In this document: positions 1 to 64,000 of the stretch, piece by piece
How positions within the stretch are numbered: position 1 is the stretch's first letter
Layout: each line of letters starts with the position of its first letter
DNA from: Chthoniobacterales bacterium
GTDB taxonomy: Bacteria > Verrucomicrobiota > Verrucomicrobiia > Chthoniobacterales > JACTMZ01
NCBI GenBank assembly: GCA_049315725.1
Contig: JBMOJP010000002.1
Coordinates: 17,220-81,219, forward strand
Reading direction: 5' to 3'
DNA length: 64,000 nt
Translations under genes and position numbers: made by a program
The notes under the pieces: model-generated
The model's database searches: none
Told to the model about the DNA's origin: nothing
What the model saw: only the letters and a program-made list of their open reading frames with translations

Positions 1-143
1 GTCAAATCGGCATCACGGGTGAAGCGCGGCTCCCCCCAGCGCTGCACGGCCAACCCGCCGATTAGGCAGCAGGCCCAACCATTTGACCGGCAGAGCCCGA
101 GCAGTTCCGCGGCGGCCGACAAAACTGGTGTCAGGTTTTGCAC
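1..143 (-). CDS. nucleotidyltransferase-fold protein, N-terminal part only (gene runs off the left edge)
   Basis: Hand translation of a minus-strand frame absent from the ORF track (no in-window stop). It is open from the stop at 231-233 to base 1 and reads ..VQNLTPVLSAAAELLGLCRSNGWACCLIGGLAVQRWGEPRFTRDADL. The IGG-x-A..G-x-R-x-T-x-D-x-D pattern resembles the catalytic N-terminus of minimal nucleotidyltransferases. Start uncertain (GTG at 143 or ATG at 209). Confidence 0.3.
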   Translation of the reverse strand, partial: MQNLTPVLSAAAELLGLCRSNGWACCLIGGLAVQRWGEPRFTRDADL

Positions 144-367
144 ACTTCCCGGAAAATTCGCTGCTGTTCGACCAAGCCGGACCAAGGCTGTGAACCAAGG
201 ACGAACCATTCGATCGGGCCAGAAAGCACGTCAAGCACAGCCTGGCGATGCTGTTCCTCGGTTTGCGAACGCAGGGCCTCGTCCCGAAGCTTGGCCAATT
301 CCGGACCCGCCTCAGCCCACCGACGCGCGTGCGCACGCAAAGCCGACGCTTCCTCTTCGTGCGTCAT
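131..367 (-). CDS. hypothetical 78-aa protein
   Basis: ORF track. Its ATG overlaps the stop of the upstream transketolase-C gene (ATGA at 364-367) on the same strand. No recognisable motif. Confidence 0.4.
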   Translation of the reverse strand: MTHEEEASALRAHARRWAEAGPELAKLRDEALRSQTEEQHRQAVLDVLSGPIEWFVLGSQPWSGLVEQQRIFREVCKT

Positions 368-1278
368 AGAAGCTCCATGATCCGGCCGACAATACGTTCA
401 GCGGTCAAGCCCGCCCAAGCACGAGCGGACGACTGGTGACTGGTCTCGTGCAGAAACTCGTCGGGTGTGGCAAAACGAATCAGCGCGGCGCCTTCGGACT
501 GGTCCACCTTCCACTCCGCGACGGCGGTGCCCAAGCCGCCAAGAATCGAATGCTCCTCCAAGGTTGCCACGACCGCCGACTGGGAAAACACCCGGCCGAG
601 AAAATCGGTATCCAGAGGCTTGAGCGAGCCGATGCTGGCGACGCCACAGACAATCCCCCGGGCGCTCAGCAATTCCGCCGCTTGGACGGCCAGGGGCAGC
701 ACGTTGCCTAAGGAGAGAATCCATGCCTCCTTCCCCTCGCGCAAAGTCATGGCCTGGCCGATGCGGAAGTCAGGCTCACTCTCGTGGAGGACCGGTTCGC
801 CCTTCTTGCCGATGCGGATGTAAACGGGGCCATCGTATTCGAGCGCGGCGCGAAGGGCGGGGCGAAGTTCCATGGCGTCTCCTGGCGCCAGCACCGCGAG
901 GCCCGGGATGAGGCGCAGCATGCCCATGTCCTCAACCGAATGATGGGTGGCTCCGAGCGATGCGTAAGAAAGCCCGGCTCCGGTGCCAACCAGCACCACG
1001 CGCTGGTGATGGTAGCCAAGGTCGAGGCGGATTTGTTCGATCACGCGGTAGGTCAGGAAAGAGGCGATCGTGTAGCAGACAGGACGCAGGCCACAAGCGG
1101 CCATCCCGGCAGCGACCCCGACCATATTGGCTTCCGCCACGCCGCAATTGTAAAACCGTCCCGGTGCGGCCTCCTTGAATTTGTCGAACAAGCGGTTGCC
1201 GATATCGCCGGAAAGCAACACAAGGTCTTCGCGCTGCCCCGCGAGGCAAGTAATCTCCTGAGCGAAAGCGTTTCTCAC
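364..1278 (-). CDS. transketolase, C-terminal (pyrimidine-binding) subunit of a split transketolase
   Basis: 304 aa. The N-terminus MRNAFAQEITCLAGQREDLVLLSGDIG, plus NCGVAEANMVGVAAGMA and GATHHSVEDMG, is typical of the split-transketolase C-terminal section. GTGA overlap with the N-terminal subunit gene at 1275-1278. Confidence 0.9.
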   Translation of the reverse strand: MRNAFAQEITCLAGQREDLVLLSGDIGNRLFDKFKEAAPGRFYNCGVAEANMVGVAAGMAACGLRPVCYTIASFLTYRVIEQIRLDLGYHHQRVVLVGTGAGLSYASLGATHHSVEDMGMLRLIPGLAVLAPGDAMELRPALRAALEYDGPVYIRIGKKGEPVLHESEPDFRIGQAMTLREGKEAWILSLGNVLPLAVQAAELLSARGIVCGVASIGSLKPLDTDFLGRVFSQSAVVATLEEHSILGGLGTAVAEWKVDQSEGAALIRFATPDEFLHETSHQSSARAWAGLTAERIVGRIMELL

Positions 1279-2105
1279 AGTTGAGCCAATCCAAGTTCGG
1301 CCCGGGCGGAGACCAACTCCTCAGCGTTGGGGATCCGGTAGTGCCAGTTGTTGTCGTCTTCCATGAAGGATACGCCGCAGCCTTTGACCGTGTGGGCCAC
1401 AATAGCGAGCGGCTTGTCTCTCTCGGGAACTTCCGCGCAAGCCAAAGCGGCACGGATTTCGGGGAAATCGTGGCCGTCGATTTCGTAACTCTCCCATCCG
1501 AAGGCCTGCCATTTGTCGCGCAACGGATCTAGCGCCATGACCTCATTGCTACGGCCGGTGGCTTGCCATTTGTTGTAGTCGACAAGAACTGTGAGGGAGC
1601 CGAGTTTCTGCGCAGCCGCAAACATCGCCGCCTCCCAAACGCTGCCCTCGTTGCACTCGCCGTCGCTGAGGACGACGACTGTGCGGGAGGTGAGGCCTTG
1701 AATGCGCCCCGCGAGGGCCATGCCCAATGCTGCGGAGAGGCCGTGACCAAGGGAACCGGTTGCCCATTCAACGCCGGGCGCACAGCCGGGAGCAGGTTGC
1801 TCAGCCAACGCCGCACCATCGCGCCCGTATTCGTCAAGAAGCGTCCGCGAAAAAAATCCCCGGGCACAGAGCGCGGCGTAGAGCGCGGGAGCTGCGTGGC
1901 CCTTGCTCAAGATCAAGCGGTCGCGGTTGGGGTCGCAAGGATTGAGGGGATCAATACTCAGGAACTCCCAATACAAGGCGGTCAGCAGGTCAAGACACGA
2001 CAGCGAGCTACCCAAGTGCGGGGTTTTGGCCCGATGGGACAGACCGATAACTTCCCCGCGCAATTCCGCCGCGATGCGTTCTATATCTGGGGTGGGTGGG
2101 TTCAT
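1275..2105 (-). CDS. transketolase, N-terminal (thiamine-diphosphate-binding) subunit
   Basis: 276 aa. Motifs HLGSSLSCLDLLTALY, SKGHAAPALYA and GSLGHGLS...LSDGECNEGSVWEA (the ThDP GDG-x-NEG motif). ATGA overlap at 2102-2105. Confidence 0.9.
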   Translation of the reverse strand: MNPPTPDIERIAAELRGEVIGLSHRAKTPHLGSSLSCLDLLTALYWEFLSIDPLNPCDPNRDRLILSKGHAAPALYAALCARGFFSRTLLDEYGRDGAALAEQPAPGCAPGVEWATGSLGHGLSAALGMALAGRIQGLTSRTVVVLSDGECNEGSVWEAAMFAAAQKLGSLTVLVDYNKWQATGRSNEVMALDPLRDKWQAFGWESYEIDGHDFPEIRAALACAEVPERDKPLAIVAHTVKGCGVSFMEDDNNWHYRIPNAEELVSARAELGLAQL

Positions 2106-3652
2106 GCCGGGTCGCGGTTGAGGAGGGACATCCCGCTCTTGAGCAGGACGGCCTTGGAGATGGCCTCGCGGTTACCCACGATTTTGACCGCTTGAGCCCC
2201 CGCGAGTTGACCAAGGAAGGTGGTCAAGGCGACCGGCAGCCGCCGTGCTGCGGCAAGGGCCATGATGGAAAAGAAGGCATCGCCGGCCCCGATGGTGTCG
2301 GTCACTTCCTCGCCCAGCGGCGGACAGGCGGCCACGCTGCCATCCGCCTCCATCCCGATCGTCTTGACTGCGCCACGGGTCAGCCATCCGGCCCGGGCCT
2401 GGAGGTGGCGCCGGAGCACATCGAGTTCGGCGGCGTGATCCACTTGGCGGTGTCCACAGGAGAGCAACAACTCCTGCTCATCGAGGGAAAACACATCCGC
2501 CCGGCGGTATTGGCGGCTGATGATGTTGAAGCCGTGGTTGTTCGAATTGGTCTGGCAGTTGAGGGCGAGAAAAGGCGCCCGGTCCTGCAGGAGGTCACGC
2601 ACGGCGGGCTGCATTAGGCCGTGGCCAAAATCCGTGAGAAGGACCACATCGCAGCGGCCCAACTCCTGCTCGATCTTGGCCATGACTTGCTCGATCGCGG
2701 CCACGGGAGGGGCTTCGGAGTTGAGAAAGTTCACCGAGAAAAGTTTGCTCAGGTCCTTGCCTTCGCTGACCGGCTCGACGAAGCGCTGCTTGATGATGGA
2801 GACAAATTCCGGGTCCCGCACCGTGGCATCATCCTCGGCCGGCAGATACATGCGCAGGGTTGGCTCCAACCAGTCCTCAGTGCCGAGCAAGGACACGAGG
2901 CGGACGTGAGGGGTAAACTCCTTGACGTGCCGGTAAACAGCCAGTGCCCCCCCAGCCTGCGCCTCTTCCTCGAGGTAGCGGCCGGAAATGATGCGGTTTT
3001 TCGAGGTCAGTCCCTGGACTTTGACGAAAGTGTATTTGTCAAAAATGGTGTCCCCGACGACCAGAACCCGGAGGTCGGAAAATCCGGCCACGGCCTCAGC
3101 CAGGTCGGCGGGCGAAGTTGTGCCGGCCAGTTCGCGGCAAAAATCTGCTACCTCGCCGTTGACCGTGGCAAAGTGCCGGTTGAGCAGGCGGGTCGAACTG
3201 AAGACCACATCGCCGAGATAACGCACTTTGCCGCCGCAACGCTCCACCGTGGCGAGATCGTCGTGGATGTTGCCAGTGACATCGTTGGCTGTGTCCGCAT
3301 ACTCCGTGCCTTTGGCGTAAATATCCGGCCGAACTGCTTCGATGGCCTCGACGGCGGCGGTGTGGGGCACCAGCACGACATAGTCCACGCATTCGAGGGC
3401 CGCGAGGGTGCGTGCGCGCAAGGCGTCGTTGAAATACGGCCGCCCCGGCCCCTTGTTGACATGCTTCTCGTCGGTGACCGTGACCACGAGAACATCCCCC
3501 AGCTTGCGCGCGTCCTCGAGATGCACGATGTGGCCCGGGTGGATCAAATCGAACGTGCCATGGCACTGCACGATCCGCTTCCCCTCCCCGCGCAAGCCCG
3601 CGAAGAAGGCCGGGCCTTCGGCGAACGGAATGATCTTTTCCTGTCCTGTCAT
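2102..3652 (-). CDS. bifunctional sugar-phosphate nucleotidyltransferase (RfaE domain II-like, N-terminal) / PfkB-family sugar kinase (RfaE domain I-like, C-terminal)
   Basis: The N-terminal part GTFDLIHPGHIVHLEDARKLGDVLVVTVTDEKHVNKGPGRPYF carries the HxGH cytidylyl/adenylyltransferase motif. The C-terminal part VLVVGDTIFDKY...DTIGAGDAFFS carries the PfkB signature. I prefer the ATG at 3652 (ATGA overlap with the upstream stop) over the ORF-track start at 3673. Confidence 0.85.
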   Translation of the reverse strand: MTGQEKIIPFAEGPAFFAGLRGEGKRIVQCHGTFDLIHPGHIVHLEDARKLGDVLVVTVTDEKHVNKGPGRPYFNDALRARTLAALECVDYVVLVPHTAAVEAIEAVRPDIYAKGTEYADTANDVTGNIHDDLATVERCGGKVRYLGDVVFSSTRLLNRHFATVNGEVADFCRELAGTTSPADLAEAVAGFSDLRVLVVGDTIFDKYTFVKVQGLTSKNRIISGRYLEEEAQAGGALAVYRHVKEFTPHVRLVSLLGTEDWLEPTLRMYLPAEDDATVRDPEFVSIIKQRFVEPVSEGKDLSKLFSVNFLNSEAPPVAAIEQVMAKIEQELGRCDVVLLTDFGHGLMQPAVRDLLQDRAPFLALNCQTNSNNHGFNIISRQYRRADVFSLDEQELLLSCGHRQVDHAAELDVLRRHLQARAGWLTRGAVKTIGMEADGSVAACPPLGEEVTDTIGAGDAFFSIMALAAARRLPVALTTFLGQLAGAQAVKIVGNREAISKAVLLKSGMSLLNRDPA

Positions 3653-4683
3653 CGGGCAAGGAAAGCGTGGCAACCGGCGTCGCGGCCGAGTTCCATGAAC
3701 TTCATGTTGTAGTGCTCCGGCGCATCAATATCGGGAAACTGTCCGCCCTCCAGCGCCTGGCGCAGACTGGCTACTTCCTGTCGAATGCTGCTGACCGGTT
3801 GGTAGCCGAGGTCGCGGAGAATGCGGGCGGAAGAGATGTGGTAGTCGCGGTGGTCGGTCGTGTCGGTCACCTTGATCTCGACCCCAAGGTCGGCCAACTC
3901 GGCCTGGATGATCTCGGCGATTCCGATGACCTTGTGGTTTTCGAAACCGAAGTTGAAAGTGCGTCCGTTAATTTTGTCCGCGGCAACACCCACGAGCAGG
4001 CCGTAGAGATTGATCATATCCGTGATGCCGACATTCGGTCTGCGCTGCTGGCCACCGTGCACCGTGATGACACGCTTGCGCAGGGCATCGGCCGTCAGCT
4101 TGTTGACGGTCAAATCGAAGCGCTGACGGGGCGAGTAGCCGCAGATCGTGGCCGGACGGATGTTGACCGCACAGAACTCCGGCGAGGCGGCGGCCAGCAC
4201 CAGCCATTCGGAGAGGGCTTTGTATTTCGAGTAAAAGGTCAAGGGCTCCGGCTCAAGTTCTTCATTGATTTCGGACTCCGTGCGCGCTCCAAAGACACTG
4301 CTCGACGAAGCGTTGATAAAACGCCGGACGCCCGCCCCGCGGGCGAGCGCGAGAAGCATCCCGACAGCATCGAAATTGACCTGCCGCGTAAGCACTTCGT
4401 CAATGTCGCCGGTAGGGTCGTTCGAAATGGCCCCGAGGTGAATGACCGTGTCGCGACCAGCCACGGCCTCGCGCACCGGCGCATCATGGCGCAAGTCGCC
4501 ACGAACCAGGCCGAAACGTTTTTCCCACGCCGGCCAGTTTGGATCCGCTTTGAGGGCATCCAGACCGGCCTCGGTATAGAGCATAAGGTCGATGACGCGG
4601 ACGTCGTGGCCGAGCGAGAGCAAATGCGGGACGAGGCGGCTACCGACGTAGCCGAAGCCTCCAGTGACGAGAATGCGGTTCAT
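3649..4683 (-). CDS. NAD-dependent epimerase/dehydratase (extended SDR)
   Basis: 344 aa. MNRILVTGGFGYVGSRLV Rossmann motif. YSKYK fits the catalytic YxxxK. Confidence 0.85.
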   Translation of the reverse strand: MNRILVTGGFGYVGSRLVPHLLSLGHDVRVIDLMLYTEAGLDALKADPNWPAWEKRFGLVRGDLRHDAPVREAVAGRDTVIHLGAISNDPTGDIDEVLTRQVNFDAVGMLLALARGAGVRRFINASSSSVFGARTESEINEELEPEPLTFYSKYKALSEWLVLAAASPEFCAVNIRPATICGYSPRQRFDLTVNKLTADALRKRVITVHGGQQRRPNVGITDMINLYGLLVGVAADKINGRTFNFGFENHKVIGIAEIIQAELADLGVEIKVTDTTDHRDYHISSARILRDLGYQPVSSIRQEVASLRQALEGGQFPDIDAPEHYNMKFMELGRDAGCHAFLAR

Positions 4684-4690
4684 AAAAGTT

Positions 4691-4718
4691 TAGAATTTAG
4701 AATGATGAATGGTGAATT
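4691..4718. repeat. four tandem heptads TAGAATT TAGAATG ATGAATG GTGAATT
   Basis: Read directly from the sequence. The repeat lies in the AT-rich 50-nt spacer between the four-helix-bundle gene stop (4734) and the epimerase start (4683). Confidence 0.6.
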
Positions 4719-4733
4719 AAGGGAAAAATGAGT

Positions 4734-5090
4734 TCAGCGACTTTTGGAGGTTTTGATGCTGGCAACAAAAAGGGCGATCAGTTCCCGCGTCTCTTCCAGC
4801 AGGGGCTGAAGCCTGGCAGGCGGAAGAACATTTTCATCGGAGAGGAGTTCGAGCCAATACTCTGATTCAGCAAGTTCCTTCAAGCTATCTCCAAGCTTGG
4901 AAATAAATTCCGCCTTGGAGCGAGCGCGGGAACCTTCGCGGTAGTTTGCGCCCACCGAGGTTCCACTCCGGAGAAGTTGGTGGCCGAGCACCTGAGCCAC
5001 GGCACCCTTCGGCAAAGCGGCATAAAGCCGGAGAATGCGCCGAGCATAGTCCTTGGTCCGTTTGCTGAAGTCATCTTTGGCCGTCGGCAT
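4734..5090 (-). CDS. four-helix-bundle protein (the family formerly called '23S rRNA intervening-sequence protein')
   Basis: 118 aa. The string QLLRSGTSVGANYREGSRARSKAEFISKLGDSLKELAESEYWLELL is the family signature. The gene is about 50% GC by hand count against about 63% in its neighbours, and is flanked by AT-rich spacers. Confidence 0.8.
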   Translation of the reverse strand: MPTAKDDFSKRTKDYARRILRLYAALPKGAVAQVLGHQLLRSGTSVGANYREGSRARSKAEFISKLGDSLKELAESEYWLELLSDENVLPPARLQPLLEETRELIALFVASIKTSKSR

Positions 5091-5115
5091 TCTGCAATCT
5101 TAACTCAGCATTTCC

Positions 5116-6126
5116 CTACGCCTTGTGGATGTAGCTCATAGGTTGTTCGCGCAAAGAAAGAAGATTGGCCTCGATCCAGCGCTGGGTGTCGGCAATCCCC
5201 TCCTCGAGAGTGACACGATCCTGCCAGCCGAGCTTGGTCCGGGCGAGCGTGGCGTCGAGCAGGTAGGCGGAATCCTTGCCGGGGCGGTCGGCCACAATGT
5301 CGACAAAGTCCGTGAATTTGACCCCGGCCTGGTCACCCATCAGCGCCACGAGATCGCGGATGGAAATGGTCCGCTTGGTGGAAAGGTGGAACACGTCTCC
5401 GGGCTCGCCGCGCAAGGCCGCGCGCAACGTGCCGTCGGAAACATCGTCGATGTGAATAAACGAACGAACCGAGTGTCCACCTCCGTGCAATTCCAGTTTT
5501 TTCCCGAGCGCAAGAAAAAGCAGCGTGCGGGGCACGATGCGGTAAAGCTGCTGGCCCGGGCCGAAGACGTTGGCCGCGCGGGTGAAGACGGCGGGGAAGT
5601 TGTATTGCCGGATGAAAGTCTGCAGGTGGAGATCGCACGCAGCCCGCGACGCGGCGTAGGGCGTGCTCGGATTGAAGGGGGCGTCCTCACGCACGTCGCC
5701 CGAGCAACTGCCATAGACTTCGGGGGTCGAGACGTGGACATACTTGCCCAGGCCGCTCATTTTCCGCAGGCCCTCGTGCAGACGCACGTTGGCCACGACA
5801 TTGGTCTGATACCAGTGCTCGGGATTCTGCCAGCTTTCCGCCACCATGCTTTGGGCGGCAAAATTGACCACGTAGGGCGCGCCGAAGTCGGCTATCGCGT
5901 CGAGCAACTCCGTCGTGTGGTGGTTGAGGTCAAGCTGAGCGAACCGGAACCGAGCGAGCTCCTCCGTGGAACGCTGCCAACGGTAGGGCAAGAAGACCGA
6001 GGGTGCCTCGGCCGACCGGCTCGTGCCCAGCACCTCCCAACCCTCCCGTAAACAATGAGAGACGAAGCTCGCCCCGGAGAAGGAGTTGCTGCCGATGACA
6101 ACGATGCGATGGGATGCTGAGTCCAT
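5116..6126 (-). CDS. NDP-sugar dehydratase/epimerase-like extended SDR with a variant catalytic motif
   Basis: 336 aa. Rossmann-like VVIGSNSFSGASFV, then HVSTPEVYG. The expected YxxxK reads YAASR (Tyr codon 5656-5658, Arg codon 5644-5646). Confidence 0.8.
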   Translation of the reverse strand: MDSASHRIVVIGSNSFSGASFVSHCLREGWEVLGTSRSAEAPSVFLPYRWQRSTEELARFRFAQLDLNHHTTELLDAIADFGAPYVVNFAAQSMVAESWQNPEHWYQTNVVANVRLHEGLRKMSGLGKYVHVSTPEVYGSCSGDVREDAPFNPSTPYAASRAACDLHLQTFIRQYNFPAVFTRAANVFGPGQQLYRIVPRTLLFLALGKKLELHGGGHSVRSFIHIDDVSDGTLRAALRGEPGDVFHLSTKRTISIRDLVALMGDQAGVKFTDFVDIVADRPGKDSAYLLDATLARTKLGWQDRVTLEEGIADTQRWIEANLLSLREQPMSYIHKA

Positions 6127-6131
6127 GTAAT

Positions 6132-6872
6132 TCAGTTCGACGGAGCGACCTTCGGGCCGGCGGAGAATCTACCGTGCTCGAGCGGTTCCAGCCGGGTCCA
6201 AAGCTCTTCCAAACGGTCGCGGTAGGCCCCCGAGTTACGCTGCCAGCTCACGGCGACGGCCAGTTCAAGGTGCTTGCGCTCGGTTTCGCCAAGGTCCGCC
6301 CTCACCCTCGCCGGGTCAGGACTGAGCCCCTCGACCGGACTGCCCAAATTGACAAGCCGCTCAAGGTGCCGAGAGCGATCCTCGAGCGCTACCTGTAAAA
6401 TGTCAGCCATCGTGCCGGCCATGCCAAAAACATTTCGGCCCAGCTCCCCGGCTTCCTGCCGCTCGGTCCGGAACTGTGCGGCCAGATCGGACAAGCTCTC
6501 CGGGCTATAGCCGGTCAGCCCGGTCTCCAGCGGAGCGAGGATGGGGTCGACGTAGGGTTGAAGCCGGATCGTCGGTGCCTCGCCCGGCAGAAGTTGTGGA
6601 GCCAGACGCTGGTTGTTGAGATACCAACCGAAGCCAAGAGTCGCCACCACCAAAAGTCCCAGAGCCCACAGCCAGGCGACGTGATTAGTCTCGGCGGCCG
6701 GATACTCCGGCTCGGACATTCTGCTGGCCTCGACGAAGGAAGATTTGCTGCGACGGCGGCGGCCGGAGCCGCGCTCCCTGGAGGGCGTGTCAGTTCCGCT
6801 TCTGCGGGAGCGACGCACAGAACCCGAGGGCATGCCTTTTCCTCCTGCCTGGTCTGCCTCGTCAAAGATCAT
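6132..6872 (-). CDS. hypothetical single-pass membrane protein with an Arg/Ser-rich N-terminal tail
   Basis: 246 aa. RRSRRSGTDTPSRERGSGRRRRSKSS is followed by the hydrophobic segment VAWLWALGLLVVATLGFGWYL. It sits in the operon 5 nt upstream of the next gene. An alternative start at MSEPEYP is possible. Confidence 0.55.
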   Translation of the reverse strand: MIFDEADQAGGKGMPSGSVRRSRRSGTDTPSRERGSGRRRRSKSSFVEASRMSEPEYPAAETNHVAWLWALGLLVVATLGFGWYLNNQRLAPQLLPGEAPTIRLQPYVDPILAPLETGLTGYSPESLSDLAAQFRTERQEAGELGRNVFGMAGTMADILQVALEDRSRHLERLVNLGSPVEGLSPDPARVRADLGETERKHLELAVAVSWQRNSGAYRDRLEELWTRLEPLEHGRFSAGPKVAPSN

Positions 6873-6970
6873 GACGGCAAACGCGCAGGCTGCCGCCCTT
6901 GGTCGGGGGAGGTCCCCCGGCCCGGCGGTAATTGTGGTTGTAGCGTTTCCGCGATAAAACTTTCCGATCC

Positions 6971-7531
6971 TCAGCCCACGGCCCGCCCGGATAAGGGGTG
7001 AACTTTTCCGGGGACGACGCGGCTGGCGGTGACTTCCACCTCGCGCTGCGTCCCGAGGAGATCAAGCAAGACGGCGACGCGCTCCTTGGCTGGCATAACA
7101 CGCGTCACGATGGCCCGCAAACCCTTAAAGGGACCGTCCAGAACCGTGACCTCGTCACCGGCCATGATGTCGGGAAGAACTTCGATCGTCTCGTTGTCAC
7201 GAACAAATTGGCGCAATTCACCAATGACCCCGGCGTCCACCACGGCGGGCTGACCGCCGAAACCGACAATGTTCGTTACCCCCATGGACGACGCAACCAG
7301 GCGGTAGTGCGTGGCAAAGGGAAAACGCCCGAAAATGTAACCGGGAAAAAGGGCCTCCTCGAACCACTTTTTGCCCGTGACCGTGACCCGTTGAAACCGC
7401 AGGACCGGGCTGAAAACCTCGAGGCCAACGCGCGAACGGAGAAAGTTTGCCGCCAGCTTCTCGTGCTTCGGCCGCGTTTTGACGCAGAACCAAAGCGGAT
7501 CCGCGCTATCCATGAGAGGCAGAATTTCCAT
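6971..7531 (-). CDS. NusG-paralogue transcription antiterminator (RfaH/UpxY-like)
   Basis: 186 aa. NGN-like N-terminus LWFCVKTRPKHEKLAANFL and KOW motif GDEVTVLDGPFKGLRAIV. It sits at the head of a polysaccharide operon. Confidence 0.8.
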   Translation of the reverse strand: MEILPLMDSADPLWFCVKTRPKHEKLAANFLRSRVGLEVFSPVLRFQRVTVTGKKWFEEALFPGYIFGRFPFATHYRLVASSMGVTNIVGFGGQPAVVDAGVIGELRQFVRDNETIEVLPDIMAGDEVTVLDGPFKGLRAIVTRVMPAKERVAVLLDLLGTQREVEVTASRVVPGKVHPLSGRAVG

Positions 7532-7535
7532 GCGG

Positions 7536-8066
7536 CTATATTTTCAAAAATGCGCTCATCAGGGGGGCAAGCCGACTGGCTTTCCGCTGCCATGATTGCA
7601 GTCTTTCGACCCGGTCGTCGAGCCCTGCGGGCGGAGCATTGCGGGGGTCCTGGACCACGGTATGAAGATGATCGAGCCGCCGGTCGGTCTCCTCCATTTT
7701 GGCCGAGAAGTGATCCCGCAGAAAACGGCGCACCAAAGCGGTCAATTCGAGTTCAGCCTCATAGTAGTCTTTTCGATCGCCGGGACGGAAGGTCCCCCGC
7801 ACCGCCCCGGCGCCGCGGAGCACACGCAACCCCTGGCTGGCCGAGCCCTTGCTGATGCCAAGCCTCCGGACGAGGTCATCCAACGAGTGCTCCTCCCCGG
7901 TGGCGAAAAGCAACCCGTAGATCTCCCCGACCGACCGCGGCAGAGACAGTTGCCGGCCGAGGTGGACGAAGAACTCGATGACCTCGCGCTCCGCCGGGCT
8001 CAGCAAGACGGCCGTCGGCAGGGTCTTCGTTTTCGTGGCGAGGGGCATCCGCGTAAACATAGGCAT
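7536..8066 (-). CDS. GbsR/MarR-family winged-helix transcriptional regulator
   Basis: EREVIEFFVHLGRQLSLPRSVGEIYGLLFATGEEHSLDDLVRRLGISKGSASQGLRVLRGAGAV. I use the internal ATG at 8066 (MPMFTRM). The 329-aa ORF-track version would overlap the divergent gene at 8172 and adds only low-complexity sequence. Confidence 0.75.
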   Translation of the reverse strand: MPMFTRMPLATKTKTLPTAVLLSPAEREVIEFFVHLGRQLSLPRSVGEIYGLLFATGEEHSLDDLVRRLGISKGSASQGLRVLRGAGAVRGTFRPGDRKDYYEAELELTALVRRFLRDHFSAKMEETDRRLDHLHTVVQDPRNAPPAGLDDRVERLQSWQRKASRLAPLMSAFLKI

Positions 8067-8171
8067 GAGTCGGAAAATTTCAATAAATCCTGAACGAAAT
8101 GAACGGCCGGTCAGGCCGCGTGTGTTCCGTGCGTTGCAGGGCGAAGGCGGGACTGCTACATTCCGGTTTTC

Positions 8172-10544
8172 ATGGAAGAGCAAAAACCGGCCTGGCACCG
8201 GCGGGAAGACTTGTTTCTGGTGCCTCCGGGCGGCTGGGTGCTGATTGCGATGCTCATGCTGGCCGTCGGCCTCGGGGGTGGTCGGCCCCTGTGGGCTCAA
8301 GGTTTGCTCACGCTCGGCATCGGGATTCTTTGGTTGGTTTGGCCGCCGCAGAAATGGCCGGGGCGTTGGCTCTTCTGGACGCTCGCCCTGTTGGCGGCCG
8401 TGCCGCTGTTGGCTTATCTCCCGGAGGCCTTCTTCGCGGAATCGCTGTGGCGGACGAAAATGGCCGAGATGCCGGCCATCGGCTCCTCCGGATTTGTCAC
8501 TCCCCAGCCGTGGCTGACCTTCCATGTCTGGTTGCTTTGGCTGGCCGGCGTAGCCCTAGTCGGGTGGTGCACGACGCAGGCGTGGGACCAATACCATCGG
8601 CACGCCTTGGCCGTCATGTTTGTCGCCGGATTCAGCGGGATCACGGCCTTCGCCCTCTTCGCTTACGCCTCCGGGAACAATCCGACACTTTGGGAGAGCT
8701 CTCACGGCTTCGGGCCATTTGCCAATCGCAACCAATGGGGGGCGGCGATGGGGCTGGCCGGGATCATGTCGCTGGCCCTCATTCACCGTTCCGTGCGGCA
8801 CAAGGAAAAGCGGAACGTCATCCTCTGGGTCCTTTGTCTTGCGCTCCTGCTCAGCGCGATCGTGCTCAATGGTTCACGCGGAGGCCTCCTCACGCTGGTC
8901 GCCGGAGGCTTTGCCTACCTGATGTTTTTCGGCCTTCTCCGCAAAGAATACCGCTACGCCAGCATCTCGATTTCGTTTCTGCTCATTTGTTTTGCCCTCT
9001 TCAGTTTCGGCGGCGGCCCCCTGCTTGAACGCTTTGTCAGTCTGCGCGACACATTCGAAAGCGGCGGCGAGGGGGACTTTCGGTTGCAGTTTTACCGCAT
9101 GACTCGCACCATGATTTCCGACGCACCGCTGACCGGCGTGGGCTTGGGAAATTTTGAATTTGTCCTGCCCTTCTACCTTGATTTCGAGGCGGTCTATGAT
9201 CGTCGGCCCGTGCATCCGGAGAGCAGTTTCCTTTGGCTGGCCAGTGAGGGCGGATGGCTGGCGGTGGGCGCAGTCGTCGCGGCCTTCGGACTTCTCGGCA
9301 CCATGGCCTACCGGGCGCGCCGCGCTCACGCCACCACCATCCGCTCCGGCGGCCTGGCCTGTGCCCTTATGCTCGTGGCCGGTTCCTTCTTTGACGTCAG
9401 CGGGCATCGACTCGGGACACTCTTCCCGACCATTTTTCTGGCCGCCCTCGCCTTTCCGGCCACGACCGGGAGGCCCCTTGGGCGCAAGGCGCGGGCCAGC
9501 CTTCGCCTCGTCGGGGCGGGGGTGCTGGCGGTTGGGATTATCTGGTTTGCGGCCTCCTTCGGAAAGCCGTTTCTTCCCGCCGTGCAAGGGGTGACGGCGC
9601 TCCGCGAGGCAGCCGGGACCGCCGAGCAGCAGGGGAAAAGGGACGAGGCGATCAAGCTACTCCGCCAGGCCGAGCACCTGCGACCGCTCGACTGGAGCAT
9701 CCACTGGTCGCTGGCCGCTTTTCTTTTGGCCAACAAGGAAACGGAAGCCGCGTGGGACGAATTCCGCGCCTCATCGGCGCTTCTCCCCTACATGCACTGG
9801 ATCATCGAGAAAGAGGGATATTTCTGGGTTTCGGTCAGCCCATCGCGGGCGGTTCATGCCTGGATGGAAGCGCTGAATCGAGCGCCCGGCGGGCAGCGGT
9901 TGCAGATGTATGGGGGCTACCTGCACACGGCCAGCAACGATCCAGCCTTGAACACTCTGGTCCAGAAGATCCGGCCCAATGATCCGGAATTCGAGTTCAC
10001 CCGCATGAGCTTCGCCGGGGAGAAGGGCGCCAACCGACTTCCACGTTTGCTCGCCATGACGAAAAACCTCTCCATCGCGCCCGACCAACTGGTTGATCCG
10101 ATATTGCGCTACATGCACACCTTTCACCAGGGTGACACCATTGATCGTTTGACCGCACAAAGCCAGCGGCTCCGGCAACTCGGCTGGCGGGTGCTGGCCG
10201 ACCGGGCTGCGCAAGCTGGACGGCTGGGTGAGGCCCTAGACCTCCACTTCCAATACGGTCCACGGCCGATCCTGCCGGCGGCGTTGAGCCGGTCCGACCT
10301 TCGAACCATTGAACGCACGGCGGCCCTGGCTCCGCTCGATATCGCCACGGCCATCGCTTACTACCAGGCCCTCGAGGCCGAGCGGCGCGGGAACGATGCT
10401 TTCTTCCAGTTAAGGCGCATCATGGAAATTCCCGGCGCCCCACCCTACGTCTGGCACCTCGCGGCGCGTGCGGCTCACCAGCGCGGGGAGAATGAGGATG
10501 CGTGGAAATTTCTCCGCATTTACAACGAGAAGACAAAGCCATGA
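8172..10544 (+). CDS. O-antigen ligase (Wzy_C)-like polytopic membrane protein with a C-terminal helical-repeat (TPR-like) domain
   Basis: 790 aa with many hydrophobic segments. NRNQWGAAMGLAGIMSLAL...NGSRGGLLTL is typical of the O-antigen ligase family. The soluble C-terminal part of about 300 aa is rich in A/L/R helical repeats. Confidence 0.75.
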   Translation: MEEQKPAWHRREDLFLVPPGGWVLIAMLMLAVGLGGGRPLWAQGLLTLGIGILWLVWPPQKWPGRWLFWTLALLAAVPLLAYLPEAFFAESLWRTKMAEMPAIGSSGFVTPQPWLTFHVWLLWLAGVALVGWCTTQAWDQYHRHALAVMFVAGFSGITAFALFAYASGNNPTLWESSHGFGPFANRNQWGAAMGLAGIMSLALIHRSVRHKEKRNVILWVLCLALLLSAIVLNGSRGGLLTLVAGGFAYLMFFGLLRKEYRYASISISFLLICFALFSFGGGPLLERFVSLRDTFESGGEGDFRLQFYRMTRTMISDAPLTGVGLGNFEFVLPFYLDFEAVYDRRPVHPESSFLWLASEGGWLAVGAVVAAFGLLGTMAYRARRAHATTIRSGGLACALMLVAGSFFDVSGHRLGTLFPTIFLAALAFPATTGRPLGRKARASLRLVGAGVLAVGIIWFAASFGKPFLPAVQGVTALREAAGTAEQQGKRDEAIKLLRQAEHLRPLDWSIHWSLAAFLLANKETEAAWDEFRASSALLPYMHWIIEKEGYFWVSVSPSRAVHAWMEALNRAPGGQRLQMYGGYLHTASNDPALNTLVQKIRPNDPEFEFTRMSFAGEKGANRLPRLLAMTKNLSIAPDQLVDPILRYMHTFHQGDTIDRLTAQSQRLRQLGWRVLADRAAQAGRLGEALDLHFQYGPRPILPAALSRSDLRTIERTAALAPLDIATAIAYYQALEAERRGNDAFFQLRRIMEIPGAPPYVWHLAARAAHQRGENEDAWKFLRIYNEKTKP

Positions 10545-11024
10545 AGTCACCCTAGGCACGCCCGATCCCAATGACGACCTAAGCGGCGTGGAAATCCGAC
10601 AAATCCGCCGCCGCCTGATCATGAGGCCGGGCTACACTTCGGGGACCTGGTCCCTGGCCGAACGCGGGGCGTCCTCCTAGATTAAGGACCTGCGGGGCCC
10701 ACCCTCTGGCCAGCGATGAGCAGAAGCTTAGTGCGGCGAGCGCCGAGATTCAACTACAGCCAACATCCAACGCCGAGGTGATCCAGCGGGTCATGGCGGA
10801 ATACGTCGAGGGCCCTACCGCCGCGGCAACTGTCATGGTGGGCGCCTCGCCCGGGCAAATTCCCTTGATCGCGTGACTCACCAAATGGTGTGCACTGCAG
10901 TAGCGAGGGCGCCTGCGCTCCCCGGGGATCACAGATCTCCAATTGCATCGTTGCGGCTCAGTTTTACCGGGAACCAAGTAATGACCAAGGAGTTCGAGAT
11001 CATCGCTCCTTGGCGCAAAGGCGA

Positions 11025-11810
11025 CTAGGTCGCTTCGGGTTCGCCAAAGAGACTTCGCGGGATTTCGTGCGTGGTTCCGCACCGCGGGCAGGAAACGCGG
11101 ATGACCTTTTCGCCGCCAAACACTCCGTCGAGATCCGCCCGCACCGCGGCTCCGATGGCTCCAGCCACCCGCTCCGGCGTGCAGCCGCAGGCAAAGCGGT
11201 AAACCCGCGTCTCCAGCGGCGGCCGGCTTTCGTCTTCGGCAAGCGACAGAACTTCCGACGTTTCGACGACGCGCAGCCAGGCCAGATCGGCATCCGGCTG
11301 CGCCACCAACGCGGCGAAGCGATCGCCGCCGAGGGTAAAAAAGCGACCGGCCCGCTGCTCGCTCTGCGCGTAAAACTCCTCGGCCGCCACCAGCAAGTCT
11401 GATCCGGCAAACTCCACCGAACTGCGCCGATGCGCTCCCACCGACTCCGAGGTCTCGGCGTGGAGCACATTGCGACCGACGCTTTTCACGTTCTCGAAAA
11501 GAGCCTGCCCTGTGACGTGTCCGGTCGGATTCTCCGCCACGGCGAACAAATTCATTCGCTCCTCCTCAAGATGCACGGTCCAAGCGCAGGTCTCCGTGCG
11601 GGGCCGCGCGGCGGCATGAAGGGTCAGCGTGGCCAGCAGCAACTTCAGCCGCTCATCCGCGCCCCCCGCCAAGACCACGCCGTTCTGCCCGAGTTGCAGG
11701 TAGAGGTCCATGAACATCGGGCCGAAGTCGGCCGCGCAGAGCAGGACATTGCGGCCGCGGACAAAGCGGCAAACCACGGGTGTTGCCCCGTCGGTGTCCT
11801 CCGTGCTCAC
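11025..11810 (-). CDS. hslO: Hsp33-family redox-regulated chaperone
   Basis: RFVRGRNV near the N-terminus, FYAQSEQR, and the C-terminal zinc centre CGC...CPRCG (CxC + CxxC). I prefer the GTG at 11810 (GTGA overlap with the upstream stop, Hsp33-like N-terminal length). The ORF-track start is 11855. Confidence 0.7.
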   Translation of the reverse strand: MSTEDTDGATPVVCRFVRGRNVLLCAADFGPMFMDLYLQLGQNGVVLAGGADERLKLLLATLTLHAAARPRTETCAWTVHLEEERMNLFAVAENPTGHVTGQALFENVKSVGRNVLHAETSESVGAHRRSSVEFAGSDLLVAAEEFYAQSEQRAGRFFTLGGDRFAALVAQPDADLAWLRVVETSEVLSLAEDESRPPLETRVYRFACGCTPERVAGAIGAAVRADLDGVFGGEKVIRVSCPRCGTTHEIPRSLFGEPEAT

Positions 11811-12355
11811 AGCTTGGGTGCAAGTTTCGCGGCCGGGTGCGCATGGCTCTGCCACCAGCGCTCAGCCACGGTTGGCCAGAGAAAAAGCACCGCGACATAG
11901 CTCAACGGCGCGATGATCACGCCGGTGACGAGGCAGCCGAGGAGCAGGGGCAGAGGCACATGGCCGAACATGGCCAGCATGTCTTTGAGGGACTCCACTT
12001 TTGGTGCCTCCCCACGAACCAGCCAGGCTCCCAGGCGATATTGCCAATAAAGAATGACCGGCCAAGTGATCGGGTTCGTCACCCACACGACCGAAATCGC
12101 CGCGGGCATGTTGAAGCGAAAGAGGAAGGCCGTGATGCCGGAGGGCAGCATCTGGAAAGGGATCGGCATCATGGCCCAGAAAAACCCGTTGGCTACGCCC
12201 GCTGCGGTCGTCTTGCGACTTGGGCGCCAGAGCTCCGGTGAAAACACCCGGTCACCGAGCAGGTGATGGAGCCAGGTGCCCTCCACGTGGCGGCGGCGGG
12301 GGATCTTTTTCAGCCAACCGCGAAGCCGCGAGCGGCGAAGGCGCATCATGCTCAT
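11807..12355 (-). CDS. DUF2062-family membrane protein
   Basis: 182 aa. SPELWRPSRKTTAAGVANGFFWAMMPIPFQMLPSGITAFLFRFNMPAAISVVWVTNPITWPVILYWQY matches my recollection of DUF2062. Confidence 0.7.
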   Translation of the reverse strand: MSMMRLRRSRLRGWLKKIPRRRHVEGTWLHHLLGDRVFSPELWRPSRKTTAAGVANGFFWAMMPIPFQMLPSGITAFLFRFNMPAAISVVWVTNPITWPVILYWQYRLGAWLVRGEAPKVESLKDMLAMFGHVPLPLLLGCLVTGVIIAPLSYVAVLFLWPTVAERWWQSHAHPAAKLAPKL

Positions 12356-12357
12356 GA

Positions 12358-12765
<408 letters not shown>

Positions 12766-12800
12766 AGGGCCAAACCCCGGGCCGGAGCCGAGTCGCCGCC

Positions 12801-13637
12801 GTGGACATTTTCCAAGCCTTCATTCTCGGCCTCGTCGAAGGTTTGACGGAATACCTTCCGGTCAGCTCAACCGGACATCTCCTGCTCGCCCAGCGCTTGA
12901 TGGGCATCGCATCGAGCGAGGTTTCCGACGCGTTCGCCATTTGCATTCAGGCCGGGGCCATCCTTGCGGTGCTCGGACTTTATCGGGCCCGCGTCGCGCA
13001 GATGCTCTCGGGACTGGTCGGGGGCAATCCGGAAGGCCGCCGTCTGGCTTTCAACCTTGTCGCGGCTTTCATTCCCGCCGCCGTTCTCGGCCTCCTGCTG
13101 GAGAAGCCGATCAAAAAATATCTCTTCGGCGGCGACGCCTGGGGCTTGTGGCCGGTCGTCGCGGCGTGGTTCGTCGGCGGCGTGGCTATTCTGGTGGTTT
13201 CTCTCATCCGCAAGCGGCGCGGCGCCACCCCGGGCATGGGGCTGGACCTCGATCAGTTGACCGTCCGCATGGCCGTGATCGTCGGAGCCGCCCAATGCCT
13301 CGCCATGTGGCCCGGAGTCAGTCGAAGTCTCATCACCATCGTGGGCAGCGTCCTCGTCGGACTTTCCCTTCCCGCCGCCGTCGAACTCAGCTTTCTCCTC
13401 GGCGTCATCACGCTGACCGCAGCCACGGCCAAGGATTTGCTCAAGCATGGCGGCGAAATGCTTGCCGCCTACGGAGCAGTGCCTCTGGTCGTCGGCTTCG
13501 CCTCCGCCTGGCTTTCCGCCGTGCTGGCGATCAAGTGGATGGTCGGATACCTCAAGAGCCACGGCATGGAGATCTTCGGATGGTATCGCGTTCTGCTTGC
13601 CATCGCGGTCACCGCGTGGCTTCTGTGGTGTCAGTAA
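12801..13637 (+). CDS. uppP: undecaprenyl-diphosphate phosphatase
   Basis: 278 aa. FILGLVEGLTEYLPVSSTGHLLL is the BacA/UppP signature. Polytopic membrane protein. Confidence 0.9.
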   Translation: MDIFQAFILGLVEGLTEYLPVSSTGHLLLAQRLMGIASSEVSDAFAICIQAGAILAVLGLYRARVAQMLSGLVGGNPEGRRLAFNLVAAFIPAAVLGLLLEKPIKKYLFGGDAWGLWPVVAAWFVGGVAILVVSLIRKRRGATPGMGLDLDQLTVRMAVIVGAAQCLAMWPGVSRSLITIVGSVLVGLSLPAAVELSFLLGVITLTAATAKDLLKHGGEMLAAYGAVPLVVGFASAWLSAVLAIKWMVGYLKSHGMEIFGWYRVLLAIAVTAWLLWCQ

Positions 13638-13653
13638 AACCTGCCGCATCTCC

Positions 13654-14094
13654 ATGGACCCCATTGCCCCGGACCTTCAATCGGTCATCCTCTGCGAAGA
13701 CGTCCGCACCGAGGTCAGCGGCATGCAGACCCTCGTCGGCGTGATCGGGGCCATTCCCGTGCCGCAACTGCCCGTGGGTTTCTACAAACTCTGCCTGTGG
13801 TCGCGTTGGTGCGGCGGGATCGGGCGATTTCATCAGGATTCGCGCCTCCTCGACCCGGACGATCAGCCCGTGGCCGAGGCCGGGATTGACTTTGAATTGC
13901 GCGAGATCGAGGGCAGCGCCACCAACGTGCACTTTTTCGGCGGCGTGCAGGTCAAGTCCTTCGGCGTCCACCATGTCGAGATCCGCCTCGACGGCGACAT
14001 GTGCATGCGTTTCCCCGTTCCGGTCGTCCGCGTGACGCAACCGCCACAGGGCTCCCCGCCCCCGCCGTTCTCGTCGCCGCCAGCGGACGCCTAG
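13654..14094 (+). CDS. hypothetical protein with a Pro-rich C-terminal tail
   Basis: 146 aa from the ATG at 13654, 16 nt after the uppP stop. MDPIAPDLQSVILCEDVRTEVSGMQTLVGVIG... ends QPPQGSPPPPFSSPPADA. The ORF-track 5' extension overlaps uppP. Confidence 0.5.
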   Translation: MDPIAPDLQSVILCEDVRTEVSGMQTLVGVIGAIPVPQLPVGFYKLCLWSRWCGGIGRFHQDSRLLDPDDQPVAEAGIDFELREIEGSATNVHFFGGVQVKSFGVHHVEIRLDGDMCMRFPVPVVRVTQPPQGSPPPPFSSPPADA

Positions 14095-14909
14095 AACTCC
14101 ACCTCGTCGCCATCCGCCGCGACCAAGACGGGCACCCCCGGGGCAAGCACCTCTCGCGCCAGCGCAGCCAACTCCTCGGTGCGTCCGGCCAGATCAGGAT
14201 GCAGATGGGTGAGCACGAGTTGCCGGATCGGCTTGTCGCGAAGAAAAGCGAAAAGCTCCTCCGGGCTGAAGTGCGAGAGTTCGCAAACCAAGAGATCACA
14301 CGGCGAGGCGAGCACGGCAGCCATGTCCTCCGGGCACCCCAGGTCCGAGGACAACACAACCCGCTTCCCCCCGGTTTCAGCGAGCAAGCCGAAAGTCTTG
14401 AATCGGTCGGTGGCTTGCGGATCGATAATCTGGCGCAAGCCGTCAAGGTGCGTGGTGGCGAACGGTATAACCTGAACCGAGGGCGCCACATCCTCCGAAG
14501 CCCCTGCGCTCCAAGGCACAAAGTTCAGCGGAAATCCAAGCAGGCTCGGCGGCAGGTAAACCGCATCGAGCCACGCTCGCAGCGGAGCGATCAGCTCCGG
14601 TGGAAGATACAGGCCCAAGGGACGTTCCCGGGGTTCGAGCCAGGCGGACTGCAGCAGCATGGGCAGCCCGGCCGTGTGGTCGGAATGGGCGTGCGTGATG
14701 AGAACGGCGTCGAGCGAGGCGGGTGAGACCTTGTGGTTACAAAGGCTCAGACTGCAGGGTTCCCCGGCCTCAATCAGCACAGAGGCCTCCGGCGTGCGCA
14801 GAAGGAACGAGGAGCAAAAACGTCCGCGCACCGGTGAGCCCGGACCGGTGCCGAGCAATAGAAGGGACCTCATAGCACTCTTGTTAAAGGTCAGGGCAGT
14901 CGCAAGCAA
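14091..14909 (-). CDS. MBL-fold metallo-hydrolase (RNase Z-like)
   Basis: 272 aa. The ITHAHSDHTAGL HxHxDH motif. Confidence 0.8.
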   Translation of the reverse strand: MLATALTFNKSAMRSLLLLGTGPGSPVRGRFCSSFLLRTPEASVLIEAGEPCSLSLCNHKVSPASLDAVLITHAHSDHTAGLPMLLQSAWLEPRERPLGLYLPPELIAPLRAWLDAVYLPPSLLGFPLNFVPWSAGASEDVAPSVQVIPFATTHLDGLRQIIDPQATDRFKTFGLLAETGGKRVVLSSDLGCPEDMAAVLASPCDLLVCELSHFSPEELFAFLRDKPIRQLVLTHLHPDLAGRTEELAALAREVLAPGVPVLVAADGDEVEF

Positions 14910-14960
14910 GCCACGGCGAGCGCTTGCCCGCAGGTCCGGTCGCCTCTAAAATGAAAGGAC

Positions 14961-15716
14961 ATGACGCGTTTCGTTCTCGCATGTTTGTTTGCCTTGCTCG
15001 TCGGCAGCGGTCTTGTCCTTGCGCAGCAGGACGGCCCCGGTCTGCCTCCGGGCGTGAAGTTTTCCGCCACGCGCAGTGCGGACGGATTTGACATGCCGGT
15101 GGGCCCACCGAACGCAGTGGGCTATTACCGTTCCCGCGGGCTCATTGTCGGCCACCATATGGGCGACGACTGGAACGGCAACGGGATGGGCAACAGCGAC
15201 CTCGGTGCCCCGGTCTACGCCACGGCGCACGGGCTCTGCATCTACGCCCGCGACGCGCGCATGGGCTGGGGCAAGACGGTCATCGTCCGGCACGTCTTCT
15301 GGGAGGCCGGAAAGTGGAACTACGTGGATTCGTTCTACACGCACATGCATCAGATTTTCGTCCGCGAAGGGCAGCAGATCCGGCGCGGCCAGCTCGTCGG
15401 CAGCATCGGGACCAACCGCGGAATGTATGTGGCCCACCTGCACTTCGAGATCCGCAAGAATCTACGCATCGGCGTTAATCAGGGATCCTACCGCAAGGAT
15501 CTGACCAACTATTACAAGCCCTACGATTTCATCCTCCCCCGCCGGCAACTCTCCGGCGGCGACCGCCGGGTCCAGGTTCCGATCAACACCTTCCTTCTCC
15601 AAGCTCGCGTGGTGGACGAATTGGGTCGCGGACCAGTTTCACAACCGGAAACACCGTCCCCCACGCTGCGGCGGGGCGACTACCGGGTGAACCGTTACGG
15701 TGACCCCGCGCAGTGA
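14961..15716 (+). CDS. secreted M23-family metallopeptidase
   Basis: Signal peptide MTRFVLACLFALLVGSGLVLAQQ. HMGDDW...GAPVYATAHG...YVAHLHFEIR carries the HxxxD and HxH zinc motifs. Confidence 0.85.
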   Translation: MTRFVLACLFALLVGSGLVLAQQDGPGLPPGVKFSATRSADGFDMPVGPPNAVGYYRSRGLIVGHHMGDDWNGNGMGNSDLGAPVYATAHGLCIYARDARMGWGKTVIVRHVFWEAGKWNYVDSFYTHMHQIFVREGQQIRRGQLVGSIGTNRGMYVAHLHFEIRKNLRIGVNQGSYRKDLTNYYKPYDFILPRRQLSGGDRRVQVPINTFLLQARVVDELGRGPVSQPETPSPTLRRGDYRVNRYGDPAQ

Positions 15717-17305
15717 GCGCTCAAGCTTCGCGACCGACCTTGCAGCACGGCGTAGTCGAAACTGTCGATCAAGGCCTGCCAACTGGCCTCGATGATGTTG
15801 TCCGACACCCCGACCGTGCCCCATTGGCTGGTGCCATCGGTCGAAAGAATGAACACCCGCGTGCGCGCGGCCGTGCCCCGGCGTCCGTTGATGATGCGCA
15901 CCTTGTAGTCATCAAGCCGGACCCCGGCGATGGCCGGATAGAATGGTTCGAGGGCCTGGCGCAGCGCGGCGTCGAGGGCGTTGACCGGACCGTCGCCCGC
16001 GCCGGTGGTCTGGGTGGATTGGCCCTGAATGCGCAGTTTGACCGTGGCGCGGCAGCGGTTCCATTCGGGCGTATCACCCCCGGCGCGGAAAAACTCGCAA
16101 TGGTATTCGTCCAATGCAAAAAGCGGCGGGTGCTGCCCGGCCAATCGTCGGAGGAGGAGTTCGAACGAAGCTTCTGCGGCCTCAAACTCGAAGCCCTCGT
16201 GCTCGAGGCGCTTGACCTCGCCGAGCACCCTCGCCAACTCGGGCGCGCCCTTGGCCAAATGAAACCCCATGGCTTCGGCTTTGACCAGAACGTTGGTCTG
16301 GCCGGAAAGGTCGGAGATGGAGACGACCCGCTCGTTCCCGACCAAGGCCGGATCGATGTGCTCGTAGGTCCGCGCCAGTTTTTGCACGGCGTGAACGTGG
16401 AGACCTCCTTTGTGCGTGAAGGCGGCGGACCCGACGAAGGGCGCCCGAATGTCGATCGGCACGTTGGCCACCTCGTCAACAAAACGTGACAACTCGGTCA
16501 ACCGTTGGAGGTCATGGACCAGTGGCAGCCCGAGTTTGACCTGCAGCAAGGGCACCATGGTGGTCAGGTTGCAATTGCCCACCCGTTCGCCGTAGCCGTT
16601 GATCGTTCCTTGCACCTGCGAGGCGCCTGCTTCCACGGCAGCGAGGGCGTTGGCCACACCCAGTCCACTGTCATTGTGCGTGTGGATACCGACCGGGCGA
16701 CCGAGCGCGTTGATTGCGCCGTGAGTCGCCAGGGTTATGAACCCGGGAAGACTTCCGCCGTTGGTGTCGCAAAGAATGACGAGGTCCGCGCCGGCTTCGT
16801 TCGCGGCTCGGATGGTGGCCAGCGAGTATTCCGGGTCCTCCCGGTAGCTGTCAAAAAAATGCTCCGCGTCGTAGAAGACCCTTCGTCCCCGGTCGCGCAA
16901 ATAGGCCACAGTCTCACGGATCATTTCGACGTTTTCCTCCAAGCTGACGCGAAATACCTCGGTCACGTGCAGGGGCCAGGTTTTTCCGACGATGGTGATG
17001 ACGGGAGTCTCGGCCTCGAGGAGTTGCCTGACCTGTGGATCCTCCCCGACCTTGACCCCGCCGCGACGGGTCATGCCGAAGGCCGCGATTTTCGCGTGGC
17101 TCCACGGACGCCGGGCGGCCTCGGCGAAAAATTCCGCATCCTTCGGGTTCGAGCCCGGCCACCCTCCTTCGATGTAGTCGACCCCGAAATCGTCCAACCG
17201 CTCAGCAACCCTTAGCTTGTCCAGCACGCTAAAGGAAATCCCGGTGCCTTGCGTGCCATCACGCAGGGTCGTGTCGTAGATCTCAACTTTGGGCCAGTCA
17301 TTCAT
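15695..17305 (-). CDS. cimA: citramalate synthase (LeuA-family)
   Basis: 536 aa. VEIYDTTLRDGTQGTGISFSVLDKLRVAERLDDFGVDYIEGGWPGSNPKD and IHTHNDSGLGVANALAAVEAG. Confidence 0.9.
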   Translation of the reverse strand: MNDWPKVEIYDTTLRDGTQGTGISFSVLDKLRVAERLDDFGVDYIEGGWPGSNPKDAEFFAEAARRPWSHAKIAAFGMTRRGGVKVGEDPQVRQLLEAETPVITIVGKTWPLHVTEVFRVSLEENVEMIRETVAYLRDRGRRVFYDAEHFFDSYREDPEYSLATIRAANEAGADLVILCDTNGGSLPGFITLATHGAINALGRPVGIHTHNDSGLGVANALAAVEAGASQVQGTINGYGERVGNCNLTTMVPLLQVKLGLPLVHDLQRLTELSRFVDEVANVPIDIRAPFVGSAAFTHKGGLHVHAVQKLARTYEHIDPALVGNERVVSISDLSGQTNVLVKAEAMGFHLAKGAPELARVLGEVKRLEHEGFEFEAAEASFELLLRRLAGQHPPLFALDEYHCEFFRAGGDTPEWNRCRATVKLRIQGQSTQTTGAGDGPVNALDAALRQALEPFYPAIAGVRLDDYKVRIINGRRGTAARTRVFILSTDGTSQWGTVGVSDNIIEASWQALIDSFDYAVLQGRSRSLSAHCAGSP

Positions 17306-17336
17306 GGCAGCTCGGCGATGCGGGAAGTTTCCTCGT

Positions 17337-18479
17337 TCATGGCTCCGTCTCGGAGCAGTTGATCGTATCGATGAACAAGCGCAGCATGCCGAAGTCCGTC
17401 TTTTTCGGCGTGAGAACCAAGTGTGTCAGGTCGTCCACCTCGCCGCGGAACATGGCACCGACCGACCATGGTCTCTGTTCGGCTTCCTTCGGCACGATGC
17501 CGGTCTGCTCGATCGATCCCGAGACGAGGATGTCGCGGAATTTCTCGTTCAGCTTGGACAAGCTTTCCGCGGTGAGCGGCTTTTTGATCCGGATGAGCAT
17601 CTTCTCCCGCACCCAACGGTAGGAATCGAACACCTTGTAGAAGTGCTGGATGTGCTCAATCGCTTCCTCGCAGGAGTGGAAGATTTTGAAGAGATGGAAG
17701 TCGCTCGGCGAAATGAGCTTCATGCGCAGCAGGTCGTTTTTGATGAAGAACTCCCACGTCTCCCAATAACGCCCGTCCGGCGTGTCGAGCAGGATGAGCG
17801 GGGTGATCTTTGCTTTGCCCGTTTGCATGAGCGTGAGGCACTCGAACCCCTCGTCCTGCGTGCCGAAGCCGCCGGGGAAGAGCACGAAGGCATCGGTCTC
17901 CTTCACGAAGTTGACCTTGCGGGTGAAGAAGTAGTTGAAGTTGATCAGCTTTTTGTCGCCGTGGATCGTTTCGTTGGCCCGCTGCTCGAAGGGCAGACGG
18001 ATATTGAGACCGAACCCGTTGTCGCGGCCGGCGCCTTTTTGCGCGGCGCCCATGATCCCGTCGCCGCCTCCGGTGATGACCATGAAGCCTTGTTCGACGA
18101 CCTTGCGGCCGAGTTCCTCCGCCATCTTGAACTCCGCGGTCTCCGGCGCGAGGCGCGCCGAACCGAACACGGCTACCTTCCGGCGGTCGGAGTAGGGCTG
18201 GAAAACCTTGGAGGCATAGCGCAACTCTTTGAGAGAGCGGACGAACAGCTTCAAATCGGCCACGGAGGCATTGTCCCGCCCCAAACGCAGCGCTGTCTGC
18301 ACCATTTCCTCGATGAAAGCTGGGGAGTGCACGCACCCGCTTTCGGCCACGAGCGTCTTGATCGCGGCTTCTTCATTGTCTTTCATACGAGCTGGCCAAT
18401 ATGGACGACTGGCGGCAAAAGGCACGAAATTTAAGTGCCCCGGCCGGGTTGCGAATTGACGCAGAAGAAAAGACTCCAC
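17337..18479 (-). CDS. LOG-family (TIGR00730-type) nucleotide N-glycosidase with a C-terminal extension of about 110 aa
   Basis: VAVFGSARL...ITGGGDGIMGAAQKGA...FPGGFGTQDE. Start uncertain (alternative ATG at 18386, MKDNEE). Confidence 0.8.
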   Translation of the reverse strand: MESFLLRQFATRPGHLNFVPFAASRPYWPARMKDNEEAAIKTLVAESGCVHSPAFIEEMVQTALRLGRDNASVADLKLFVRSLKELRYASKVFQPYSDRRKVAVFGSARLAPETAEFKMAEELGRKVVEQGFMVITGGGDGIMGAAQKGAGRDNGFGLNIRLPFEQRANETIHGDKKLINFNYFFTRKVNFVKETDAFVLFPGGFGTQDEGFECLTLMQTGKAKITPLILLDTPDGRYWETWEFFIKNDLLRMKLISPSDFHLFKIFHSCEEAIEHIQHFYKVFDSYRWVREKMLIRIKKPLTAESLSKLNEKFRDILVSGSIEQTGIVPKEAEQRPWSVGAMFRGEVDDLTHLVLTPKKTDFGMLRLFIDTINCSETEP

Positions 18480-18607
18480 GCATGGGGACCGTCGACCGCC
18501 CGGGCGTGATCGAGTCTGTCACGACGGCCCCCTGCAGGCAGGCGGCGGTGCAGGGGCGAACTGCCGAGGTGAAACCCGCGGCCCGGCCGGCTTTCCGGTG
18601 TCGTTTT

Positions 18608-19672
18608 TCATTGAGGCAACACGAGCACACTCGCCAGATCCTGACGCGTGACCAGCCCGACCAGTTGACCAGCGGCATTGATGACGGCGAAGTCGGACTG
18701 AGCTGAGCGGTTGGCCAGACGAAAGGCCTCGTCAATGGAAGCGTCAGCAGTCAGCACCTCGCCGACCTGTTCCGCCAGAGCCTCGACGGGCTGACTCAAG
18801 CCGCCCGGCAAAGCCCGGGCCAGAGCCGCCGCGGGCACGAGACCGATGGGGCGGAGGTTGGTGTCGACCAGCGGATAGACCGGCCTCGCGTCGCGCATGG
18901 CCAGCTGCACCGCCGCGAGCACGCCCATGCCCGGACGAAACAAAGGTGGCAGAGGACGCAGGACTGCGGTGACCCGGGTTTCCTCGGCTGTCTCTTTGCG
19001 CGTGGCGTAAGACGCCTCCTGCTGGGCGCCGAAAAACACGAACACCGCAATGAAGAGCAACATGGGGTGACCGAGGAGCCCGAGGAGGCCGAAGACGATG
19101 GCAATGGCCTGACCGACCCCCGCGGCAATGCGCGTAGCCTGGCCGCGCTTCAGGCGCATGGCGAGCAGGGCCCGCAGAACACGGCCTCCATCCATGGGAA
19201 ACGCGGGCACGAGGTTGAAGAGCACAAGCATGACATTGATGGCCAACAGCTTGGTCAGCAAATTTCCGCCCTCCTCGCCGACGTCCACGACTTCGCGAAG
19301 ATCAAAAAACTTCCCCAGAACGATGAACAAGCCCAGGGCAATGACGACATTGACGGCGGGGCCGGCCAGGGCGACGACGAGTTCCTGCCAGGGTTTTTCC
19401 GGCATGCGCTCGAGTCGGGCCACGCCGCCGATGGGCAGCAAGGTGATGTCCGGCGTGTGAATACCGTAAGCCCGCGCAGCCAGCGCGTGGCCAAACTCGT
19501 GGAGAAGAACGCAGACGAAGAGCAGGAGGATGAAGGCCAGGCCAACAACCATGGCGCCGAACCCACCGTCGCTGTAATAGGCGTAGCCAAACCACGCGAG
19601 AAGGAGGAAGAACGTCGCGTGGACACGCACGTCGATGCCCGCAACTCGGGCCAGATGGAAAGACCACTTCAT
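18608..19672 (-). CDS. site-2 protease family (M50) with C-terminal CBS pair
   Basis: HEFGHALAARAYG (HExxH) and NLVPAFPMDGGRVL. The C-terminal part is CBS-like. I take the start at MKWSF (19672). The ORF-track start is 19714. Confidence 0.85.
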   Translation of the reverse strand: MKWSFHLARVAGIDVRVHATFFLLLAWFGYAYYSDGGFGAMVVGLAFILLLFVCVLLHEFGHALAARAYGIHTPDITLLPIGGVARLERMPEKPWQELVVALAGPAVNVVIALGLFIVLGKFFDLREVVDVGEEGGNLLTKLLAINVMLVLFNLVPAFPMDGGRVLRALLAMRLKRGQATRIAAGVGQAIAIVFGLLGLLGHPMLLFIAVFVFFGAQQEASYATRKETAEETRVTAVLRPLPPLFRPGMGVLAAVQLAMRDARPVYPLVDTNLRPIGLVPAAALARALPGGLSQPVEALAEQVGEVLTADASIDEAFRLANRSAQSDFAVINAAGQLVGLVTRQDLASVLVLPQ

Positions 19673-19739
19673 CGCGCGCAACTTCCGGCCAGGCGCCCCG
19701 CGCCGCAAGGGCAATCCCCGCGGAACCCACGCAACCTGC

Positions 19740-20348
19740 TCAGGCCGCCCGTTCTTTCATCGCAAAAGACATCGAGACGAAATACGCCCCCGTGAAGATC
19801 ATGTTGATGCCAAAAAGCAACCCGAGCACCCAGCCGGCGCTGCTGGGGAAGCCGCTGAAAATCATGGAGGCAAGGATGAGCGAGACCACACCGCTCAGCA
19901 GCATCATCCACATGGCCGGGGTGCCCGAAAATTTGAACGCGGCCAAAATCGTCACGAGCCCCTGGGCCGCGAAATAGGAGGCGAGCAAAATGGTCAGGGT
20001 GAGAACACCGGCGCCGATCTTGAAGACAAGCAGGAGCCCGGTGAGGAGCGTGAGCGCGGCCCAGAACACGGCAAAAACGCGGTGGACGGTGCCGGTGGTC
20101 TTGCCTCCGAAGGCCGCGGCCAGGGCGTAGCCGCCCACGATGAGAAGAAGGGCGGCGAAGACCTGCTCGATGGCGACCGTCGCGATGAGGGGAAAACCGA
20201 TGGCGACAACGCCGAGCACAATGAGGAGGATTCCCTGGAACATGGTCCAGCTGGAGGATCTGTCGGTGGTGGGAGAGGGCATAGACCGGTTAAGTTGGCT
20301 TCGAAGGGCCGTCGAGGGAAGCGCATTTTTTCGGCGGACGGGAGACAC
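19740..20348 (-). CDS. HdeD/DUF308-family membrane protein
   Basis: 202 aa of repeated glycine-rich TM helices: ILLIVLGVVAIGFPLIATVAIEQVFAALLLIVGG. Start uncertain. Confidence 0.7.
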   Translation of the reverse strand: MSPVRRKNALPSTALRSQLNRSMPSPTTDRSSSWTMFQGILLIVLGVVAIGFPLIATVAIEQVFAALLLIVGGYALAAAFGGKTTGTVHRVFAVFWAALTLLTGLLLVFKIGAGVLTLTILLASYFAAQGLVTILAAFKFSGTPAMWMMLLSGVVSLILASMIFSGFPSSAGWVLGLLFGINMIFTGAYFVSMSFAMKERAA

Positions 20349-20380
20349 ATTGCTGCTAGGGTGCGAGCGGCGAAGCCCGC

Positions 20381-22327
20381 ATGACCAAGAAGAAACCAGC
20401 GCCTCGTTGTCACCCCGGAGCCCGGCGCATCAGCCTGCTGCGGCCGCGCGCGCGCCAGCGGAGGATCCGCCGTCAGCGAACCCGACGGCTCGGTCGTCTG
20501 GTCCTCGCCTGTTTTTTGCTCTGGACCATCGTGGCCTCTTTCTATGCCGCATGGGCCTGGACTTTCGACTTGCAGCAGGTCGGGCACATCCCCGAAAGCT
20601 CGCTCGTCCTCGACCGCAACGGTCAGGTCTACACCCGCCTGGCCGGCGAGCACCGTCGCACGGTTCCGCTTTCGGCCATCAGCCCTTGGTTTGTCCGCGC
20701 GGTCATTGCCCGGGAGGATTCGCGCTTCCGCCAGCATTTCGGCATTGATCCGATCGGCATCGTGCGTGCGGTGGCCAGCAACCTCGCCGCCGGTGGCATC
20801 AGGCAGGGCGGCAGCACGCTGACCCAGCAGCTCGCGCGAAACAGCTTTCCCCTCGGCGGGCAGAACATCCATCGCAAGATTCTCGAGGCTGTTCTGGCCC
20901 TGAGAATGGAAATGGTTTTCTCCAAGGACGAAATCCTCACGCACTACATGAACCGGATCTACTTCGGAGCCGGACTTTTCGGCATCGAAACGGCCAGCCA
21001 GGCCTACTTTCAAAAGCCGGCGGCCGATTTGACGCTGGCCGAATCGGCTCTGCTCGCCGGGCTTATTCGCAGTCCTAATCGCTTGTCGCCCTTCCGCGAC
21101 CCGAATGGCGCGCTGGAGCAACGCAACATCACGCTCCAGCAAATGGAATCACTTGGTTACATTTCCGCCGGGCAGCGTGAGGAGGCCCAAGCCGAGCCGG
21201 TCCTGCTGGCGGCCGAGCGTCCACCGCCGCCGCAAGAGGACTGGGCCATGGAGTTGCTCTGGCGCGAATTGGAACGCATCTTGCCGCAGGATATTCTCGA
21301 TGGCGCGGGCTTGAAGATCTACACCACGCTGGACACCGGGATGCAGCGCACGGCCGTGGCGGCGGTCGAGGAGCAACTGCAATCGGTCGAAGCCCGCCCG
21401 GGGTATGCGCATCCGCGCAAGGCCGAAGTTGGTCCGGTTGACCCCCAGAGTCGCGAGGGCACGCCGTATTTGCAGGCCTCGGCCATGGCGATCGACAATG
21501 ACACCGGCGGGGTGCGGGTGCTCGTCGGAGGACGTGATTACGCCGCGAGCAAGTTCAACCGTGCCTATTTCTCCGAGAGGCAGGTTGGTTCGGCAGCCAA
21601 GCCCTTTGTCTATGCCGTGGCTTTCGCCGGGGGGCTTGATCCAACCACCCCGGTGAGTGACGACCGCATCCAGCCGGGGGAACTGCCCAAGGCCTTCGGT
21701 CGCTATGACCCGTCAAACAGCGACGAGACCTACCGGGGAATGCTGCCGGCCAAGGAGGGTCTGATTCTCTCCCGAAACACCATGAGTGTGCGCATCGGCA
21801 CGATGGCGGGGATTGACCGGGTGCGGGAGACCATCCTCGCCGCGGACTTAACCAAGGACGCCCCGCGTTTTCCTTCCATTTTTCTTGGCTCCTTCAGCGG
21901 AACTTTGCGCGCCTTGACGGCAGCCTACGCGGCCTTGGCCAGCGATGGTGTCGCTCCCACGCCGTATCTGCTCGATCGGGTCGAAGACCCCCAGGGCCGG
22001 GTGCTCTACCGGCGCAAGGACGTGCGGCAGCGAATTCTTCCCGCCCGGGCCGCCCGCCTCACGGCGGCGGTGCTGGTGGAGGCGATGACCCGTGGCACGG
22101 GAGCAGCGGCGGCCGGCCTGGGCTACCAGGGCAAGGCGGGGGGAAAGACCGGCACGACCAACGATTACCGGGACGCTTGGTTTCTTGGCTTCGATGAAAC
22201 CACCACCTGCGGCGTGTGGGTCGGCTTCGACCGGCCGAAGCAGATCATGGACCGCGGCTACGGCGCGACCCTGGCCCTGCCGATCTGGGTCAAGATTATG
22301 AACGCCGTCCCCTCGCCGCCCGCCTAG
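20381..22327 (+). CDS. class A penicillin-binding protein (glycosyltransferase + transpeptidase)
   Basis: 648 aa. GT51 motifs REDSRFRQHFGIDPIGIVRA, GGSTLTQQLARN and RKILEAVLALRME. Transpeptidase motifs SAAKP and KTGTTND. Confidence 0.9.
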   Translation: MTKKKPAPRCHPGARRISLLRPRARQRRIRRQRTRRLGRLVLACFLLWTIVASFYAAWAWTFDLQQVGHIPESSLVLDRNGQVYTRLAGEHRRTVPLSAISPWFVRAVIAREDSRFRQHFGIDPIGIVRAVASNLAAGGIRQGGSTLTQQLARNSFPLGGQNIHRKILEAVLALRMEMVFSKDEILTHYMNRIYFGAGLFGIETASQAYFQKPAADLTLAESALLAGLIRSPNRLSPFRDPNGALEQRNITLQQMESLGYISAGQREEAQAEPVLLAAERPPPPQEDWAMELLWRELERILPQDILDGAGLKIYTTLDTGMQRTAVAAVEEQLQSVEARPGYAHPRKAEVGPVDPQSREGTPYLQASAMAIDNDTGGVRVLVGGRDYAASKFNRAYFSERQVGSAAKPFVYAVAFAGGLDPTTPVSDDRIQPGELPKAFGRYDPSNSDETYRGMLPAKEGLILSRNTMSVRIGTMAGIDRVRETILAADLTKDAPRFPSIFLGSFSGTLRALTAAYAALASDGVAPTPYLLDRVEDPQGRVLYRRKDVRQRILPARAARLTAAVLVEAMTRGTGAAAAGLGYQGKAGGKTGTTNDYRDAWFLGFDETTTCGVWVGFDRPKQIMDRGYGATLALPIWVKIMNAVPSPPA

Positions 22328-23355
22328 GAAGCAGCCTGCCGCATAAGCGAGAGAACCCGGGCGGCGGCGCCGGAGTCGATGGCCTCGGCCGCGCGGGCGA
22401 CGGCGGCGGACCATTCATCCGCGAGGCCTGCCACGATCAGGGCGGCGGCGGCATTGGCCAGAACGAGGTCGCGGGCCGGACCGGGCACGCCGCCGAGAAT
22501 GCGTTCGAGCAGAAGCGCATTGTCCGCCGCATCGCCCCCGCGAAGGTCGGCCAAGTTGCCCGGGGCAAAACCCAAATCCTCCGGTTGCAAAAAACGGCGA
22601 CGCGACGGGCCCTCGCCGATCTCCACGACAACGGTCGGACCGAGGGTGGAAATTTCATCCATCACGCCGTGCTCTCCGGCGCGGCCGTGCACGATCCATG
22701 CCCGCTCGCGCCCGAGCCTTGGCAGCACGTCGGCATAGACGGGGAGCAATTGCTCGCTGAATACGCCGGTGAGTTGGCCGGCCGGGCGGGCCGGATTGAG
22801 CAGCGGGCCCAGCATGTTGAAAACCGAGGCCCGGCCGCGCCCGCCGAGAATTTTGCGGGCCGGAGCCACCGCGCGAAAAGCCGGATGGAAACGGGGGGCA
22901 AACAGGAACACCGCGCCGGCGGTCTCGAGCATGCGGGCGAGGGTTTCCGGCGGGGCCTCGATCGGCACACCGAGGGCTTCGAGCACATCGGCCCCGCCGC
23001 TGCGGGAGGTGACCCCGCGGTTGCCGTGCTTGACCAGCCGCGCACCGGCTCCGGCAGCGACAAACATCACCGCGGTGGAAACATTGAACAATCCGAGTTT
23101 GTCCCCTCCCGTGCCGCAGACATCCAGAACCGGACCGAGGCCCGCCGGGACCTCGAAGGGCTCGGCCCGATCGAGAAAGGTCGAGGCAAAGGCACAAACC
23201 TCGCCGGGTGTCTCACCTCGGTGATTGAGCGCCTCGAGAAAATCGGCCTTCTCTTCGTCACCGGCGGAGGCGGAGAGAAGGTCGGCCGCGATCTCTCGCA
23301 CCTCGGCAGCGGTGAATTCCGCCCTGGCGGGCAATTGTTCGGTCCATTGTTTCAT
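22324..23355 (-). CDS. trpD: anthranilate phosphoribosyltransferase
   Basis: CGTGGDKLGLFNVSTAVMFVAAGAGARLVKHGNRGVTSRSGGADVLEALG. Start at MKQWTE (ATGA overlap with the aroD stop at 23352-23355). Confidence 0.9.
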   Translation of the reverse strand: MKQWTEQLPARAEFTAAEVREIAADLLSASAGDEEKADFLEALNHRGETPGEVCAFASTFLDRAEPFEVPAGLGPVLDVCGTGGDKLGLFNVSTAVMFVAAGAGARLVKHGNRGVTSRSGGADVLEALGVPIEAPPETLARMLETAGAVFLFAPRFHPAFRAVAPARKILGGRGRASVFNMLGPLLNPARPAGQLTGVFSEQLLPVYADVLPRLGRERAWIVHGRAGEHGVMDEISTLGPTVVVEIGEGPSRRRFLQPEDLGFAPGNLADLRGGDAADNALLLERILGGVPGPARDLVLANAAAALIVAGLADEWSAAVARAAEAIDSGAAARVLSLMRQAAS

Positions 23356-24044
23356 CGGCCAACCTCCTTGATCAATTCCATCAACCTTTCGGCTGGCCAT
23401 TGCCCGGGCACCTGCGGGCGATCGAGGTAGCCGTAATTGAGGCGGGAGCCGGCGGCCGCGAGGGCCAGACGGGAGACGCGCCCGAGCGGCCCCATGCCCA
23501 TCAACGCCACGGGGCCGGCCGCCCTCGCGGCCAACTCAAGCAACGTGGCCAGGTCGCGTGGCCCGCGCAATGTGGTGGCCACCTTCACAATCTCAGCCCC
23601 AGCCTGCCGCGCGGCGCGCAACTTGGACTGCAAAGCCGCGGCCGAGGGAGTCCGCCGAAAATAATGAACACTGACGACGCGGGCGACACCTTGGCGGGCT
23701 GCCTCCTCCATCACGCCAGCCAACGCGTGGACGGAACGCAATTCAACGTCGATGGCCGCCGCATGGGGAAGGAAGTGCGCCAACAAGCGGCCGCGCTCGC
23801 GGGCCGCCAGTTGACCACGGCCTCCCTCGGACGCGTGGCGGGCCGTGAACAGGAAGGGAAACCTCAGGCCGGGCAGCGCCGACTCCACGAGGGCAAGAGA
23901 GTCAGCGAGGCAGTCGAGACGGATCTCCAGTAGGTCAACGGCGCGGGGCGGAAGACTCCGCGCGGCGGCCAGTCCAGCCCTGCTGTGGACGGTCGCGACG
24001 GCGAGCGGGCCGAGGCGGGTCGGTAGCTTTTTCTTTTGGGCCAT
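23352..24044 (-). CDS. aroD: type I 3-dehydroquinate dehydratase
   Basis: 230 aa from MAQKKK. VATVHS...DLLEIRLD...FTARHASEGG...IVKVA...MGMGPLGRVSR resembles AroD type I. Confidence 0.75.
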   Translation of the reverse strand: MAQKKKLPTRLGPLAVATVHSRAGLAAARSLPPRAVDLLEIRLDCLADSLALVESALPGLRFPFLFTARHASEGGRGQLAARERGRLLAHFLPHAAAIDVELRSVHALAGVMEEAARQGVARVVSVHYFRRTPSAAALQSKLRAARQAGAEIVKVATTLRGPRDLATLLELAARAAGPVALMGMGPLGRVSRLALAAAGSRLNYGYLDRPQVPGQWPAERLMELIKEVGR

Positions 24045-24102
24045 GGCAGATTCGTGACTAATGTAAGGGATTTGCGGACCGGCCGCCATACCATTTCGCC
24101 CC

Positions 24103-25494
24103 ATGCTCTCGCGCAAACAGGAACTTTCGTTGCAGGTGAACCAAATCGCCGACGGGCTGATCCTCGGTGCCTTGCTCTACGTGAGCTACGCGCTGCGCTA
24201 TTACCGCATCATCGACTTTGACGTTCTGCCGGAAATTCCACCGCTGGAGGGATTCATCTGGATGTTCATTGTGGTGATTCTTTTCGCCCCCCTGCTGCTC
24301 GAGATGCAGGGATTTTATCAATACCCGCTGGAGAAAAAGCTCCGCCGATCGCTCGAGCAGATCGCCGCTGCCGGATTCTGGCTCGGGCTCATCCTCGGGG
24401 CTTGTGTCATTTTCCTGCGGTTGGGCATTCCCAGTCGGTCGGCCTTCGTCCTCTTCATCCTGCTCAGCCCGCTCGGACTACTGGCCCGCGAATGGGCCTA
24501 CCGGGCCTACTATCTGCGGCGCTTGCAGCACGGCGGAGCGGGAGAAAACATCATTCTGGCGGGGAACGCGGAGAAGATGGATGAGGTCCTTGGTGCCCTC
24601 ACGCCGGTGCAGAAAATGGAACTCAGGGTGGTCGAACGCATCGACCTCGACGGGCAGTCGGTCGAGGCCCTTGTTACCGCCATGCACCGGCACAGCGTCG
24701 GTCGCGTGCTCCTGGCTTTCGACACCCACTCCTCCGGTGGACTGCAGGCTTCCATCGCCGCCTGCGAGACCGAGGGGGTTGAAGCCTGGGTGGCGGCGGA
24801 TTTCGTCCGCGCCTCCATTGCGCGACCGACCTACGAATCGCTCGGCCGCATGCCCATGCTGGTTTTTCGGGTCACGCCGGATCTTTCCTGGGCGCTGCTG
24901 CTCAAGTCCGTGATGGACCGCGTCGGGGCGGGGGTCCTGCTGATCCTACTCGCGCCGGTTTTCCTTGCGACCGCGCTCGGTATCCGCCTGACCTCGCCGG
25001 GCCCCGTGATTTTCAAACAGCAGCGGGCCGGCCGGCACGGTCGCCCCTTCACCATGTATAAGTTTCGGTCGATGCACAGCGATGCGGAAATGCAGCGCGA
25101 AGAACTGCGGGCCTTCAACCAGATGAGCGGGCCGGTCTTCAAGATTGAGAACGACCCGCGCATCACACCTTTCGGCCGTTGGTTGCGCCGGACGAGTCTC
25201 GACGAGTTGCCCCAGCTCATCAATGTGCTCCGCGGCGAGATGAGTCTGGTCGGGCCCCGCCCGTTGCCGGTTTACGAGGTCAACAACTTCGAGCTGACCG
25301 CGCACCGGCGGCGTTTGAGCATGAGACCGGGGCTGACCTGCCTCTGGCAGATTCAGGGCCGCAACAACGTGCATGACTTCGGGGAGTGGGTTCGGCTCGA
25401 TGTCGAATACATTGACAATTGGTCGCTCGGGCTCGACATGAGCATCCTGCTGCGCACCGTCCCGGTGGTGTTCTTTGGCTGCGGAGCGAGGTAG
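24103..25494 (+). CDS. exopolysaccharide priming polyprenyl-phosphate glycosylphosphotransferase (WbaP/EpsB-type sugar transferase)
   Basis: 463 aa. N-terminal TM helices, then PVIFKQQRAGRHGRPFTMYKFRSM...DELPQLINVLRGEMSLVGPRP. Confidence 0.9.
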   Translation: MLSRKQELSLQVNQIADGLILGALLYVSYALRYYRIIDFDVLPEIPPLEGFIWMFIVVILFAPLLLEMQGFYQYPLEKKLRRSLEQIAAAGFWLGLILGACVIFLRLGIPSRSAFVLFILLSPLGLLAREWAYRAYYLRRLQHGGAGENIILAGNAEKMDEVLGALTPVQKMELRVVERIDLDGQSVEALVTAMHRHSVGRVLLAFDTHSSGGLQASIAACETEGVEAWVAADFVRASIARPTYESLGRMPMLVFRVTPDLSWALLLKSVMDRVGAGVLLILLAPVFLATALGIRLTSPGPVIFKQQRAGRHGRPFTMYKFRSMHSDAEMQREELRAFNQMSGPVFKIENDPRITPFGRWLRRTSLDELPQLINVLRGEMSLVGPRPLPVYEVNNFELTAHRRRLSMRPGLTCLWQIQGRNNVHDFGEWVRLDVEYIDNWSLGLDMSILLRTVPVVFFGCGAR

Positions 25495-25557
25495 CGCGGA
25501 AAGGCTGGATTTGCGGCCACCTCATGCTATAAGAGCTTTTTATTTCCCTCACCAACA

Positions 25558-26181
25558 ATGAAATCCGCTGCTGTTCTTGCTCTCGCCGCCCTCGCGCTGA
25601 CCTCCCACGGAGTTTTGGCCCAACAACCCAACACCGACTTCAAAGTCACCGGCATCAAACCCGACTTTGTCACCACCCCCGACTATTCGGTCAACTTCGG
25701 CCCGAAAAACAAGCGGGTCGCGAAGAACAAGAACTTCCTTGAAATCGAAACCAACTTTGACTGGCAACCGAAAGCCAACAAGCCCGAGTTTCTCGACGAG
25801 CTGACCTTCACCTATTACGTGCTGCTGAAAAATCAGGATCGCGAGAATCCGAAAGGAACACTCCTCGTCGGCTCGGTGACCCATACGGCGATTCCGCAGG
25901 AGAAGGGACTGAACTCGGTCATGTATGTGAGCCCGCGCACCCTTGAGCGTTTCTTCGCTGGCAAGGTTCCGACGACAGTTGACCAATCGGTCGTCGATCT
26001 CGCCGTGACGATCAGCTCGCAGGGACAGTTGGTCGCCGAAGCGAGCTGGAAAGGCCGCGGCCAGTGGTGGACCACCTACCAGCAGGTCACCGGCTACGTG
26101 CTCAATAAGAACGAAACACCTTTCGGCCCGCTGGCTTGGGACTATTACGAGGCCATCAAGGCCCGGCCCGCCGGCCAGTAA
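25558..26181 (+). CDS. secreted small protein, first gene of the pilus-like locus (Amuc_1102-like by position)
   Basis: 207 aa. Sec/SPase-I signal peptide MKSAAVLALAALALTSHGVLAQ-Q with no prepilin G-F-T-L-x-E motif. The family assignment rests on synteny with the Akkermansia locus order as I recall it. Confidence 0.6.
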   Translation: MKSAAVLALAALALTSHGVLAQQPNTDFKVTGIKPDFVTTPDYSVNFGPKNKRVAKNKNFLEIETNFDWQPKANKPEFLDELTFTYYVLLKNQDRENPKGTLLVGSVTHTAIPQEKGLNSVMYVSPRTLERFFAGKVPTTVDQSVVDLAVTISSQGQLVAEASWKGRGQWWTTYQQVTGYVLNKNETPFGPLAWDYYEAIKARPAGQ

Positions 26182-26225
26182 ACGGCCGACCCCCGCTCAC
26201 CTCCGCCCGAGCCTTCGACCGAATC

Positions 26226-27971
26226 ATGCCCAGGCCTCCCTCCCGCGTCGCCGCCGTCAACCTCGGCATGCAAACCGTCACCATGGCGGTCTTCGACGCA
26301 ACCAAGGATGGCGGGCTGCAACTCCACGCCTTCGCCCAGGCGGATCTGGTGCCGGATCCGGCCGCGGATGCCAGCCGGGGCGGGCAGTTGAAAATCGCCC
26401 TCGACGGCTTGCGTGCTGAACTCGGCTGGAAGCAGGGCTACGTCGCCTGCGCCATTCCCTCGCAGGGCGTCTTTGCGCGTTTCGTCAAGATACCGAAAGT
26501 TGAAGCAGACAAGGTTGACCAGGTTGTGCTTTTCGAGGCCCAGCAGAACGTCCCCTACCCCATTGAGGAAGTGGCCTGGTCCTATCAGGTGCTGCCCGAG
26601 AAGGAGCCGGACTCGTTGAACGCGCTGATCATCGCGACCAAGACCGAGCAGCTCGAGACCGCGGTGGGTGCCATGCAGGAGGCGAAGTTGGCTCCCGACC
26701 TCATCGAGACCTCACCGTCCGCCCTTTACAACGCCTTCCGCTACAACTACCCGGACGTGCAGGGGTGTTCGCTCCTCATTGACCTTGGGGCGCGCGCCAC
26801 CAATCTCCTTTTCATCGAGGGCGACGAAGTCTTCATGCGAACCCTCCCGATCGGCGGCAACTCGATCACGGCGGCCCTGCACAAGAAATTCGAGACACGC
26901 GCCTTCGGCGAAGTCGAGGACTTCAAACGCACGGAGGGATTGATCCCACCGCCGGGAAACTACACCGGGGCCAAGAGCGAGGAAATTGCCGAGATGGGCA
27001 AGATCGCCCGCACCGTGATGACCCGCATCCACAACGAAATCACCCGGTCGGTCACGTTCTACCGGACGAGTCAGAAAGGCGCGGCGCCGATGCGAGTGTT
27101 TCTCGCCGGCGGCGGCGTCTCGCTGCCCTACACCCTCGAATTCTTCAACGAGAAACTCTCCCTGCCGATCGAATTTTTCAATCCCCTCAGGCGCGTCAGC
27201 GTGGGCTCGAGCCTCGCGCCTGAGACTCTGGCCAAAGCCGCCCACACTCTGGGCGAATGCGTCGGCCTCAGCCTGCGCCCGATGACCGGGGACTGTCCGT
27301 TGGAGATCACGCTGAAGTCCGCAGCTCTGGAAAAGGCGCGGGCCAATGACCGCCGGCGCCCATTTCTCTTCGCGGCGGCGGCTGTCTTCCTTGCGGCGAT
27401 CGGCTTGGTCGGCCTGTATTATCGGCAGGCCGGAGCTTACCTCGAAGGAGTCAACACCGGCTTGCAGGCCCAGATTGCACCGCTCGAGCAGTTGAATGGC
27501 CAGATCACCGAGTTGCAAAAACGTCGTGACCAACTGCTCAAGGATTCCCCCGATCTCGCGGCCGCCCCCATCTGGCGGGTTGCCTGGGTCGAACTGCTCA
27601 AGGATCTCAACTCGCGTCTGCCCGCCAAGTTCATCTGGGTGACCAAACTATCACCCTCCCCCGAAGTCCCCGGATTTTCGGCTGCTTCGGCGGCCAAGCC
27701 CACGGCGGCACCAGCAACCGACAAGCCGGGCGAGGGCGCGAACCAGGCCAACGCCGTCAGCGGAATCCTCATCGAGGGTCTCTACTTGGAGAATCCGGGC
27801 GGCCCGGCCGTGGTGAGCGAGTTCGTCGATGCCCTGGCCAAATCGGAACTTTTCGACATCAACGACGGCAACAAGGATGCGGTGATCCAACTGCGCACCG
27901 CGCAAAGCGGTGAAGCGTGGGCTTACAAATACAAACTGCTTCTGCCGCTCAAGCGCCCCATCCCTCTCTAA
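26226..27971 (+). CDS. pilM: PilM-like actin-fold ATPase fused to a PilN-like transmembrane/coiled-coil module (Amuc_1101-like)
   Basis: 581 aa from the ATG at 26226. VAAVNLGMQTVTMAVF, LLIDLGARATNLLFIEGDEVFMRTLPIGGNSIT and VFLAGGGVSLPY are actin/PilM-type phosphate motifs. These are followed by the TM segment RRRPFLFAAAAVFLAAIGLVGLYY, a coiled coil and an alpha/beta C-terminal domain. Confidence 0.8.
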   Translation: MPRPPSRVAAVNLGMQTVTMAVFDATKDGGLQLHAFAQADLVPDPAADASRGGQLKIALDGLRAELGWKQGYVACAIPSQGVFARFVKIPKVEADKVDQVVLFEAQQNVPYPIEEVAWSYQVLPEKEPDSLNALIIATKTEQLETAVGAMQEAKLAPDLIETSPSALYNAFRYNYPDVQGCSLLIDLGARATNLLFIEGDEVFMRTLPIGGNSITAALHKKFETRAFGEVEDFKRTEGLIPPPGNYTGAKSEEIAEMGKIARTVMTRIHNEITRSVTFYRTSQKGAAPMRVFLAGGGVSLPYTLEFFNEKLSLPIEFFNPLRRVSVGSSLAPETLAKAAHTLGECVGLSLRPMTGDCPLEITLKSAALEKARANDRRRPFLFAAAAVFLAAIGLVGLYYRQAGAYLEGVNTGLQAQIAPLEQLNGQITELQKRRDQLLKDSPDLAAAPIWRVAWVELLKDLNSRLPAKFIWVTKLSPSPEVPGFSAASAAKPTAAPATDKPGEGANQANAVSGILIEGLYLENPGGPAVVSEFVDALAKSELFDINDGNKDAVIQLRTAQSGEAWAYKYKLLLPLKRPIPL

Positions 27972-28855
27972 TGGACTGGTTTCGACACAACCCACTTCTC
28001 GGTGGTCTGCTGGTAGCCACGGCCCTCTTGGCTCTGGTCGGTGGCTACTTCGTGCAGACGGGGAGCACCTTCTACGCCGAGCAAGTGGAGGCCTACAGCA
28101 CCCATAGCGGTGCGCTGAACCGTCTCCAAACAGCCAAGCCATTTCCCAGCGAGGCCAATCGTGCCGCGGCTCAGACCGAGTTCGACGCGGCCGAAAAAAC
28201 ACTGCAGGAACTCTCCTCCTACGTGGAAAGCCAGAGCGATCCGGTGCGCCCGCTGAATCCCCAGGAGTTTCAGGACGAGTTGAGCAAGAAAGTGGCAGCG
28301 GTCATTGAGGCCGCAGCCAAGGCCGGTGTGACCCTGCCGGATGGTTTTTATCTGGGCTTCGACGCCTACCGCACCGCTCCGCCGGCGCCCGCGGCGGCAG
28401 CTTTGCTCGGTCAGCAGTTGCTGGCGGTGGAACAAGTCGTCACGCAGTTGATCAAAGCCCAGGTGAAGGGAATCAACAACATCAGCCGCCGCCCCCTGTC
28501 GGTTGAAGCTCCGGGAGGAGATGCGGCCAAGAACAAGAAGGACAAGCCGGGTGAAGACGGCAAAAGCAAGCTGGTTCACCTCGCCCTCGCACCTTTTGAT
28601 GTGGCCTTCGAAGGCGACCAAACCGCTTCCCGCGCCGCCATGGCGGCGATCGTGACAGCCCGCCCCCTCATCTTCATCCGTCTGGCCTCGGTGGCCAACT
28701 CGCAGCCCGAGGCGCCCACGAAAGAAGCCGCACCCGGGGCCACCCCGGTTTCTACCACCGGAACAAATGCCACCGGCATTCCCGTGCTTTTCGGCCAGGA
28801 GACCCTGCAAGTCATCCTGCGCCTCGCCGCCATCTCCGGACCGGAAAACAACTGA
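27971..28855 (+). CDS. Amuc_1100-like bitopic protein (PilO-like position)
   Basis: 294 aa from the ATG at 27971 (TAATG overlap with the upstream stop). N-terminal TM segment LLGGLLVATALLALVGGYF, a long helical region, the block LAPFDVAFEGDQTASRAAMAAI, and the C-terminal GQETLQVILRLAAISG. Confidence 0.7.
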   Translation: MDWFRHNPLLGGLLVATALLALVGGYFVQTGSTFYAEQVEAYSTHSGALNRLQTAKPFPSEANRAAAQTEFDAAEKTLQELSSYVESQSDPVRPLNPQEFQDELSKKVAAVIEAAAKAGVTLPDGFYLGFDAYRTAPPAPAAAALLGQQLLAVEQVVTQLIKAQVKGINNISRRPLSVEAPGGDAAKNKKDKPGEDGKSKLVHLALAPFDVAFEGDQTASRAAMAAIVTARPLIFIRLASVANSQPEAPTKEAAPGATPVSTTGTNATGIPVLFGQETLQVILRLAAISGPENN

Positions 28856-28856
28856 C

Positions 28857-29822
28857 ATGGATTATCTGAAGGCCCACTACGACCGGATCCTGCTCATCGT
28901 CGCCGCACTGCTGCTCTGTGCTGCCGTGGCCTATGTGGTTCTCGGTCTGTCCGCAGTGAGGTCCGAGCATGCCCTTGTGCAGGCCGCCACCTCGGGGGCG
29001 GCCTATCAAACCGATGCCTCCCTCGAGCGGTTGGCCAAGGACGGCGATAAACTCAAGAATCCGGATAAACACCTCTGGCGCGAGGCGGAGACTTCGCTGT
29101 TCATCAGTCGCGTTCATGTTCTGCGGGACGGCCAGCTGGTCGATATTTTGGAGAGCGACACGGAGCTGCACGCCGGCATCCCGAACACCTGGATCATCGA
29201 GAACAAGCTGGATTACACCGATACGAACCTCCCGGCCAACGATCCGGACTCCGACGGCTTCAGCAACCTGGAGGAGTTTCGCGCCGGGACCAATCCCAAG
29301 GATGCCGCGTCGAAGCCTCCCGTTTGGACCAAGCTGCGGATGAAGAGCTACGAGAGAATTCCTTTCCGCATCAAATTCATGGGCGCCCCCAGCGTCTCGC
29401 CGGGCCAGCCCTACTCGTCCGGCACGCAGCTCTCGATCAACATGGGGGACTTGAGCAAGCCCACGCAGTTCCTCAAGGTCGGGGAAAAGATCGCCGGAAC
29501 AAATTTGGTCATCGTCTCGGCCGAATCGAAAGCCGCGACCAACGCGGTCGGCGCGACCGTTGACGTATCGGAGGTGAAGGTGCGCGACACGGCTACCGGC
29601 GACGAAATTCTTCTCATCGCGGACAAGGAGGTCGATTCGCCCTACTCGTTCGCCATCCTCGCGGACCTCATTTCTGGCTCGGACATTCGGGTGGAGAAGG
29701 GTAAAAATTTCCCGCTTGGGACCGACGGCAAGAGCTACAAACTCATTGACGCCACAGAGACTGGGGCTGTAATAGAGGACACGGTGTCGCCCGGGCAACG
29801 TTTGAACGTCCCCCCGCTTTGA
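28857..29822 (+). CDS. Amuc_1099-like bitopic protein (PilP-like position) with an acidic Ca-binding-type motif
   Basis: 321 aa from the ATG at 28857. TM segment ILLIVAALLLCAAVAYVVLGL. NDPDSDGFSNLEEFRAGTNPKD is encoded at 29238-29303. The C-terminal half is beta-rich. Confidence 0.65.
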   Translation: MDYLKAHYDRILLIVAALLLCAAVAYVVLGLSAVRSEHALVQAATSGAAYQTDASLERLAKDGDKLKNPDKHLWREAETSLFISRVHVLRDGQLVDILESDTELHAGIPNTWIIENKLDYTDTNLPANDPDSDGFSNLEEFRAGTNPKDAASKPPVWTKLRMKSYERIPFRIKFMGAPSVSPGQPYSSGTQLSINMGDLSKPTQFLKVGEKIAGTNLVIVSAESKAATNAVGATVDVSEVKVRDTATGDEILLIADKEVDSPYSFAILADLISGSDIRVEKGKNFPLGTDGKSYKLIDATETGAVIEDTVSPGQRLNVPPL

Positions 29823-29872
29823 GCCCCGGCGCAGACCATCCACCCGAGCAACCTGTGAAACCCATCAGCACT

Positions 29873-32296
29873 ATGCCATTAAGCGGGATTCCGTCGTTCC
29901 GACACGCTCTTCCCCTGCTGGCGCTCCTCGCCTGTCTCGCCCCTGGCCTCGTCCAGGCCGGCTCCGGCGGCCAAGTCCCGTCCTCCGGCGTCGAAGCTAC
30001 GGCAGAATTTGAGATCGCGAAGCGGATGCAACTCGCACAGGACTACGCTCCCCAGGCGATGCAGCGTGGATCGATCGCGCTGATGGAGCGGGATTACGAA
30101 ACAGCCTTTGCCCAATACAAAACTGCGGTCGATGCCGTGCCCGACGCGCCGCAAGTCCGGGAGCTTCGCTCGGCCGCCATGGACGGATTCGCCAATGCGG
30201 TTATGGGGCTGGCGGAACAGCGCATCGCGGAGGGCCGATGGGAGGATGCCAAGACCACCGTCAAGGTCATCCTCGAGCCGCAATACAACCCGAACTATAA
30301 GCCTGCCCAGCGCCTGCTCGCCCGCCTCGAGTCGCCCGATTATTTCAACAAGACCATCACGCCGGGCTTTGTCTCCAAAGTCGAAGAGGTCAAGTCACTC
30401 CTAGTCGAGGCCCAGGGCCTTTACGACTCCGGAAGGTTCGACGAATCCTTCGCCAAATATGAGGCGGTGCTGCGCCTCGACCGCTACAACGTGGCCGCCC
30501 GCCGCGGCATGGAGCAGGTCAACCTCGGGCGCTCCCGAGTGGCCGATGACGCCCAGAATCACACCCGTGCGGCCATGATCAGCGAGGTGGACAAAGCTTG
30601 GGAAACCCCGGTGCGCCGCGCCGACCTTGGGCCAGCCGCCGTGATCGAGCAGCCTGTCCTGACCACGCGCGGCACGCAATCGGTCAACCGCAAACTCGAC
30701 GAGATCGTCATTCCCCGCATCAACTTCACGGATGCCACGGTGCGCGAAGCGGTGGAATACCTGCGTCAGCGCTCGGCGGAGCTTGATCTGGACGGCGGGG
30801 ACGTCGGCAATCGCGGAGTCAACATCGTGCTCAAGCTGGATGCGGCAGCCGCCTCGCAAACCATCACCATCGATCTGTCCAACATTCCACTGCGCGAGGC
30901 CCTCGACTACATCACCCGCCTGGCCAACTTGAAGACCAAGATCGAGCCTTACGCGGTTCTCATCGTGCCCCTCTCCGAGGCGACGGATACGCTCGTCACG
31001 AAGGAATACCGCGTGCCGCCCGGCTTCATCACCAGCCTTCCGTCAGGCTCGGCGCCAGCCGCCGATGCCGGCAGTGGCGGCAGCACCGCAGCACGCAGCA
31101 CGGCCAAGGATTTCCTGGAATCGCAGGGCGTGCAATTCCCCCCCGGAGCCAGCGCGAACTTTCTCTCCAGCAGCAGCCGGTTGATCGTCCGCAACACTCA
31201 GGAGAATCTCGATCTGGTCGACGCCTTGGTCGAGAACTCAACCGGGAGCGTGCCTTCGCAAGTCGAGATTGAATCCAAGTTCATCGAGATCTCGCAGCAG
31301 AACCTCAAGGAACTGGGCTTTGATTGGCTCCTCGGCCAGTTCGCCCTGCCCGGTGGATCAGGCGTTTACGCCGGAGGCGGCACGCCCAATGCAACGGGCA
31401 CCACCGCGCCCTTCGCCTATCCCGGGACGGATACCGCCGTGGGCGTAAACAATGTCACGGCAGGAAACCGCACGGGCGAGGCCGCCATAGCAGGAAACGC
31501 CTTGGATGCTCTGTTATTCGGAACTCCCGCCGGTCCCGCCGCCGGTGTTCTTGCCTTGGCCGGTGTCTTCAGCAACCCCCAGTTCCAGGTGGTGCTTCGG
31601 GCCGTGAACCAAAAGAAGGGCATCGACGTTCTCTCCGCCCCCAAGGTGACAACCAAGAGCGGCACCCAGGCAACCATCGAAATCACCCGCGAGTTCCGTT
31701 ACCCGGAGGTTTACAGTCCGCCGCAGATTCCCCAAAGCACTGGTAGCGGAACCCAGCCCATCACCCCGGCCACCCCGGAAAGTTTCAAAATGACCCCAAC
31801 CGGTGTGCGCCTCGTGGTGGAACCTACAGTGGGAGCGGACAATTACACCATCGACCTGCGCTTGCTTCCGGAGGTGACGGAATTTGAGGGGTTCATCAAT
31901 TACGGTTCTCCTATTCTTAACCGTGGCGTGGTCGTGACCGAGAACAAGATCGAATACCCGGTCTTCAACCAACGCAAAGTGGAAACCTCCGTAAGCATCT
32001 ACGACGGCCAGACCGTCGCTCTGGGTGGTCTCATCCGGGAGGACGTGCAGAAGGTCAGCGACAAGACCCCCATCTTGGGTGATATCCCTTATGCTGGAGT
32101 CCTTTTTCGCTCCCAGTCCGACCAGCACATCAAACGCAACCTCATCATTTTTGTCACCGCCACTCTAATGGACCCGGCCGGCCAAGCCTTGGCCGCCGCC
32201 CAGATGCCGATGGAAACCGAGGACCTCGCACCGGCTGACACTTCGCTCGAACTTACACCCGAGCAATCCACTTATGAGCCGCCGCTGCCCAAGTAA
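29873..32296 (+). CDS. secretin-family outer-membrane channel, paralogue 1 (Amuc_1098-like)
   Basis: 807 aa from the ATG at 29873. Signal peptide ending VQA-GSGG. TPR-like N-terminal region, then an STN-like block IPRINFTDATVREAVEYLRQ...IDLSNIPLREALDYITRLANL. Secretin core: QFQVVLRAVNQKKGIDVLSAPKVTTKSG...DGQTVALGGLI...PILGDIPYAGVLFRS...NLIIFVTATLMD. Confidence 0.85.
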   Translation: MPLSGIPSFRHALPLLALLACLAPGLVQAGSGGQVPSSGVEATAEFEIAKRMQLAQDYAPQAMQRGSIALMERDYETAFAQYKTAVDAVPDAPQVRELRSAAMDGFANAVMGLAEQRIAEGRWEDAKTTVKVILEPQYNPNYKPAQRLLARLESPDYFNKTITPGFVSKVEEVKSLLVEAQGLYDSGRFDESFAKYEAVLRLDRYNVAARRGMEQVNLGRSRVADDAQNHTRAAMISEVDKAWETPVRRADLGPAAVIEQPVLTTRGTQSVNRKLDEIVIPRINFTDATVREAVEYLRQRSAELDLDGGDVGNRGVNIVLKLDAAAASQTITIDLSNIPLREALDYITRLANLKTKIEPYAVLIVPLSEATDTLVTKEYRVPPGFITSLPSGSAPAADAGSGGSTAARSTAKDFLESQGVQFPPGASANFLSSSSRLIVRNTQENLDLVDALVENSTGSVPSQVEIESKFIEISQQNLKELGFDWLLGQFALPGGSGVYAGGGTPNATGTTAPFAYPGTDTAVGVNNVTAGNRTGEAAIAGNALDALLFGTPAGPAAGVLALAGVFSNPQFQVVLRAVNQKKGIDVLSAPKVTTKSGTQATIEITREFRYPEVYSPPQIPQSTGSGTQPITPATPESFKMTPTGVRLVVEPTVGADNYTIDLRLLPEVTEFEGFINYGSPILNRGVVVTENKIEYPVFNQRKVETSVSIYDGQTVALGGLIREDVQKVSDKTPILGDIPYAGVLFRSQSDQHIKRNLIIFVTATLMDPAGQALAAAQMPMETEDLAPADTSLELTPEQSTYEPPLPK

Positions 32297-32303
32297 CACT
32301 TTC

Positions 32304-34913
32304 ATGCACCGGCTCATCGCCATCGCCGTTCTTTTCGCTTCGCTCGCTCCGGCCGTCCGGGCCGGCTCCGGCGGCGAAGTCGTGGTTGGGGGCATCGAGT
32401 CCACAGCCGATCGCGAGGAGACTCGGCGCCAGCAAAACATCGCGCGGGCCGAGGAGGCCCTGCGTCGCGGTGATGCGGCGCTGGCGCGCGGCGACATCGA
32501 GGCGGCTTATCTGGCCTACAGAGACGCCCTCGACCTCGTGCCCGATGGCACAGCCACCAAAAGCCTGCGCGCCCGCGCCCTCTCCCGCTACTCCTCCACC
32601 GCGGTGCGCTACGCCGAGTATCTCGTCAGTCAGGGCGAATATGCGAAGGCTGAGGCCGTGGCCCGCGAGGTCTTGGAACCGCGTTACAACCCGAGTTATC
32701 AGCCAGCCGCCCTCTTCCTCTCGCACTTGGAGGAACCGGATTATTTCAACAAAACGATCACCCCGCAGTTCGCCGAGCGCCGGACCAAGGTCAATGATTT
32801 GCTTCTTCAAGCCACGGGATTTTCTGATTCCGGACGCTACGACCTGGCGGAAAAGCGCTACCAGCAGGTCTTGGCCGTCGACCCATACAACTCAGCCGCC
32901 TTCCGAGGCATGGAAGACGTCGAACTGGGAAAGCAACGCTACTACGACAGTGCCTACAATGAGACCCGCTCCCGCATGCTCTGGCAGGTGGACAAGGCGT
33001 GGGAGAGACCGAAACGTCGCTTCGTCGAGGCGCGCTCCACCGATTCCACCGCCCTGCAACAAGAGCGCCGGGGCACGGAGTTGATGATCGCCCGACTTAA
33101 CAGCATCACCATTCCCAAAGTTGATTTCCGGGACGCGACCGTCCGCCAAGCCATTACGTTCCTCCAGCAGCGGAGCCGCGACTTGGACACCACAGAGGCC
33201 GATGCGACCCAGCGCGGGATCAACATTGTTCTCAAGCTCCCCGCCACCCCGCCGCCCGCTCCGGCTGCGGCGGGAGATCTGCTCAGCGGCGACGCGGCGC
33301 CTGTCGCTGCGACTCCGGATAGCCGGATTACGCTAAACCTGACCGATGTGCCTCTCTACGAAGCGCTGCGCTATGTCGCAACTTTGGCGGGCCTTAAAGT
33401 CAAGGTGGAGCCTTTCGCTGTTTCGGTGGTGCCCCTCTCCGAGCCGACGGACACGCTGGAACAGCGCGAGTTCAAAGTTCCACCGGGATTCATCACGGGC
33501 GGTGCCACCAGCGCCGAGCCGGCCGCGCTGGCAGGCCGCTCGAGCAGTGCCGGCGGGACTGGCGGAACATTGTCCGCCAAGCAGGGCGCCCGTGACTTTC
33601 TTGAGTCGCAAGGCGTGGAATTTCCTCCTGGAGCCAGCGCCAACTTCATTGCCGGCAGCAGCCGCCTCGTCGTGCGGAACACCGCCCCCAACCTCGACCT
33701 GATCGAGTCTCTCGTCGATGCCGCCATGGGTGAACAGCCAACCCAGGTGGAGATCGAGGCCAAGTTTGTCGAGGTTTCTCAAGATAACCTGAAAGAGCTG
33801 GGGTTTGATTGGGCTCTCGGCCCCTTCTCCATTCCCGGATCCGATGCTGTCTTTGGCAGCGGTGGCACCCCGATCGCTTCTGGGAGTTCCGCCTATCCCT
33901 TCATCGATCCCGTGACGGGCACCGTGGTTGGCACCGACTCCGTCACCAGCGGCCTTCGCACCGGCAGCCAAGCCATTTCGGCCAATAGCATTGACGCGGT
34001 CATTGCGGGCACGGCCGGTGCCGCCACCGCCCCTGCCGCCGGTGTCTTCTCCATCTCAGGAGTCTTCACCAACCCTCAGTTTCAGGTTGTCCTGCGTGCC
34101 CTCAACCAGAAGAAAGGGGTGGACTTGATGGCGGCGCCGAAAGTGACCACGAAGAGCGGACAGAAAGCCACCATTACCATCAGCCGAGAGTTCCCCTATC
34201 CCGAAACGTATGCGCCTCCGCAGGTCCCGCAAAATACAGGCTCCGGAGCTCAAAATACCGCGGTGATAGGCCAAGCACAGCAAGCCGATCCGGTCGTTAC
34301 GCCCGCTTTCCCCCAGGATTTCACCACCAGGAATCTTGGCGTCACTCTTGAGGTCGAGCCCCAAATTGGTCCGGACGGCTACACCATCGACCTTAACCTC
34401 TCCCCGGAAGTTGTTGACTTTGACGGCTTCATCAACTACGGCAGCCCCATTTATTCAGCCGCTAACCTGACCGCCGCTCAGGATCTTCTCCAGGCGGCTC
34501 TGAATCCTACGAGCTTGCTGAATCCATCGGCTCGTTTTGAACCCCAACTGTTGACCACCAACATCATCAACCAGCCAGTCTTCAGTGTGCGCAAAATTAC
34601 GACCAACGTGAGTATTTGGGACGGGCAAACCGTGGCCTTGGGCGGCTTGATCAGCGAGAACATCCAAAAGGTCAATGACAAGGTTCCGGTCCTCGGCGAC
34701 ATCCCCTATGCCGGGGTCCTCTTCCGCTCCTCGGTCGACCAGAAGATCAAGACCAACCTCATCGTCTTCGTCACCGCACGCTTGATGGATGCGGCCGGTC
34801 AGCCTTTGCGCCCCGAGACCGATACCGATCAGGAAGAAATTGTTGAGCCTCTCGGATTACCGCAGGACCTGCGCAAACCCAGCGTCTCGGCCAAGGGGTT
34901 CCGGCAGAAGTAG
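32304..34913 (+). CDS. secretin-family outer-membrane channel, paralogue 2
   Basis: 869 aa from the ATG at 32304. Collinear with paralogue 1 over its whole length. Shared features are the signal peptide ending VRA-GSGG, YNPSYQPA..EEPDYFNKTITP, the STN-like block and the secretin core PVLGDIPYAGVLFRS...NLIVFVTARLMD. Confidence 0.85.
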   Translation: MHRLIAIAVLFASLAPAVRAGSGGEVVVGGIESTADREETRRQQNIARAEEALRRGDAALARGDIEAAYLAYRDALDLVPDGTATKSLRARALSRYSSTAVRYAEYLVSQGEYAKAEAVAREVLEPRYNPSYQPAALFLSHLEEPDYFNKTITPQFAERRTKVNDLLLQATGFSDSGRYDLAEKRYQQVLAVDPYNSAAFRGMEDVELGKQRYYDSAYNETRSRMLWQVDKAWERPKRRFVEARSTDSTALQQERRGTELMIARLNSITIPKVDFRDATVRQAITFLQQRSRDLDTTEADATQRGINIVLKLPATPPPAPAAAGDLLSGDAAPVAATPDSRITLNLTDVPLYEALRYVATLAGLKVKVEPFAVSVVPLSEPTDTLEQREFKVPPGFITGGATSAEPAALAGRSSSAGGTGGTLSAKQGARDFLESQGVEFPPGASANFIAGSSRLVVRNTAPNLDLIESLVDAAMGEQPTQVEIEAKFVEVSQDNLKELGFDWALGPFSIPGSDAVFGSGGTPIASGSSAYPFIDPVTGTVVGTDSVTSGLRTGSQAISANSIDAVIAGTAGAATAPAAGVFSISGVFTNPQFQVVLRALNQKKGVDLMAAPKVTTKSGQKATITISREFPYPETYAPPQVPQNTGSGAQNTAVIGQAQQADPVVTPAFPQDFTTRNLGVTLEVEPQIGPDGYTIDLNLSPEVVDFDGFINYGSPIYSAANLTAAQDLLQAALNPTSLLNPSARFEPQLLTTNIINQPVFSVRKITTNVSIWDGQTVALGGLISENIQKVNDKVPVLGDIPYAGVLFRSSVDQKIKTNLIVFVTARLMDAAGQPLRPETDTDQEEIVEPLGLPQDLRKPSVSAKGFRQK

Positions 34914-35010
34914 CGGACTTGGCCGAAGACGCCCAAGCGTCTGCCGCTTCCCTGCTTGACCGACCTAGAGGCCAGACGCCTCCGTTACCAACCACGTCAC
35001 TTCCAATTCC

Positions 35011-35598
35011 ATGCTGCTCGGACTCACAGGCGGCGTAGCCACCGGAAAATCCACCTTTGATGGATTCCTCCGCGCCCGCCACAGCTTTGCCCACTTCGAC
35101 GCGGATGCCTGCGTGCATGAGTTGCTGGCCGAAAACGCTGCCGTCATCGCTGAAGTAATCGGCCTGTTTGGCCCGACCGTGCGCGACGCCTCCGGGGGCA
35201 TTGATCGGGCGGCGGTGCGTCGCATCGTCTTCCGCGATCCGGCGGCCCGCGCCCGCTTGGAGAAGATCCTGCACCCTCGCGTGCGCGAGCGCTGGCAAGC
35301 CCTCCTGTCGGTCTGCCTGGCGACCGGAGAAGACATGCTCTGCAACATCCCACTCCTTTTCGAGACGTCGGCCGAGGGCTTTTTTGACCTGACCATCGTC
35401 GTGGCCGCCACGACGGATCGGCAGCGAAGCCGCATGGCTGCTCGTGGGTTGGATGAAGCAACGATCGAAGCCCTCCTGGCCAGCCAGTGGCCCATGGAGG
35501 ACAAAATCCGCGGCGCTTCCCTCGTCGTTTGGAACGACGGCAGCAAAGAGGCGCTGCAACGTCAGGCCGAGGCCACCCTCGCCCGTATTTTTTCATGA
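35011..35598 (+). CDS. coaE: dephospho-CoA kinase
   Basis: 195 aa. MLLGLTGGVATGKST P-loop and PLLFE. Confidence 0.9.
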   Translation: MLLGLTGGVATGKSTFDGFLRARHSFAHFDADACVHELLAENAAVIAEVIGLFGPTVRDASGGIDRAAVRRIVFRDPAARARLEKILHPRVRERWQALLSVCLATGEDMLCNIPLLFETSAEGFFDLTIVVAATTDRQRSRMAARGLDEATIEALLASQWPMEDKIRGASLVVWNDGSKEALQRQAEATLARIFS

Positions 35599-36932
35599 AG
35601 ACCATGCTCGCCCCACAGCCTGAGACTGGCCCGACCGAGCTTTCCGTTTTTCCGCCGAATGCAGCTGCGGTGGCCGGCTTCGAAGCTTCGGTGGATGACC
35701 TGCAGCGTCTGAATCATGTCGGACTGACTTCACTGCTCGATCGTTACCAGTTGCGCCCCCGCCCGGACGCGACCAAGCGTCACCTCGTCTTTGATCTCTG
35801 CCGGTTCCTCGTCGCGGCGGGCGCGAAGCTTACGGTTGCTGGCATCATCGAAACCATGGCCGACCATGCCATGCTGCGCTGGGCCCGCTACAACTTCGCG
35901 GCCGGGCCGGACGATCTGTTTGTCTCCATCGGACTGGTGCGTGATTTCAACCTGCAGAGCGGTCTTCGCGTCCGGGGCACACTGCGCCTGCCGGCCGATC
36001 GGGAGCGCTATTGTGCGCTCGTTGATCTCACGACCATCGAGGAAATCCCGGTGGCCGAATGGAAAAGCCCCACCCCGTTCGACAAACTGACGCCGCTTTT
36101 TCCCCAGGAACGGATCATGTTGGAGAGCCTGACCGAGCCGACCCTCAGCGCCCGCGCCGTGGACCTGATCGCCCCGCTCGGCAAGGGACAGCGCGCGCTC
36201 ATCGTCGCTCCGCCGCGGACCGGAAAAACCATCCTGATGAAGCACCTCGCGCAGGCCATCCGCTCGACCGCCCCCGACGTGCGGCTCATGCTTCTCCTGG
36301 TGGACGAGCGACCCGAGGAGGTGACAGACCTGCGGCGCTCGATTGATGCCGATATTTACAGCTCAACCTTCGACGAATCACCCCAGCGCCACACGGAACT
36401 GGCCGAATTGGTCAGCGAGCGAGCCAAGCGCCTCGTCGAGTTGGGCCAGGATGTGGTCATTCTCCTCGACAGCATCACCCGCCTGGCCCGGGGCTACAAC
36501 AACCTCCAGCCCGGCAAGGGTCGCATCATGTCTGGCGGCGTCGATGCCAAGGCCCTGATGAAGCCGAAACGCTTCTTCGGCGCCGCCCGCAATACGGAGG
36601 AAGGGGGCAGCCTGACCATTGTCGCCACGGCGTTGGTGGAAACGCAGAGCCGGATGGATGACCTGATCTTCGAGGAGTTCAAGGGCACGGGAAACATGGA
36701 AGTCCACCTCGATAGGACCATCGCCGATCAGCGCATCTTTCCAGCCATCCATGTGACCAAGTCGGCGACTCGCCGGGAGGAAAATCTTTACCATCCGGAC
36801 GAGCTGGCCCGGGTCATTGTGTTGCGCAAGCAATTGAACGAGTTGCCTGCCGTCGAGGCCATGGAGACCCTCATGGCGAACCTGAACCGCACCCAGAGCA
36901 ACGCCGAGCTGTTGCTTCGTGGGCTCCGCTGA
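35595..36932 (+). CDS. rho: transcription termination factor Rho
   Basis: 445 aa from the ATG at 35595 (ATGA overlap with the coaE stop). [18 protein letters not shown] Walker [11 protein letters not shown], and [10 protein letters not shown]...GGVDA...KRFFGAARN. Confidence 0.95.
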
Positions 36933-36934
36933 AC

Positions 36935-37729
36935 ATGAGCGCTCACCTCGATGACCACCTGCCAGCGGAAACTGCTCCGGCTAATCCGTTCGAACGCCGC
37001 ATTGGTTACAAATTCCGCAATTCCCTCCTCCTCGCCGAGGCCCTGACCCACCCGAGTCTCTCCTTCGAACGGAAAACCTTTCACTTCGACAACCAACGCT
37101 TGGAGTTCCTCGGTGACGCCGTTCTCCAATTGGTCGTCACCCACCATCTTTACCGGCTTTTTCCCACGTTCAGTGAGGGGCAGCTGACCAAGCTGCGGTC
37201 GAGGATTGTTTCGCGGGAAGGCCTGAAAAAGCACGCCCTCGCCCTTGACCTCGGTCGCTATCTCATGCTCGGCCGCGGCGAGGAGGCCAGCCACGGACGC
37301 GACCGATCGTCCAACCTGGCTGACGCTTTTGAAGCCTTGGTCGGGGCGCTCTACCTGGACAGCGACCTTGAAACGGTCAGGCGGTTTGTTCTCCGCGTGG
37401 CCGGCGATGATTTGGCCGCCCTCACCCGCGAACCGGGCGAGCACAATCCGAAGGGTGAGTTGCAGGAAATCCTCCAGGCGCTCTCGCCGCAAAGCCCTGG
37501 TTATGAGGTCGTGGCCGAAACCGGTCCCGACCACCTCAAGGAGTTTGTTTGCCGGGTTCTTTGGGAGGGACGCGAGATCGGGCGCGGCACGGGCCAGAGC
37601 AAGAAGCAGGCGGAAATCAACGCCGCTGCGCGGGCCCTGGAACTTCGTGTCTGGTCCATGGCCCAGCAGCGCCCTAACCAGGCTGCTGGTATTCCTGCAG
37701 ACAACGGACGGAATAGCCCGCCTTCTTGA
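36935..37729 (+). CDS. rnc: ribonuclease III
   Basis: 264 aa. [16 protein letters not shown] catalytic signature, a dsRBD ending [16 protein letters not shown], and a C-terminal tail of about 30 aa that runs into the carB 3' end. Confidence 0.9.
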
Positions 37730-40700
37730 GCGACTTGATCGCGCGAATACTCATCCGGGCGGCGCGCAGGGTGGTCATGATGGGAATGCGATGCGCGACG
37801 GCCGCGCTGCGGATGGCCACCTCGTCGCGACGGGGATTTTTCCCGTGCGGCGTGTTGATGATGAACTGCATCTCACCGTTCTTGATCAGATCGAGCAGAT
37901 TGGGGCGTCCGTCCGCCAATTTGTAGACCAGCGAGGCCTCCACCCCAGCCCGACGGAGCACCTCGAGTGTGCCTTTCGTCGCGTGCAAGTTGAAGCCCTC
38001 TGAGGAGAACTCCCGGGCAATCGGCACCACTTGATCCTTGTCCGCATCCTTCACGCTGACGAAAACATTCCCACCCGACGGCAGCGGTGGCTGGGCCGAC
38101 ATCTGCGCCTTGGCGTAGGCAATCCCCAGGTCGTAATCCAAGCCCATGACCTCGCCCGTCGAGCGCATTTCGGGCCCGAGGGTGATATCCACCCCGGGAA
38201 ATTTGATGAACGGGAAAACTGCTTCCTTGACCGCATAGTGGGGTGGAAGGATCTCCTCCGTCAGTCCCAACTCCGCCAGAGTTTTCCCCGCCATGAGTTT
38301 GGCCGCCACTTTGGCCAGCGGCACGCCGATCGCCTTGCTCACGTAAGGCACGGTGCGCGAAGCCCGCGGGTTGACCTCGAGCACGTAAACCTCTTCGTCC
38401 TTGACCGCGAACTGCACGTTCATCAGGCCGCAAACCTTCAATTCCTTCGCCATGGCTTGGGCCGCGGACCGCAGTTGCGCGAGGACGTCCACCGAGAGGG
38501 AAAAACTCGGGATCACGCACGCACTGTCCCCGCTGTGAACCCCGGCTTCCTCGATGTGCTCCATCACACCACCGATGACGGTTTCGTTCCCGTCACTCAG
38601 ACAATCGACGTCCACCTCGGTGGCGTCCTCGAGGAATCGGTCGACCAGCACCGGGCGATCCGGGCTGGCCTTGACCGCGTGGCGCATGTAGCGGCGCAGG
38701 TCTTCCGGAGTGTAGACAATTTCCATGGCGCGTCCGCCCAGGACGAAGGACGGACGGACCAAAACCGGGTAGCCCACTTTTTCCGCCACGGCGACGGCTT
38801 CATCCTCATTGGTGGCCGTCCCGCCCTGCGTGGCCCGCAGGCCCAGACGGTCGAGCATGGCGGCAAAAAACTTCCGATCCTCCGCCATCTCGATGCTGGT
38901 CGGCGAGGTGCCAATGATCTGCACGCCGTTGGCTTCCAGCGCCGCCGCGAGGTTCAGCGGGGTCTGGCCCCCGAATTGGACGATGGCGGCATCGCACTTC
39001 TCCCGCTCGTAAATGTTGAGCACGTCCTCCAGCGTCAGCGGTTCGAAATACAGCTTGTCGCTCGTGTCGTAGTCGGTCGAAACCGTCTCGGGGTTGGAGT
39101 TGACCATAATGGTTTCCCAGCCCAACTCCTTGAAGGCAAAAGCCGCGTGGACGCAACAGTAGTCGAACTCGATGCCTTGCCCGATGCGGTTCGGGCCACC
39201 GCCCAGAATCATCACCCGCTTCTTCGCGGTGGCCCGCGTTTCATCCTCATCGCCGTAGGTGGAGTAAAAATACGGCGTGTAGGCCTCAAACTCGGCCGCG
39301 CAGGTATCGACCAGGCGATACGTCGGCACAACCCCGGCGGATTTGCGCGCCACCCGGACCGCCGACTCGTCGCGGCCGGTGAGATAAGCAATTTGCCGGT
39401 CCGAAAAGCCGTGCCGTTTCATCTTCCGCCAAGGCACGTCCGCGAGGTCGCGCGGGCACTCCTGTTCAACGGCTACAATCTTGGCCAGTCCCTGCAAGAA
39501 CCATGGGTCGATGCCCGTCAACTCGTGGATGCGCTCCACCCCCCACCCCGCGAGCAGGGCATGGCGCAGGCTGAAAATCCTCTCGGCCCACGGCACACGC
39601 AGCAGCTGCTCGAGCTTCTCCGCATCGAGCGTGCCATCCGCCAGCAAGGGCGGGGCATCTTTCCCGTCCGCGCCGAAGCCGGCCCGGCCGGTTTCGAGGG
39701 AACGCAGGGCCTTTTGCAGCGCCTCTTTGAAAGTTCGCCCGATGGCCATGGCCTCCCCCACGCTTTTCATCTGCGTGGTCAGGACCGGGTCAGCTTGGGG
39801 AAATTTCTCGAAGGTAAACCGGGGAATTTTGACCACACAGTAATCGATGGTCGGCTCAAAACTCGCCGGGGTTTCGCGCGTGATGTCATTGCGCAATTCG
39901 TCGAGCGTGTAGCCGACCGCCAGCTTGGCCGCGATCTTGGCGATGGGAAACCCCGTGGCCTTGGAGGCCAGGGCCGAGGAACGCGAGACCCTCGGATTCA
40001 TCTCGATCACCACCATGCGTCCGCTTTCCGGACAGACCGCGAACTGGATGTTCGATCCCCCGGTTTCCACCCCAATGGCGCGGATGACGGCAAAGGAAGC
40101 GTCGCGCATGGCCTGGTATTCACGATCGGTCAGGGTCTGGATCGGAGCCACCGTGATGGAATCACCCGTGTGCACCCCCATGGGGTCGAAGTTCTCGATC
40201 GAGCAAACGACCACGCAGTTGTCGGCCCGATCCCTCATGACCTCGATCTCAAATTCCTTCCAGCCCAGGAGCGACTCCTCGATGAGGACTTCCGTCGTCG
40301 GCGACAGGTCCAGCCCCCGGGCCACGATCGCCTCAAACTCCTCCCGGTTGTAGGCGATGCCGCCACCGCTGCCGCCCAGCGTGTAGGCTGGTCGAATGAT
40401 GAGCGGGTAGCGGCCAATCTCCGCCGCCACGGCCACCGCCTCGGATAAATCATGGGCCACGCCGGACTGCGCGACATCAAGGCCGATCTCAAGCATGATC
40501 TGCTTGAAAAGCAGGCGGTCCTCGCCGCGTTCAATCGCGTCAGCCTTCGCCCCGATCAAGCGGGTGCCGAGGCGCTCAAGTTCGCCACTGCGGTGCAAAT
40601 CCATGGCCGCGTTGAGCGCCGTCTGCCCACCCAGCGTGGGCAGCACGGCATCCGGCTTCTCCCGCTCGATGATCTTGACGATCGCCTCCGGGGTGATCGG

Positions 40701-40901
40701 CTCGATGTAGGTCCGGTCGGCAAACTCCGGATCGGTCATGATGGTGGCCGGGTTGGAGTTGACCAGAACGACCTGATACCCCTCCTCGCGCAGGGCCTTG
40801 CAGGCCTGAACTCCTGAATAGTCAAACTCGCAGCCCTGGCCGATGACGATGGGACCGGAGCCGATGATGAGAATTTTATGCAGGGAGGTGTCTTTGGCCA
40901 T
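37674..40901 (-). CDS. carB: carbamoyl-phosphate synthase large subunit
   Basis: 1075 aa. [42 protein letters not shown], a duplicated ATP-grasp halves architecture, and an MGS-like C-terminus. Confidence 0.97.
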
Positions 40902-41013
40902 GGTCGACGGGCAGTCCGCTTATTTAGCGGGAGGGGCTGTGCGGTGCAATCCAAGGCTTGCCCCCGGTCACTTGGGTCTTGCGCGCGGCTGGCCGGCTAA
41001 TGAAGATGACCGC

Positions 41014-41277
41014 ATGGTTGAGTTTGAGGTCTACGCCGCCGGGATCCGCGCCCCGGACAGGCTCCTGGGCTTGGACTTGGAGTTGGGGGCCATTCCCGGC
41101 TTGCGCTACAAGGTGGACACCCTCCACGACATTATTTTTCTCGAGTCGGACGACGCAAATTTGTCCCTCGAGGAAATCAGAAGCATTTTTAACAAGTTGG
41201 ACCTCCGCGCGCGCTTTGTCGGTCAGACTCACACGGTGGCCCGGTCGCAGTCGGCCACGCAGTTAATCCGGCCCTGA
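41014..41277 (+). CDS. hypothetical 87-aa protein upstream of the mla genes
   Basis: Internal ATG of ORF 40843..41277, chosen so that it does not overlap the carB start. MVEFEVYAAGIRAP...LSLEEIRSIFNKLDL. No motif recognised. Confidence 0.35.
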   Translation: MVEFEVYAAGIRAPDRLLGLDLELGAIPGLRYKVDTLHDIIFLESDDANLSLEEIRSIFNKLDLRARFVGQTHTVARSQSATQLIRP

Positions 41278-41291
41278 TCGCCAGAAGCGCC

Positions 41292-42080
41292 ATGGCTGTC
41301 GCCCGTTACGCCGGACACCTGCTGCTTTCCCTCACCCGCTACCTTGGCGACCTTGCGCTCCTGGCGGGAGAAACGCTGCGCGGCATCTTCCTCGGGCACG
41401 TCAGGTTCCGGCTCGTCCTGCAGCAGATTTACGAGGTGGGCTTCCGCTCGCAATTGGTCGTCCTCATCACCGGCGCTTTTACCGGTGCGGTCTTCGCCAC
41501 CCAAACCTATTTCCAGTTCCACCGCCTGCAAATGGACACCGCCGTTGGCCCGGTGGTCAGCGTGTCCATGTTCCGAGAACTAGGGCCCGTGCTCTGCGGG
41601 CTGATGGTCGCCGGCCGGGTCGGTGCGGCCATGTCGGCCGAGTTGGGCACGATGAAGGTGACGGAGCAGATCGATGCCCTGCGCGCCCTCGCGGTGCATC
41701 CGGTGGACTACCTCGTGATCCCTCGATTCCTCGGCATGCTCATTTCCATGCCCTTGCTTGTGGCCGAGTGCATCGCGATCGGAATTTTCGCCGCCTACCT
41801 CGTGACCACGCAAATTTTGGGGGTCTCGGAGGTTTATTACCTGCAAAACATGCTCCAGTTCACCGGCAGCCGGGACGTGGCCATGGGGCTGATCAAGGGC
41901 ATGGTCTTCGGCGTTCTCATCGTCTTCATCAGCTGCCATCAGGGCCTCAATGCCCGCGAGGGCGCGGTCGGAGTCGGCCGTGCCACCACGGAGGCCGTGG
42001 TCATCGGGTCGCTCTTTATCCTCATCGTCAATTTTTTCCTCACTATGATGCTGAACATCTTTTTCCCCGCCGGCAAATGA
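41292..42080 (+). CDS. mlaE: MlaE-family ABC transporter permease
   Basis: 262 aa. QIYEVGFRSQLVVLITGAFTGAVFATQ...RELGPVLCGLMVAGRVGAAMSAELGTMKVTEQIDAL. Confidence 0.85.
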   Translation: MAVARYAGHLLLSLTRYLGDLALLAGETLRGIFLGHVRFRLVLQQIYEVGFRSQLVVLITGAFTGAVFATQTYFQFHRLQMDTAVGPVVSVSMFRELGPVLCGLMVAGRVGAAMSAELGTMKVTEQIDALRALAVHPVDYLVIPRFLGMLISMPLLVAECIAIGIFAAYLVTTQILGVSEVYYLQNMLQFTGSRDVAMGLIKGMVFGVLIVFISCHQGLNAREGAVGVGRATTEAVVIGSLFILIVNFFLTMMLNIFFPAGK

Positions 42081-42841
42081 CGGGGCCCTCCCATCACCCC
42101 GAGGCCATCGAGGTGGATCGCCTGGTGCAGACCCTGGGCGGGCAGGAGATTCTGCGAGGCTTCAGCCTCAAGGTCTCTCGAGGAGAAACGCTCGCCTTGC
42201 TTGGGCGGAGCGGCGGGGGCAAGAGCGTTTTCCTCCGCCACCTCATCGGGCTTCTCCCTCCCCTCATGGGCAGAATTGTGATCGACGGCCGCGACATTTC
42301 CCAGCTGACCGAACGGGAAATCGCCCCCGTCCGGCGCACCATGGGGATGCTTTTTCAGAACGGCGCGCTCTTTGATTCGATGAACGTGGGTGACAATGTC
42401 GCGTTTCCTTTGCGGGAGCGAGGCGAGAAGGATCAAGCCGTGGTTGCGGCCAAAGTTCAGGAGGCGCTGGAGATGGTCGACCTCGGCGGTCAGCAGGCCA
42501 AGATGCCCGTCAACCTCAGCGGAGGCATGCGCAAGCGTGTGGCTCTGGCCCGCGCGCTCGTCAACCAGCCCAGTTGCATGCTCTACGACGAACCGACCGC
42601 CGGGCTCGATCCCATCGTGGCCGACAGCATTGACCTGCTCATCCGGCGGTTGCAGCGGAAACTGCATGTCACCTCTGTGGTGGTCACCCATGACATGAAG
42701 AGCACCTTCACCATCGCCGATCATGTGGCTTTCCTGCACGAAGGACGGTGCTACTTTTACGGCACCTGCGATGAAATGCGGGCCTCGACGGATCCGATCA
42801 TCCGTGATTTTGTCGAAGGCCGCTCTCACGACCAGCCCTGA
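42077..42841 (+). CDS. mlaF: MlaF-like ABC transporter ATP-binding protein
   Basis: 254 aa from the ATG at 42077 (ATGA overlap). GRSGGGKSV Walker A, LSGGMRKRVALARAL signature, and MLYDEPTAGLD Walker B. Confidence 0.85.
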   Translation: MTGPSHHPEAIEVDRLVQTLGGQEILRGFSLKVSRGETLALLGRSGGGKSVFLRHLIGLLPPLMGRIVIDGRDISQLTEREIAPVRRTMGMLFQNGALFDSMNVGDNVAFPLRERGEKDQAVVAAKVQEALEMVDLGGQQAKMPVNLSGGMRKRVALARALVNQPSCMLYDEPTAGLDPIVADSIDLLIRRLQRKLHVTSVVVTHDMKSTFTIADHVAFLHEGRCYFYGTCDEMRASTDPIIRDFVEGRSHDQP

Positions 42842-42844
42842 ACC

Positions 42845-43642
42845 ATGTATAACCGCGACCCCCGCCTCGAAACCAAAGTCGGAATTTTCGTCCTCCTCGG
42901 ACTCGCCGTGGTCGCCGCCACAGTCGTTTACTTCGGCAAGCTCGGGCAGGGTTTCGAGCAATTCTACGAACTCCAGGCGGATTTCCCCAACGCCAGCGGC
43001 CTGCTCAACGGCTCCGATGTCCTCCTCGGCGGAGCCCGCATCGGCTATGTGGCCGAAGCCCCGCGCGTTTTGCCTGACATGCAGGGCGTGGCCGTGGCCA
43101 TGAAAATACGCGAGGATGTCACGCTTCCCGCCGCGTCGCGCTTCATCATTGGCAGTTCCGGTCTGCTAGGTAATCGGTTTGTCGATGTGCTGGTTGATGC
43201 GGATGCAGACCTCACCTCCCGCTTGGAGCCGGGTGCGATCGTCAAGGGCCAGCGCGAGACCGGAATTGAGGATCTGACCAGGGAGAGCAGCGAGATGCTG
43301 GCGGATGTCCGCAAGGCCATCACGAAGATCAACACGGCGCTGGAACGACTCGACCAGACGGCCTTGAGCCAGGCCTCTCTCGATGACCTGCGCGCAACCA
43401 TTGCCAATCTCAAAACCGGCAGCGAGGGTCTGGCCGGCGTGGGCGGCGCGACCAAGGATCTGGAGGCCGCCGCCGCCGATGCGCGCAAGCTCATGTCCTC
43501 GTTTCGCACCGGCCCGGGCCTCCTGCCGACGCTACTCAACGACAAAGAAACATCCGCCGACCTGCGGGCCATCCTTTCGAACGTCCGCCGTCACGGCGTG
43601 CTGTGGTATAAGGACTCCTACCGCAGCCAAGGCAATCCCTGA
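42845..43642 (+). CDS. mlaD: MlaD/MCE-domain protein
   Basis: 265 aa. N-terminal TM anchor ETKVGIFVLLGLAVVAATVVYF, then an MCE-like beta domain and a helical tail. Confidence 0.8.
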   Translation: MYNRDPRLETKVGIFVLLGLAVVAATVVYFGKLGQGFEQFYELQADFPNASGLLNGSDVLLGGARIGYVAEAPRVLPDMQGVAVAMKIREDVTLPAASRFIIGSSGLLGNRFVDVLVDADADLTSRLEPGAIVKGQRETGIEDLTRESSEMLADVRKAITKINTALERLDQTALSQASLDDLRATIANLKTGSEGLAGVGGATKDLEAAAADARKLMSSFRTGPGLLPTLLNDKETSADLRAILSNVRRHGVLWYKDSYRSQGNP

Positions 43643-43648
43643 TTCCGC

Positions 43649-44146
43649 TCAGGGCGGGGCTTGTTGGCGGGTTTGCGGCAGTTCGCGCGGCTCATCATTG
43701 AGATAGTGCACAATGCGCCAATCGTGCCCCTCATGGATGACAGCGGAAAAGCGGAAGACATCGTGAAAAACGGGAAAGTGCCGGTCACCCTCGACCTCGC
43801 GCAAAATTTCCGTGAGGTAAAGATCGCGGCAGTAGGGCAGGGTCGCCCGATAAATTTCCGCCCCGCCCACGACGAAGATCTCGCCCTGCAACCGGGCCCC
43901 GGCCAGTCCGCTCAGGTCACGAATCACCTGCACCCCCTCCAGCCCGGGGGCACCGCGCCGGCTCATCACGATGGTTTCACGTCCGGGGAGTGGACGGCCG
44001 ATTGATTCGTAGGTGACGCGCCCCATCAGCAATGTGCCGCCCATGGTCAGCTCTTTGAACCAACGCAGATCTTCCGGCAAATGCCACGGGATTTTTCCCT
44101 CCGCCCCGATCACCCGATTCGAGGCCATCGCGGCGACCGCGATCAT
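43649..44146 (-). CDS. folA: dihydrofolate reductase
   Basis: 165 aa. [50 protein letters not shown]. Confidence 0.9.
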
Positions 44147-44937
44147 ACGGCGACGGGCGCTTTGATTGCGGGATGCGGATCGTAACCTTCAAGGATGAAA
44201 TCCTCATAAACAAACTCGCCCAACTCGGTTCGCTGCGGATTCAGCTGCATCTGCGGGAGCGGCCGGGGATCGCGGGCCAACTGAAGGTGCGCCTGCTCAA
44301 GGTGGTTACGGTAAAGGTGAAGGTCGCCAAAGCTGTGGATGAACTCACCCGGGCGCAAGCCGCAGACCTGCGCGACCATCAAGGTGAGCAGCGCGTAGGA
44401 CGCGATGTTGAATGGGACGCCGAGAAAAAGATCGGCGCTTCGCTGGTAGAGTTGGCAACTCAGTTCGCCCTCATGAACATAGAACTGGAAAAGCACGTGG
44501 CAGGGAGGCAGCGCCATCTGTGCGAGCTCCGCAGGGTTCCACGCCGAGACAATGATCCGGCGGCTCTCGGGGGATTCCCGGATCAATTTCACCGCCGCAT
44601 CAATTTGATCCACGGTGTGGCCGTCGCCGCCGCGCCATGATCGCCACTGCGCACCGTAGATCCGGCCGAGGTCACCCCGCTCGTCCGCCCACTCGTCCCA
44701 GATGGTAACTCCGTTTTGCCGCAGATAAGCGGTGTTGGTCTCGCCGCGGAGAAACCAAAGCAACTCGTGAATGATCGAGCGAAGATGCACTTTCTTCGTC
44801 GTAACGAGAGGGAAGGTCTCCCGCAGATCAAACCGCGCCTGGGCGCCGAAGAGACCAATTGTTCCGGTTCCGGTGCGGTCTTGCCGCGGTTGGCCCTGGT
44901 CCAAAACCAGTCTGATCAGGCGCTGATACTCTTTCAC
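44143..44937 (-). CDS. thyA: thymidylate synthase
   Basis: 264 aa from the GTG at 44937 ([22 protein letters not shown] aligns with the canonical MKQYLEL start and length). [12 protein letters not shown] holds the catalytic Cys. The ORF-track start is 44955. Confidence 0.95.
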
Positions 44938-45017
44938 TCCCCGGCAATAAACCACCCCCGGGCCTCGCGGCCAAGGCCGAGTTTGCCGCCGCGTTCCCGG
45001 CCAGATACTCTGCGCCC

Positions 45018-45800
45018 GTGGAACTCACCATCCTGGGCAGCGGCAGCAGCGGCAATTCGGCGGTCCTGCGCACGAATGGCACGACCGTGCTCCTCGATGC
45101 CGGGCTGAGCGCCCGCACGACCCTCACCCGGATGGCTGACGCCGGCATTCGCCCGGAGGAGGTTGACGCTGTTTTGCTCACCCACGAGCACGGGGATCAT
45201 GCCCGGGGCCTTCCCGTGCTTCTGCGCTCGCTCCACTGCCCGGTTTACGCCACGCGTTTGACCATGGAGGATGTGGTGGAACAGGACGCCCGCAACCAGG
45301 CCGCGACCTGGCGGGTGTTCTCCACCGGCAGCACCTTCGAACTCGGGGCCCTGTCCGTCACGGCCTTCTCCGTGCCGCACGATGCGGCGGATCCGGTCGG
45401 GTTTACCATTCGCAGCGGATCCATATCCGTCGCGGTCCTGACCGATCTTGGCCATGCGAATCACTCGGTCATCCACCACGCGACCGGGGTGAACTGCCTG
45501 TTTGTCGAGGCCAACCATGATGAGCAGATGTTGCAGGCCGACAGCAAGCGGCCGTTTTCGGTCAAGCAGCGCATCCTTTCCTCCCACGGCCATCTCTCCA
45601 ACCGTGCGGCGGCCGAACTAGCGTTGGGGGCCATGACGTCGGCGCTGCGGCACGTTGTTCTCGGCCACCTCAGCCGCGACTGCAACAGCCCTGACCTCGC
45701 GGTGCAAACCGTGCGCCAGACTTTGGCCGGACGCGATGACATCCGGGTCTGTTGCGCCGGGCCCGACCAAATGCTTCCGCCGCTGTTCGTCGGGAGCTAG
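45018..45800 (+). CDS. MBL-fold metallo-hydrolase
   Basis: 260 aa. [31 protein letters not shown]...[12 protein letters not shown]. Confidence 0.8.
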
Positions 45801-46216
45801 GCCACGCCTGCGGCCAGAAGATAGAGCCAATTCGCCAACAAGGCGCCGACCACGAGCCAGCGCCACCTGATCTTCGTCATCCAGCGAGGTCGCCACGGAG
45901 GAAGCTTTCCCACCAGGATCACCGCCGCGTAGAGATTGAGCGCGAGAAGAAGGGGAACAGTGGCCACCGCACCCGGGTTCATCCGCAGCGCCGCCAGCCA
46001 TTCTCCACCTGCGAGCAAAGCCAGCGCGCGCGTTCCTCCGCAGCCCGCGCAAGGCCAGCCCGTGACCGCTTTCCAAGCACAACTCCAACCAAAAAGACCA
46101 TGAACCGCAGCGTAAACCAGCCCTGCGGCGACGACGGCGGAGGCCACCGAGCAGGCCATGATCAACTTCTCTGCCTGCACGCGAACACCCCACGGGAGCG
46201 GCGGGGGAGACTTCAT
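45797..46216 (-). CDS. DUF2752-family membrane protein
   Basis: 139 aa. GWPCAGCGGTRALALLAGGEWLAALRMNP is the conserved CxGCGxTR box. Confidence 0.7.
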   Translation of the reverse strand: MKSPPPLPWGVRVQAEKLIMACSVASAVVAAGLVYAAVHGLFGWSCAWKAVTGWPCAGCGGTRALALLAGGEWLAALRMNPGAVATVPLLLALNLYAAVILVGKLPPWRPRWMTKIRWRWLVVGALLANWLYLLAAGVA

Positions 46217-46219
46217 GAT

Positions 46220-47128
46220 CTAAGGTGCCTGCTTGGCCGCCTGCTCAAGAAAGGCACTGACCCCGCCCAAGGAGGCAGCCGCAACACCGGCCAGGAGCAA
46301 AACAATGAGGCAACAAACCACGGACGGCAGGAGCACGGCCACGGCCGCCCGTCCCTTGCCAATCCCGTGGACGTCAGCCAGACCGACAATGAGGAGGACG
46401 AAGTTCCACACCATCGCCACGATCGCCCCGCAGCCGGGCAAAAGTTGGAGCACGGCGGTGGCACCGCCGGCATAGCAGGCCACGCGGAAAGTGGCCTCGA
46501 ACGGCCGGCGCGCCCCCCCGACGATCATGAGCGAGAGATGAATGAGCCCCGACGAGACAAAGGAAGAGGCCGCGAGAAGAATAGGCAGCAGCATGATGGC
46601 CGCTCCGATGGCAAACGTGGAGGTCATTATGGCTCCCAGCGGATTTCCCTCCGTGGCGGCACTTCCCTGGGCCGCGCTGAGCATGGTCTGATAGACAATT
46701 CCGGCCAGCCCGCCAATGGTTCCGGTGAGGACATAAAAGAACAACGGCCCACCCAAGCCTCCGGTCTGCTTCATCCCACTGAACGTCTTGCTGGGTTCGA
46801 GCAGCACCACGCGGATGGTCTCAATGAGAGCGGCAAAAAAACCGAGCTCCGCCCGGTTCTCCCAGGCCGGGCCACCGGGCACCGCAGGAGGAACCAAGGG
46901 ACTGCTTTCCGACGCGGCCAACCCCGCGGGGGCCAACTCGTCAATCACCTCGGAGAGAGGTTTCCACATTGGCATGCCATCACACCAAGCCAGGTCGGTG
47001 GGGGTGAATCTGCCGCTGTCATAACCCGAACGAACTTCTTCCGGACTGAACTGGCCCAGCGCCTGACCGGCGCGATTAAGATGAATCTTCACCCTTCCTG
47101 TTTGCTCCGCGAGGTGCGCGTGCGTCAA
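46220..47128 (-). CDS. GYF_2 (DUF4339) domain fused to a Yip1-like polytopic membrane domain
   Basis: The N-terminus IHLNRAGQALGQFSPEEVRSGYDSGRFTPTDLAWCDGMPMWKPLSEV is followed by five or so TM helices. Start uncertain. Confidence 0.7.
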   Translation of the reverse strand: MTHAHLAEQTGRVKIHLNRAGQALGQFSPEEVRSGYDSGRFTPTDLAWCDGMPMWKPLSEVIDELAPAGLAASESSPLVPPAVPGGPAWENRAELGFFAALIETIRVVLLEPSKTFSGMKQTGGLGGPLFFYVLTGTIGGLAGIVYQTMLSAAQGSAATEGNPLGAIMTSTFAIGAAIMLLPILLAASSFVSSGLIHLSLMIVGGARRPFEATFRVACYAGGATAVLQLLPGCGAIVAMVWNFVLLIVGLADVHGIGKGRAAVAVLLPSVVCCLIVLLLAGVAAASLGGVSAFLEQAAKQAP

Positions 47129-47301
47129 TCACCAAGTCGCGCCCGCCCAAGCCGAGATTGATTTTGGCCCGAGGGGCAACGAACATCCGCCGCATGGCCA
47201 TGGTTTCGCCCGCCTCCTTCCTTGTCGCTCCCTCAGTGCGCGGGCATCGGTTGCGCGATCGACTGGAAACAGCCCCCGGCGAGCCGCGCTGAGCCACAGT
47301 C

Positions 47302-49434
47302 ATGTCCGAGACGTCACAAAAAGCGCATCCGACCCATCACCATGGGGTCTTCCGTTTGCGTTACGGACATCCCCTACCCTTTGGCGCGAGCATTGTGCCC
47401 GGCGGGGTTAACTTCTCCGTCTTCTCGTCCCGCGCGACGGAGTGCACCCTGGTCCTCTTCGAGAAGGGCGCCTTGCGGCCGTTTGCCGAGATTCCGTTTC
47501 CGCCGGAGTTTCGCCTGGGAGATGTCTTCGCCATGATGGTGTTCGATATCGACCCGCACGGCATCGAATACGGCTACCGCATGGATGGGCCCTTCAAGCC
47601 AAATGCGGGGGACAGGTTCGATGCGCGAAACATCCTGCTCGATCCCTTTGCCCGCGCGGTGGGCGGACGCGAGGTCTTCCGTGCGCCCATCCGCGAACGG
47701 GACATTTTTCCCCACCGCGGGCGAATCCCCCGCAACAATTACGATTGGGAGCACGATCGTCCCCTCGACCTGGCGGTGCATGACCTCGTGATTTACGAAC
47801 TGCACGTCCGCGGTTTCACCCGGCACCCCTCCTCGGGAGTGGCCCACCCGGGGACATTTGACGGGCTGCGGGAGAAGATTCCCTACCTTCGTTCGCTGGG
47901 CGTCAATTGCATCGAACTCATGCCGATCTTCGAGTTCGACGAGCATGAAAACACTCGCACAAATCCGGAGACCGGCGAACTGCTCCACAACTACTGGGGC
48001 TACAGCACACTGGCCTTTCGCGCGCCCAAGGTTGGTTTCGCCGCCCGCGGCGCGCGCGGCGAGGAGGTGGACGAACTAAAGGACCTGATCAAGGCCTGCC
48101 ACAACGCCGGGATTCAAGTGGTCCTGGATGTGGTTTTCAACCACACGGCGGAGGGCGATGGCACGGGTCCGGTCATTTCCTTCCGCGGCCTGGACAACAA
48201 GACCTATTACCTGCTCGCGCCCAACGGCGACTATCTCAATTTCAGCGGCTGCGGCAACACGCTCAACTGCAACCAACCGGTCGTGCGCGACTTTGTCATC
48301 GACTGCCTGCGCTACTGGGCGGCGGAGTATCACATCGACGGGTTCCGCTTTGACCTCGCATCCGTGCTCGGCCGCGACTCGCAGGGCCACCCGCTGCCCA
48401 ACCCGCCGCTGCTTGAGGCCGTGGCCCACGATCCGATCCTCGCCCATTGCGAGCTGATCGCCGAGGCCTGGGATGCGGGGGGACTTTACCAAGTCGGCAA
48501 TTTTCCCGACTACGGACGCTGGATGGAATGGAATGGAAAATACCGCGATGCGGCGCGGCGTTTCCTCCGCGGGAACGACAACTCGGTCGGTGAAATGGTC
48601 CAGCGAATTCTTGGCTCCCCCGATCTCTACGCATCCAGCGGACGCAAACCCGCCGCCTCGGTCAATTTTATCACCTGCCACGACGGATTCAGCCTGGCCG
48701 ACATGTTCGCCTACACGAGCAAGCAGAACCTGGAGAATGGCGAGGACAACCGGGACGGAAGCAACGAAAACGATTCATGGAACTGCGGGGCGGAGGGTCC
48801 GACGAACGATCCGTCCATCCGGGCCCTGCGGCTGCGGTGCGCCAAAAACGCCATGGCTCTCCTCCTCGTCAGCCAGGGCGTGCCCATGCTCTCCATGGGC
48901 GACGAAGTCGGCCGGACCCAGCACGGGAACAACAATGCCTACTGCCATGACACCGAGTGGAACTGGTTCGACTGGGATTTGCTCGGCCCGAATGCGGATC
49001 TGCACCGCTTCGTGCAAACCCTGGTGGCATTCCGGCATCGGCACACAAGTCTGCACCGCGAGGAATGGTTCACCGGGGAGGACGTGGTGGGCAGTGGCCG
49101 CCCGGACATCTCATGGCATGGCGTCGAACCCGACGAGCCGGACTGGAGTGAGTTCAGCCATTCGCTCGCCTTCATGATCTGCGGTCAGCACGACCGTGCG
49201 GTCGGCGGATGCGGTGATTTTTTCTATGCCGCTTTCAACATGCACGCCGAGCCCCTCCCCTTCGGGTTGCCCGACCTGCCTCCCCGCCACCAGTGGCACC
49301 TGCTGGCCGACACCGCGCAACCCTCCCCAGGGGACATCTATGAGGCCGGGAGTGAGGCATTGCTGGCTGATCAGAAACAGGTCAATCTTCATTCTCACAG
49401 CGTCGTCCTCCTTGTGGGACGCGAGTCCATTTAA
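47302..49434 (+). CDS. glgX: glycogen debranching enzyme
   Basis: 710 aa. GH13 blocks VVLDVVFNHT, GFRFDLASVL, LIAEAWD and FITCHDGFSL. Confidence 0.9.
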   Translation: MSETSQKAHPTHHHGVFRLRYGHPLPFGASIVPGGVNFSVFSSRATECTLVLFEKGALRPFAEIPFPPEFRLGDVFAMMVFDIDPHGIEYGYRMDGPFKPNAGDRFDARNILLDPFARAVGGREVFRAPIRERDIFPHRGRIPRNNYDWEHDRPLDLAVHDLVIYELHVRGFTRHPSSGVAHPGTFDGLREKIPYLRSLGVNCIELMPIFEFDEHENTRTNPETGELLHNYWGYSTLAFRAPKVGFAARGARGEEVDELKDLIKACHNAGIQVVLDVVFNHTAEGDGTGPVISFRGLDNKTYYLLAPNGDYLNFSGCGNTLNCNQPVVRDFVIDCLRYWAAEYHIDGFRFDLASVLGRDSQGHPLPNPPLLEAVAHDPILAHCELIAEAWDAGGLYQVGNFPDYGRWMEWNGKYRDAARRFLRGNDNSVGEMVQRILGSPDLYASSGRKPAASVNFITCHDGFSLADMFAYTSKQNLENGEDNRDGSNENDSWNCGAEGPTNDPSIRALRLRCAKNAMALLLVSQGVPMLSMGDEVGRTQHGNNNAYCHDTEWNWFDWDLLGPNADLHRFVQTLVAFRHRHTSLHREEWFTGEDVVGSGRPDISWHGVEPDEPDWSEFSHSLAFMICGQHDRAVGGCGDFFYAAFNMHAEPLPFGLPDLPPRHQWHLLADTAQPSPGDIYEAGSEALLADQKQVNLHSHSVVLLVGRESI

Positions 49435-49483
49435 GCCCGTGCCCACCTCCCGAACGATCAAAGCCAACAAGGGCATCTCGGTT

Positions 49484-49888
49484 ATGGCCTGGATCGAGGA
49501 TGCTTTCGGGGGCGTTGTCCTCGTCCGGCAAATCAAGGGAGGCCGCCGCTGGACGCTGCCGGGGGGCAAGGTGAAAAATGGCGAGGCTTTGATTGCAGCC
49601 CTGCGGCGCGAGGTCCGCGAGGAAATCGGCTTGGAAGTCGCCACGGCTTCGCCGCTGGACATTCTCGACCGTCCCGCGGCGGGCTCGATCACAATTCTTT
49701 ATCGCGTGTTGCTCAAGCCAGGCGTCTTCAAACCCGGCCCACGCGAGATTGAGAAGATCGGGATCCGCCGACGTTTGCCGAGAGATTGCTCGGTCGCGGC
49801 CTCATTCTTCTGGCGCCGCGCCGAGCAGTGTTTCGAACCGTTCTCGCTCTTTGCTTATCCCACCCGCGGACGCCGCGGAGGCACGTAG
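49484..49888 (+). CDS. NUDIX hydrolase
   Basis: 134 aa from the ATG at 49484. The Nudix box is GGKVKNGEALIAALRREVREEIGLEV. Confidence 0.8.
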   Translation: MAWIEDAFGGVVLVRQIKGGRRWTLPGGKVKNGEALIAALRREVREEIGLEVATASPLDILDRPAAGSITILYRVLLKPGVFKPGPREIEKIGIRRRLPRDCSVAASFFWRRAEQCFEPFSLFAYPTRGRRGGT

Positions 49889-49909
49889 CCCCGGGCGGAA
49901 AGTCCACCC

Positions 49910-50926
49910 ATGCAGGAGGCTCGCCCGGTTGAAATCATCGGGGGCGGCTTGGCCGGGCTGGCCCTCGGGCTGGGACTGCGGGCCCGCGGTGTGCCCGTCA
50001 CCTTGCGCGAGGCCGGGAGCTATCCGCGCCACCGGGTCTGCGGTGAGTTCATGACCGGACTGGATGAAGCCACGCGAAGGTCGCTGCAGCTGGACGCCGC
50101 CCTGGAGAACGCCAGGCCCGCCACGCGCGTTTCGTGGTTTGATCGGCGGGGCGAAGTCCTTTCCCACCAACTCCCCGAGCCTGCTTTGTGTCTGAGCCGC
50201 TGCACTCTTGATGCACGGCTGGCGGCGGATTTTATCCGGCTCGGTGGCGATCTCGTCACCACCCAGCGGGTGGTTTCGAGTCCAGGCGAGGGCCGCGTTC
50301 TGGCCTGCGGAGCGAAGCCAGACCCGCAGTCGCGGTGGATCGGACTGAAGCAGCATTTTCATCACTTGGAGCTCGCGGCGGATTTGGAGGTTCACCTCGG
50401 CCGCGGAGCCTACATCGGACTGACCAAGGTGGATGACTTCACGACCAATGTGTGCGGTCTTTTTCCCCGCCCGGGGTCCGGCCAGCCTTGCACTTTGATC
50501 GACTGCGTGACGGCGTCCGGGCTGACCGAACTGGCCCGGCGACTGTCCGCCGCGCATGTCGTCGAAGGGTCCGCCTGCGCGGTGGCGGGGCTGAACTATG
50601 CGTCAACCACGGCCACGCCGGACTCACTTGCTCTCGGCGACAGGCAGGGACTGATTCCACCATTCACCGGGCACGGCATGACGATCGCCCTCCAGAGCGC
50701 AGCTTCCGCCCTGGCCCCCTTGGTCACGTGGTCACGACGCGAAGCCGACTGGGCGACGACGACCAACGCAGTGCGTCGGGACCTCGCCCGCCGATTTCAT
50801 CATCGGCTCGGCTGGGCGCGGCGCTTTCATCCCTGGTTGCTTCACCCGCCGACCCAATGGTTGCTCGGCCAAGTCGGACGTTCGGGTCTTGTTCCTTTCT
50901 CCGCGCTTTATCGCCTCACCCACTAA
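49910..50926 (+). CDS. FAD-dependent oxidoreductase (geranylgeranyl-reductase/aromatic-hydroxylase-like)
   Basis: 338 aa. VEIIGGGLAGLALGLGLRARGVPVTLRE dinucleotide-binding motif. Confidence 0.75.
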   Translation: MQEARPVEIIGGGLAGLALGLGLRARGVPVTLREAGSYPRHRVCGEFMTGLDEATRRSLQLDAALENARPATRVSWFDRRGEVLSHQLPEPALCLSRCTLDARLAADFIRLGGDLVTTQRVVSSPGEGRVLACGAKPDPQSRWIGLKQHFHHLELAADLEVHLGRGAYIGLTKVDDFTTNVCGLFPRPGSGQPCTLIDCVTASGLTELARRLSAAHVVEGSACAVAGLNYASTTATPDSLALGDRQGLIPPFTGHGMTIALQSAASALAPLVTWSRREADWATTTNAVRRDLARRFHHRLGWARRFHPWLLHPPTQWLLGQVGRSGLVPFSALYRLTH

Positions 50927-50936
50927 CTTATCTCTC

Positions 50937-51980
50937 ATGTATCTCCACGCCCTGGCCACCGCGACACCGCCGCGATCCTTCACCCAAGCCGAGTGCCTCA
51001 CGTTGGCCCGCTCGTCAACGCACGCGCAAACCAGCCTTGACCGCCGTTCCCACCTGCTCTTGAGGGCCATCCTTCGTGGAGATTCGGGGATCGAGGCCCG
51101 TCAGTTTGCCCTAAACAAAATGCATCGCCTGTTTGATCTCGACGCGGATGAGTTGAACGAGGAATTCCGTCGCGCGGCGCCAGCCCTCGCCGCCTCCGCC
51201 CTGGAACTGGCTTTGGCTCGCGCCGGCCTCACCGCCGATGAACTGGACGCACTGGTGGTCTGCACCTGCACAGGATACCTCTGCCCGGGGGTCAGCAGTT
51301 ATCTCGCGGAGATCGCGGGGCTTCGCCCGAATGCCTGGCTCCAGGATTTGGTCGGTTTGGGTTGTGGCGCAGCCATCCCGGCGCTGCGAGCCGCGGACGC
51401 CATCATCGGAGCCAACCCCAAATCTGTTGTCGCCTGCGTGGCCGTGGAGGTCTGTTCCGCCGCGTTCTATCTGGACAACGATCCGGGGGTCATCATTAGT
51501 GCGTGCCTCTTCGGCGACGGAGCCGCGGCGACCATCTGGCGCGGAGAGTCGGGGCCGGACCGACTGCGTTGCCATAGTTTCGACACACACCACGATCCGC
51601 TGTCCCGCGACCGCATACGCTTCGAGCAACGGAACGGCAAACTGCGCAACCTCCTGCATCCAACCGTGCCGGTCCTGGCCGCCTCGGCGGTGCGAAAACT
51701 CTACGACCGGGCCGTCACAGCCGGACCCATTGCCCGGGTTGTCTCGCATGCGGGCGGCAAAGACGTGATCGCCACACTCCAGGCTGAGTTGCCGCAATAC
51801 GACCTCGGTCCGACCCGGACCGTTCTCCGGGAGCATGGGAACATGAGCAGCCCTTCGGTGCTCTTTGCCCTTGAGGAACTGAGGAAAGAAACCTCTGCAC
51901 CCGAGGCGGGAGAGGACTGGTGGTTGACCTCTTTTGGCGCGGGATTCAGCGCCCATGCCTGCCGCGTGACCGCAGACTAA
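50937..51980 (+). CDS. type III polyketide synthase (chalcone-synthase superfamily)
   Basis: 347 aa from the ATG at 50937. Cys-His-Asn triad contexts: LVGLGCGAAIPAL (Cys codon 51363-51365), VSHAGGKDVI and HGNMSSPSVLFAL. Confidence 0.85.
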   Translation: MYLHALATATPPRSFTQAECLTLARSSTHAQTSLDRRSHLLLRAILRGDSGIEARQFALNKMHRLFDLDADELNEEFRRAAPALAASALELALARAGLTADELDALVVCTCTGYLCPGVSSYLAEIAGLRPNAWLQDLVGLGCGAAIPALRAADAIIGANPKSVVACVAVEVCSAAFYLDNDPGVIISACLFGDGAAATIWRGESGPDRLRCHSFDTHHDPLSRDRIRFEQRNGKLRNLLHPTVPVLAASAVRKLYDRAVTAGPIARVVSHAGGKDVIATLQAELPQYDLGPTRTVLREHGNMSSPSVLFALEELRKETSAPEAGEDWWLTSFGAGFSAHACRVTAD

Positions 51981-54541
51981 AACCGAATGGGCGGTGGCGC
52001 GGGCAGATCCATGGTCGGCCGCTCCGTGCCGACGACCGCGCTGACCCCGGCGGCTTCGGCCTTACGGACTTCGGCCTGCGGCGGGGCGCCTTCGGGCGGG
52101 GTCGCGCCGGACGCGCCCGGCACTGGACTGACCGCCACGGCCTGTGCGACTTGCACACCTTCCATGTTCGGGGTCGCCGAGACCGCGTTGTAGGGGTCCG
52201 CCGCGCCGACCAGCGACGAGGAGGAGACATTCACCGGGCGGATTTTCGTCAGGTCAACCGCCACGGCGGCACGCGGCCACTGCTCCTCGGCAAACTCCTT
52301 GAGGTAACTCTTGATGCCTCCGGCATGAACGCTGCACTGGCCGGTGGGGGCATGGCCGATGGCCGCATACTCCGAGTAGGCGGTCGACTCGACAGTCTCC
52401 TGCCCGTCGGCGGTTCGGGTTTTCTCCGCGCATTTGTCCGTTGCTAGTTCGCCCGACAGTCGGCAGATGTCGACTTTCTCCACGGTGACCGGAGCCTTGA
52501 GTGGCGTGGAGGGAAAGTCCTTGCGCGAAGAATTCATCACATCGACCCAAACGGGAAGAGCGAGATCGGAGCTAAAGGCCCCGCGGTAAATCTGCCGCGG
52601 CTGATCATAACCCACCCAAACGCCGCAGGTCAGCGCATCGGTGTAGCCTAAAAACCACGCATCGGTAAAATTGTAGGCCGTGCCGGTTTTGCCCGCGGCC
52701 CCAGCTGCAGCGAGGCCATATTCCGTGGTGGCCTTGCTCGCCGTGCCACGAAAAAGCGAATCGCTCAACATGCTGTGCACCAGCCAAGCGCTGCCTTCGC
52801 TGATGACTTTTTTGCGTTCATTCGCCCGCGTGTAGATGACTTGTCCGTCGCCGTCCTCGATCCGGTCGATGATGTGCGTCCGATCCGGACGGGTCCCTCC
52901 GCCGGGGAACATGGTGTAAGCCAGCGTCGTCTCCTCGAGAGTCAACTCGCTCGATCCGAGGTAGCTGTTCGCGTAGGGACGGAGAGGCGATTCGATGCCG
53001 GCATCCCGCGTGACCTTGGTGACGGCATCCAGCCCGGTGAGGAACCCAAGGCGCACGACCGCCGCATTCTTTCCGCGCACCAACGCATCCCGCACGGTCA
53101 CTTCGCCCTCATACTCATTATCCGCCCGCTCCACGCCCCACTCGCCGAGGATGCCCATGGAGCCACCGATACCCACCAGACGATTGTCCAGCGCCCAGTC
53201 CTGCACGACGGTGCCGGGGAAAATCCCCTTCTCAAAAGCTGCGGCATAAATAAAAGGTGCAAACCCAGTGCCGAGCGGGCGTCGTCCCTGCACGGTGCGG
53301 TTGTATTCGCTGTGGCGGAATTCACGGCCGCCGACCATGACGAGCACGCCGCCCGTCTTGTTGTCCAGGGCCAGCACCGCCCCCTGCAGATAGTCGGGCG
53401 GCACGGTGTTGGAATCTCCGGGTTTGGGTGGCCGGGTCTGGAACCGGCTCTGGAACTGCGCGAAGGTCTGGTTGGCATAGCCCGGCCGGTTTTCCACCTG
53501 ATCAAGGCGGCGTGAGAGGGCCTTCTCTGCCTCACGCTGCATAGCGGTGTCGATGGTGGTATAGATACGGAACCCGCCGTTCATTGCACGTTCGTAACCG
53601 AGCGAGGAGATCGCCTGCTGGCGCACATAATCCATCGCGTAGGAGGTCTTCACCGGGTCCGGGCGCGTGCGCACAGTCAGTTGTTCCGCCAGGGCCTTCT
53701 GGTAGGCCTCGGCGCTGAGGAAACCCATCTCCCGCATTTGCTTGAGGACGTAGTCACGGTTGGCCTTGGAGGCTTCGCGGTTGGTCCACGGGGACAGGCT
53801 GTTCGGGCTTTTCAGCAAGCCAGCCAGCACGGCGGATTGGGCGGGAGTAAGATCCGAAGCCGAGACTCCGAAATAACCGCGGGCGGCGGCCTCGGCGCCG
53901 TAAAAACCTCCGCCGAAATAGACGCGGTTGAGGTAAAGCTCCATGATTTTTTCCTTGGGAAACTTCTTCTCGATACGCCAGGCCAGGGCCATCTCCAGGA
54001 GTTTGCGGCGGTAAGTTCGTTCCTTGAGATCGAACGAGTTACGCGCCAGCTGCTGGGTCACCGTGCTTGCGCCCTGGCGGATCCGACCGGCGGTCCAGTT
54101 GGCAATGGCCGCGCGCCCGATCCCTTGGTAATCGACGCCATCATGCCTCCAAAACTGCTGGTCTTCCGCCGAGATGACCGCCTCGACGAGATTCTTCGAC
54201 AATTTTTCGTAGGGCACCGGGTCGCGGTTCTGGATGAAAATTTTCCCCATCAGCTCGCCCTGACGATCGTAGATAAACGAGGCTGACTCCATGCGCTCCA
54301 TGCGATCCAAATCGAACTGCTTGGCCATCTCGCTGAACTCTGTCCGCACCATGCCCAGAAAGATGACCGCACCGAGTCCGCCGACAAGAATCAGGATGAT
54401 CGGGACGAGCAGAAGCCGGAACCAGAGCGACCGCCTGCGGCGGGCTGGCGGCTTTTCATTTTCCCAGGAGTATTGGTTGCTCGGCATGCGCCTCTTGACT
54501 CTTTTCCACAGAATGCGCGGTTTTGGCAACGTCAATGCCAA
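51977..54541 (-). CDS. class A penicillin-binding protein with a long C-terminal extension
   Basis: 854 aa. ISAEDQQFWRHDGVDYQGIGRA and GASTVTQQLARN (GT51). Transpeptidase KTGTAYN. Cys-containing and Ala/Pro-rich C-terminal tail. Confidence 0.9.
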   Translation of the reverse strand: MALTLPKPRILWKRVKRRMPSNQYSWENEKPPARRRRSLWFRLLLVPIILILVGGLGAVIFLGMVRTEFSEMAKQFDLDRMERMESASFIYDRQGELMGKIFIQNRDPVPYEKLSKNLVEAVISAEDQQFWRHDGVDYQGIGRAAIANWTAGRIRQGASTVTQQLARNSFDLKERTYRRKLLEMALAWRIEKKFPKEKIMELYLNRVYFGGGFYGAEAAARGYFGVSASDLTPAQSAVLAGLLKSPNSLSPWTNREASKANRDYVLKQMREMGFLSAEAYQKALAEQLTVRTRPDPVKTSYAMDYVRQQAISSLGYERAMNGGFRIYTTIDTAMQREAEKALSRRLDQVENRPGYANQTFAQFQSRFQTRPPKPGDSNTVPPDYLQGAVLALDNKTGGVLVMVGGREFRHSEYNRTVQGRRPLGTGFAPFIYAAAFEKGIFPGTVVQDWALDNRLVGIGGSMGILGEWGVERADNEYEGEVTVRDALVRGKNAAVVRLGFLTGLDAVTKVTRDAGIESPLRPYANSYLGSSELTLEETTLAYTMFPGGGTRPDRTHIIDRIEDGDGQVIYTRANERKKVISEGSAWLVHSMLSDSLFRGTASKATTEYGLAAAGAAGKTGTAYNFTDAWFLGYTDALTCGVWVGYDQPRQIYRGAFSSDLALPVWVDVMNSSRKDFPSTPLKAPVTVEKVDICRLSGELATDKCAEKTRTADGQETVESTAYSEYAAIGHAPTGQCSVHAGGIKSYLKEFAEEQWPRAAVAVDLTKIRPVNVSSSSLVGAADPYNAVSATPNMEGVQVAQAVAVSPVPGASGATPPEGAPPQAEVRKAEAAGVSAVVGTERPTMDLPAPPPIRF

Positions 54542-56452
54542 GGTTCACTCACCCGCGACGACTCGACACGGAATCTACACCATTGCAGTCTGATTGCCAC
54601 TGTGGACACATCCGCCCGCCCTCTTAAACCGGTTTTTTACTGGGACGGAGACTGCACCTTTTGCCGTCGGTGGGTTGATCGCTGGCGGGCGACGACGGCG
54701 GGCCGCGTGGATTATCAACTCCTGCAGGAGGCCCCGGCAGCGGTGTTGGCGGCAGCCGGTGGTCTTCCGCCCCAGCGCGTGGTTCTGGAGCAAGCGGACG
54801 GTTCGCTCGTCACGGGAGCCAAGGCGGCACTGACGGCGCTCGCACCGGACTCCCGGGGCGCGAGCCTTCTCCTCAACCTCCAAGACGTCATCCCAGGCTT
54901 TGCCCGCCTGACCGAAAGCGCCTACGCCATGGTCGCACGGCACCGCGGGTTCTGCGGATTCGTGACCGCGCTGCTCTGGGGTTCTTCCACCTTGCCCCCC
55001 ACCTATGCCATCTCGGGTTGGCTTTTCCCGCGGCTCATGGGTCTGACGTTCCTGTTCGCCTTCGTCTCGCTCTGGACACAGATCGATGGTCTGGCCGGCT
55101 CGCAGGGTATTCTTCCGGTGGCGGACTGCTTGGAAAATGTGCGCAACCATTTCGCCGCCACCGGATCGTCATGGGATGCGTGGCTCCACATTCCCTCGCT
55201 GCTCTGGTTCGGAGCGTCCGATCGCCTGCTGCACGGCTGGCTCAGCGTGGGAGCTCTCGCTTCCCTGCTCCTGCTGCTCGGGATCCGTCCCGCTCTTTCC
55301 GCCTTCGTTGCGTGGCTCTGCTATCTCTCCTTCGCCGCCGCAGTTCCGGTCTTCCTCAACTTTCAATGGGACGCGCTGCTGCTCGAGGCCGGGCTGCTTG
55401 TCGTGCTTTACGTGCCCTGGCAGCGGCCGTCGTCCGCCCCGTCGCGCGTGGGGCGGCTGCTGGTTTGGTGGCTGCTCTTCCGGCTGATGTTCGAGTCGGG
55501 CGTGGTCAAGTTGTTTGGCTTCGACGCCGGCGGAGATAACGCCTGGCTGGATGGCACGGCCCTCGGTTACCACTACTTCACCCAGCCGATCCCGGTCTGG
55601 ACGAGCTGGTGGCTGGCTCGGCTCCCCGCATGGTTTCAGGGCTTCTCGCTCATCGTGGTCTTTGCCATCGAACTCGCCCTGCCCTTCCTCATCCTCGGTC
55701 CGCGGCGCCTGCGCATGCTGGCCTTTTGGGGGATTTCCGGCTTCATGCTCTTCATCGCCGCTTCCGGGCATTTCGGCTTCTTCAACCTTCTGACCATTGT
55801 CCTCTGCGTTTCGCTCGTCGATGACGCATCCTGGCCCGCGGCTTGTCGCGGTTGGTTCTCCAGGCCAGAAACGCTTTCCCACACTCTCCAGAACCGGATT
55901 TTGCCGTGGGTCGCGGCGGTGCTCGTCGCCCTCACTGGTCTGCAACTGCTGACGGCTCTGCGGATCACGCCGCCGTCATGGGTCGCTCCACTGCTGAAAC
56001 CGTTCCAGCCGTGGCGCAGCGCGAACTCCTACGGTTTATTCAGCGTGATGACGACCGAACGACCCGAAATCACGCTTGAGGCGAGTGCCGACGGGGCGCG
56101 CTGGGAGGCCTACCATTTTCGCTACAAACCTGAATTGGAGGACGGGTTGCCCTTTTTTCCCCCACACATGCCGCGACTTGACTGGCAACTGTGGTTTGCG
56201 GCCCTCGAGTTCCGGGCCTCCGGCCGCATCCCCGAGTGGATGATGCCCCTGCTCATCCGCCTGCAGGAAAAGTCGCCCGCCGTGCTCGGCCTTTTCGACC
56301 AGTCGGTCGCAATGCCCTCCGACCCGGTCTATTTTCGCGTTCGTTTGGACCGTCTGACCTACACTAGCCCGGAGGAGAAGGCCCGCACGGGGAGGTATTG
56401 GCAGGCCGAGGCACTGCCCGGCTACACGGTCGAAGGCCGGCTGGAGCGTTAG
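54473..56452 (+). CDS. fusion of a DCC-family (DUF393) thiol-disulfide oxidoreductase domain with a lipase-maturation-factor (LMF) family membrane domain
   Basis: N-terminus PVFYWDGDCTFCRRWVDRW (CxxC at 54653-54664). LMF hallmarks FQWDALLLEAGLLVVL, YHYFTQPIPVW and MPRLDWQLWFAAL. The real start is probably the GTG at 54602, because the ORF-track start overlaps the divergent PBP gene. Confidence 0.8.
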   Translation: MVARHAPLDSFPQNARFWQRQCQGSLTRDDSTRNLHHCSLIATVDTSARPLKPVFYWDGDCTFCRRWVDRWRATTAGRVDYQLLQEAPAAVLAAAGGLPPQRVVLEQADGSLVTGAKAALTALAPDSRGASLLLNLQDVIPGFARLTESAYAMVARHRGFCGFVTALLWGSSTLPPTYAISGWLFPRLMGLTFLFAFVSLWTQIDGLAGSQGILPVADCLENVRNHFAATGSSWDAWLHIPSLLWFGASDRLLHGWLSVGALASLLLLLGIRPALSAFVAWLCYLSFAAAVPVFLNFQWDALLLEAGLLVVLYVPWQRPSSAPSRVGRLLVWWLLFRLMFESGVVKLFGFDAGGDNAWLDGTALGYHYFTQPIPVWTSWWLARLPAWFQGFSLIVVFAIELALPFLILGPRRLRMLAFWGISGFMLFIAASGHFGFFNLLTIVLCVSLVDDASWPAACRGWFSRPETLSHTLQNRILPWVAAVLVALTGLQLLTALRITPPSWVAPLLKPFQPWRSANSYGLFSVMTTERPEITLEASADGARWEAYHFRYKPELEDGLPFFPPHMPRLDWQLWFAALEFRASGRIPEWMMPLLIRLQEKSPAVLGLFDQSVAMPSDPVYFRVRLDRLTYTSPEEKARTGRYWQAEALPGYTVEGRLER

Positions 56453-56997
56453 CCGGCACTGTCCTCGAGGTTATCCTTCAGCGCCTCAACCATCCGGCGA
56501 ACATAAGAAACCCGGGCGCGCGGCTTCAGAATTTCCAGGCTCTTCTCCGGGCTGCCCCACTCGATAATCTCGATGGTCACATCGCGCTTGCCCCAACGAT
56601 CCACCTGGCTGTAGCTGGGCATGAAGAGGTCGATCTTGTCCTTGCCGACCATGGCTGAGCCGTAATCATCGATTTGGTAGATCTGGCCGGTCTGGACGAC
56701 GCGGAACTTGGTCCCCAAGGGAAAGCGGGACCAGTCGGCGGCGGCGCTGTTGACTTCACCGGATTTCAGCTTTCCGCCGATGGCGTTGCGGTGCGCCCAG
56801 GCCCCATTGCATTGCGCCCCGCCCGAGTAGGCGGTGGTCAAAACGGCGACCATCGGCACTGGCTCGGATTTGGGCTCGGGTTTAGGTTTGGGGGCGGCTG
56901 GCATGAAGCCGCCCGTGGTGGAAAACGCCGTCGTGACCAGCGCCGCTAAGGAGCCGAGGGTCAGGAAGGCATGTCGGTTATATCGGGTCGGTGTCAT
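56449..56997 (-). CDS. secreted 3D-domain (MltA/RlpA-like fold) protein
   Basis: 182 aa from the ATG at 56997. Signal-like segment FLTLGSLAALVTTAFS. AADWSRFPLGTKFRVVQTGQIYQIDDYGSAMVGKDKIDLFMPSY carries the three conserved Asp context. Confidence 0.75.
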   Translation of the reverse strand: MTPTRYNRHAFLTLGSLAALVTTAFSTTGGFMPAAPKPKPEPKSEPVPMVAVLTTAYSGGAQCNGAWAHRNAIGGKLKSGEVNSAAADWSRFPLGTKFRVVQTGQIYQIDDYGSAMVGKDKIDLFMPSYSQVDRWGKRDVTIEIIEWGSPEKSLEILKPRARVSYVRRMVEALKDNLEDSAG

Positions 56998-57099
56998 AAA
57001 TCGAAAAAGAGGGATAGCGCGGGTCGGGCCGAGATGGCTGCCGGGCTCCGCTGGGGTCGAGTGACGCAAATATTTTAGCCCGCCAGACGACCGTTGCAA

Positions 57100-57187
57100 A
57101 CGATACTTGCGCTATGTGGCTCGCGATTATTGATTTATTGTGTAGTTTGGCTTTATTTTTTGCTCAAAGTGTCGGAGATTCGCTGCC
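57100..57187. promoter_or_regulatory. AT-rich divergent intergenic region (candidate promoters for ribE and the 3D-domain gene)
   Basis: Bases 57121-57180 are about 33% GC by hand count against about 63% elsewhere. The region contains ttattgatttattgtgtagtttggctttattttttgc. No precise -35/-10 assignment could be made. Confidence 0.3.
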
Positions 57188-57808
57188 ATGTTTACTGGTC
57201 TGGTTCGCGAGGTCGGGGAAGTTGGTTGGCTGCGGAGGACGGATTTGGCGGTTCAGCTCATGCTCAAGGCCTCCCGCATCGCACCCCGGGTCCGCACGGG
57301 AGAGAGCATCGCCGTGAACGGATGCTGCCTGACCGTCACCGCGCACCGTGACAAGCAGCTCATGTTCGATCTGCTGGAAGAGAGCCTCGACCGGACCAAT
57401 CTCGGCAGCCTCAAACCGGGCAGCCCGGTCAATCTGGAGCGGGCTTTGCGCACGGATAGCCGAATCGGCGGCCACTTTGTTCAAGGGCATGTGGACACCA
57501 CGGCTGAGGTTCTGGCCGTGGAAGAGAAGGGCCCGGAGGTCCGGCTGGATATCGCCCTACCGGCGGGGTTCGCGCGCTACGTCGTCTTCAAGGGATCCAT
57601 CGCGGTCAATGGCGTGAGCCTGACTGTTTCCAACCTCGAGGGCGGCGAGCAATTCAGCGTGTGGATCATACCCCACACGTTGGAGAAGACCAACTTGGGC
57701 GACCTGCATCCCGGCGACGCCGTCAATCTGGAATTCGATATTCTCGCCAAATACGTCGAGAGCCTCCTGGCCGGACGCGAGGCTTTGCCCCCTGGTCAGG
57801 GTTGTTGA
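57188..57808 (+). CDS. ribE: riboflavin synthase (alpha chain)
   Basis: 206 aa. MFTGLVREVGEV, a duplicated lumazine-binding repeat (GESIAVNGCCLTV / GSIAVNGVSLTV) and ERALR. Confidence 0.9.
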   Translation: MFTGLVREVGEVGWLRRTDLAVQLMLKASRIAPRVRTGESIAVNGCCLTVTAHRDKQLMFDLLEESLDRTNLGSLKPGSPVNLERALRTDSRIGGHFVQGHVDTTAEVLAVEEKGPEVRLDIALPAGFARYVVFKGSIAVNGVSLTVSNLEGGEQFSVWIIPHTLEKTNLGDLHPGDAVNLEFDILAKYVESLLAGREALPPGQGC

Positions 57809-58209
57809 GCGGCGATGATCTCGATCTGGTCGGGCGTGACGATGCGGATTTGCATCTGCTTGTCGCGGTATTTCTCGATGGGGCCCCTGATCCGGACTTT
57901 TTGCTGGGCGAATTTATCGAGACCATCGGGGAAGTTTCCGTAGGCAGCGGCAAAAACCACGGCGACGAAGCCGGTCTTGCGCTCGCCAAAATTCAAGAAC
58001 GTGATCTGCCCGTCACCGGTCTTGCCCACGGCTTTGATCACCCCCTCGACGATGACCTCTTCGCCCGTGCCGACTTTGGCCTCGAGCCCCGCCATGTCCT
58101 CGGCCGGAATGACGGGGGCCCCTGCCGCCGGAGCCGCATCCTCAGCCCATGCGGTGGCCGCGCACAGAACCAGCCCCGCCAACAAACCAGCGCTCAAGTT
58201 TTTGCCCAT
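57796..58209 (-). CDS. hypothetical secreted protein (possible OB-fold)
   Basis: 137 aa. Signal peptide MGKNLSAGLLAGLVLCAATAWA-ED. No catalytic motif. Confidence 0.5.
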   Translation of the reverse strand: MGKNLSAGLLAGLVLCAATAWAEDAAPAAGAPVIPAEDMAGLEAKVGTGEEVIVEGVIKAVGKTGDGQITFLNFGERKTGFVAVVFAAAYGNFPDGLDKFAQQKVRIRGPIEKYRDKQMQIRIVTPDQIEIIAAQQP

Positions 58210-58267
58210 GGCTCAATAAACACCCGCGCCCGCGCAGTCCTCAAGCCTCAAAGTGGCGAACCGGTGG

Positions 58268-59278
58268 TCAGCCTCCGACATAGCTCATCTCGACCTTGGG
58301 CCGCTCCAAGGCCGGACCGACGGACCTTTCCTCCGAGTAACGGTCCGACCGCCGCAGCCAAACCCCGGCGAGAAATTCCGCCAACGCAGCATCATCGGCC
58401 CCGCCGCGCAGCAGTCCACGCAGGTCTGCCCCGCCCGTGGCGAAAAGGCAGGTCACCAACTTGCCGTCTGCCGTCAGCCGCGCCCGATTGCAGTCCCGGC
58501 AGAATGGTTCGGTGATGGAAGCAACAAATCCCACCTCGCCGCCTCCGGTGGCGTAGCCGTAACGCCGCGCCACCTCCCCGGGCTGCGAGGCATCGAGTGG
58601 CACGAGTCCAAACGCGGCATCCAACTGCCCACGCACCTCGGCGGCTGGGACCACTTTAAGGCGGTCCCAGTGGTTGTGATTGCCCACGTCCATGTATTCG
58701 ATGAACCGCAGGGTGCAGCCCTGCTCGCGGCACCAGCGGGCCAGCGGCAGCACTTCGTCCTCATTGACCCCGCGTTGGACCACGCAGTTCACCTTCACCG
58801 GGAATCCAGCCGCGAGGGCAGCCTTGACCCCATCCAGCACCGCGGCGACGGGCTGATCCGCGCCGCTGAGCCTGCGGAACAAGCCATCATCCAACGCATC
58901 CAGGCTCACCGTGACCCGGCGCAGCCCGGCCCCGCGCAGCGTGTCGGCCCAGGCCGCAAGCAGCAGGCCGTTGGTCGTCAGAGCCAGATCATCCAGACCA
59001 GTCACGCCGGCCAGCACTGCGACCAGATTGGCGATCTCCCGCCGCAGCAGCGGCTCACCGCCGGTCAGGCGCACCTTGCGCACCCCGAGCCCGACCGCCA
59101 CCTGCACAACCCGGACGATTTCCTCGAAGCTGAGAATCTCCGCCTTCGGCAAAAAGGCGTAACCGCGGCCGAAAATTTGCGCCGGCATGCAATACGGACA
59201 GCGAAAACTGCATCGATCGGTGACGGAAACCCGCAGATCCCGCAGTGGTCGCCCGAAAGTGTCCCGCACGTTGCTCAT
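58268..59278 (-). CDS. moaA: GTP 3',8-cyclase (radical SAM)
   Basis: RVSVTDRCSFRCPYCMP holds the CxxxCxxC cluster. C-terminal FCRDCNRARLTADG. ATG at 59278 (TGATG junction with the upstream stop). The ORF track starts at a TTG at 59281. Confidence 0.9.
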   Translation of the reverse strand: MSNVRDTFGRPLRDLRVSVTDRCSFRCPYCMPAQIFGRGYAFLPKAEILSFEEIVRVVQVAVGLGVRKVRLTGGEPLLRREIANLVAVLAGVTGLDDLALTTNGLLLAAWADTLRGAGLRRVTVSLDALDDGLFRRLSGADQPVAAVLDGVKAALAAGFPVKVNCVVQRGVNEDEVLPLARWCREQGCTLRFIEYMDVGNHNHWDRLKVVPAAEVRGQLDAAFGLVPLDASQPGEVARRYGYATGGGEVGFVASITEPFCRDCNRARLTADGKLVTCLFATGGADLRGLLRGGADDAALAEFLAGVWLRRSDRYSEERSVGPALERPKVEMSYVGG

Positions 59279-60747
59279 CAAGCCTGCCCGATCGGCCGCC
59301 CCTCCGGCGCATGACGCGGCACCGGGTGCTCACGCGCCAAGTGCAGTCCGAAAAGTTTCATGACCAGCAGGTGGATCGGAGCTTGGGTCAGGCGATAGAA
59401 CCACCAGGGGAGCGAGGGACGGAAATTGAAAATCGCCGCCAGCACCGTCCGCCGGTCCGGGCTCTCCCGAAATTCGAGCCGGGCCGGTGCCCGCCCGTCC
59501 GACCGGTCCGGCTCGCCGGCCAGCAGGCCGCCCGTGATGTAGTAAAGCGGGCGATCAGCCGAGGACCGATCGCGCGAATAACTCAACTCAAGCAGCGGCT
59601 GCCTCAACCCCGTCAAGCGAAACGCCAGATTCAACTGCGGGTCGACCGTGACCCGGAGGACAAACTTGAAAAGCGAAGGAAGCCACCGTGCGTATTCCTG
59701 CGCGACCCAGATGGCATCGCGCCCGGGTGGCAGGGGAAGGCGCTGGATTGAGCAGACATAGCGCCCCTCTTCGCTCGCCTTATCCCGCCGCGCCAGATGC
59801 TTGTCCGCTTGTTGCGTGACCACCGGCCCTCCGCGCAGAGCGGCATCAAGCGCATCCTCGAACGACTGGGCCGGAATCCCTGCACGCTCCTGCATGGTCG
59901 GCGAATGAGCTACCATGGCGTGACGCAGGCTTTCGACCAGCGGCGCGACCAGTTCCCGGTGGGCGCCGGTGACCAGACGGATGCCCCACACGCTCAGCCT
60001 TGTCGGAATGAACGGCACCGCGATGATCCACGGCTTCTTCCCCAACCGGTCGGCTGTCCTCCGCATCAGATCCACATAGGTCATGACCTCCGGTCCACCC
60101 AAGTCGAAGGCCCGGCCGCACATCTCCTTCCGCCCGAGGCAGAATCCCAACAGCTTGACCACGTCCTGCAACCCGACGGGCTGAGTCATGGATCGCGTCC
60201 AGTGCGGGCACAGGAGCAACGGGGAACGCTCGACCAGCCGCGCGACCATGCGGAAGGATGAGCCCTGCGGACCGATGATGAGGCCGGCGCGGAGGCTCGT
60301 CACTGGCACGCCCCGCGCCGACAGCACACGTTCGACCTCCAGCCGACTGGCCAGATGCCGCGAGAGTTGGGCGTCGTCGGGAATGATGCCGCCGAGATAA
60401 ACCATCTGCTTGATCCCTGCCCGAGCGGCCGAGCGGGCGAAGTTGTCCGCGAGGATGAAATCCATGTCCTCGAACCGCGCCTGGGTCAGACGGGCCGGCA
60501 ACATCGAGTGGACGAGGTAAATCGCGTAATCCGCGCCGGCCAGCGAGCGCTCGGTTTGCAGGAGCGAAAACAAATCACACCGCTGCCAGCGAACGCCGGA
60601 AATCTCCGCCGAGGCGCTGCGACTCAAGGCCACGACGTCGCAGGTCTCAGCCAACACGGGCAGCAGGGCCGTGCCGACGAAACCAGAGGCTCCCGCCACC
60701 ACGACCACCGGGCGCTTGCGTTCCTCGGTCATGCCGTCATCAAACAC
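59278..60747 (-). CDS. NAD(P)H-binding SDR-like domain fused to a DUF2867-like C-terminal domain
   Basis: 489 aa. VVVAGASGFVGTALLPVL Rossmann motif. The C-terminal half matches my recollection of DUF2867 architecture. Confidence 0.7.
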   Translation of the reverse strand: MFDDGMTEERKRPVVVVAGASGFVGTALLPVLAETCDVVALSRSASAEISGVRWQRCDLFSLLQTERSLAGADYAIYLVHSMLPARLTQARFEDMDFILADNFARSAARAGIKQMVYLGGIIPDDAQLSRHLASRLEVERVLSARGVPVTSLRAGLIIGPQGSSFRMVARLVERSPLLLCPHWTRSMTQPVGLQDVVKLLGFCLGRKEMCGRAFDLGGPEVMTYVDLMRRTADRLGKKPWIIAVPFIPTRLSVWGIRLVTGAHRELVAPLVESLRHAMVAHSPTMQERAGIPAQSFEDALDAALRGGPVVTQQADKHLARRDKASEEGRYVCSIQRLPLPPGRDAIWVAQEYARWLPSLFKFVLRVTVDPQLNLAFRLTGLRQPLLELSYSRDRSSADRPLYYITGGLLAGEPDRSDGRAPARLEFRESPDRRTVLAAIFNFRPSLPWWFYRLTQAPIHLLVMKLFGLHLAREHPVPRHAPEGRPIGQA

Positions 60748-60775
60748 GGCCGACCGCGGGGCGCAAGCCCGCGGG

Positions 60776-61198
60776 TCAGGATGCCTGCGACTTCAGCAGG
60801 TCGCGGATTTCGCCCAGCAGCTTTTCCTCGGCCGTCGGAGCCGGCGGTGCGGCCGGCGCTTCGGCTTGATTGCGCCGCAGGACATTAACGCCCTTGACGA
60901 GGAGAAAGATGGCCCAGGCGACAATGAGGAATTGGATCAACACTGTGAGGAACGATCCATAGTTCAACGTGGCCGCGCCCGCTTCCTTGGCTGCGGCCAG
61001 CGTATCGTAGCTCTTGCCGTCGAGGCAGAGGAAATGCTGGGTGAAGTCCATCCTGCCGGTCAGGAGGCTGATCGGCGGCATGATGACGTCCTCGACCAGC
61101 GAGGTGACGATTTTTCCGAAGGCCGCGCCGATGACCACGCCCACGGCGAGGTCGATGGCGTTTCCCTTGGCGATGAAAGTCTTGAACTCCTGCAACAT
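60776..61198 (-). CDS. mscL: large-conductance mechanosensitive channel
   Basis: 140 aa from [43 protein letters not shown]. Confidence 0.9.
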
Positions 61199-61248
61199 AA
61201 GGACTGGTTTGTCGCCCGATTCTGGCCCATTAAACAAGCGAAATTGCC

Positions 61249-62031
61249 ATGATGATGAAATTCTTTCTCCTCATTCTTGTCGCCGTGACCATCGCTCTCC
61301 CGGCCGTCCACGCCGAGGACAAACCCCTGCGGGTCGGGATGGACCTCTCTTACCCACCGTTTGAAACCATCGGGGCCGACGGCAACCCCGCCGGGGTCAG
61401 CGTGGATCTGGCGTCCGCGCTGGCGGCCGGACTCGGGCGCACGCTCGTCGTGGAGAACATCCCGTTCACCGGGCTCATCCCCGCGCTCAAGTCCGGCAAG
61501 ATCGACCTGATCATCTCCTCCATGACCGCGACCCCCGAGCGGGCCAAGGCGGTTGCCTTCTCCCGGCCCTATCTCACGACCGGCCTGGCCCTGCTTGTGC
61601 CGGCGGAGAGCGCGGGGCAGAGCCTGGCGGACCTCGACCAACCGGGAAACACCATCGTGGTGCGACAAGGCACCACGGGCGAAGTCTTCGCCCGCCGCGA
61701 AGTGCGCCAGGCCCGCATCCTCACGCTGGAAAAAGAAAACGCCTGCGTGCTCGAGGTCGTGCAGGGCAAGGCGGCGGCATTCATCTACGACCAGATGTCC
61801 GTCTTCCAGAATGCAAAACGCAACCCTGCCCGGACGCGCGCCCTTCTCGCCCCCTTGCAGGAGGAATCCTGGGCGGTGGCGCTACGGTTGGATGACACGA
61901 CCCTCGTCTCGGCCACAAACGATTTTCTCGCCAAATTCCGCCGCGAGGGCGGCTTCGACCGGCTGGCGGAAAAATACCTCGCCGAGGAAAAAGCCGCCTT
62001 CACCGCGGCCGGCGTCCCCTTCGTCTTTTAG
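61249..62031 (+). CDS. amino-acid ABC transporter substrate-binding protein (family 3)
   Basis: 260 aa. Signal peptide [22 protein letters not shown], then [13 protein letters not shown]...[14 protein letters not shown]. Confidence 0.8.
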
Positions 62032-62426
62032 TCAGCGAAAGCGTGCGCGCGCAGCAACTCCAGCGGCACAATTGCCAGCGCCGTCTCGTTGGTCGCTTCA
62101 AGCACGACCCGCGGCGCCTGCCCCGCCTCACAGGCCTCCAGCCAGCGCGCGGCGCACAGACACCAATGATCACCCGGCTTTAATCCGGGAAAATCATACT
62201 GTGGCATGGGCGTGATCAGGTCGTTGCCCGCGGTCCGCGAGAAGGCGAGAAACTCGGCCGTCATGACCGCGCAAACCGTGTGCGACCCCCGATCCTGCTC
62301 GCAGGTGTGGCAGTGACCATCGCGAAAAAAGCCCGTCGTCGGGTCAAAACTGCATGGCTCCAGTTCTCCCCCGAGAACATTGCGGGAATCCGGTCCGCCC
62401 GGCTCATGAGTGAGGTCGCGCACCAT
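62028..62426 (-). CDS. DUF2237-family protein
   Basis: 132 aa. NVLGGELEPCSFDPTTGFFRDGHCHTCEQDRGSHTVCAVMTAEFL. Confidence 0.75.
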   Translation of the reverse strand: MVRDLTHEPGGPDSRNVLGGELEPCSFDPTTGFFRDGHCHTCEQDRGSHTVCAVMTAEFLAFSRTAGNDLITPMPQYDFPGLKPGDHWCLCAARWLEACEAGQAPRVVLEATNETALAIVPLELLRAHAFAD

Positions 62427-62430
62427 AAAG

Positions 62431-63402
62431 CTACCAGCCGAGGATGAGGGCGAACATCAGCGGGGCCACAATCGTGGCGTCGGACTCGACGATGAACTTG
62501 GGCGTCCCGGCGCCCAACTTGCCCCAGGTGATTTTTTCGTTCGGCACCGCCCCGGAATACGAGCCGTAGCTCGTGGTCGAGTCGCTGATCTGGCAAAAGT
62601 AGGCCCAGACCGGAATCTCGGGCAGTTGCAGGTCCTGATGGAGCATGGGCACGACGCAGATGGGGAAATCCCCGGCAATGCCTCCGCCGATCTGGAAAAA
62701 TCCGACCGGCGTGGGGGCGTTGTCCTGATACCACCGCGCGAGTTTTTGCATGTATTCGATTCCGGTGCGCACGGTGTGGACGTTTTTGATCTCACCGGTG
62801 ATGACGTGCGAGGCATACATGTTGCCGAGGGTCGAGTCCTCCCAACCGGGCACAATGATGGGAATATTCTTCTCCATCGCCGCAATCATCCATGAGTCCT
62901 TGGGGTCGATCTGGTAAAATTTTTCCAAGGCCCCCGAGCGGAGCGCGCGGAAGAAAAATTCGTGGGGGAAATACCGCTCGCCCGCCGCATCGGCCGTCAT
63001 CCACTGGTCGAGCATGACCGTCTCCAAACGTCGCATGGCCTCCATCTCCGGAATGCAGGTGTCGGTGACACGGTTCATATGCCGGTCGAGCAGGGCCTGC
63101 TCGTCTGCCGGGGTCAGGTCCCGGTAATGCGGCACGCGCTCGTAGTAGTCGTGCGCCACCAAGTTGAAGATGTCCTCCTCGAGGTTCGCCCCGGTGCAGG
63201 AAATGATGTGAACCTTGTCCTGCCGGATCATCTCGGCCAGCGAAAGGCCCAACTCGGCCGTGCTCATGGCCCCGGCGAGCGAAACCAGCATGCGACCGCC
63301 CGAGTCAACCAGCGTGCTGTAGGCGTCGGCCGCGTCGATCAGCGCGGCGGCGTTGAAATGGCGGTAATGGTGGCGGATGAATTGCGAAACGGGTTGGGAC
63401 AT
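62431..63402 (-). CDS. deoxyhypusine-synthase-family protein (bacterial DHS-like, possible homospermidine synthase)
   Basis: 323 aa. HFNAAALIDAADAY...MLVSLAGAMSTAELG...IISCTGANLEEDIFN...FFQIGGGIAGDF. Confidence 0.85.
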   Translation of the reverse strand: MSQPVSQFIRHHYRHFNAAALIDAADAYSTLVDSGGRMLVSLAGAMSTAELGLSLAEMIRQDKVHIISCTGANLEEDIFNLVAHDYYERVPHYRDLTPADEQALLDRHMNRVTDTCIPEMEAMRRLETVMLDQWMTADAAGERYFPHEFFFRALRSGALEKFYQIDPKDSWMIAAMEKNIPIIVPGWEDSTLGNMYASHVITGEIKNVHTVRTGIEYMQKLARWYQDNAPTPVGFFQIGGGIAGDFPICVVPMLHQDLQLPEIPVWAYFCQISDSTTSYGSYSGAVPNEKITWGKLGAGTPKFIVESDATIVAPLMFALILGW

Positions 63403-63413
63403 GGCGTGGATGG

Positions 63414-64000
63414 TTAGAGTTTAACGTGGAAATTTTCGCCCGGTTTGACCGAGCGGCAGAAGGCCGCGAGCAGACGCGCAAGGGCATCCAGGTCGGCCAG
63501 ATCGATCACCTCGACCGGAGAATGCATGTAGCGGTTGGGCAGACCAATCGATGCGGTCGGAATGCCGCCCCGCTGGAGGAAGAAGGCATCGGCATCCGTG
63601 CCGGTGCGCCGCGGGTTGGCTTCGGCTTGGACCGGAATCTTGGCTTTCCTCGCCACCTCGAGGAGACGTTGCACGACGAGCGGATGGTTGGAACTGCCGT
63701 GGGAAATGACCGGGCCGCGACCGAGACGGACGTCACCATGCTTCGGTTTGGAGCAGTTCGGGATGTCCGTCCCGTGCGTCACATCCACGACGAGCGCGAC
63801 GTCCGGGTTCAAGCTGTAGGCGGCCATGGTTGCGCCGTAGAGACCGTTTTCTTCCTGGACGGTCGAGACCGCAGTGACGCTGACGGAGGGCGGCTTGGCG
63901 GCCAGTTGCCGCAACGCCTCGCCGGCCGACCAGACGCCGATCCGGTTGTCACACCCGCGAGCGGCCACTCGGCCGTTCTCCAGCAACTCAAAGCCATCCG
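63414..64000 (-). CDS. M42-family metallopeptidase (FrvX/YsdC-like), C-terminal part; the N-terminus lies beyond the right edge
   Basis: ARGCDNRIG, VQEENGLYGA and GLPNRYMHSPVEVIDLADL. Hand translation shows the frame stays open upstream of the ORF-track TTG at 63986, up to base 64000 (..DGFELLENG..). Confidence 0.8.
   Translation of the reverse strand, partial: DGFELLENGRVAARGCDNRIGVWSAGEALRQLAAKPPSVSVTAVSTVQEENGLYGATMAAYSLNPDVALVVDVTHGTDIPNCSKPKHGDVRLGRGPVISHGSSNHPLVVQRLLEVARKAKIPVQAEANPRRTGTDADAFFLQRGGIPTASIGLPNRYMHSPVEVIDLADLDALARLLAAFCRSVKPGENFHVKL

Follow-up and report, generated by a model that had tools for sequence, protein, structure and literature searches.

A tandem pair of Amuc_1098-family secretins with short and long putative Gate-1 loops in a Chthoniobacterales operon

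A six-gene operon ending in two secretins

The window analysed here, a 64-kb stretch of DNA (64,000 nucleotides), comes from a Chthoniobacterales/Terrimicrobiaceae-type verrucomicrobium, and the framing of the locus within the Opitutae in a first-pass annotation is set aside. On its plus strand lies a six-gene operon in the order Amuc_1102, 1101/PilM-like, 1100, 1099, secretin a and secretin b, with the two secretins last. The first gene (25558..26181) encodes an Amuc_1102-family pilus-like protein (NCBIfam NF042424, E = 1.1e-30, 106.6 bits, cutoff 55), and the second (26136..27971) a 611-aa Amuc_1101-family PilM-like protein, recognized by Pfam PilM_2 (E = 3e-29) and by NCBIfam NF045709 (E = 1.1e-166), although its 556 bits are under the latter model's cutoff of 650. 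The third gene (27917..28855), whose real start codon is probably downstream of 27917, encodes an Amuc_1100-family protein that scores 177 bits with NF038287, just under the cutoff of 180, and has hits at E ~1e-9 to solved structures of Amuc_1100 (6KNY, 6LAD and 6LAF). The fourth (28767..29822) encodes an Amuc_1099-family protein (NF042425, E = 6.1e-51, 174 bits, cutoff 50). The operon is a homologue of the Akkermansia Amuc_1102-1098 cluster and corresponds, in Verrucomicrobia, to an envelope-spanning subcomplex of the pilMNOPQ type. Its setting, in the order aroD, EPS transferase, operon, coaE and rho, is kept across Chthoniobacterales loci, the second secretin gene having been added without disrupting this order, and every component other than the secretin is present as a single copy. 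A pilus ATPase, a platform protein and a prepilin peptidase were looked for within the 64-kb window, and none was found.

Secretin a, the short-gate paralogue (29873..32296, 807 aa from its ATG), and secretin b, the long-gate paralogue (32304..34913, 869 aa), are the two plus-strand ORFs that the first-pass annotation had placed at these positions, and the claim that they are full-length collinear paralogues is borne out. BLASTP aligns them collinearly from the signal peptide as far as about residue 773/835, with 421/840 identities (50%), 67% positives and E = 0. All of the motifs quoted earlier as shared occur in both proteins at matching positions, and a count of 54/77 identities in a block aligned by hand is credible, the best ungapped 77-aa window having 57/77.

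Both proteins are Amuc_1098-family secretins, and not generic PilQ or GspD. Against NCBIfam NF042912, the Amuc_1098 family model of 805 positions, they score 836.9 bits (a, profile positions 4-803) and 871.0 bits (b, 3-804), both above the cutoff of 750, and an NCBI MAG protein annotated as a member of that family has 100% identity to secretin a. In both copies an N-terminal TPR region is fused to a C-terminal secretin domain, as seen with Pfam, AF2 and Foldseek, and both lie downstream of homologues of Amuc_1102, 1101, 1100 and 1099. With the PilQ model TIGR02515 (cutoff 284 bits) the two score only 119 and 124 bits, and Pfam detects no AMIN domain in either; with the GspD model TIGR02517 (cutoff 351 bits) they score 138.5 and 141.5 bits, and the N0-N1-N2-N3 array of GspD is not seen in their AF2 models. 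The long TPR extension had been singled out as atypical for PilQ and GspD, which it is, but it is no oddity in itself, since it is the hallmark of the Amuc_1098 family as described in Akkermansia. There, Amuc_1098 was characterized as an outer-membrane protein with a pilotin-like N-terminus of 3 TPRs (Ottman et al., 2016); its location was determined by immuno-EM, in Akkermansia only, and its role in pilus formation is putative.

The two proteins share a common layout. Secretin a consists of a signal peptide (about residues 1-29), a TPR region (40-202), a long helix (207-277), a predicted N0 (283-366), N3-like segments (427-474 and 564-580), the secretin core (585-766) and an acidic, Pro-rich tail; the corresponding parts of secretin b are the signal peptide (1-20), TPR region (31-192), long helix (197-267), N0 (273-377), N3-like segments (429-498 and 586-602), core (613-828) and tail (831-869). 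The Pfam Secretin domain (PF00263, threshold 27.5 bits) is matched by a at E = 1.5e-34 (119.5 bits) and by b at E = 8.4e-33 (113.8 bits). Pfam TPR matches occur at the N-terminus of both copies, while an STN match is seen in copy a only and is weak (19 bits, below the threshold of 28.4). The AF2 models (pLDDT 69.3 for a and 69.6 for b) show the helical repeat region, the long helix, N0-like and N3-like alpha/beta folds and the barrel in both copies, with a single N3-like domain after N0. Foldseek adds a match to the XcpQ N-domain (E ~1.5e-3) and, for secretin b, matches to PilQ (6w6m), BfpB, InvG and GspD as well as to TPR proteins. Between a and b the barrel domains show 57% identity, and the membrane-insertion motif LGDIPYAGVLFRS (32075-32113 in a, 34692..34730 in b) is the same in both and aligns with PLLGDLPVLGALFR of Vibrio cholerae PilQ (VcPilQ). 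The signal peptides have the AxA signature of signal peptidase I cleavage, and the N-termini of a, b and their single-copy relatives have no conserved lipobox cysteine, which rules out the TPR module as a lipoprotein pilotin; with their TPR region fused to a secretin, the two proteins also fall outside the pilotin class of PilF, PilW, Tgl and TadD. The acidic, Pro-rich C-terminal tail was considered as a hallmark of copy b and rejected, as it occurs in all groups; the form found in copy b is also kept by some single-copy relatives (e.g., L041).

Neither copy is a pseudogene, an outcome that would have spoken against two maintained secretins: both ORFs are intact and dN/dS relative to the closest relative is low, at 0.040 for a and 0.037 for b, the ratios being approximate at a dS above 1. 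By these measures, both copies are under strong purifying selection. Per-domain conservation is equal in the two (0.87 in the core of each). Frameshifts were seen in copy b at 4 of about 40 loci and in copy a at none of 43, and those in b could be due either to assembly error or to occasional dispensability of that copy.

Junction, loop lengths and spread of the pair

The junction between the two genes (32294..32303) consists of the TAA stop of a and a 7-nt spacer before the ATG of b; an alternative ATG for b at 32274 would overlap secretin a. Across 33 related loci the distance from the a stop to the b ATG has a median of 10 nt and a range of -41 to +27, including several overlaps of -4 or -1. 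With no more than 27 nt between the genes in any of these loci, the co-transcription proposed earlier holds up, and a and b are, judging by gene spacing, on one transcript. No sigma-70 promoter-like site was found in the junction region, and of the 13 terminator-like sites found (11.7 expected by chance) none is at the junction; with counts at the shuffle level, the promoter and terminator scan is uninformative.

Two length features separate the paralogues, in that copy a has a Gate-1 loop 13 aa shorter and an N0 loop roughly 20 aa shorter than copy b. The inferred Gate-1 loop is 34 aa in a (residues 612-645, 31706..31807) and 47 aa in b (residues 634-680, 34203..34343), where it holds 13 residues that are missing from a. 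Its position was assigned from flanking alignments, by combining an HMM alignment to VcPilQ with the published gate residues G439, L445, S448/S453 and T493, and the AF2 monomer models have low to moderate confidence in the gate loops. Within N0, the Pro/Ala-rich loop of b (residues 312-341, 33237..33326), predicted to be disordered (pLDDT < 50 over residues 316-334), corresponds to 9 residues in a (30836-30862). A trimmed N0 loop is not a universal mark of the upstream copy, being reversed in locus L084 and absent in L085. A further loop, the candidate Gate 2, spans residues 716-756 of b (34449..34571) and is reduced to 14 aa in a (residues 681-694, 31913..31954). It directly precedes the residue aligned with VcPilQ T493, which is known to sit in the upper gate hairpin. 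The first-pass annotation had noted an insertion in the second paralogue here and placed it correctly (SAANLT...TTNI, residues 718-754, nt 34455-34565), but the insertion does not define that paralogue, as the loop is hypervariable in all three groups (a, b and single-copy), with lengths of 14 to 45 residues.

Gate-1 length, by comparison, follows the paralogues closely. All 43 proteins of the a clade have a loop of 33-35 residues (39 have exactly 34), versus 40-52 in the b clade. Single-copy secretins have the long form, with 42-58 residues in 33 of 34 Chthoniobacterales loci and 35 of 36 operon-type secretins overall. Every pair found combines one short Gate-1 (~34-38 residues) with one long (~42-55), the observed windows being 34/47, 34/46, 34/42, 35/50, 37/55, 38/45 and 52/38. 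The short form is not restricted to pairs, since one Chthoniobacterales locus, L078, has a short-gate secretin as its sole copy, and short gates are also found in a distant subfamily of single-copy secretins outside the Amuc operon. Because of these solitary cases, the short-gate form is probably competent as a homomer.

The order a then b is found in about 45 of 80 species-representative loci, those of a Terrimicrobiaceae-like clade, and in addition at the two divergent loci L081 and L082. One genome with the pair is a Terrimicrobium MAG (L023). In neighbour-joining (NJ) trees the a clade and the b clade each have 100% bootstrap support (a+b, 76%), and wider sampling gives 75% for the a-type and 91% for the b-type clade, with the L081 and L082 pairs inside both. 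The a tree mirrors the b tree (r = 0.97). The L081 paralogues are 35% identical, and the TPR region of the second is shorter by about 100 residues. When 254 sequences were aligned by a fast method, the NJ tree put copy a with single-copy genes and b elsewhere; a more careful alignment restored the a-type and b-type clades. The earlier suggestion of an old duplication with both copies maintained is thus well founded, given that a and b form separate orthologue clades over dozens of species, are equally conserved and have low dN/dS.

Further tandem pairs occur in three other lineages (L077, L084 and L085) and group by lineage: the L077 pair groups with the single-copy secretin of L037 (90%), its PilM-like neighbour gene also falling outside the main tandem clade, and the L085 and L084 pairs each fall within a clade of their own lineage (96% and 88%). 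Because of this grouping, the duplication would be either recurrent or ancient with gene conversion; all trees are neighbour-joining, and conversion between neighbouring copies could give the appearance of separate duplications. Restriction of the duplication to one family, as the first trees suggested, is contradicted by the pairs of L081, L082, L084 and L085 among distant representatives.

A proposed mixed ring and its alternatives

It is tempting to suggest that a and b co-assemble into one mixed secretin ring, a reading that draws on sequence and gene context and to which we assign slightly less than an even chance. Each subunit would be an outer-membrane channel protein that carries its own non-lipidated TPR module, followed by a long helix, N0, N3 and a secretin barrel. 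Copy a would supply a Gate-1 loop that is shortened and fixed in length, together with a trimmed N0 loop; copy b would retain the long ancestral loops; and two kinds of subunit, rather than one, would make up the central gate and N0 ring. In a stronger version, which we hold more tentatively, the secretins of this system may be obligate hetero-oligomers, with short-gate and long-gate subunits alternating or mixed, and this state would have arisen repeatedly where a homomeric ancestor was duplicated in tandem and one copy then had its Gate-1 trimmed. We take the pair to be adaptive, and not a chance product of duplication, because the short-plus-long arrangement appears to have arisen in several lineages. 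Against a mixed ring stand the positions fixed differently between a and b, which number only 9 and form no obvious complementary interface pattern, the occurrence of the short gate alone and the occasional frameshifts in b.

The main alternative, of two separate homomeric channels, with an a-ring and a b-ring docking on one inner-membrane platform, is somewhat less likely. The short-gate pore would be wider or leakier and the long-gate pore tightly plugged, the two serving, for example, a pilus-like fibre on the one hand and secreted proteins or DNA on the other. All of the solved secretins matched by a and b in PDB searches are single-protein rings, and with short-gate secretins found alone at L078 and in the distant subfamily, and long-gate secretins alone in most relatives, each form is probably self-sufficient. 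The N0 domain contacts the inner-membrane platform in GspD and PilQ systems, and the N0 loop that differs between a and b could tune docking; in addition, 7 positions conserved elsewhere in the family bear derived substitutions in copy b. Two channels would, however, be left with no room for separate regulation, the genes abutting or overlapping in 33 of 33 loci, and the other operon components exist as single copies only. Moreover, nothing was seen in the closely similar barrels, with their identical LGDIPYAGVLFRS, that would prevent the two proteins from mixing.

That one copy has become an accessory, such as an assembly helper, scaffold or cap in the manner of a pilotin or periplasmic ring protein, is improbable. 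The family does carry a pilotin-like TPR module, and the L081 second copy, with its shortened TPR region, shows that the two copies can come to differ in this module; yet both proteins retain the whole barrel, the gates, the identical LGDIPYAGVLFRS and an equally conserved core, and without a lipobox cysteine neither is a lipoprotein pilotin. The complete secretin core in both copies likewise makes the pilotin-or-cap option raised in the first-pass annotation unlikely. A dosage effect or neutral duplicate is more improbable still, for although a and b evolve at symmetric rates, it predicts neither one short and one long gate in each of four separately grouping pairs when nearly all single copies are long, nor an exact 34-residue Gate-1 in 39 of 43 a-clade proteins, nor separate a and b clades that persist over deep divergence, down to the 35% identity of the L081 pair.

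What is new here is the conserved pair, the TPR-secretin family and the operon type being already known. The pair is unusual in that two secretins from abutting genes are always made together and have been kept over deep divergence, and pairs have apparently re-evolved several times with the same short-gate/long-gate split. As such, they provide a natural test of whether a secretin ring can be heteromeric and of how much gate-loop mass a channel needs. Obligate heteromers, if they exist here, would be a first among natural bacterial secretins and would offer a replicated case in which a homomeric ring has turned into one of two subunits; if the channels are separate, one inner-membrane platform would serve two outer-membrane pores. 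Amuc_1100 and Amuc_1098 are studied as host-active probiotic factors, and the homology of this locus to the Akkermansia Amuc_1098-1102 cluster that is their source gives it wider relevance.

Comparison with known secretin systems

Literature searches found no precedent for tandem or heteromeric bacterial secretins. Related secretins that are co-expressed are regarded in the field as prone to forming mixed multimers, and published descriptions expect such multimers to be non-functional; it has been argued that their formation needs to be prevented. The assembly expected of a secretin is a homo-oligomer of 12-16 subunits, and each solved structure is built of one protein. The only precedent found for two secretin C-domain paralogues in one system is that of GspD and GspDL in the mitochondrial T2SS-derived system, where the extra paralogue has been read by its authors as an elaboration of the pore. 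That system differs in being eukaryotic and organellar, with a highly divergent GspDL, N-domains on separate polypeptides and no tandem bacterial operon. Filamentous phage pIV (PDB 7OFH) provided the gate anatomy used for interpreting a and b, but it is a single-gene homo-15-mer without TPRs, and its Gate 1 is about 30 residues versus about 47-60 here.

A TPR module is likewise tied to a secretin in systems with the TPR pilotins PilF, PilW and Tgl, and in TadD with RcpA (PDB 8ODN), RcpA-TadD being one of the hits obtained for the barrel by structure and by sequence. The N-terminus of Amuc_1098 has itself been described as resembling pilotins (Ottman et al., 2016). Those pilotins are separate outer-membrane lipoproteins, whereas here the TPR region forms the N-terminal part of the secretin polypeptide.

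Among solved structures, VcPilQ (PDB 6W6M) is the best match by both sequence and fold. Type IVa PilQ and both copies have in common N0 and N3 (predicted in a and b), a double-walled barrel, two gate hairpins and the PLLGDxPxxGxLF motif, and the gene context is also PilQ-like, with a PilM-like gene upstream in the operon. PilQ rings are homomeric. Unlike PilQ, both copies have a TPR module and a roughly 70-residue helix in place of AMIN, and a much longer Gate-1.

The closest likeness in family, architecture and gene order is to Amuc_1098 ("PilQ") of Akkermansia muciniphila, which shares the NF042912 family, the TPR-plus-secretin architecture and the same operon partners. The Akkermansia Amuc_1098-1102 cluster has been described with one secretin; here there are two, which differ in the lengths of their Gate-1 and N0 loops.

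Family and operon identity of the tandem secretins

Two adjacent plus-strand ORFs, secretin a (29873-32296, 807 aa) and secretin b (32304-34913, 869 aa), are full-length paralogous secretins, as the first-pass annotation had proposed. By BLASTP they are collinear from end to end (421/840 identities, 50%, E = 0), and Pfam assigns to each a Secretin domain at the C-terminus (E about 1e-33 to 1e-34) and TPR matches at the N-terminus. The motifs quoted in that annotation occur in each protein at corresponding positions, and the most similar ungapped 77-residue window is 57/77 identical. Both proteins cover the 805-position NCBIfam profile NF042912 ("Amuc_1098 family type IV pilus outer membrane protein"; curated cutoff, 750 bits) end to end, with scores of 837 bits for a and 871 bits for b, and both fall far under the cutoffs of the PilQ, GspD, MshL, HofQ and SctC models. 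Secretin a is also 100% identical to a Chthoniobacterales MAG protein already named Amuc_1098 family by NCBI. Because the four ORFs upstream of a likewise match family models, for Amuc_1102, Amuc_1101 (PilM-like), Amuc_1100 and Amuc_1099, the locus is, on these profile matches, homologous to the "pili-like" cluster Amuc_1098-1102 of Akkermansia muciniphila, in both organisms a putative pilus operon; its Amuc_1100 homologue also matches solved Amuc_1100 structures. The 64-kb window yielded no gene for a pilus ATPase, a platform protein or a prepilin peptidase. A pilMNOPQ-like sub-operon lacking them is not uncommon (cf. Pseudomonas gene organisation).

Amuc_1098 of Akkermansia has been described as carrying three TPRs in a pilotin-like N-terminal domain and a secretin domain at the C-terminus, "unique but conserved" in Verrucomicrobia, and a and b have this TPR-plus-secretin layout in common with it. 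The long N-terminal extension flagged earlier as atypical is real and sets the two apart from PilQ and GspD, but it is a known hallmark of the Amuc_1098 family. In AF2 models of both proteins (mean pLDDT about 69; core domains mostly 80-95), a signal peptide precedes some 160 aa of TPR-like repeats, which lead into a long helix of roughly 70 residues. Next come an N0-like and an N3-like domain, the latter split by a low-confidence, Gly/Thr-rich stretch (about 85 residues), and then the secretin barrel and a disordered tail that is acidic and Pro-rich. Foldseek matched the C-terminal two thirds to PilQ (6W6M), BfpB, InvG, GspD, RcpA and pIV, and the N-terminus to TPR proteins. A role for the TPR module as a lipoprotein pilotin was ruled out, since the N-termini of a, b and single-copy relatives all bear signal peptidase I-type signal peptides and none has a lipobox cysteine. 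The C-terminal tails (32190-32293 in a, 34803-34910 in b) display a family-wide pattern: they are disordered, with an acidic run, then Pro-rich sequence, and Lys or Gln as the last residue. The motif EEIVEPLGLP is well conserved in b-clade tails and present in some single-copy relatives; the tail of a has diverged. The tail is a candidate docking peptide, e.g., for the TPR module.

After the secretin operon lie coaE and rho (35011-36932). Elsewhere, the window encodes two penicillin-binding proteins of class A, each combining transglycosylase and transpeptidase: one at 20381-22327 (+), a short way upstream of the operon-flanking trpD-aroD-EPS transferase genes, and one at 51977-54541 (-). It also encodes a type III polyketide synthase-like gene (50889-51980; chalcone/stilbene synthase and FAE1 matches), preceded and overlapped by a 338-aa ORF with no Pfam match (region 49910-51980), and a deoxyhypusine synthase-family gene (62431-63402, - strand; Pfam DS, E = 5e-38).

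Conservation and recurrence of the pair

One genome per species was scanned, and the best 80 of 576 confirmed loci were kept, all from Chthoniobacterales-type Verrucomicrobiota; because these were the closest loci, distribution outside Chthoniobacterales was read from 12 look-ups only. Within the best 80, the a-then-b pair is conserved in about 45 loci and a single secretin occurs in about 33, including those of Chthoniobacter flavus Ellin428 and Udaeobacter. The order aroD-EPS transferase-operon-secretin(s)-coaE-rho is constant throughout the scanned loci, and the second secretin is an in-place tandem insertion. In most of loci L001-L085, and in nearly every lineage of the comparison, coaE-rho follows the operon, the distant L081, L082 and L085 included; envelope machines rarely keep so stable a gene order with housekeeping genes.

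All trees were neighbour-joining with Kimura-type distances. The a and b clades are separate, each with 100% bootstrap support, and the node uniting them as sisters received only 42-76%. Patristic distances in the two trees are closely correlated (r = 0.97, mirrored topology), per-domain conservation is equal across a, b and single-copy relatives, and fixed a/b differences number only nine, with b derived at seven. The dN/dS values against the closest relative (0.040 for a, 0.037 for b) are approximate because dS is saturated. The separate clades, equal conservation and dN/dS of about 0.04 bear out the earlier view of an old duplication with both copies kept. Co-transcription, also proposed earlier, agrees with the spacing in 33 loci, where the a-stop lies a median of 10 nt from the first b-ATG (range -41 to +27; 7 nt in the window), with -4 or -1 overlaps in several. 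Given genes so conserved, constrained and closely abutting, both secretins are judged functional and co-transcribed, and they are probably translationally coupled. The other operon components are present in one copy each.

All 43 a copies examined are intact (43/43). The b copy carries a single frameshift in each of three loci (L017:12578-15132, L019:12597-14994 and L025:12488-15023) and in a fourth, related locus (L029:12684-15384) is broken by a gap combined with a change of frame; the flanks of the breaks are 74-95% identical to intact orthologues. The three frameshifted loci come from MAGs of uncultured Verrucomicrobiae whose isolate names carry an MFD prefix, so the breaks may reflect assembly error, the alternative being pseudogenisation.

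An exhaustive, profile-free search gave 1297 cluster representatives (E <= 1e-30), at least 150 of them TPR-plus-secretin relatives of nearly full length (33-57% identity). Among those whose loci were looked up, further tandem pairs occur in L081 (789 and 670 aa, then coaE-rho), L082 (835 and 879 aa, then coaE), L084 (859 and 815 aa, then a HerA-like gene) and L085 (861 and 855 aa, then coaE-rho); the operon of L088 has a single secretin. The second secretin of L081 (8387-10399), an AT-rich, divergent relative, aligns to b from residue 157 on, so that some 100 residues of the TPR region at its N-terminus, which its partner retains, have been lost. In a wider tree (more careful alignment, 100 bootstrap replicates), the first genes of L081 and L082 fall within the a clade (75%) and the second within the b clade (91%), and these pairs are therefore assigned to the same duplication as that in the window. 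The L085 and L084 pairs each lie within a clade of their own (96% and 88%), and the L077 pair groups with the single-copy L037 (90%). In the tree of the PilM-like neighbour gene, the main tandem clade is monophyletic (100%), with L077 outside and joining it in <=1% of replicates. Taken at face value, the trees suggest that tandem duplication occurred independently four times or more; one older duplication, blurred by gene conversion between adjacent copies, is also compatible with them.

Putative gate loops that separate a from b

To place the loops, the profile of the family was aligned with PilQ of V. cholerae, for which gate residues have been published (G439, hinge; L445, S448 and S453, lower hairpin; T493, upper hairpin). 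The secretin domain of a has 13 residues fewer than that of b, and the flanking alignment to these gate residues puts this difference, by inference, at the lower gate hairpin's tip (Gate 1) and a hypervariable loop at that of the upper hairpin (Gate 2). The Gate-1 window spans 33-35 residues in 43/43 a proteins (exactly 34 in 39), 40-52 in b, and 42-58 in 33/34 single-copy Chthoniobacterales loci. The Pro/Ala-rich loop of the N0-like domain measures 9-13 residues in a, 25-40 in b, and 24-64 where the secretin is single-copy, leaving a shorter by about 20 residues.

The hypervariable loop lies at 31913-31954 in a and 34449-34571 in b. The insertion in b noted earlier exists, at exactly nt 34455-34565, but it is not a consistent a/b difference, the loop varying from 14 to 45 residues in every group. 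Across the window and L001-L048, the lengths are reciprocal between two subclades: the one with the window has a minimal a loop (14) and an expanded b loop (31-45), and the other has an expanded a loop (24-43) and a b loop near single-copy length (22-30). With the loop so variable in every group, the insertion was rejected as an a/b-defining trait.

Each of the seven pairs compared has one short and one long Gate-1 window. First and second genes measure 34 and 47 residues in the window, 34 and 46 in L012, 34 and 42 in L081, 35 and 50 in L082, 37 and 55 in L077, and 38 and 45 in L084; the order is reversed in L085 (52 and 38). The N0-loop asymmetry is not universal: L084 has it the other way round, and L085 lacks it. 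Operon-type single-copy secretins have a long Gate 1 in 35/36 cases, the exception being L078 (9692-12511), the sole single-copy Chthoniobacterales-type secretin with a short (34-residue) window; its long-gate partner may have been lost or may be encoded elsewhere in the genome. Lone short-gate secretins also occur in a distant subfamily (L086:1447-5472, L089:5001-9006, L090:5001-9041, L091:2475-6430 and L092:5001-9268), at 33-36% identity to the window's b and outside any Amuc_1102-1099 operon, and the short-gate form is thus not intrinsically partner-dependent. Each is followed by a conserved 516-569 aa ORF with no Pfam match, a pairing suggestive of a separate two-gene outer-membrane system.

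Assembly of the two subunits

The pair comprises two intact, equally constrained subunits of one known family; it is old and recurrent, with a consistent short/long gate split. As to how the subunits assemble, we tentatively favour, at a little under an even chance, their co-assembly into one mixed ring. The two are made together from abutting genes, their barrels are 57% identical with an identical membrane-insertion motif, and no barrier to mixing was seen; co-expressed, related secretins are regarded in the field as liable to form mixed multimers. In the f1 pIV structure, the pore is sealed by Gate 1 loops that extend to its centre and have variable tips, and the gates all move together because Gate 1 hydrogen-bonds the adjacent subunit's Gate 2. 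The gate loops of the a/b family are unusually long, and in a mixed ring the long plug would be supplied by only some subunits. Such a ring is a plausible selective target, which could explain the repeated trimming of one copy's gate.

The main rival, to which we give roughly one chance in three, is a pair of homomeric channels with different gates on one common platform, and the occurrence of each gate type alone speaks for it. An accessory, non-pore role for one copy is improbable and simple dosage more so, both fitting the data poorly.

The gene family and operon type were already known, and the recurrent short-gate/long-gate pair appears undescribed: the literature searched yielded no account of bacterial secretins that are tandem or heteromeric. 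The pair is of moderate interest at present, and a heteromeric ring, if true, would be of considerably greater interest. The only precedent found is mitochondrial GspD/GspDL, which resembles a and b in placing two secretin-domain paralogues in one system.
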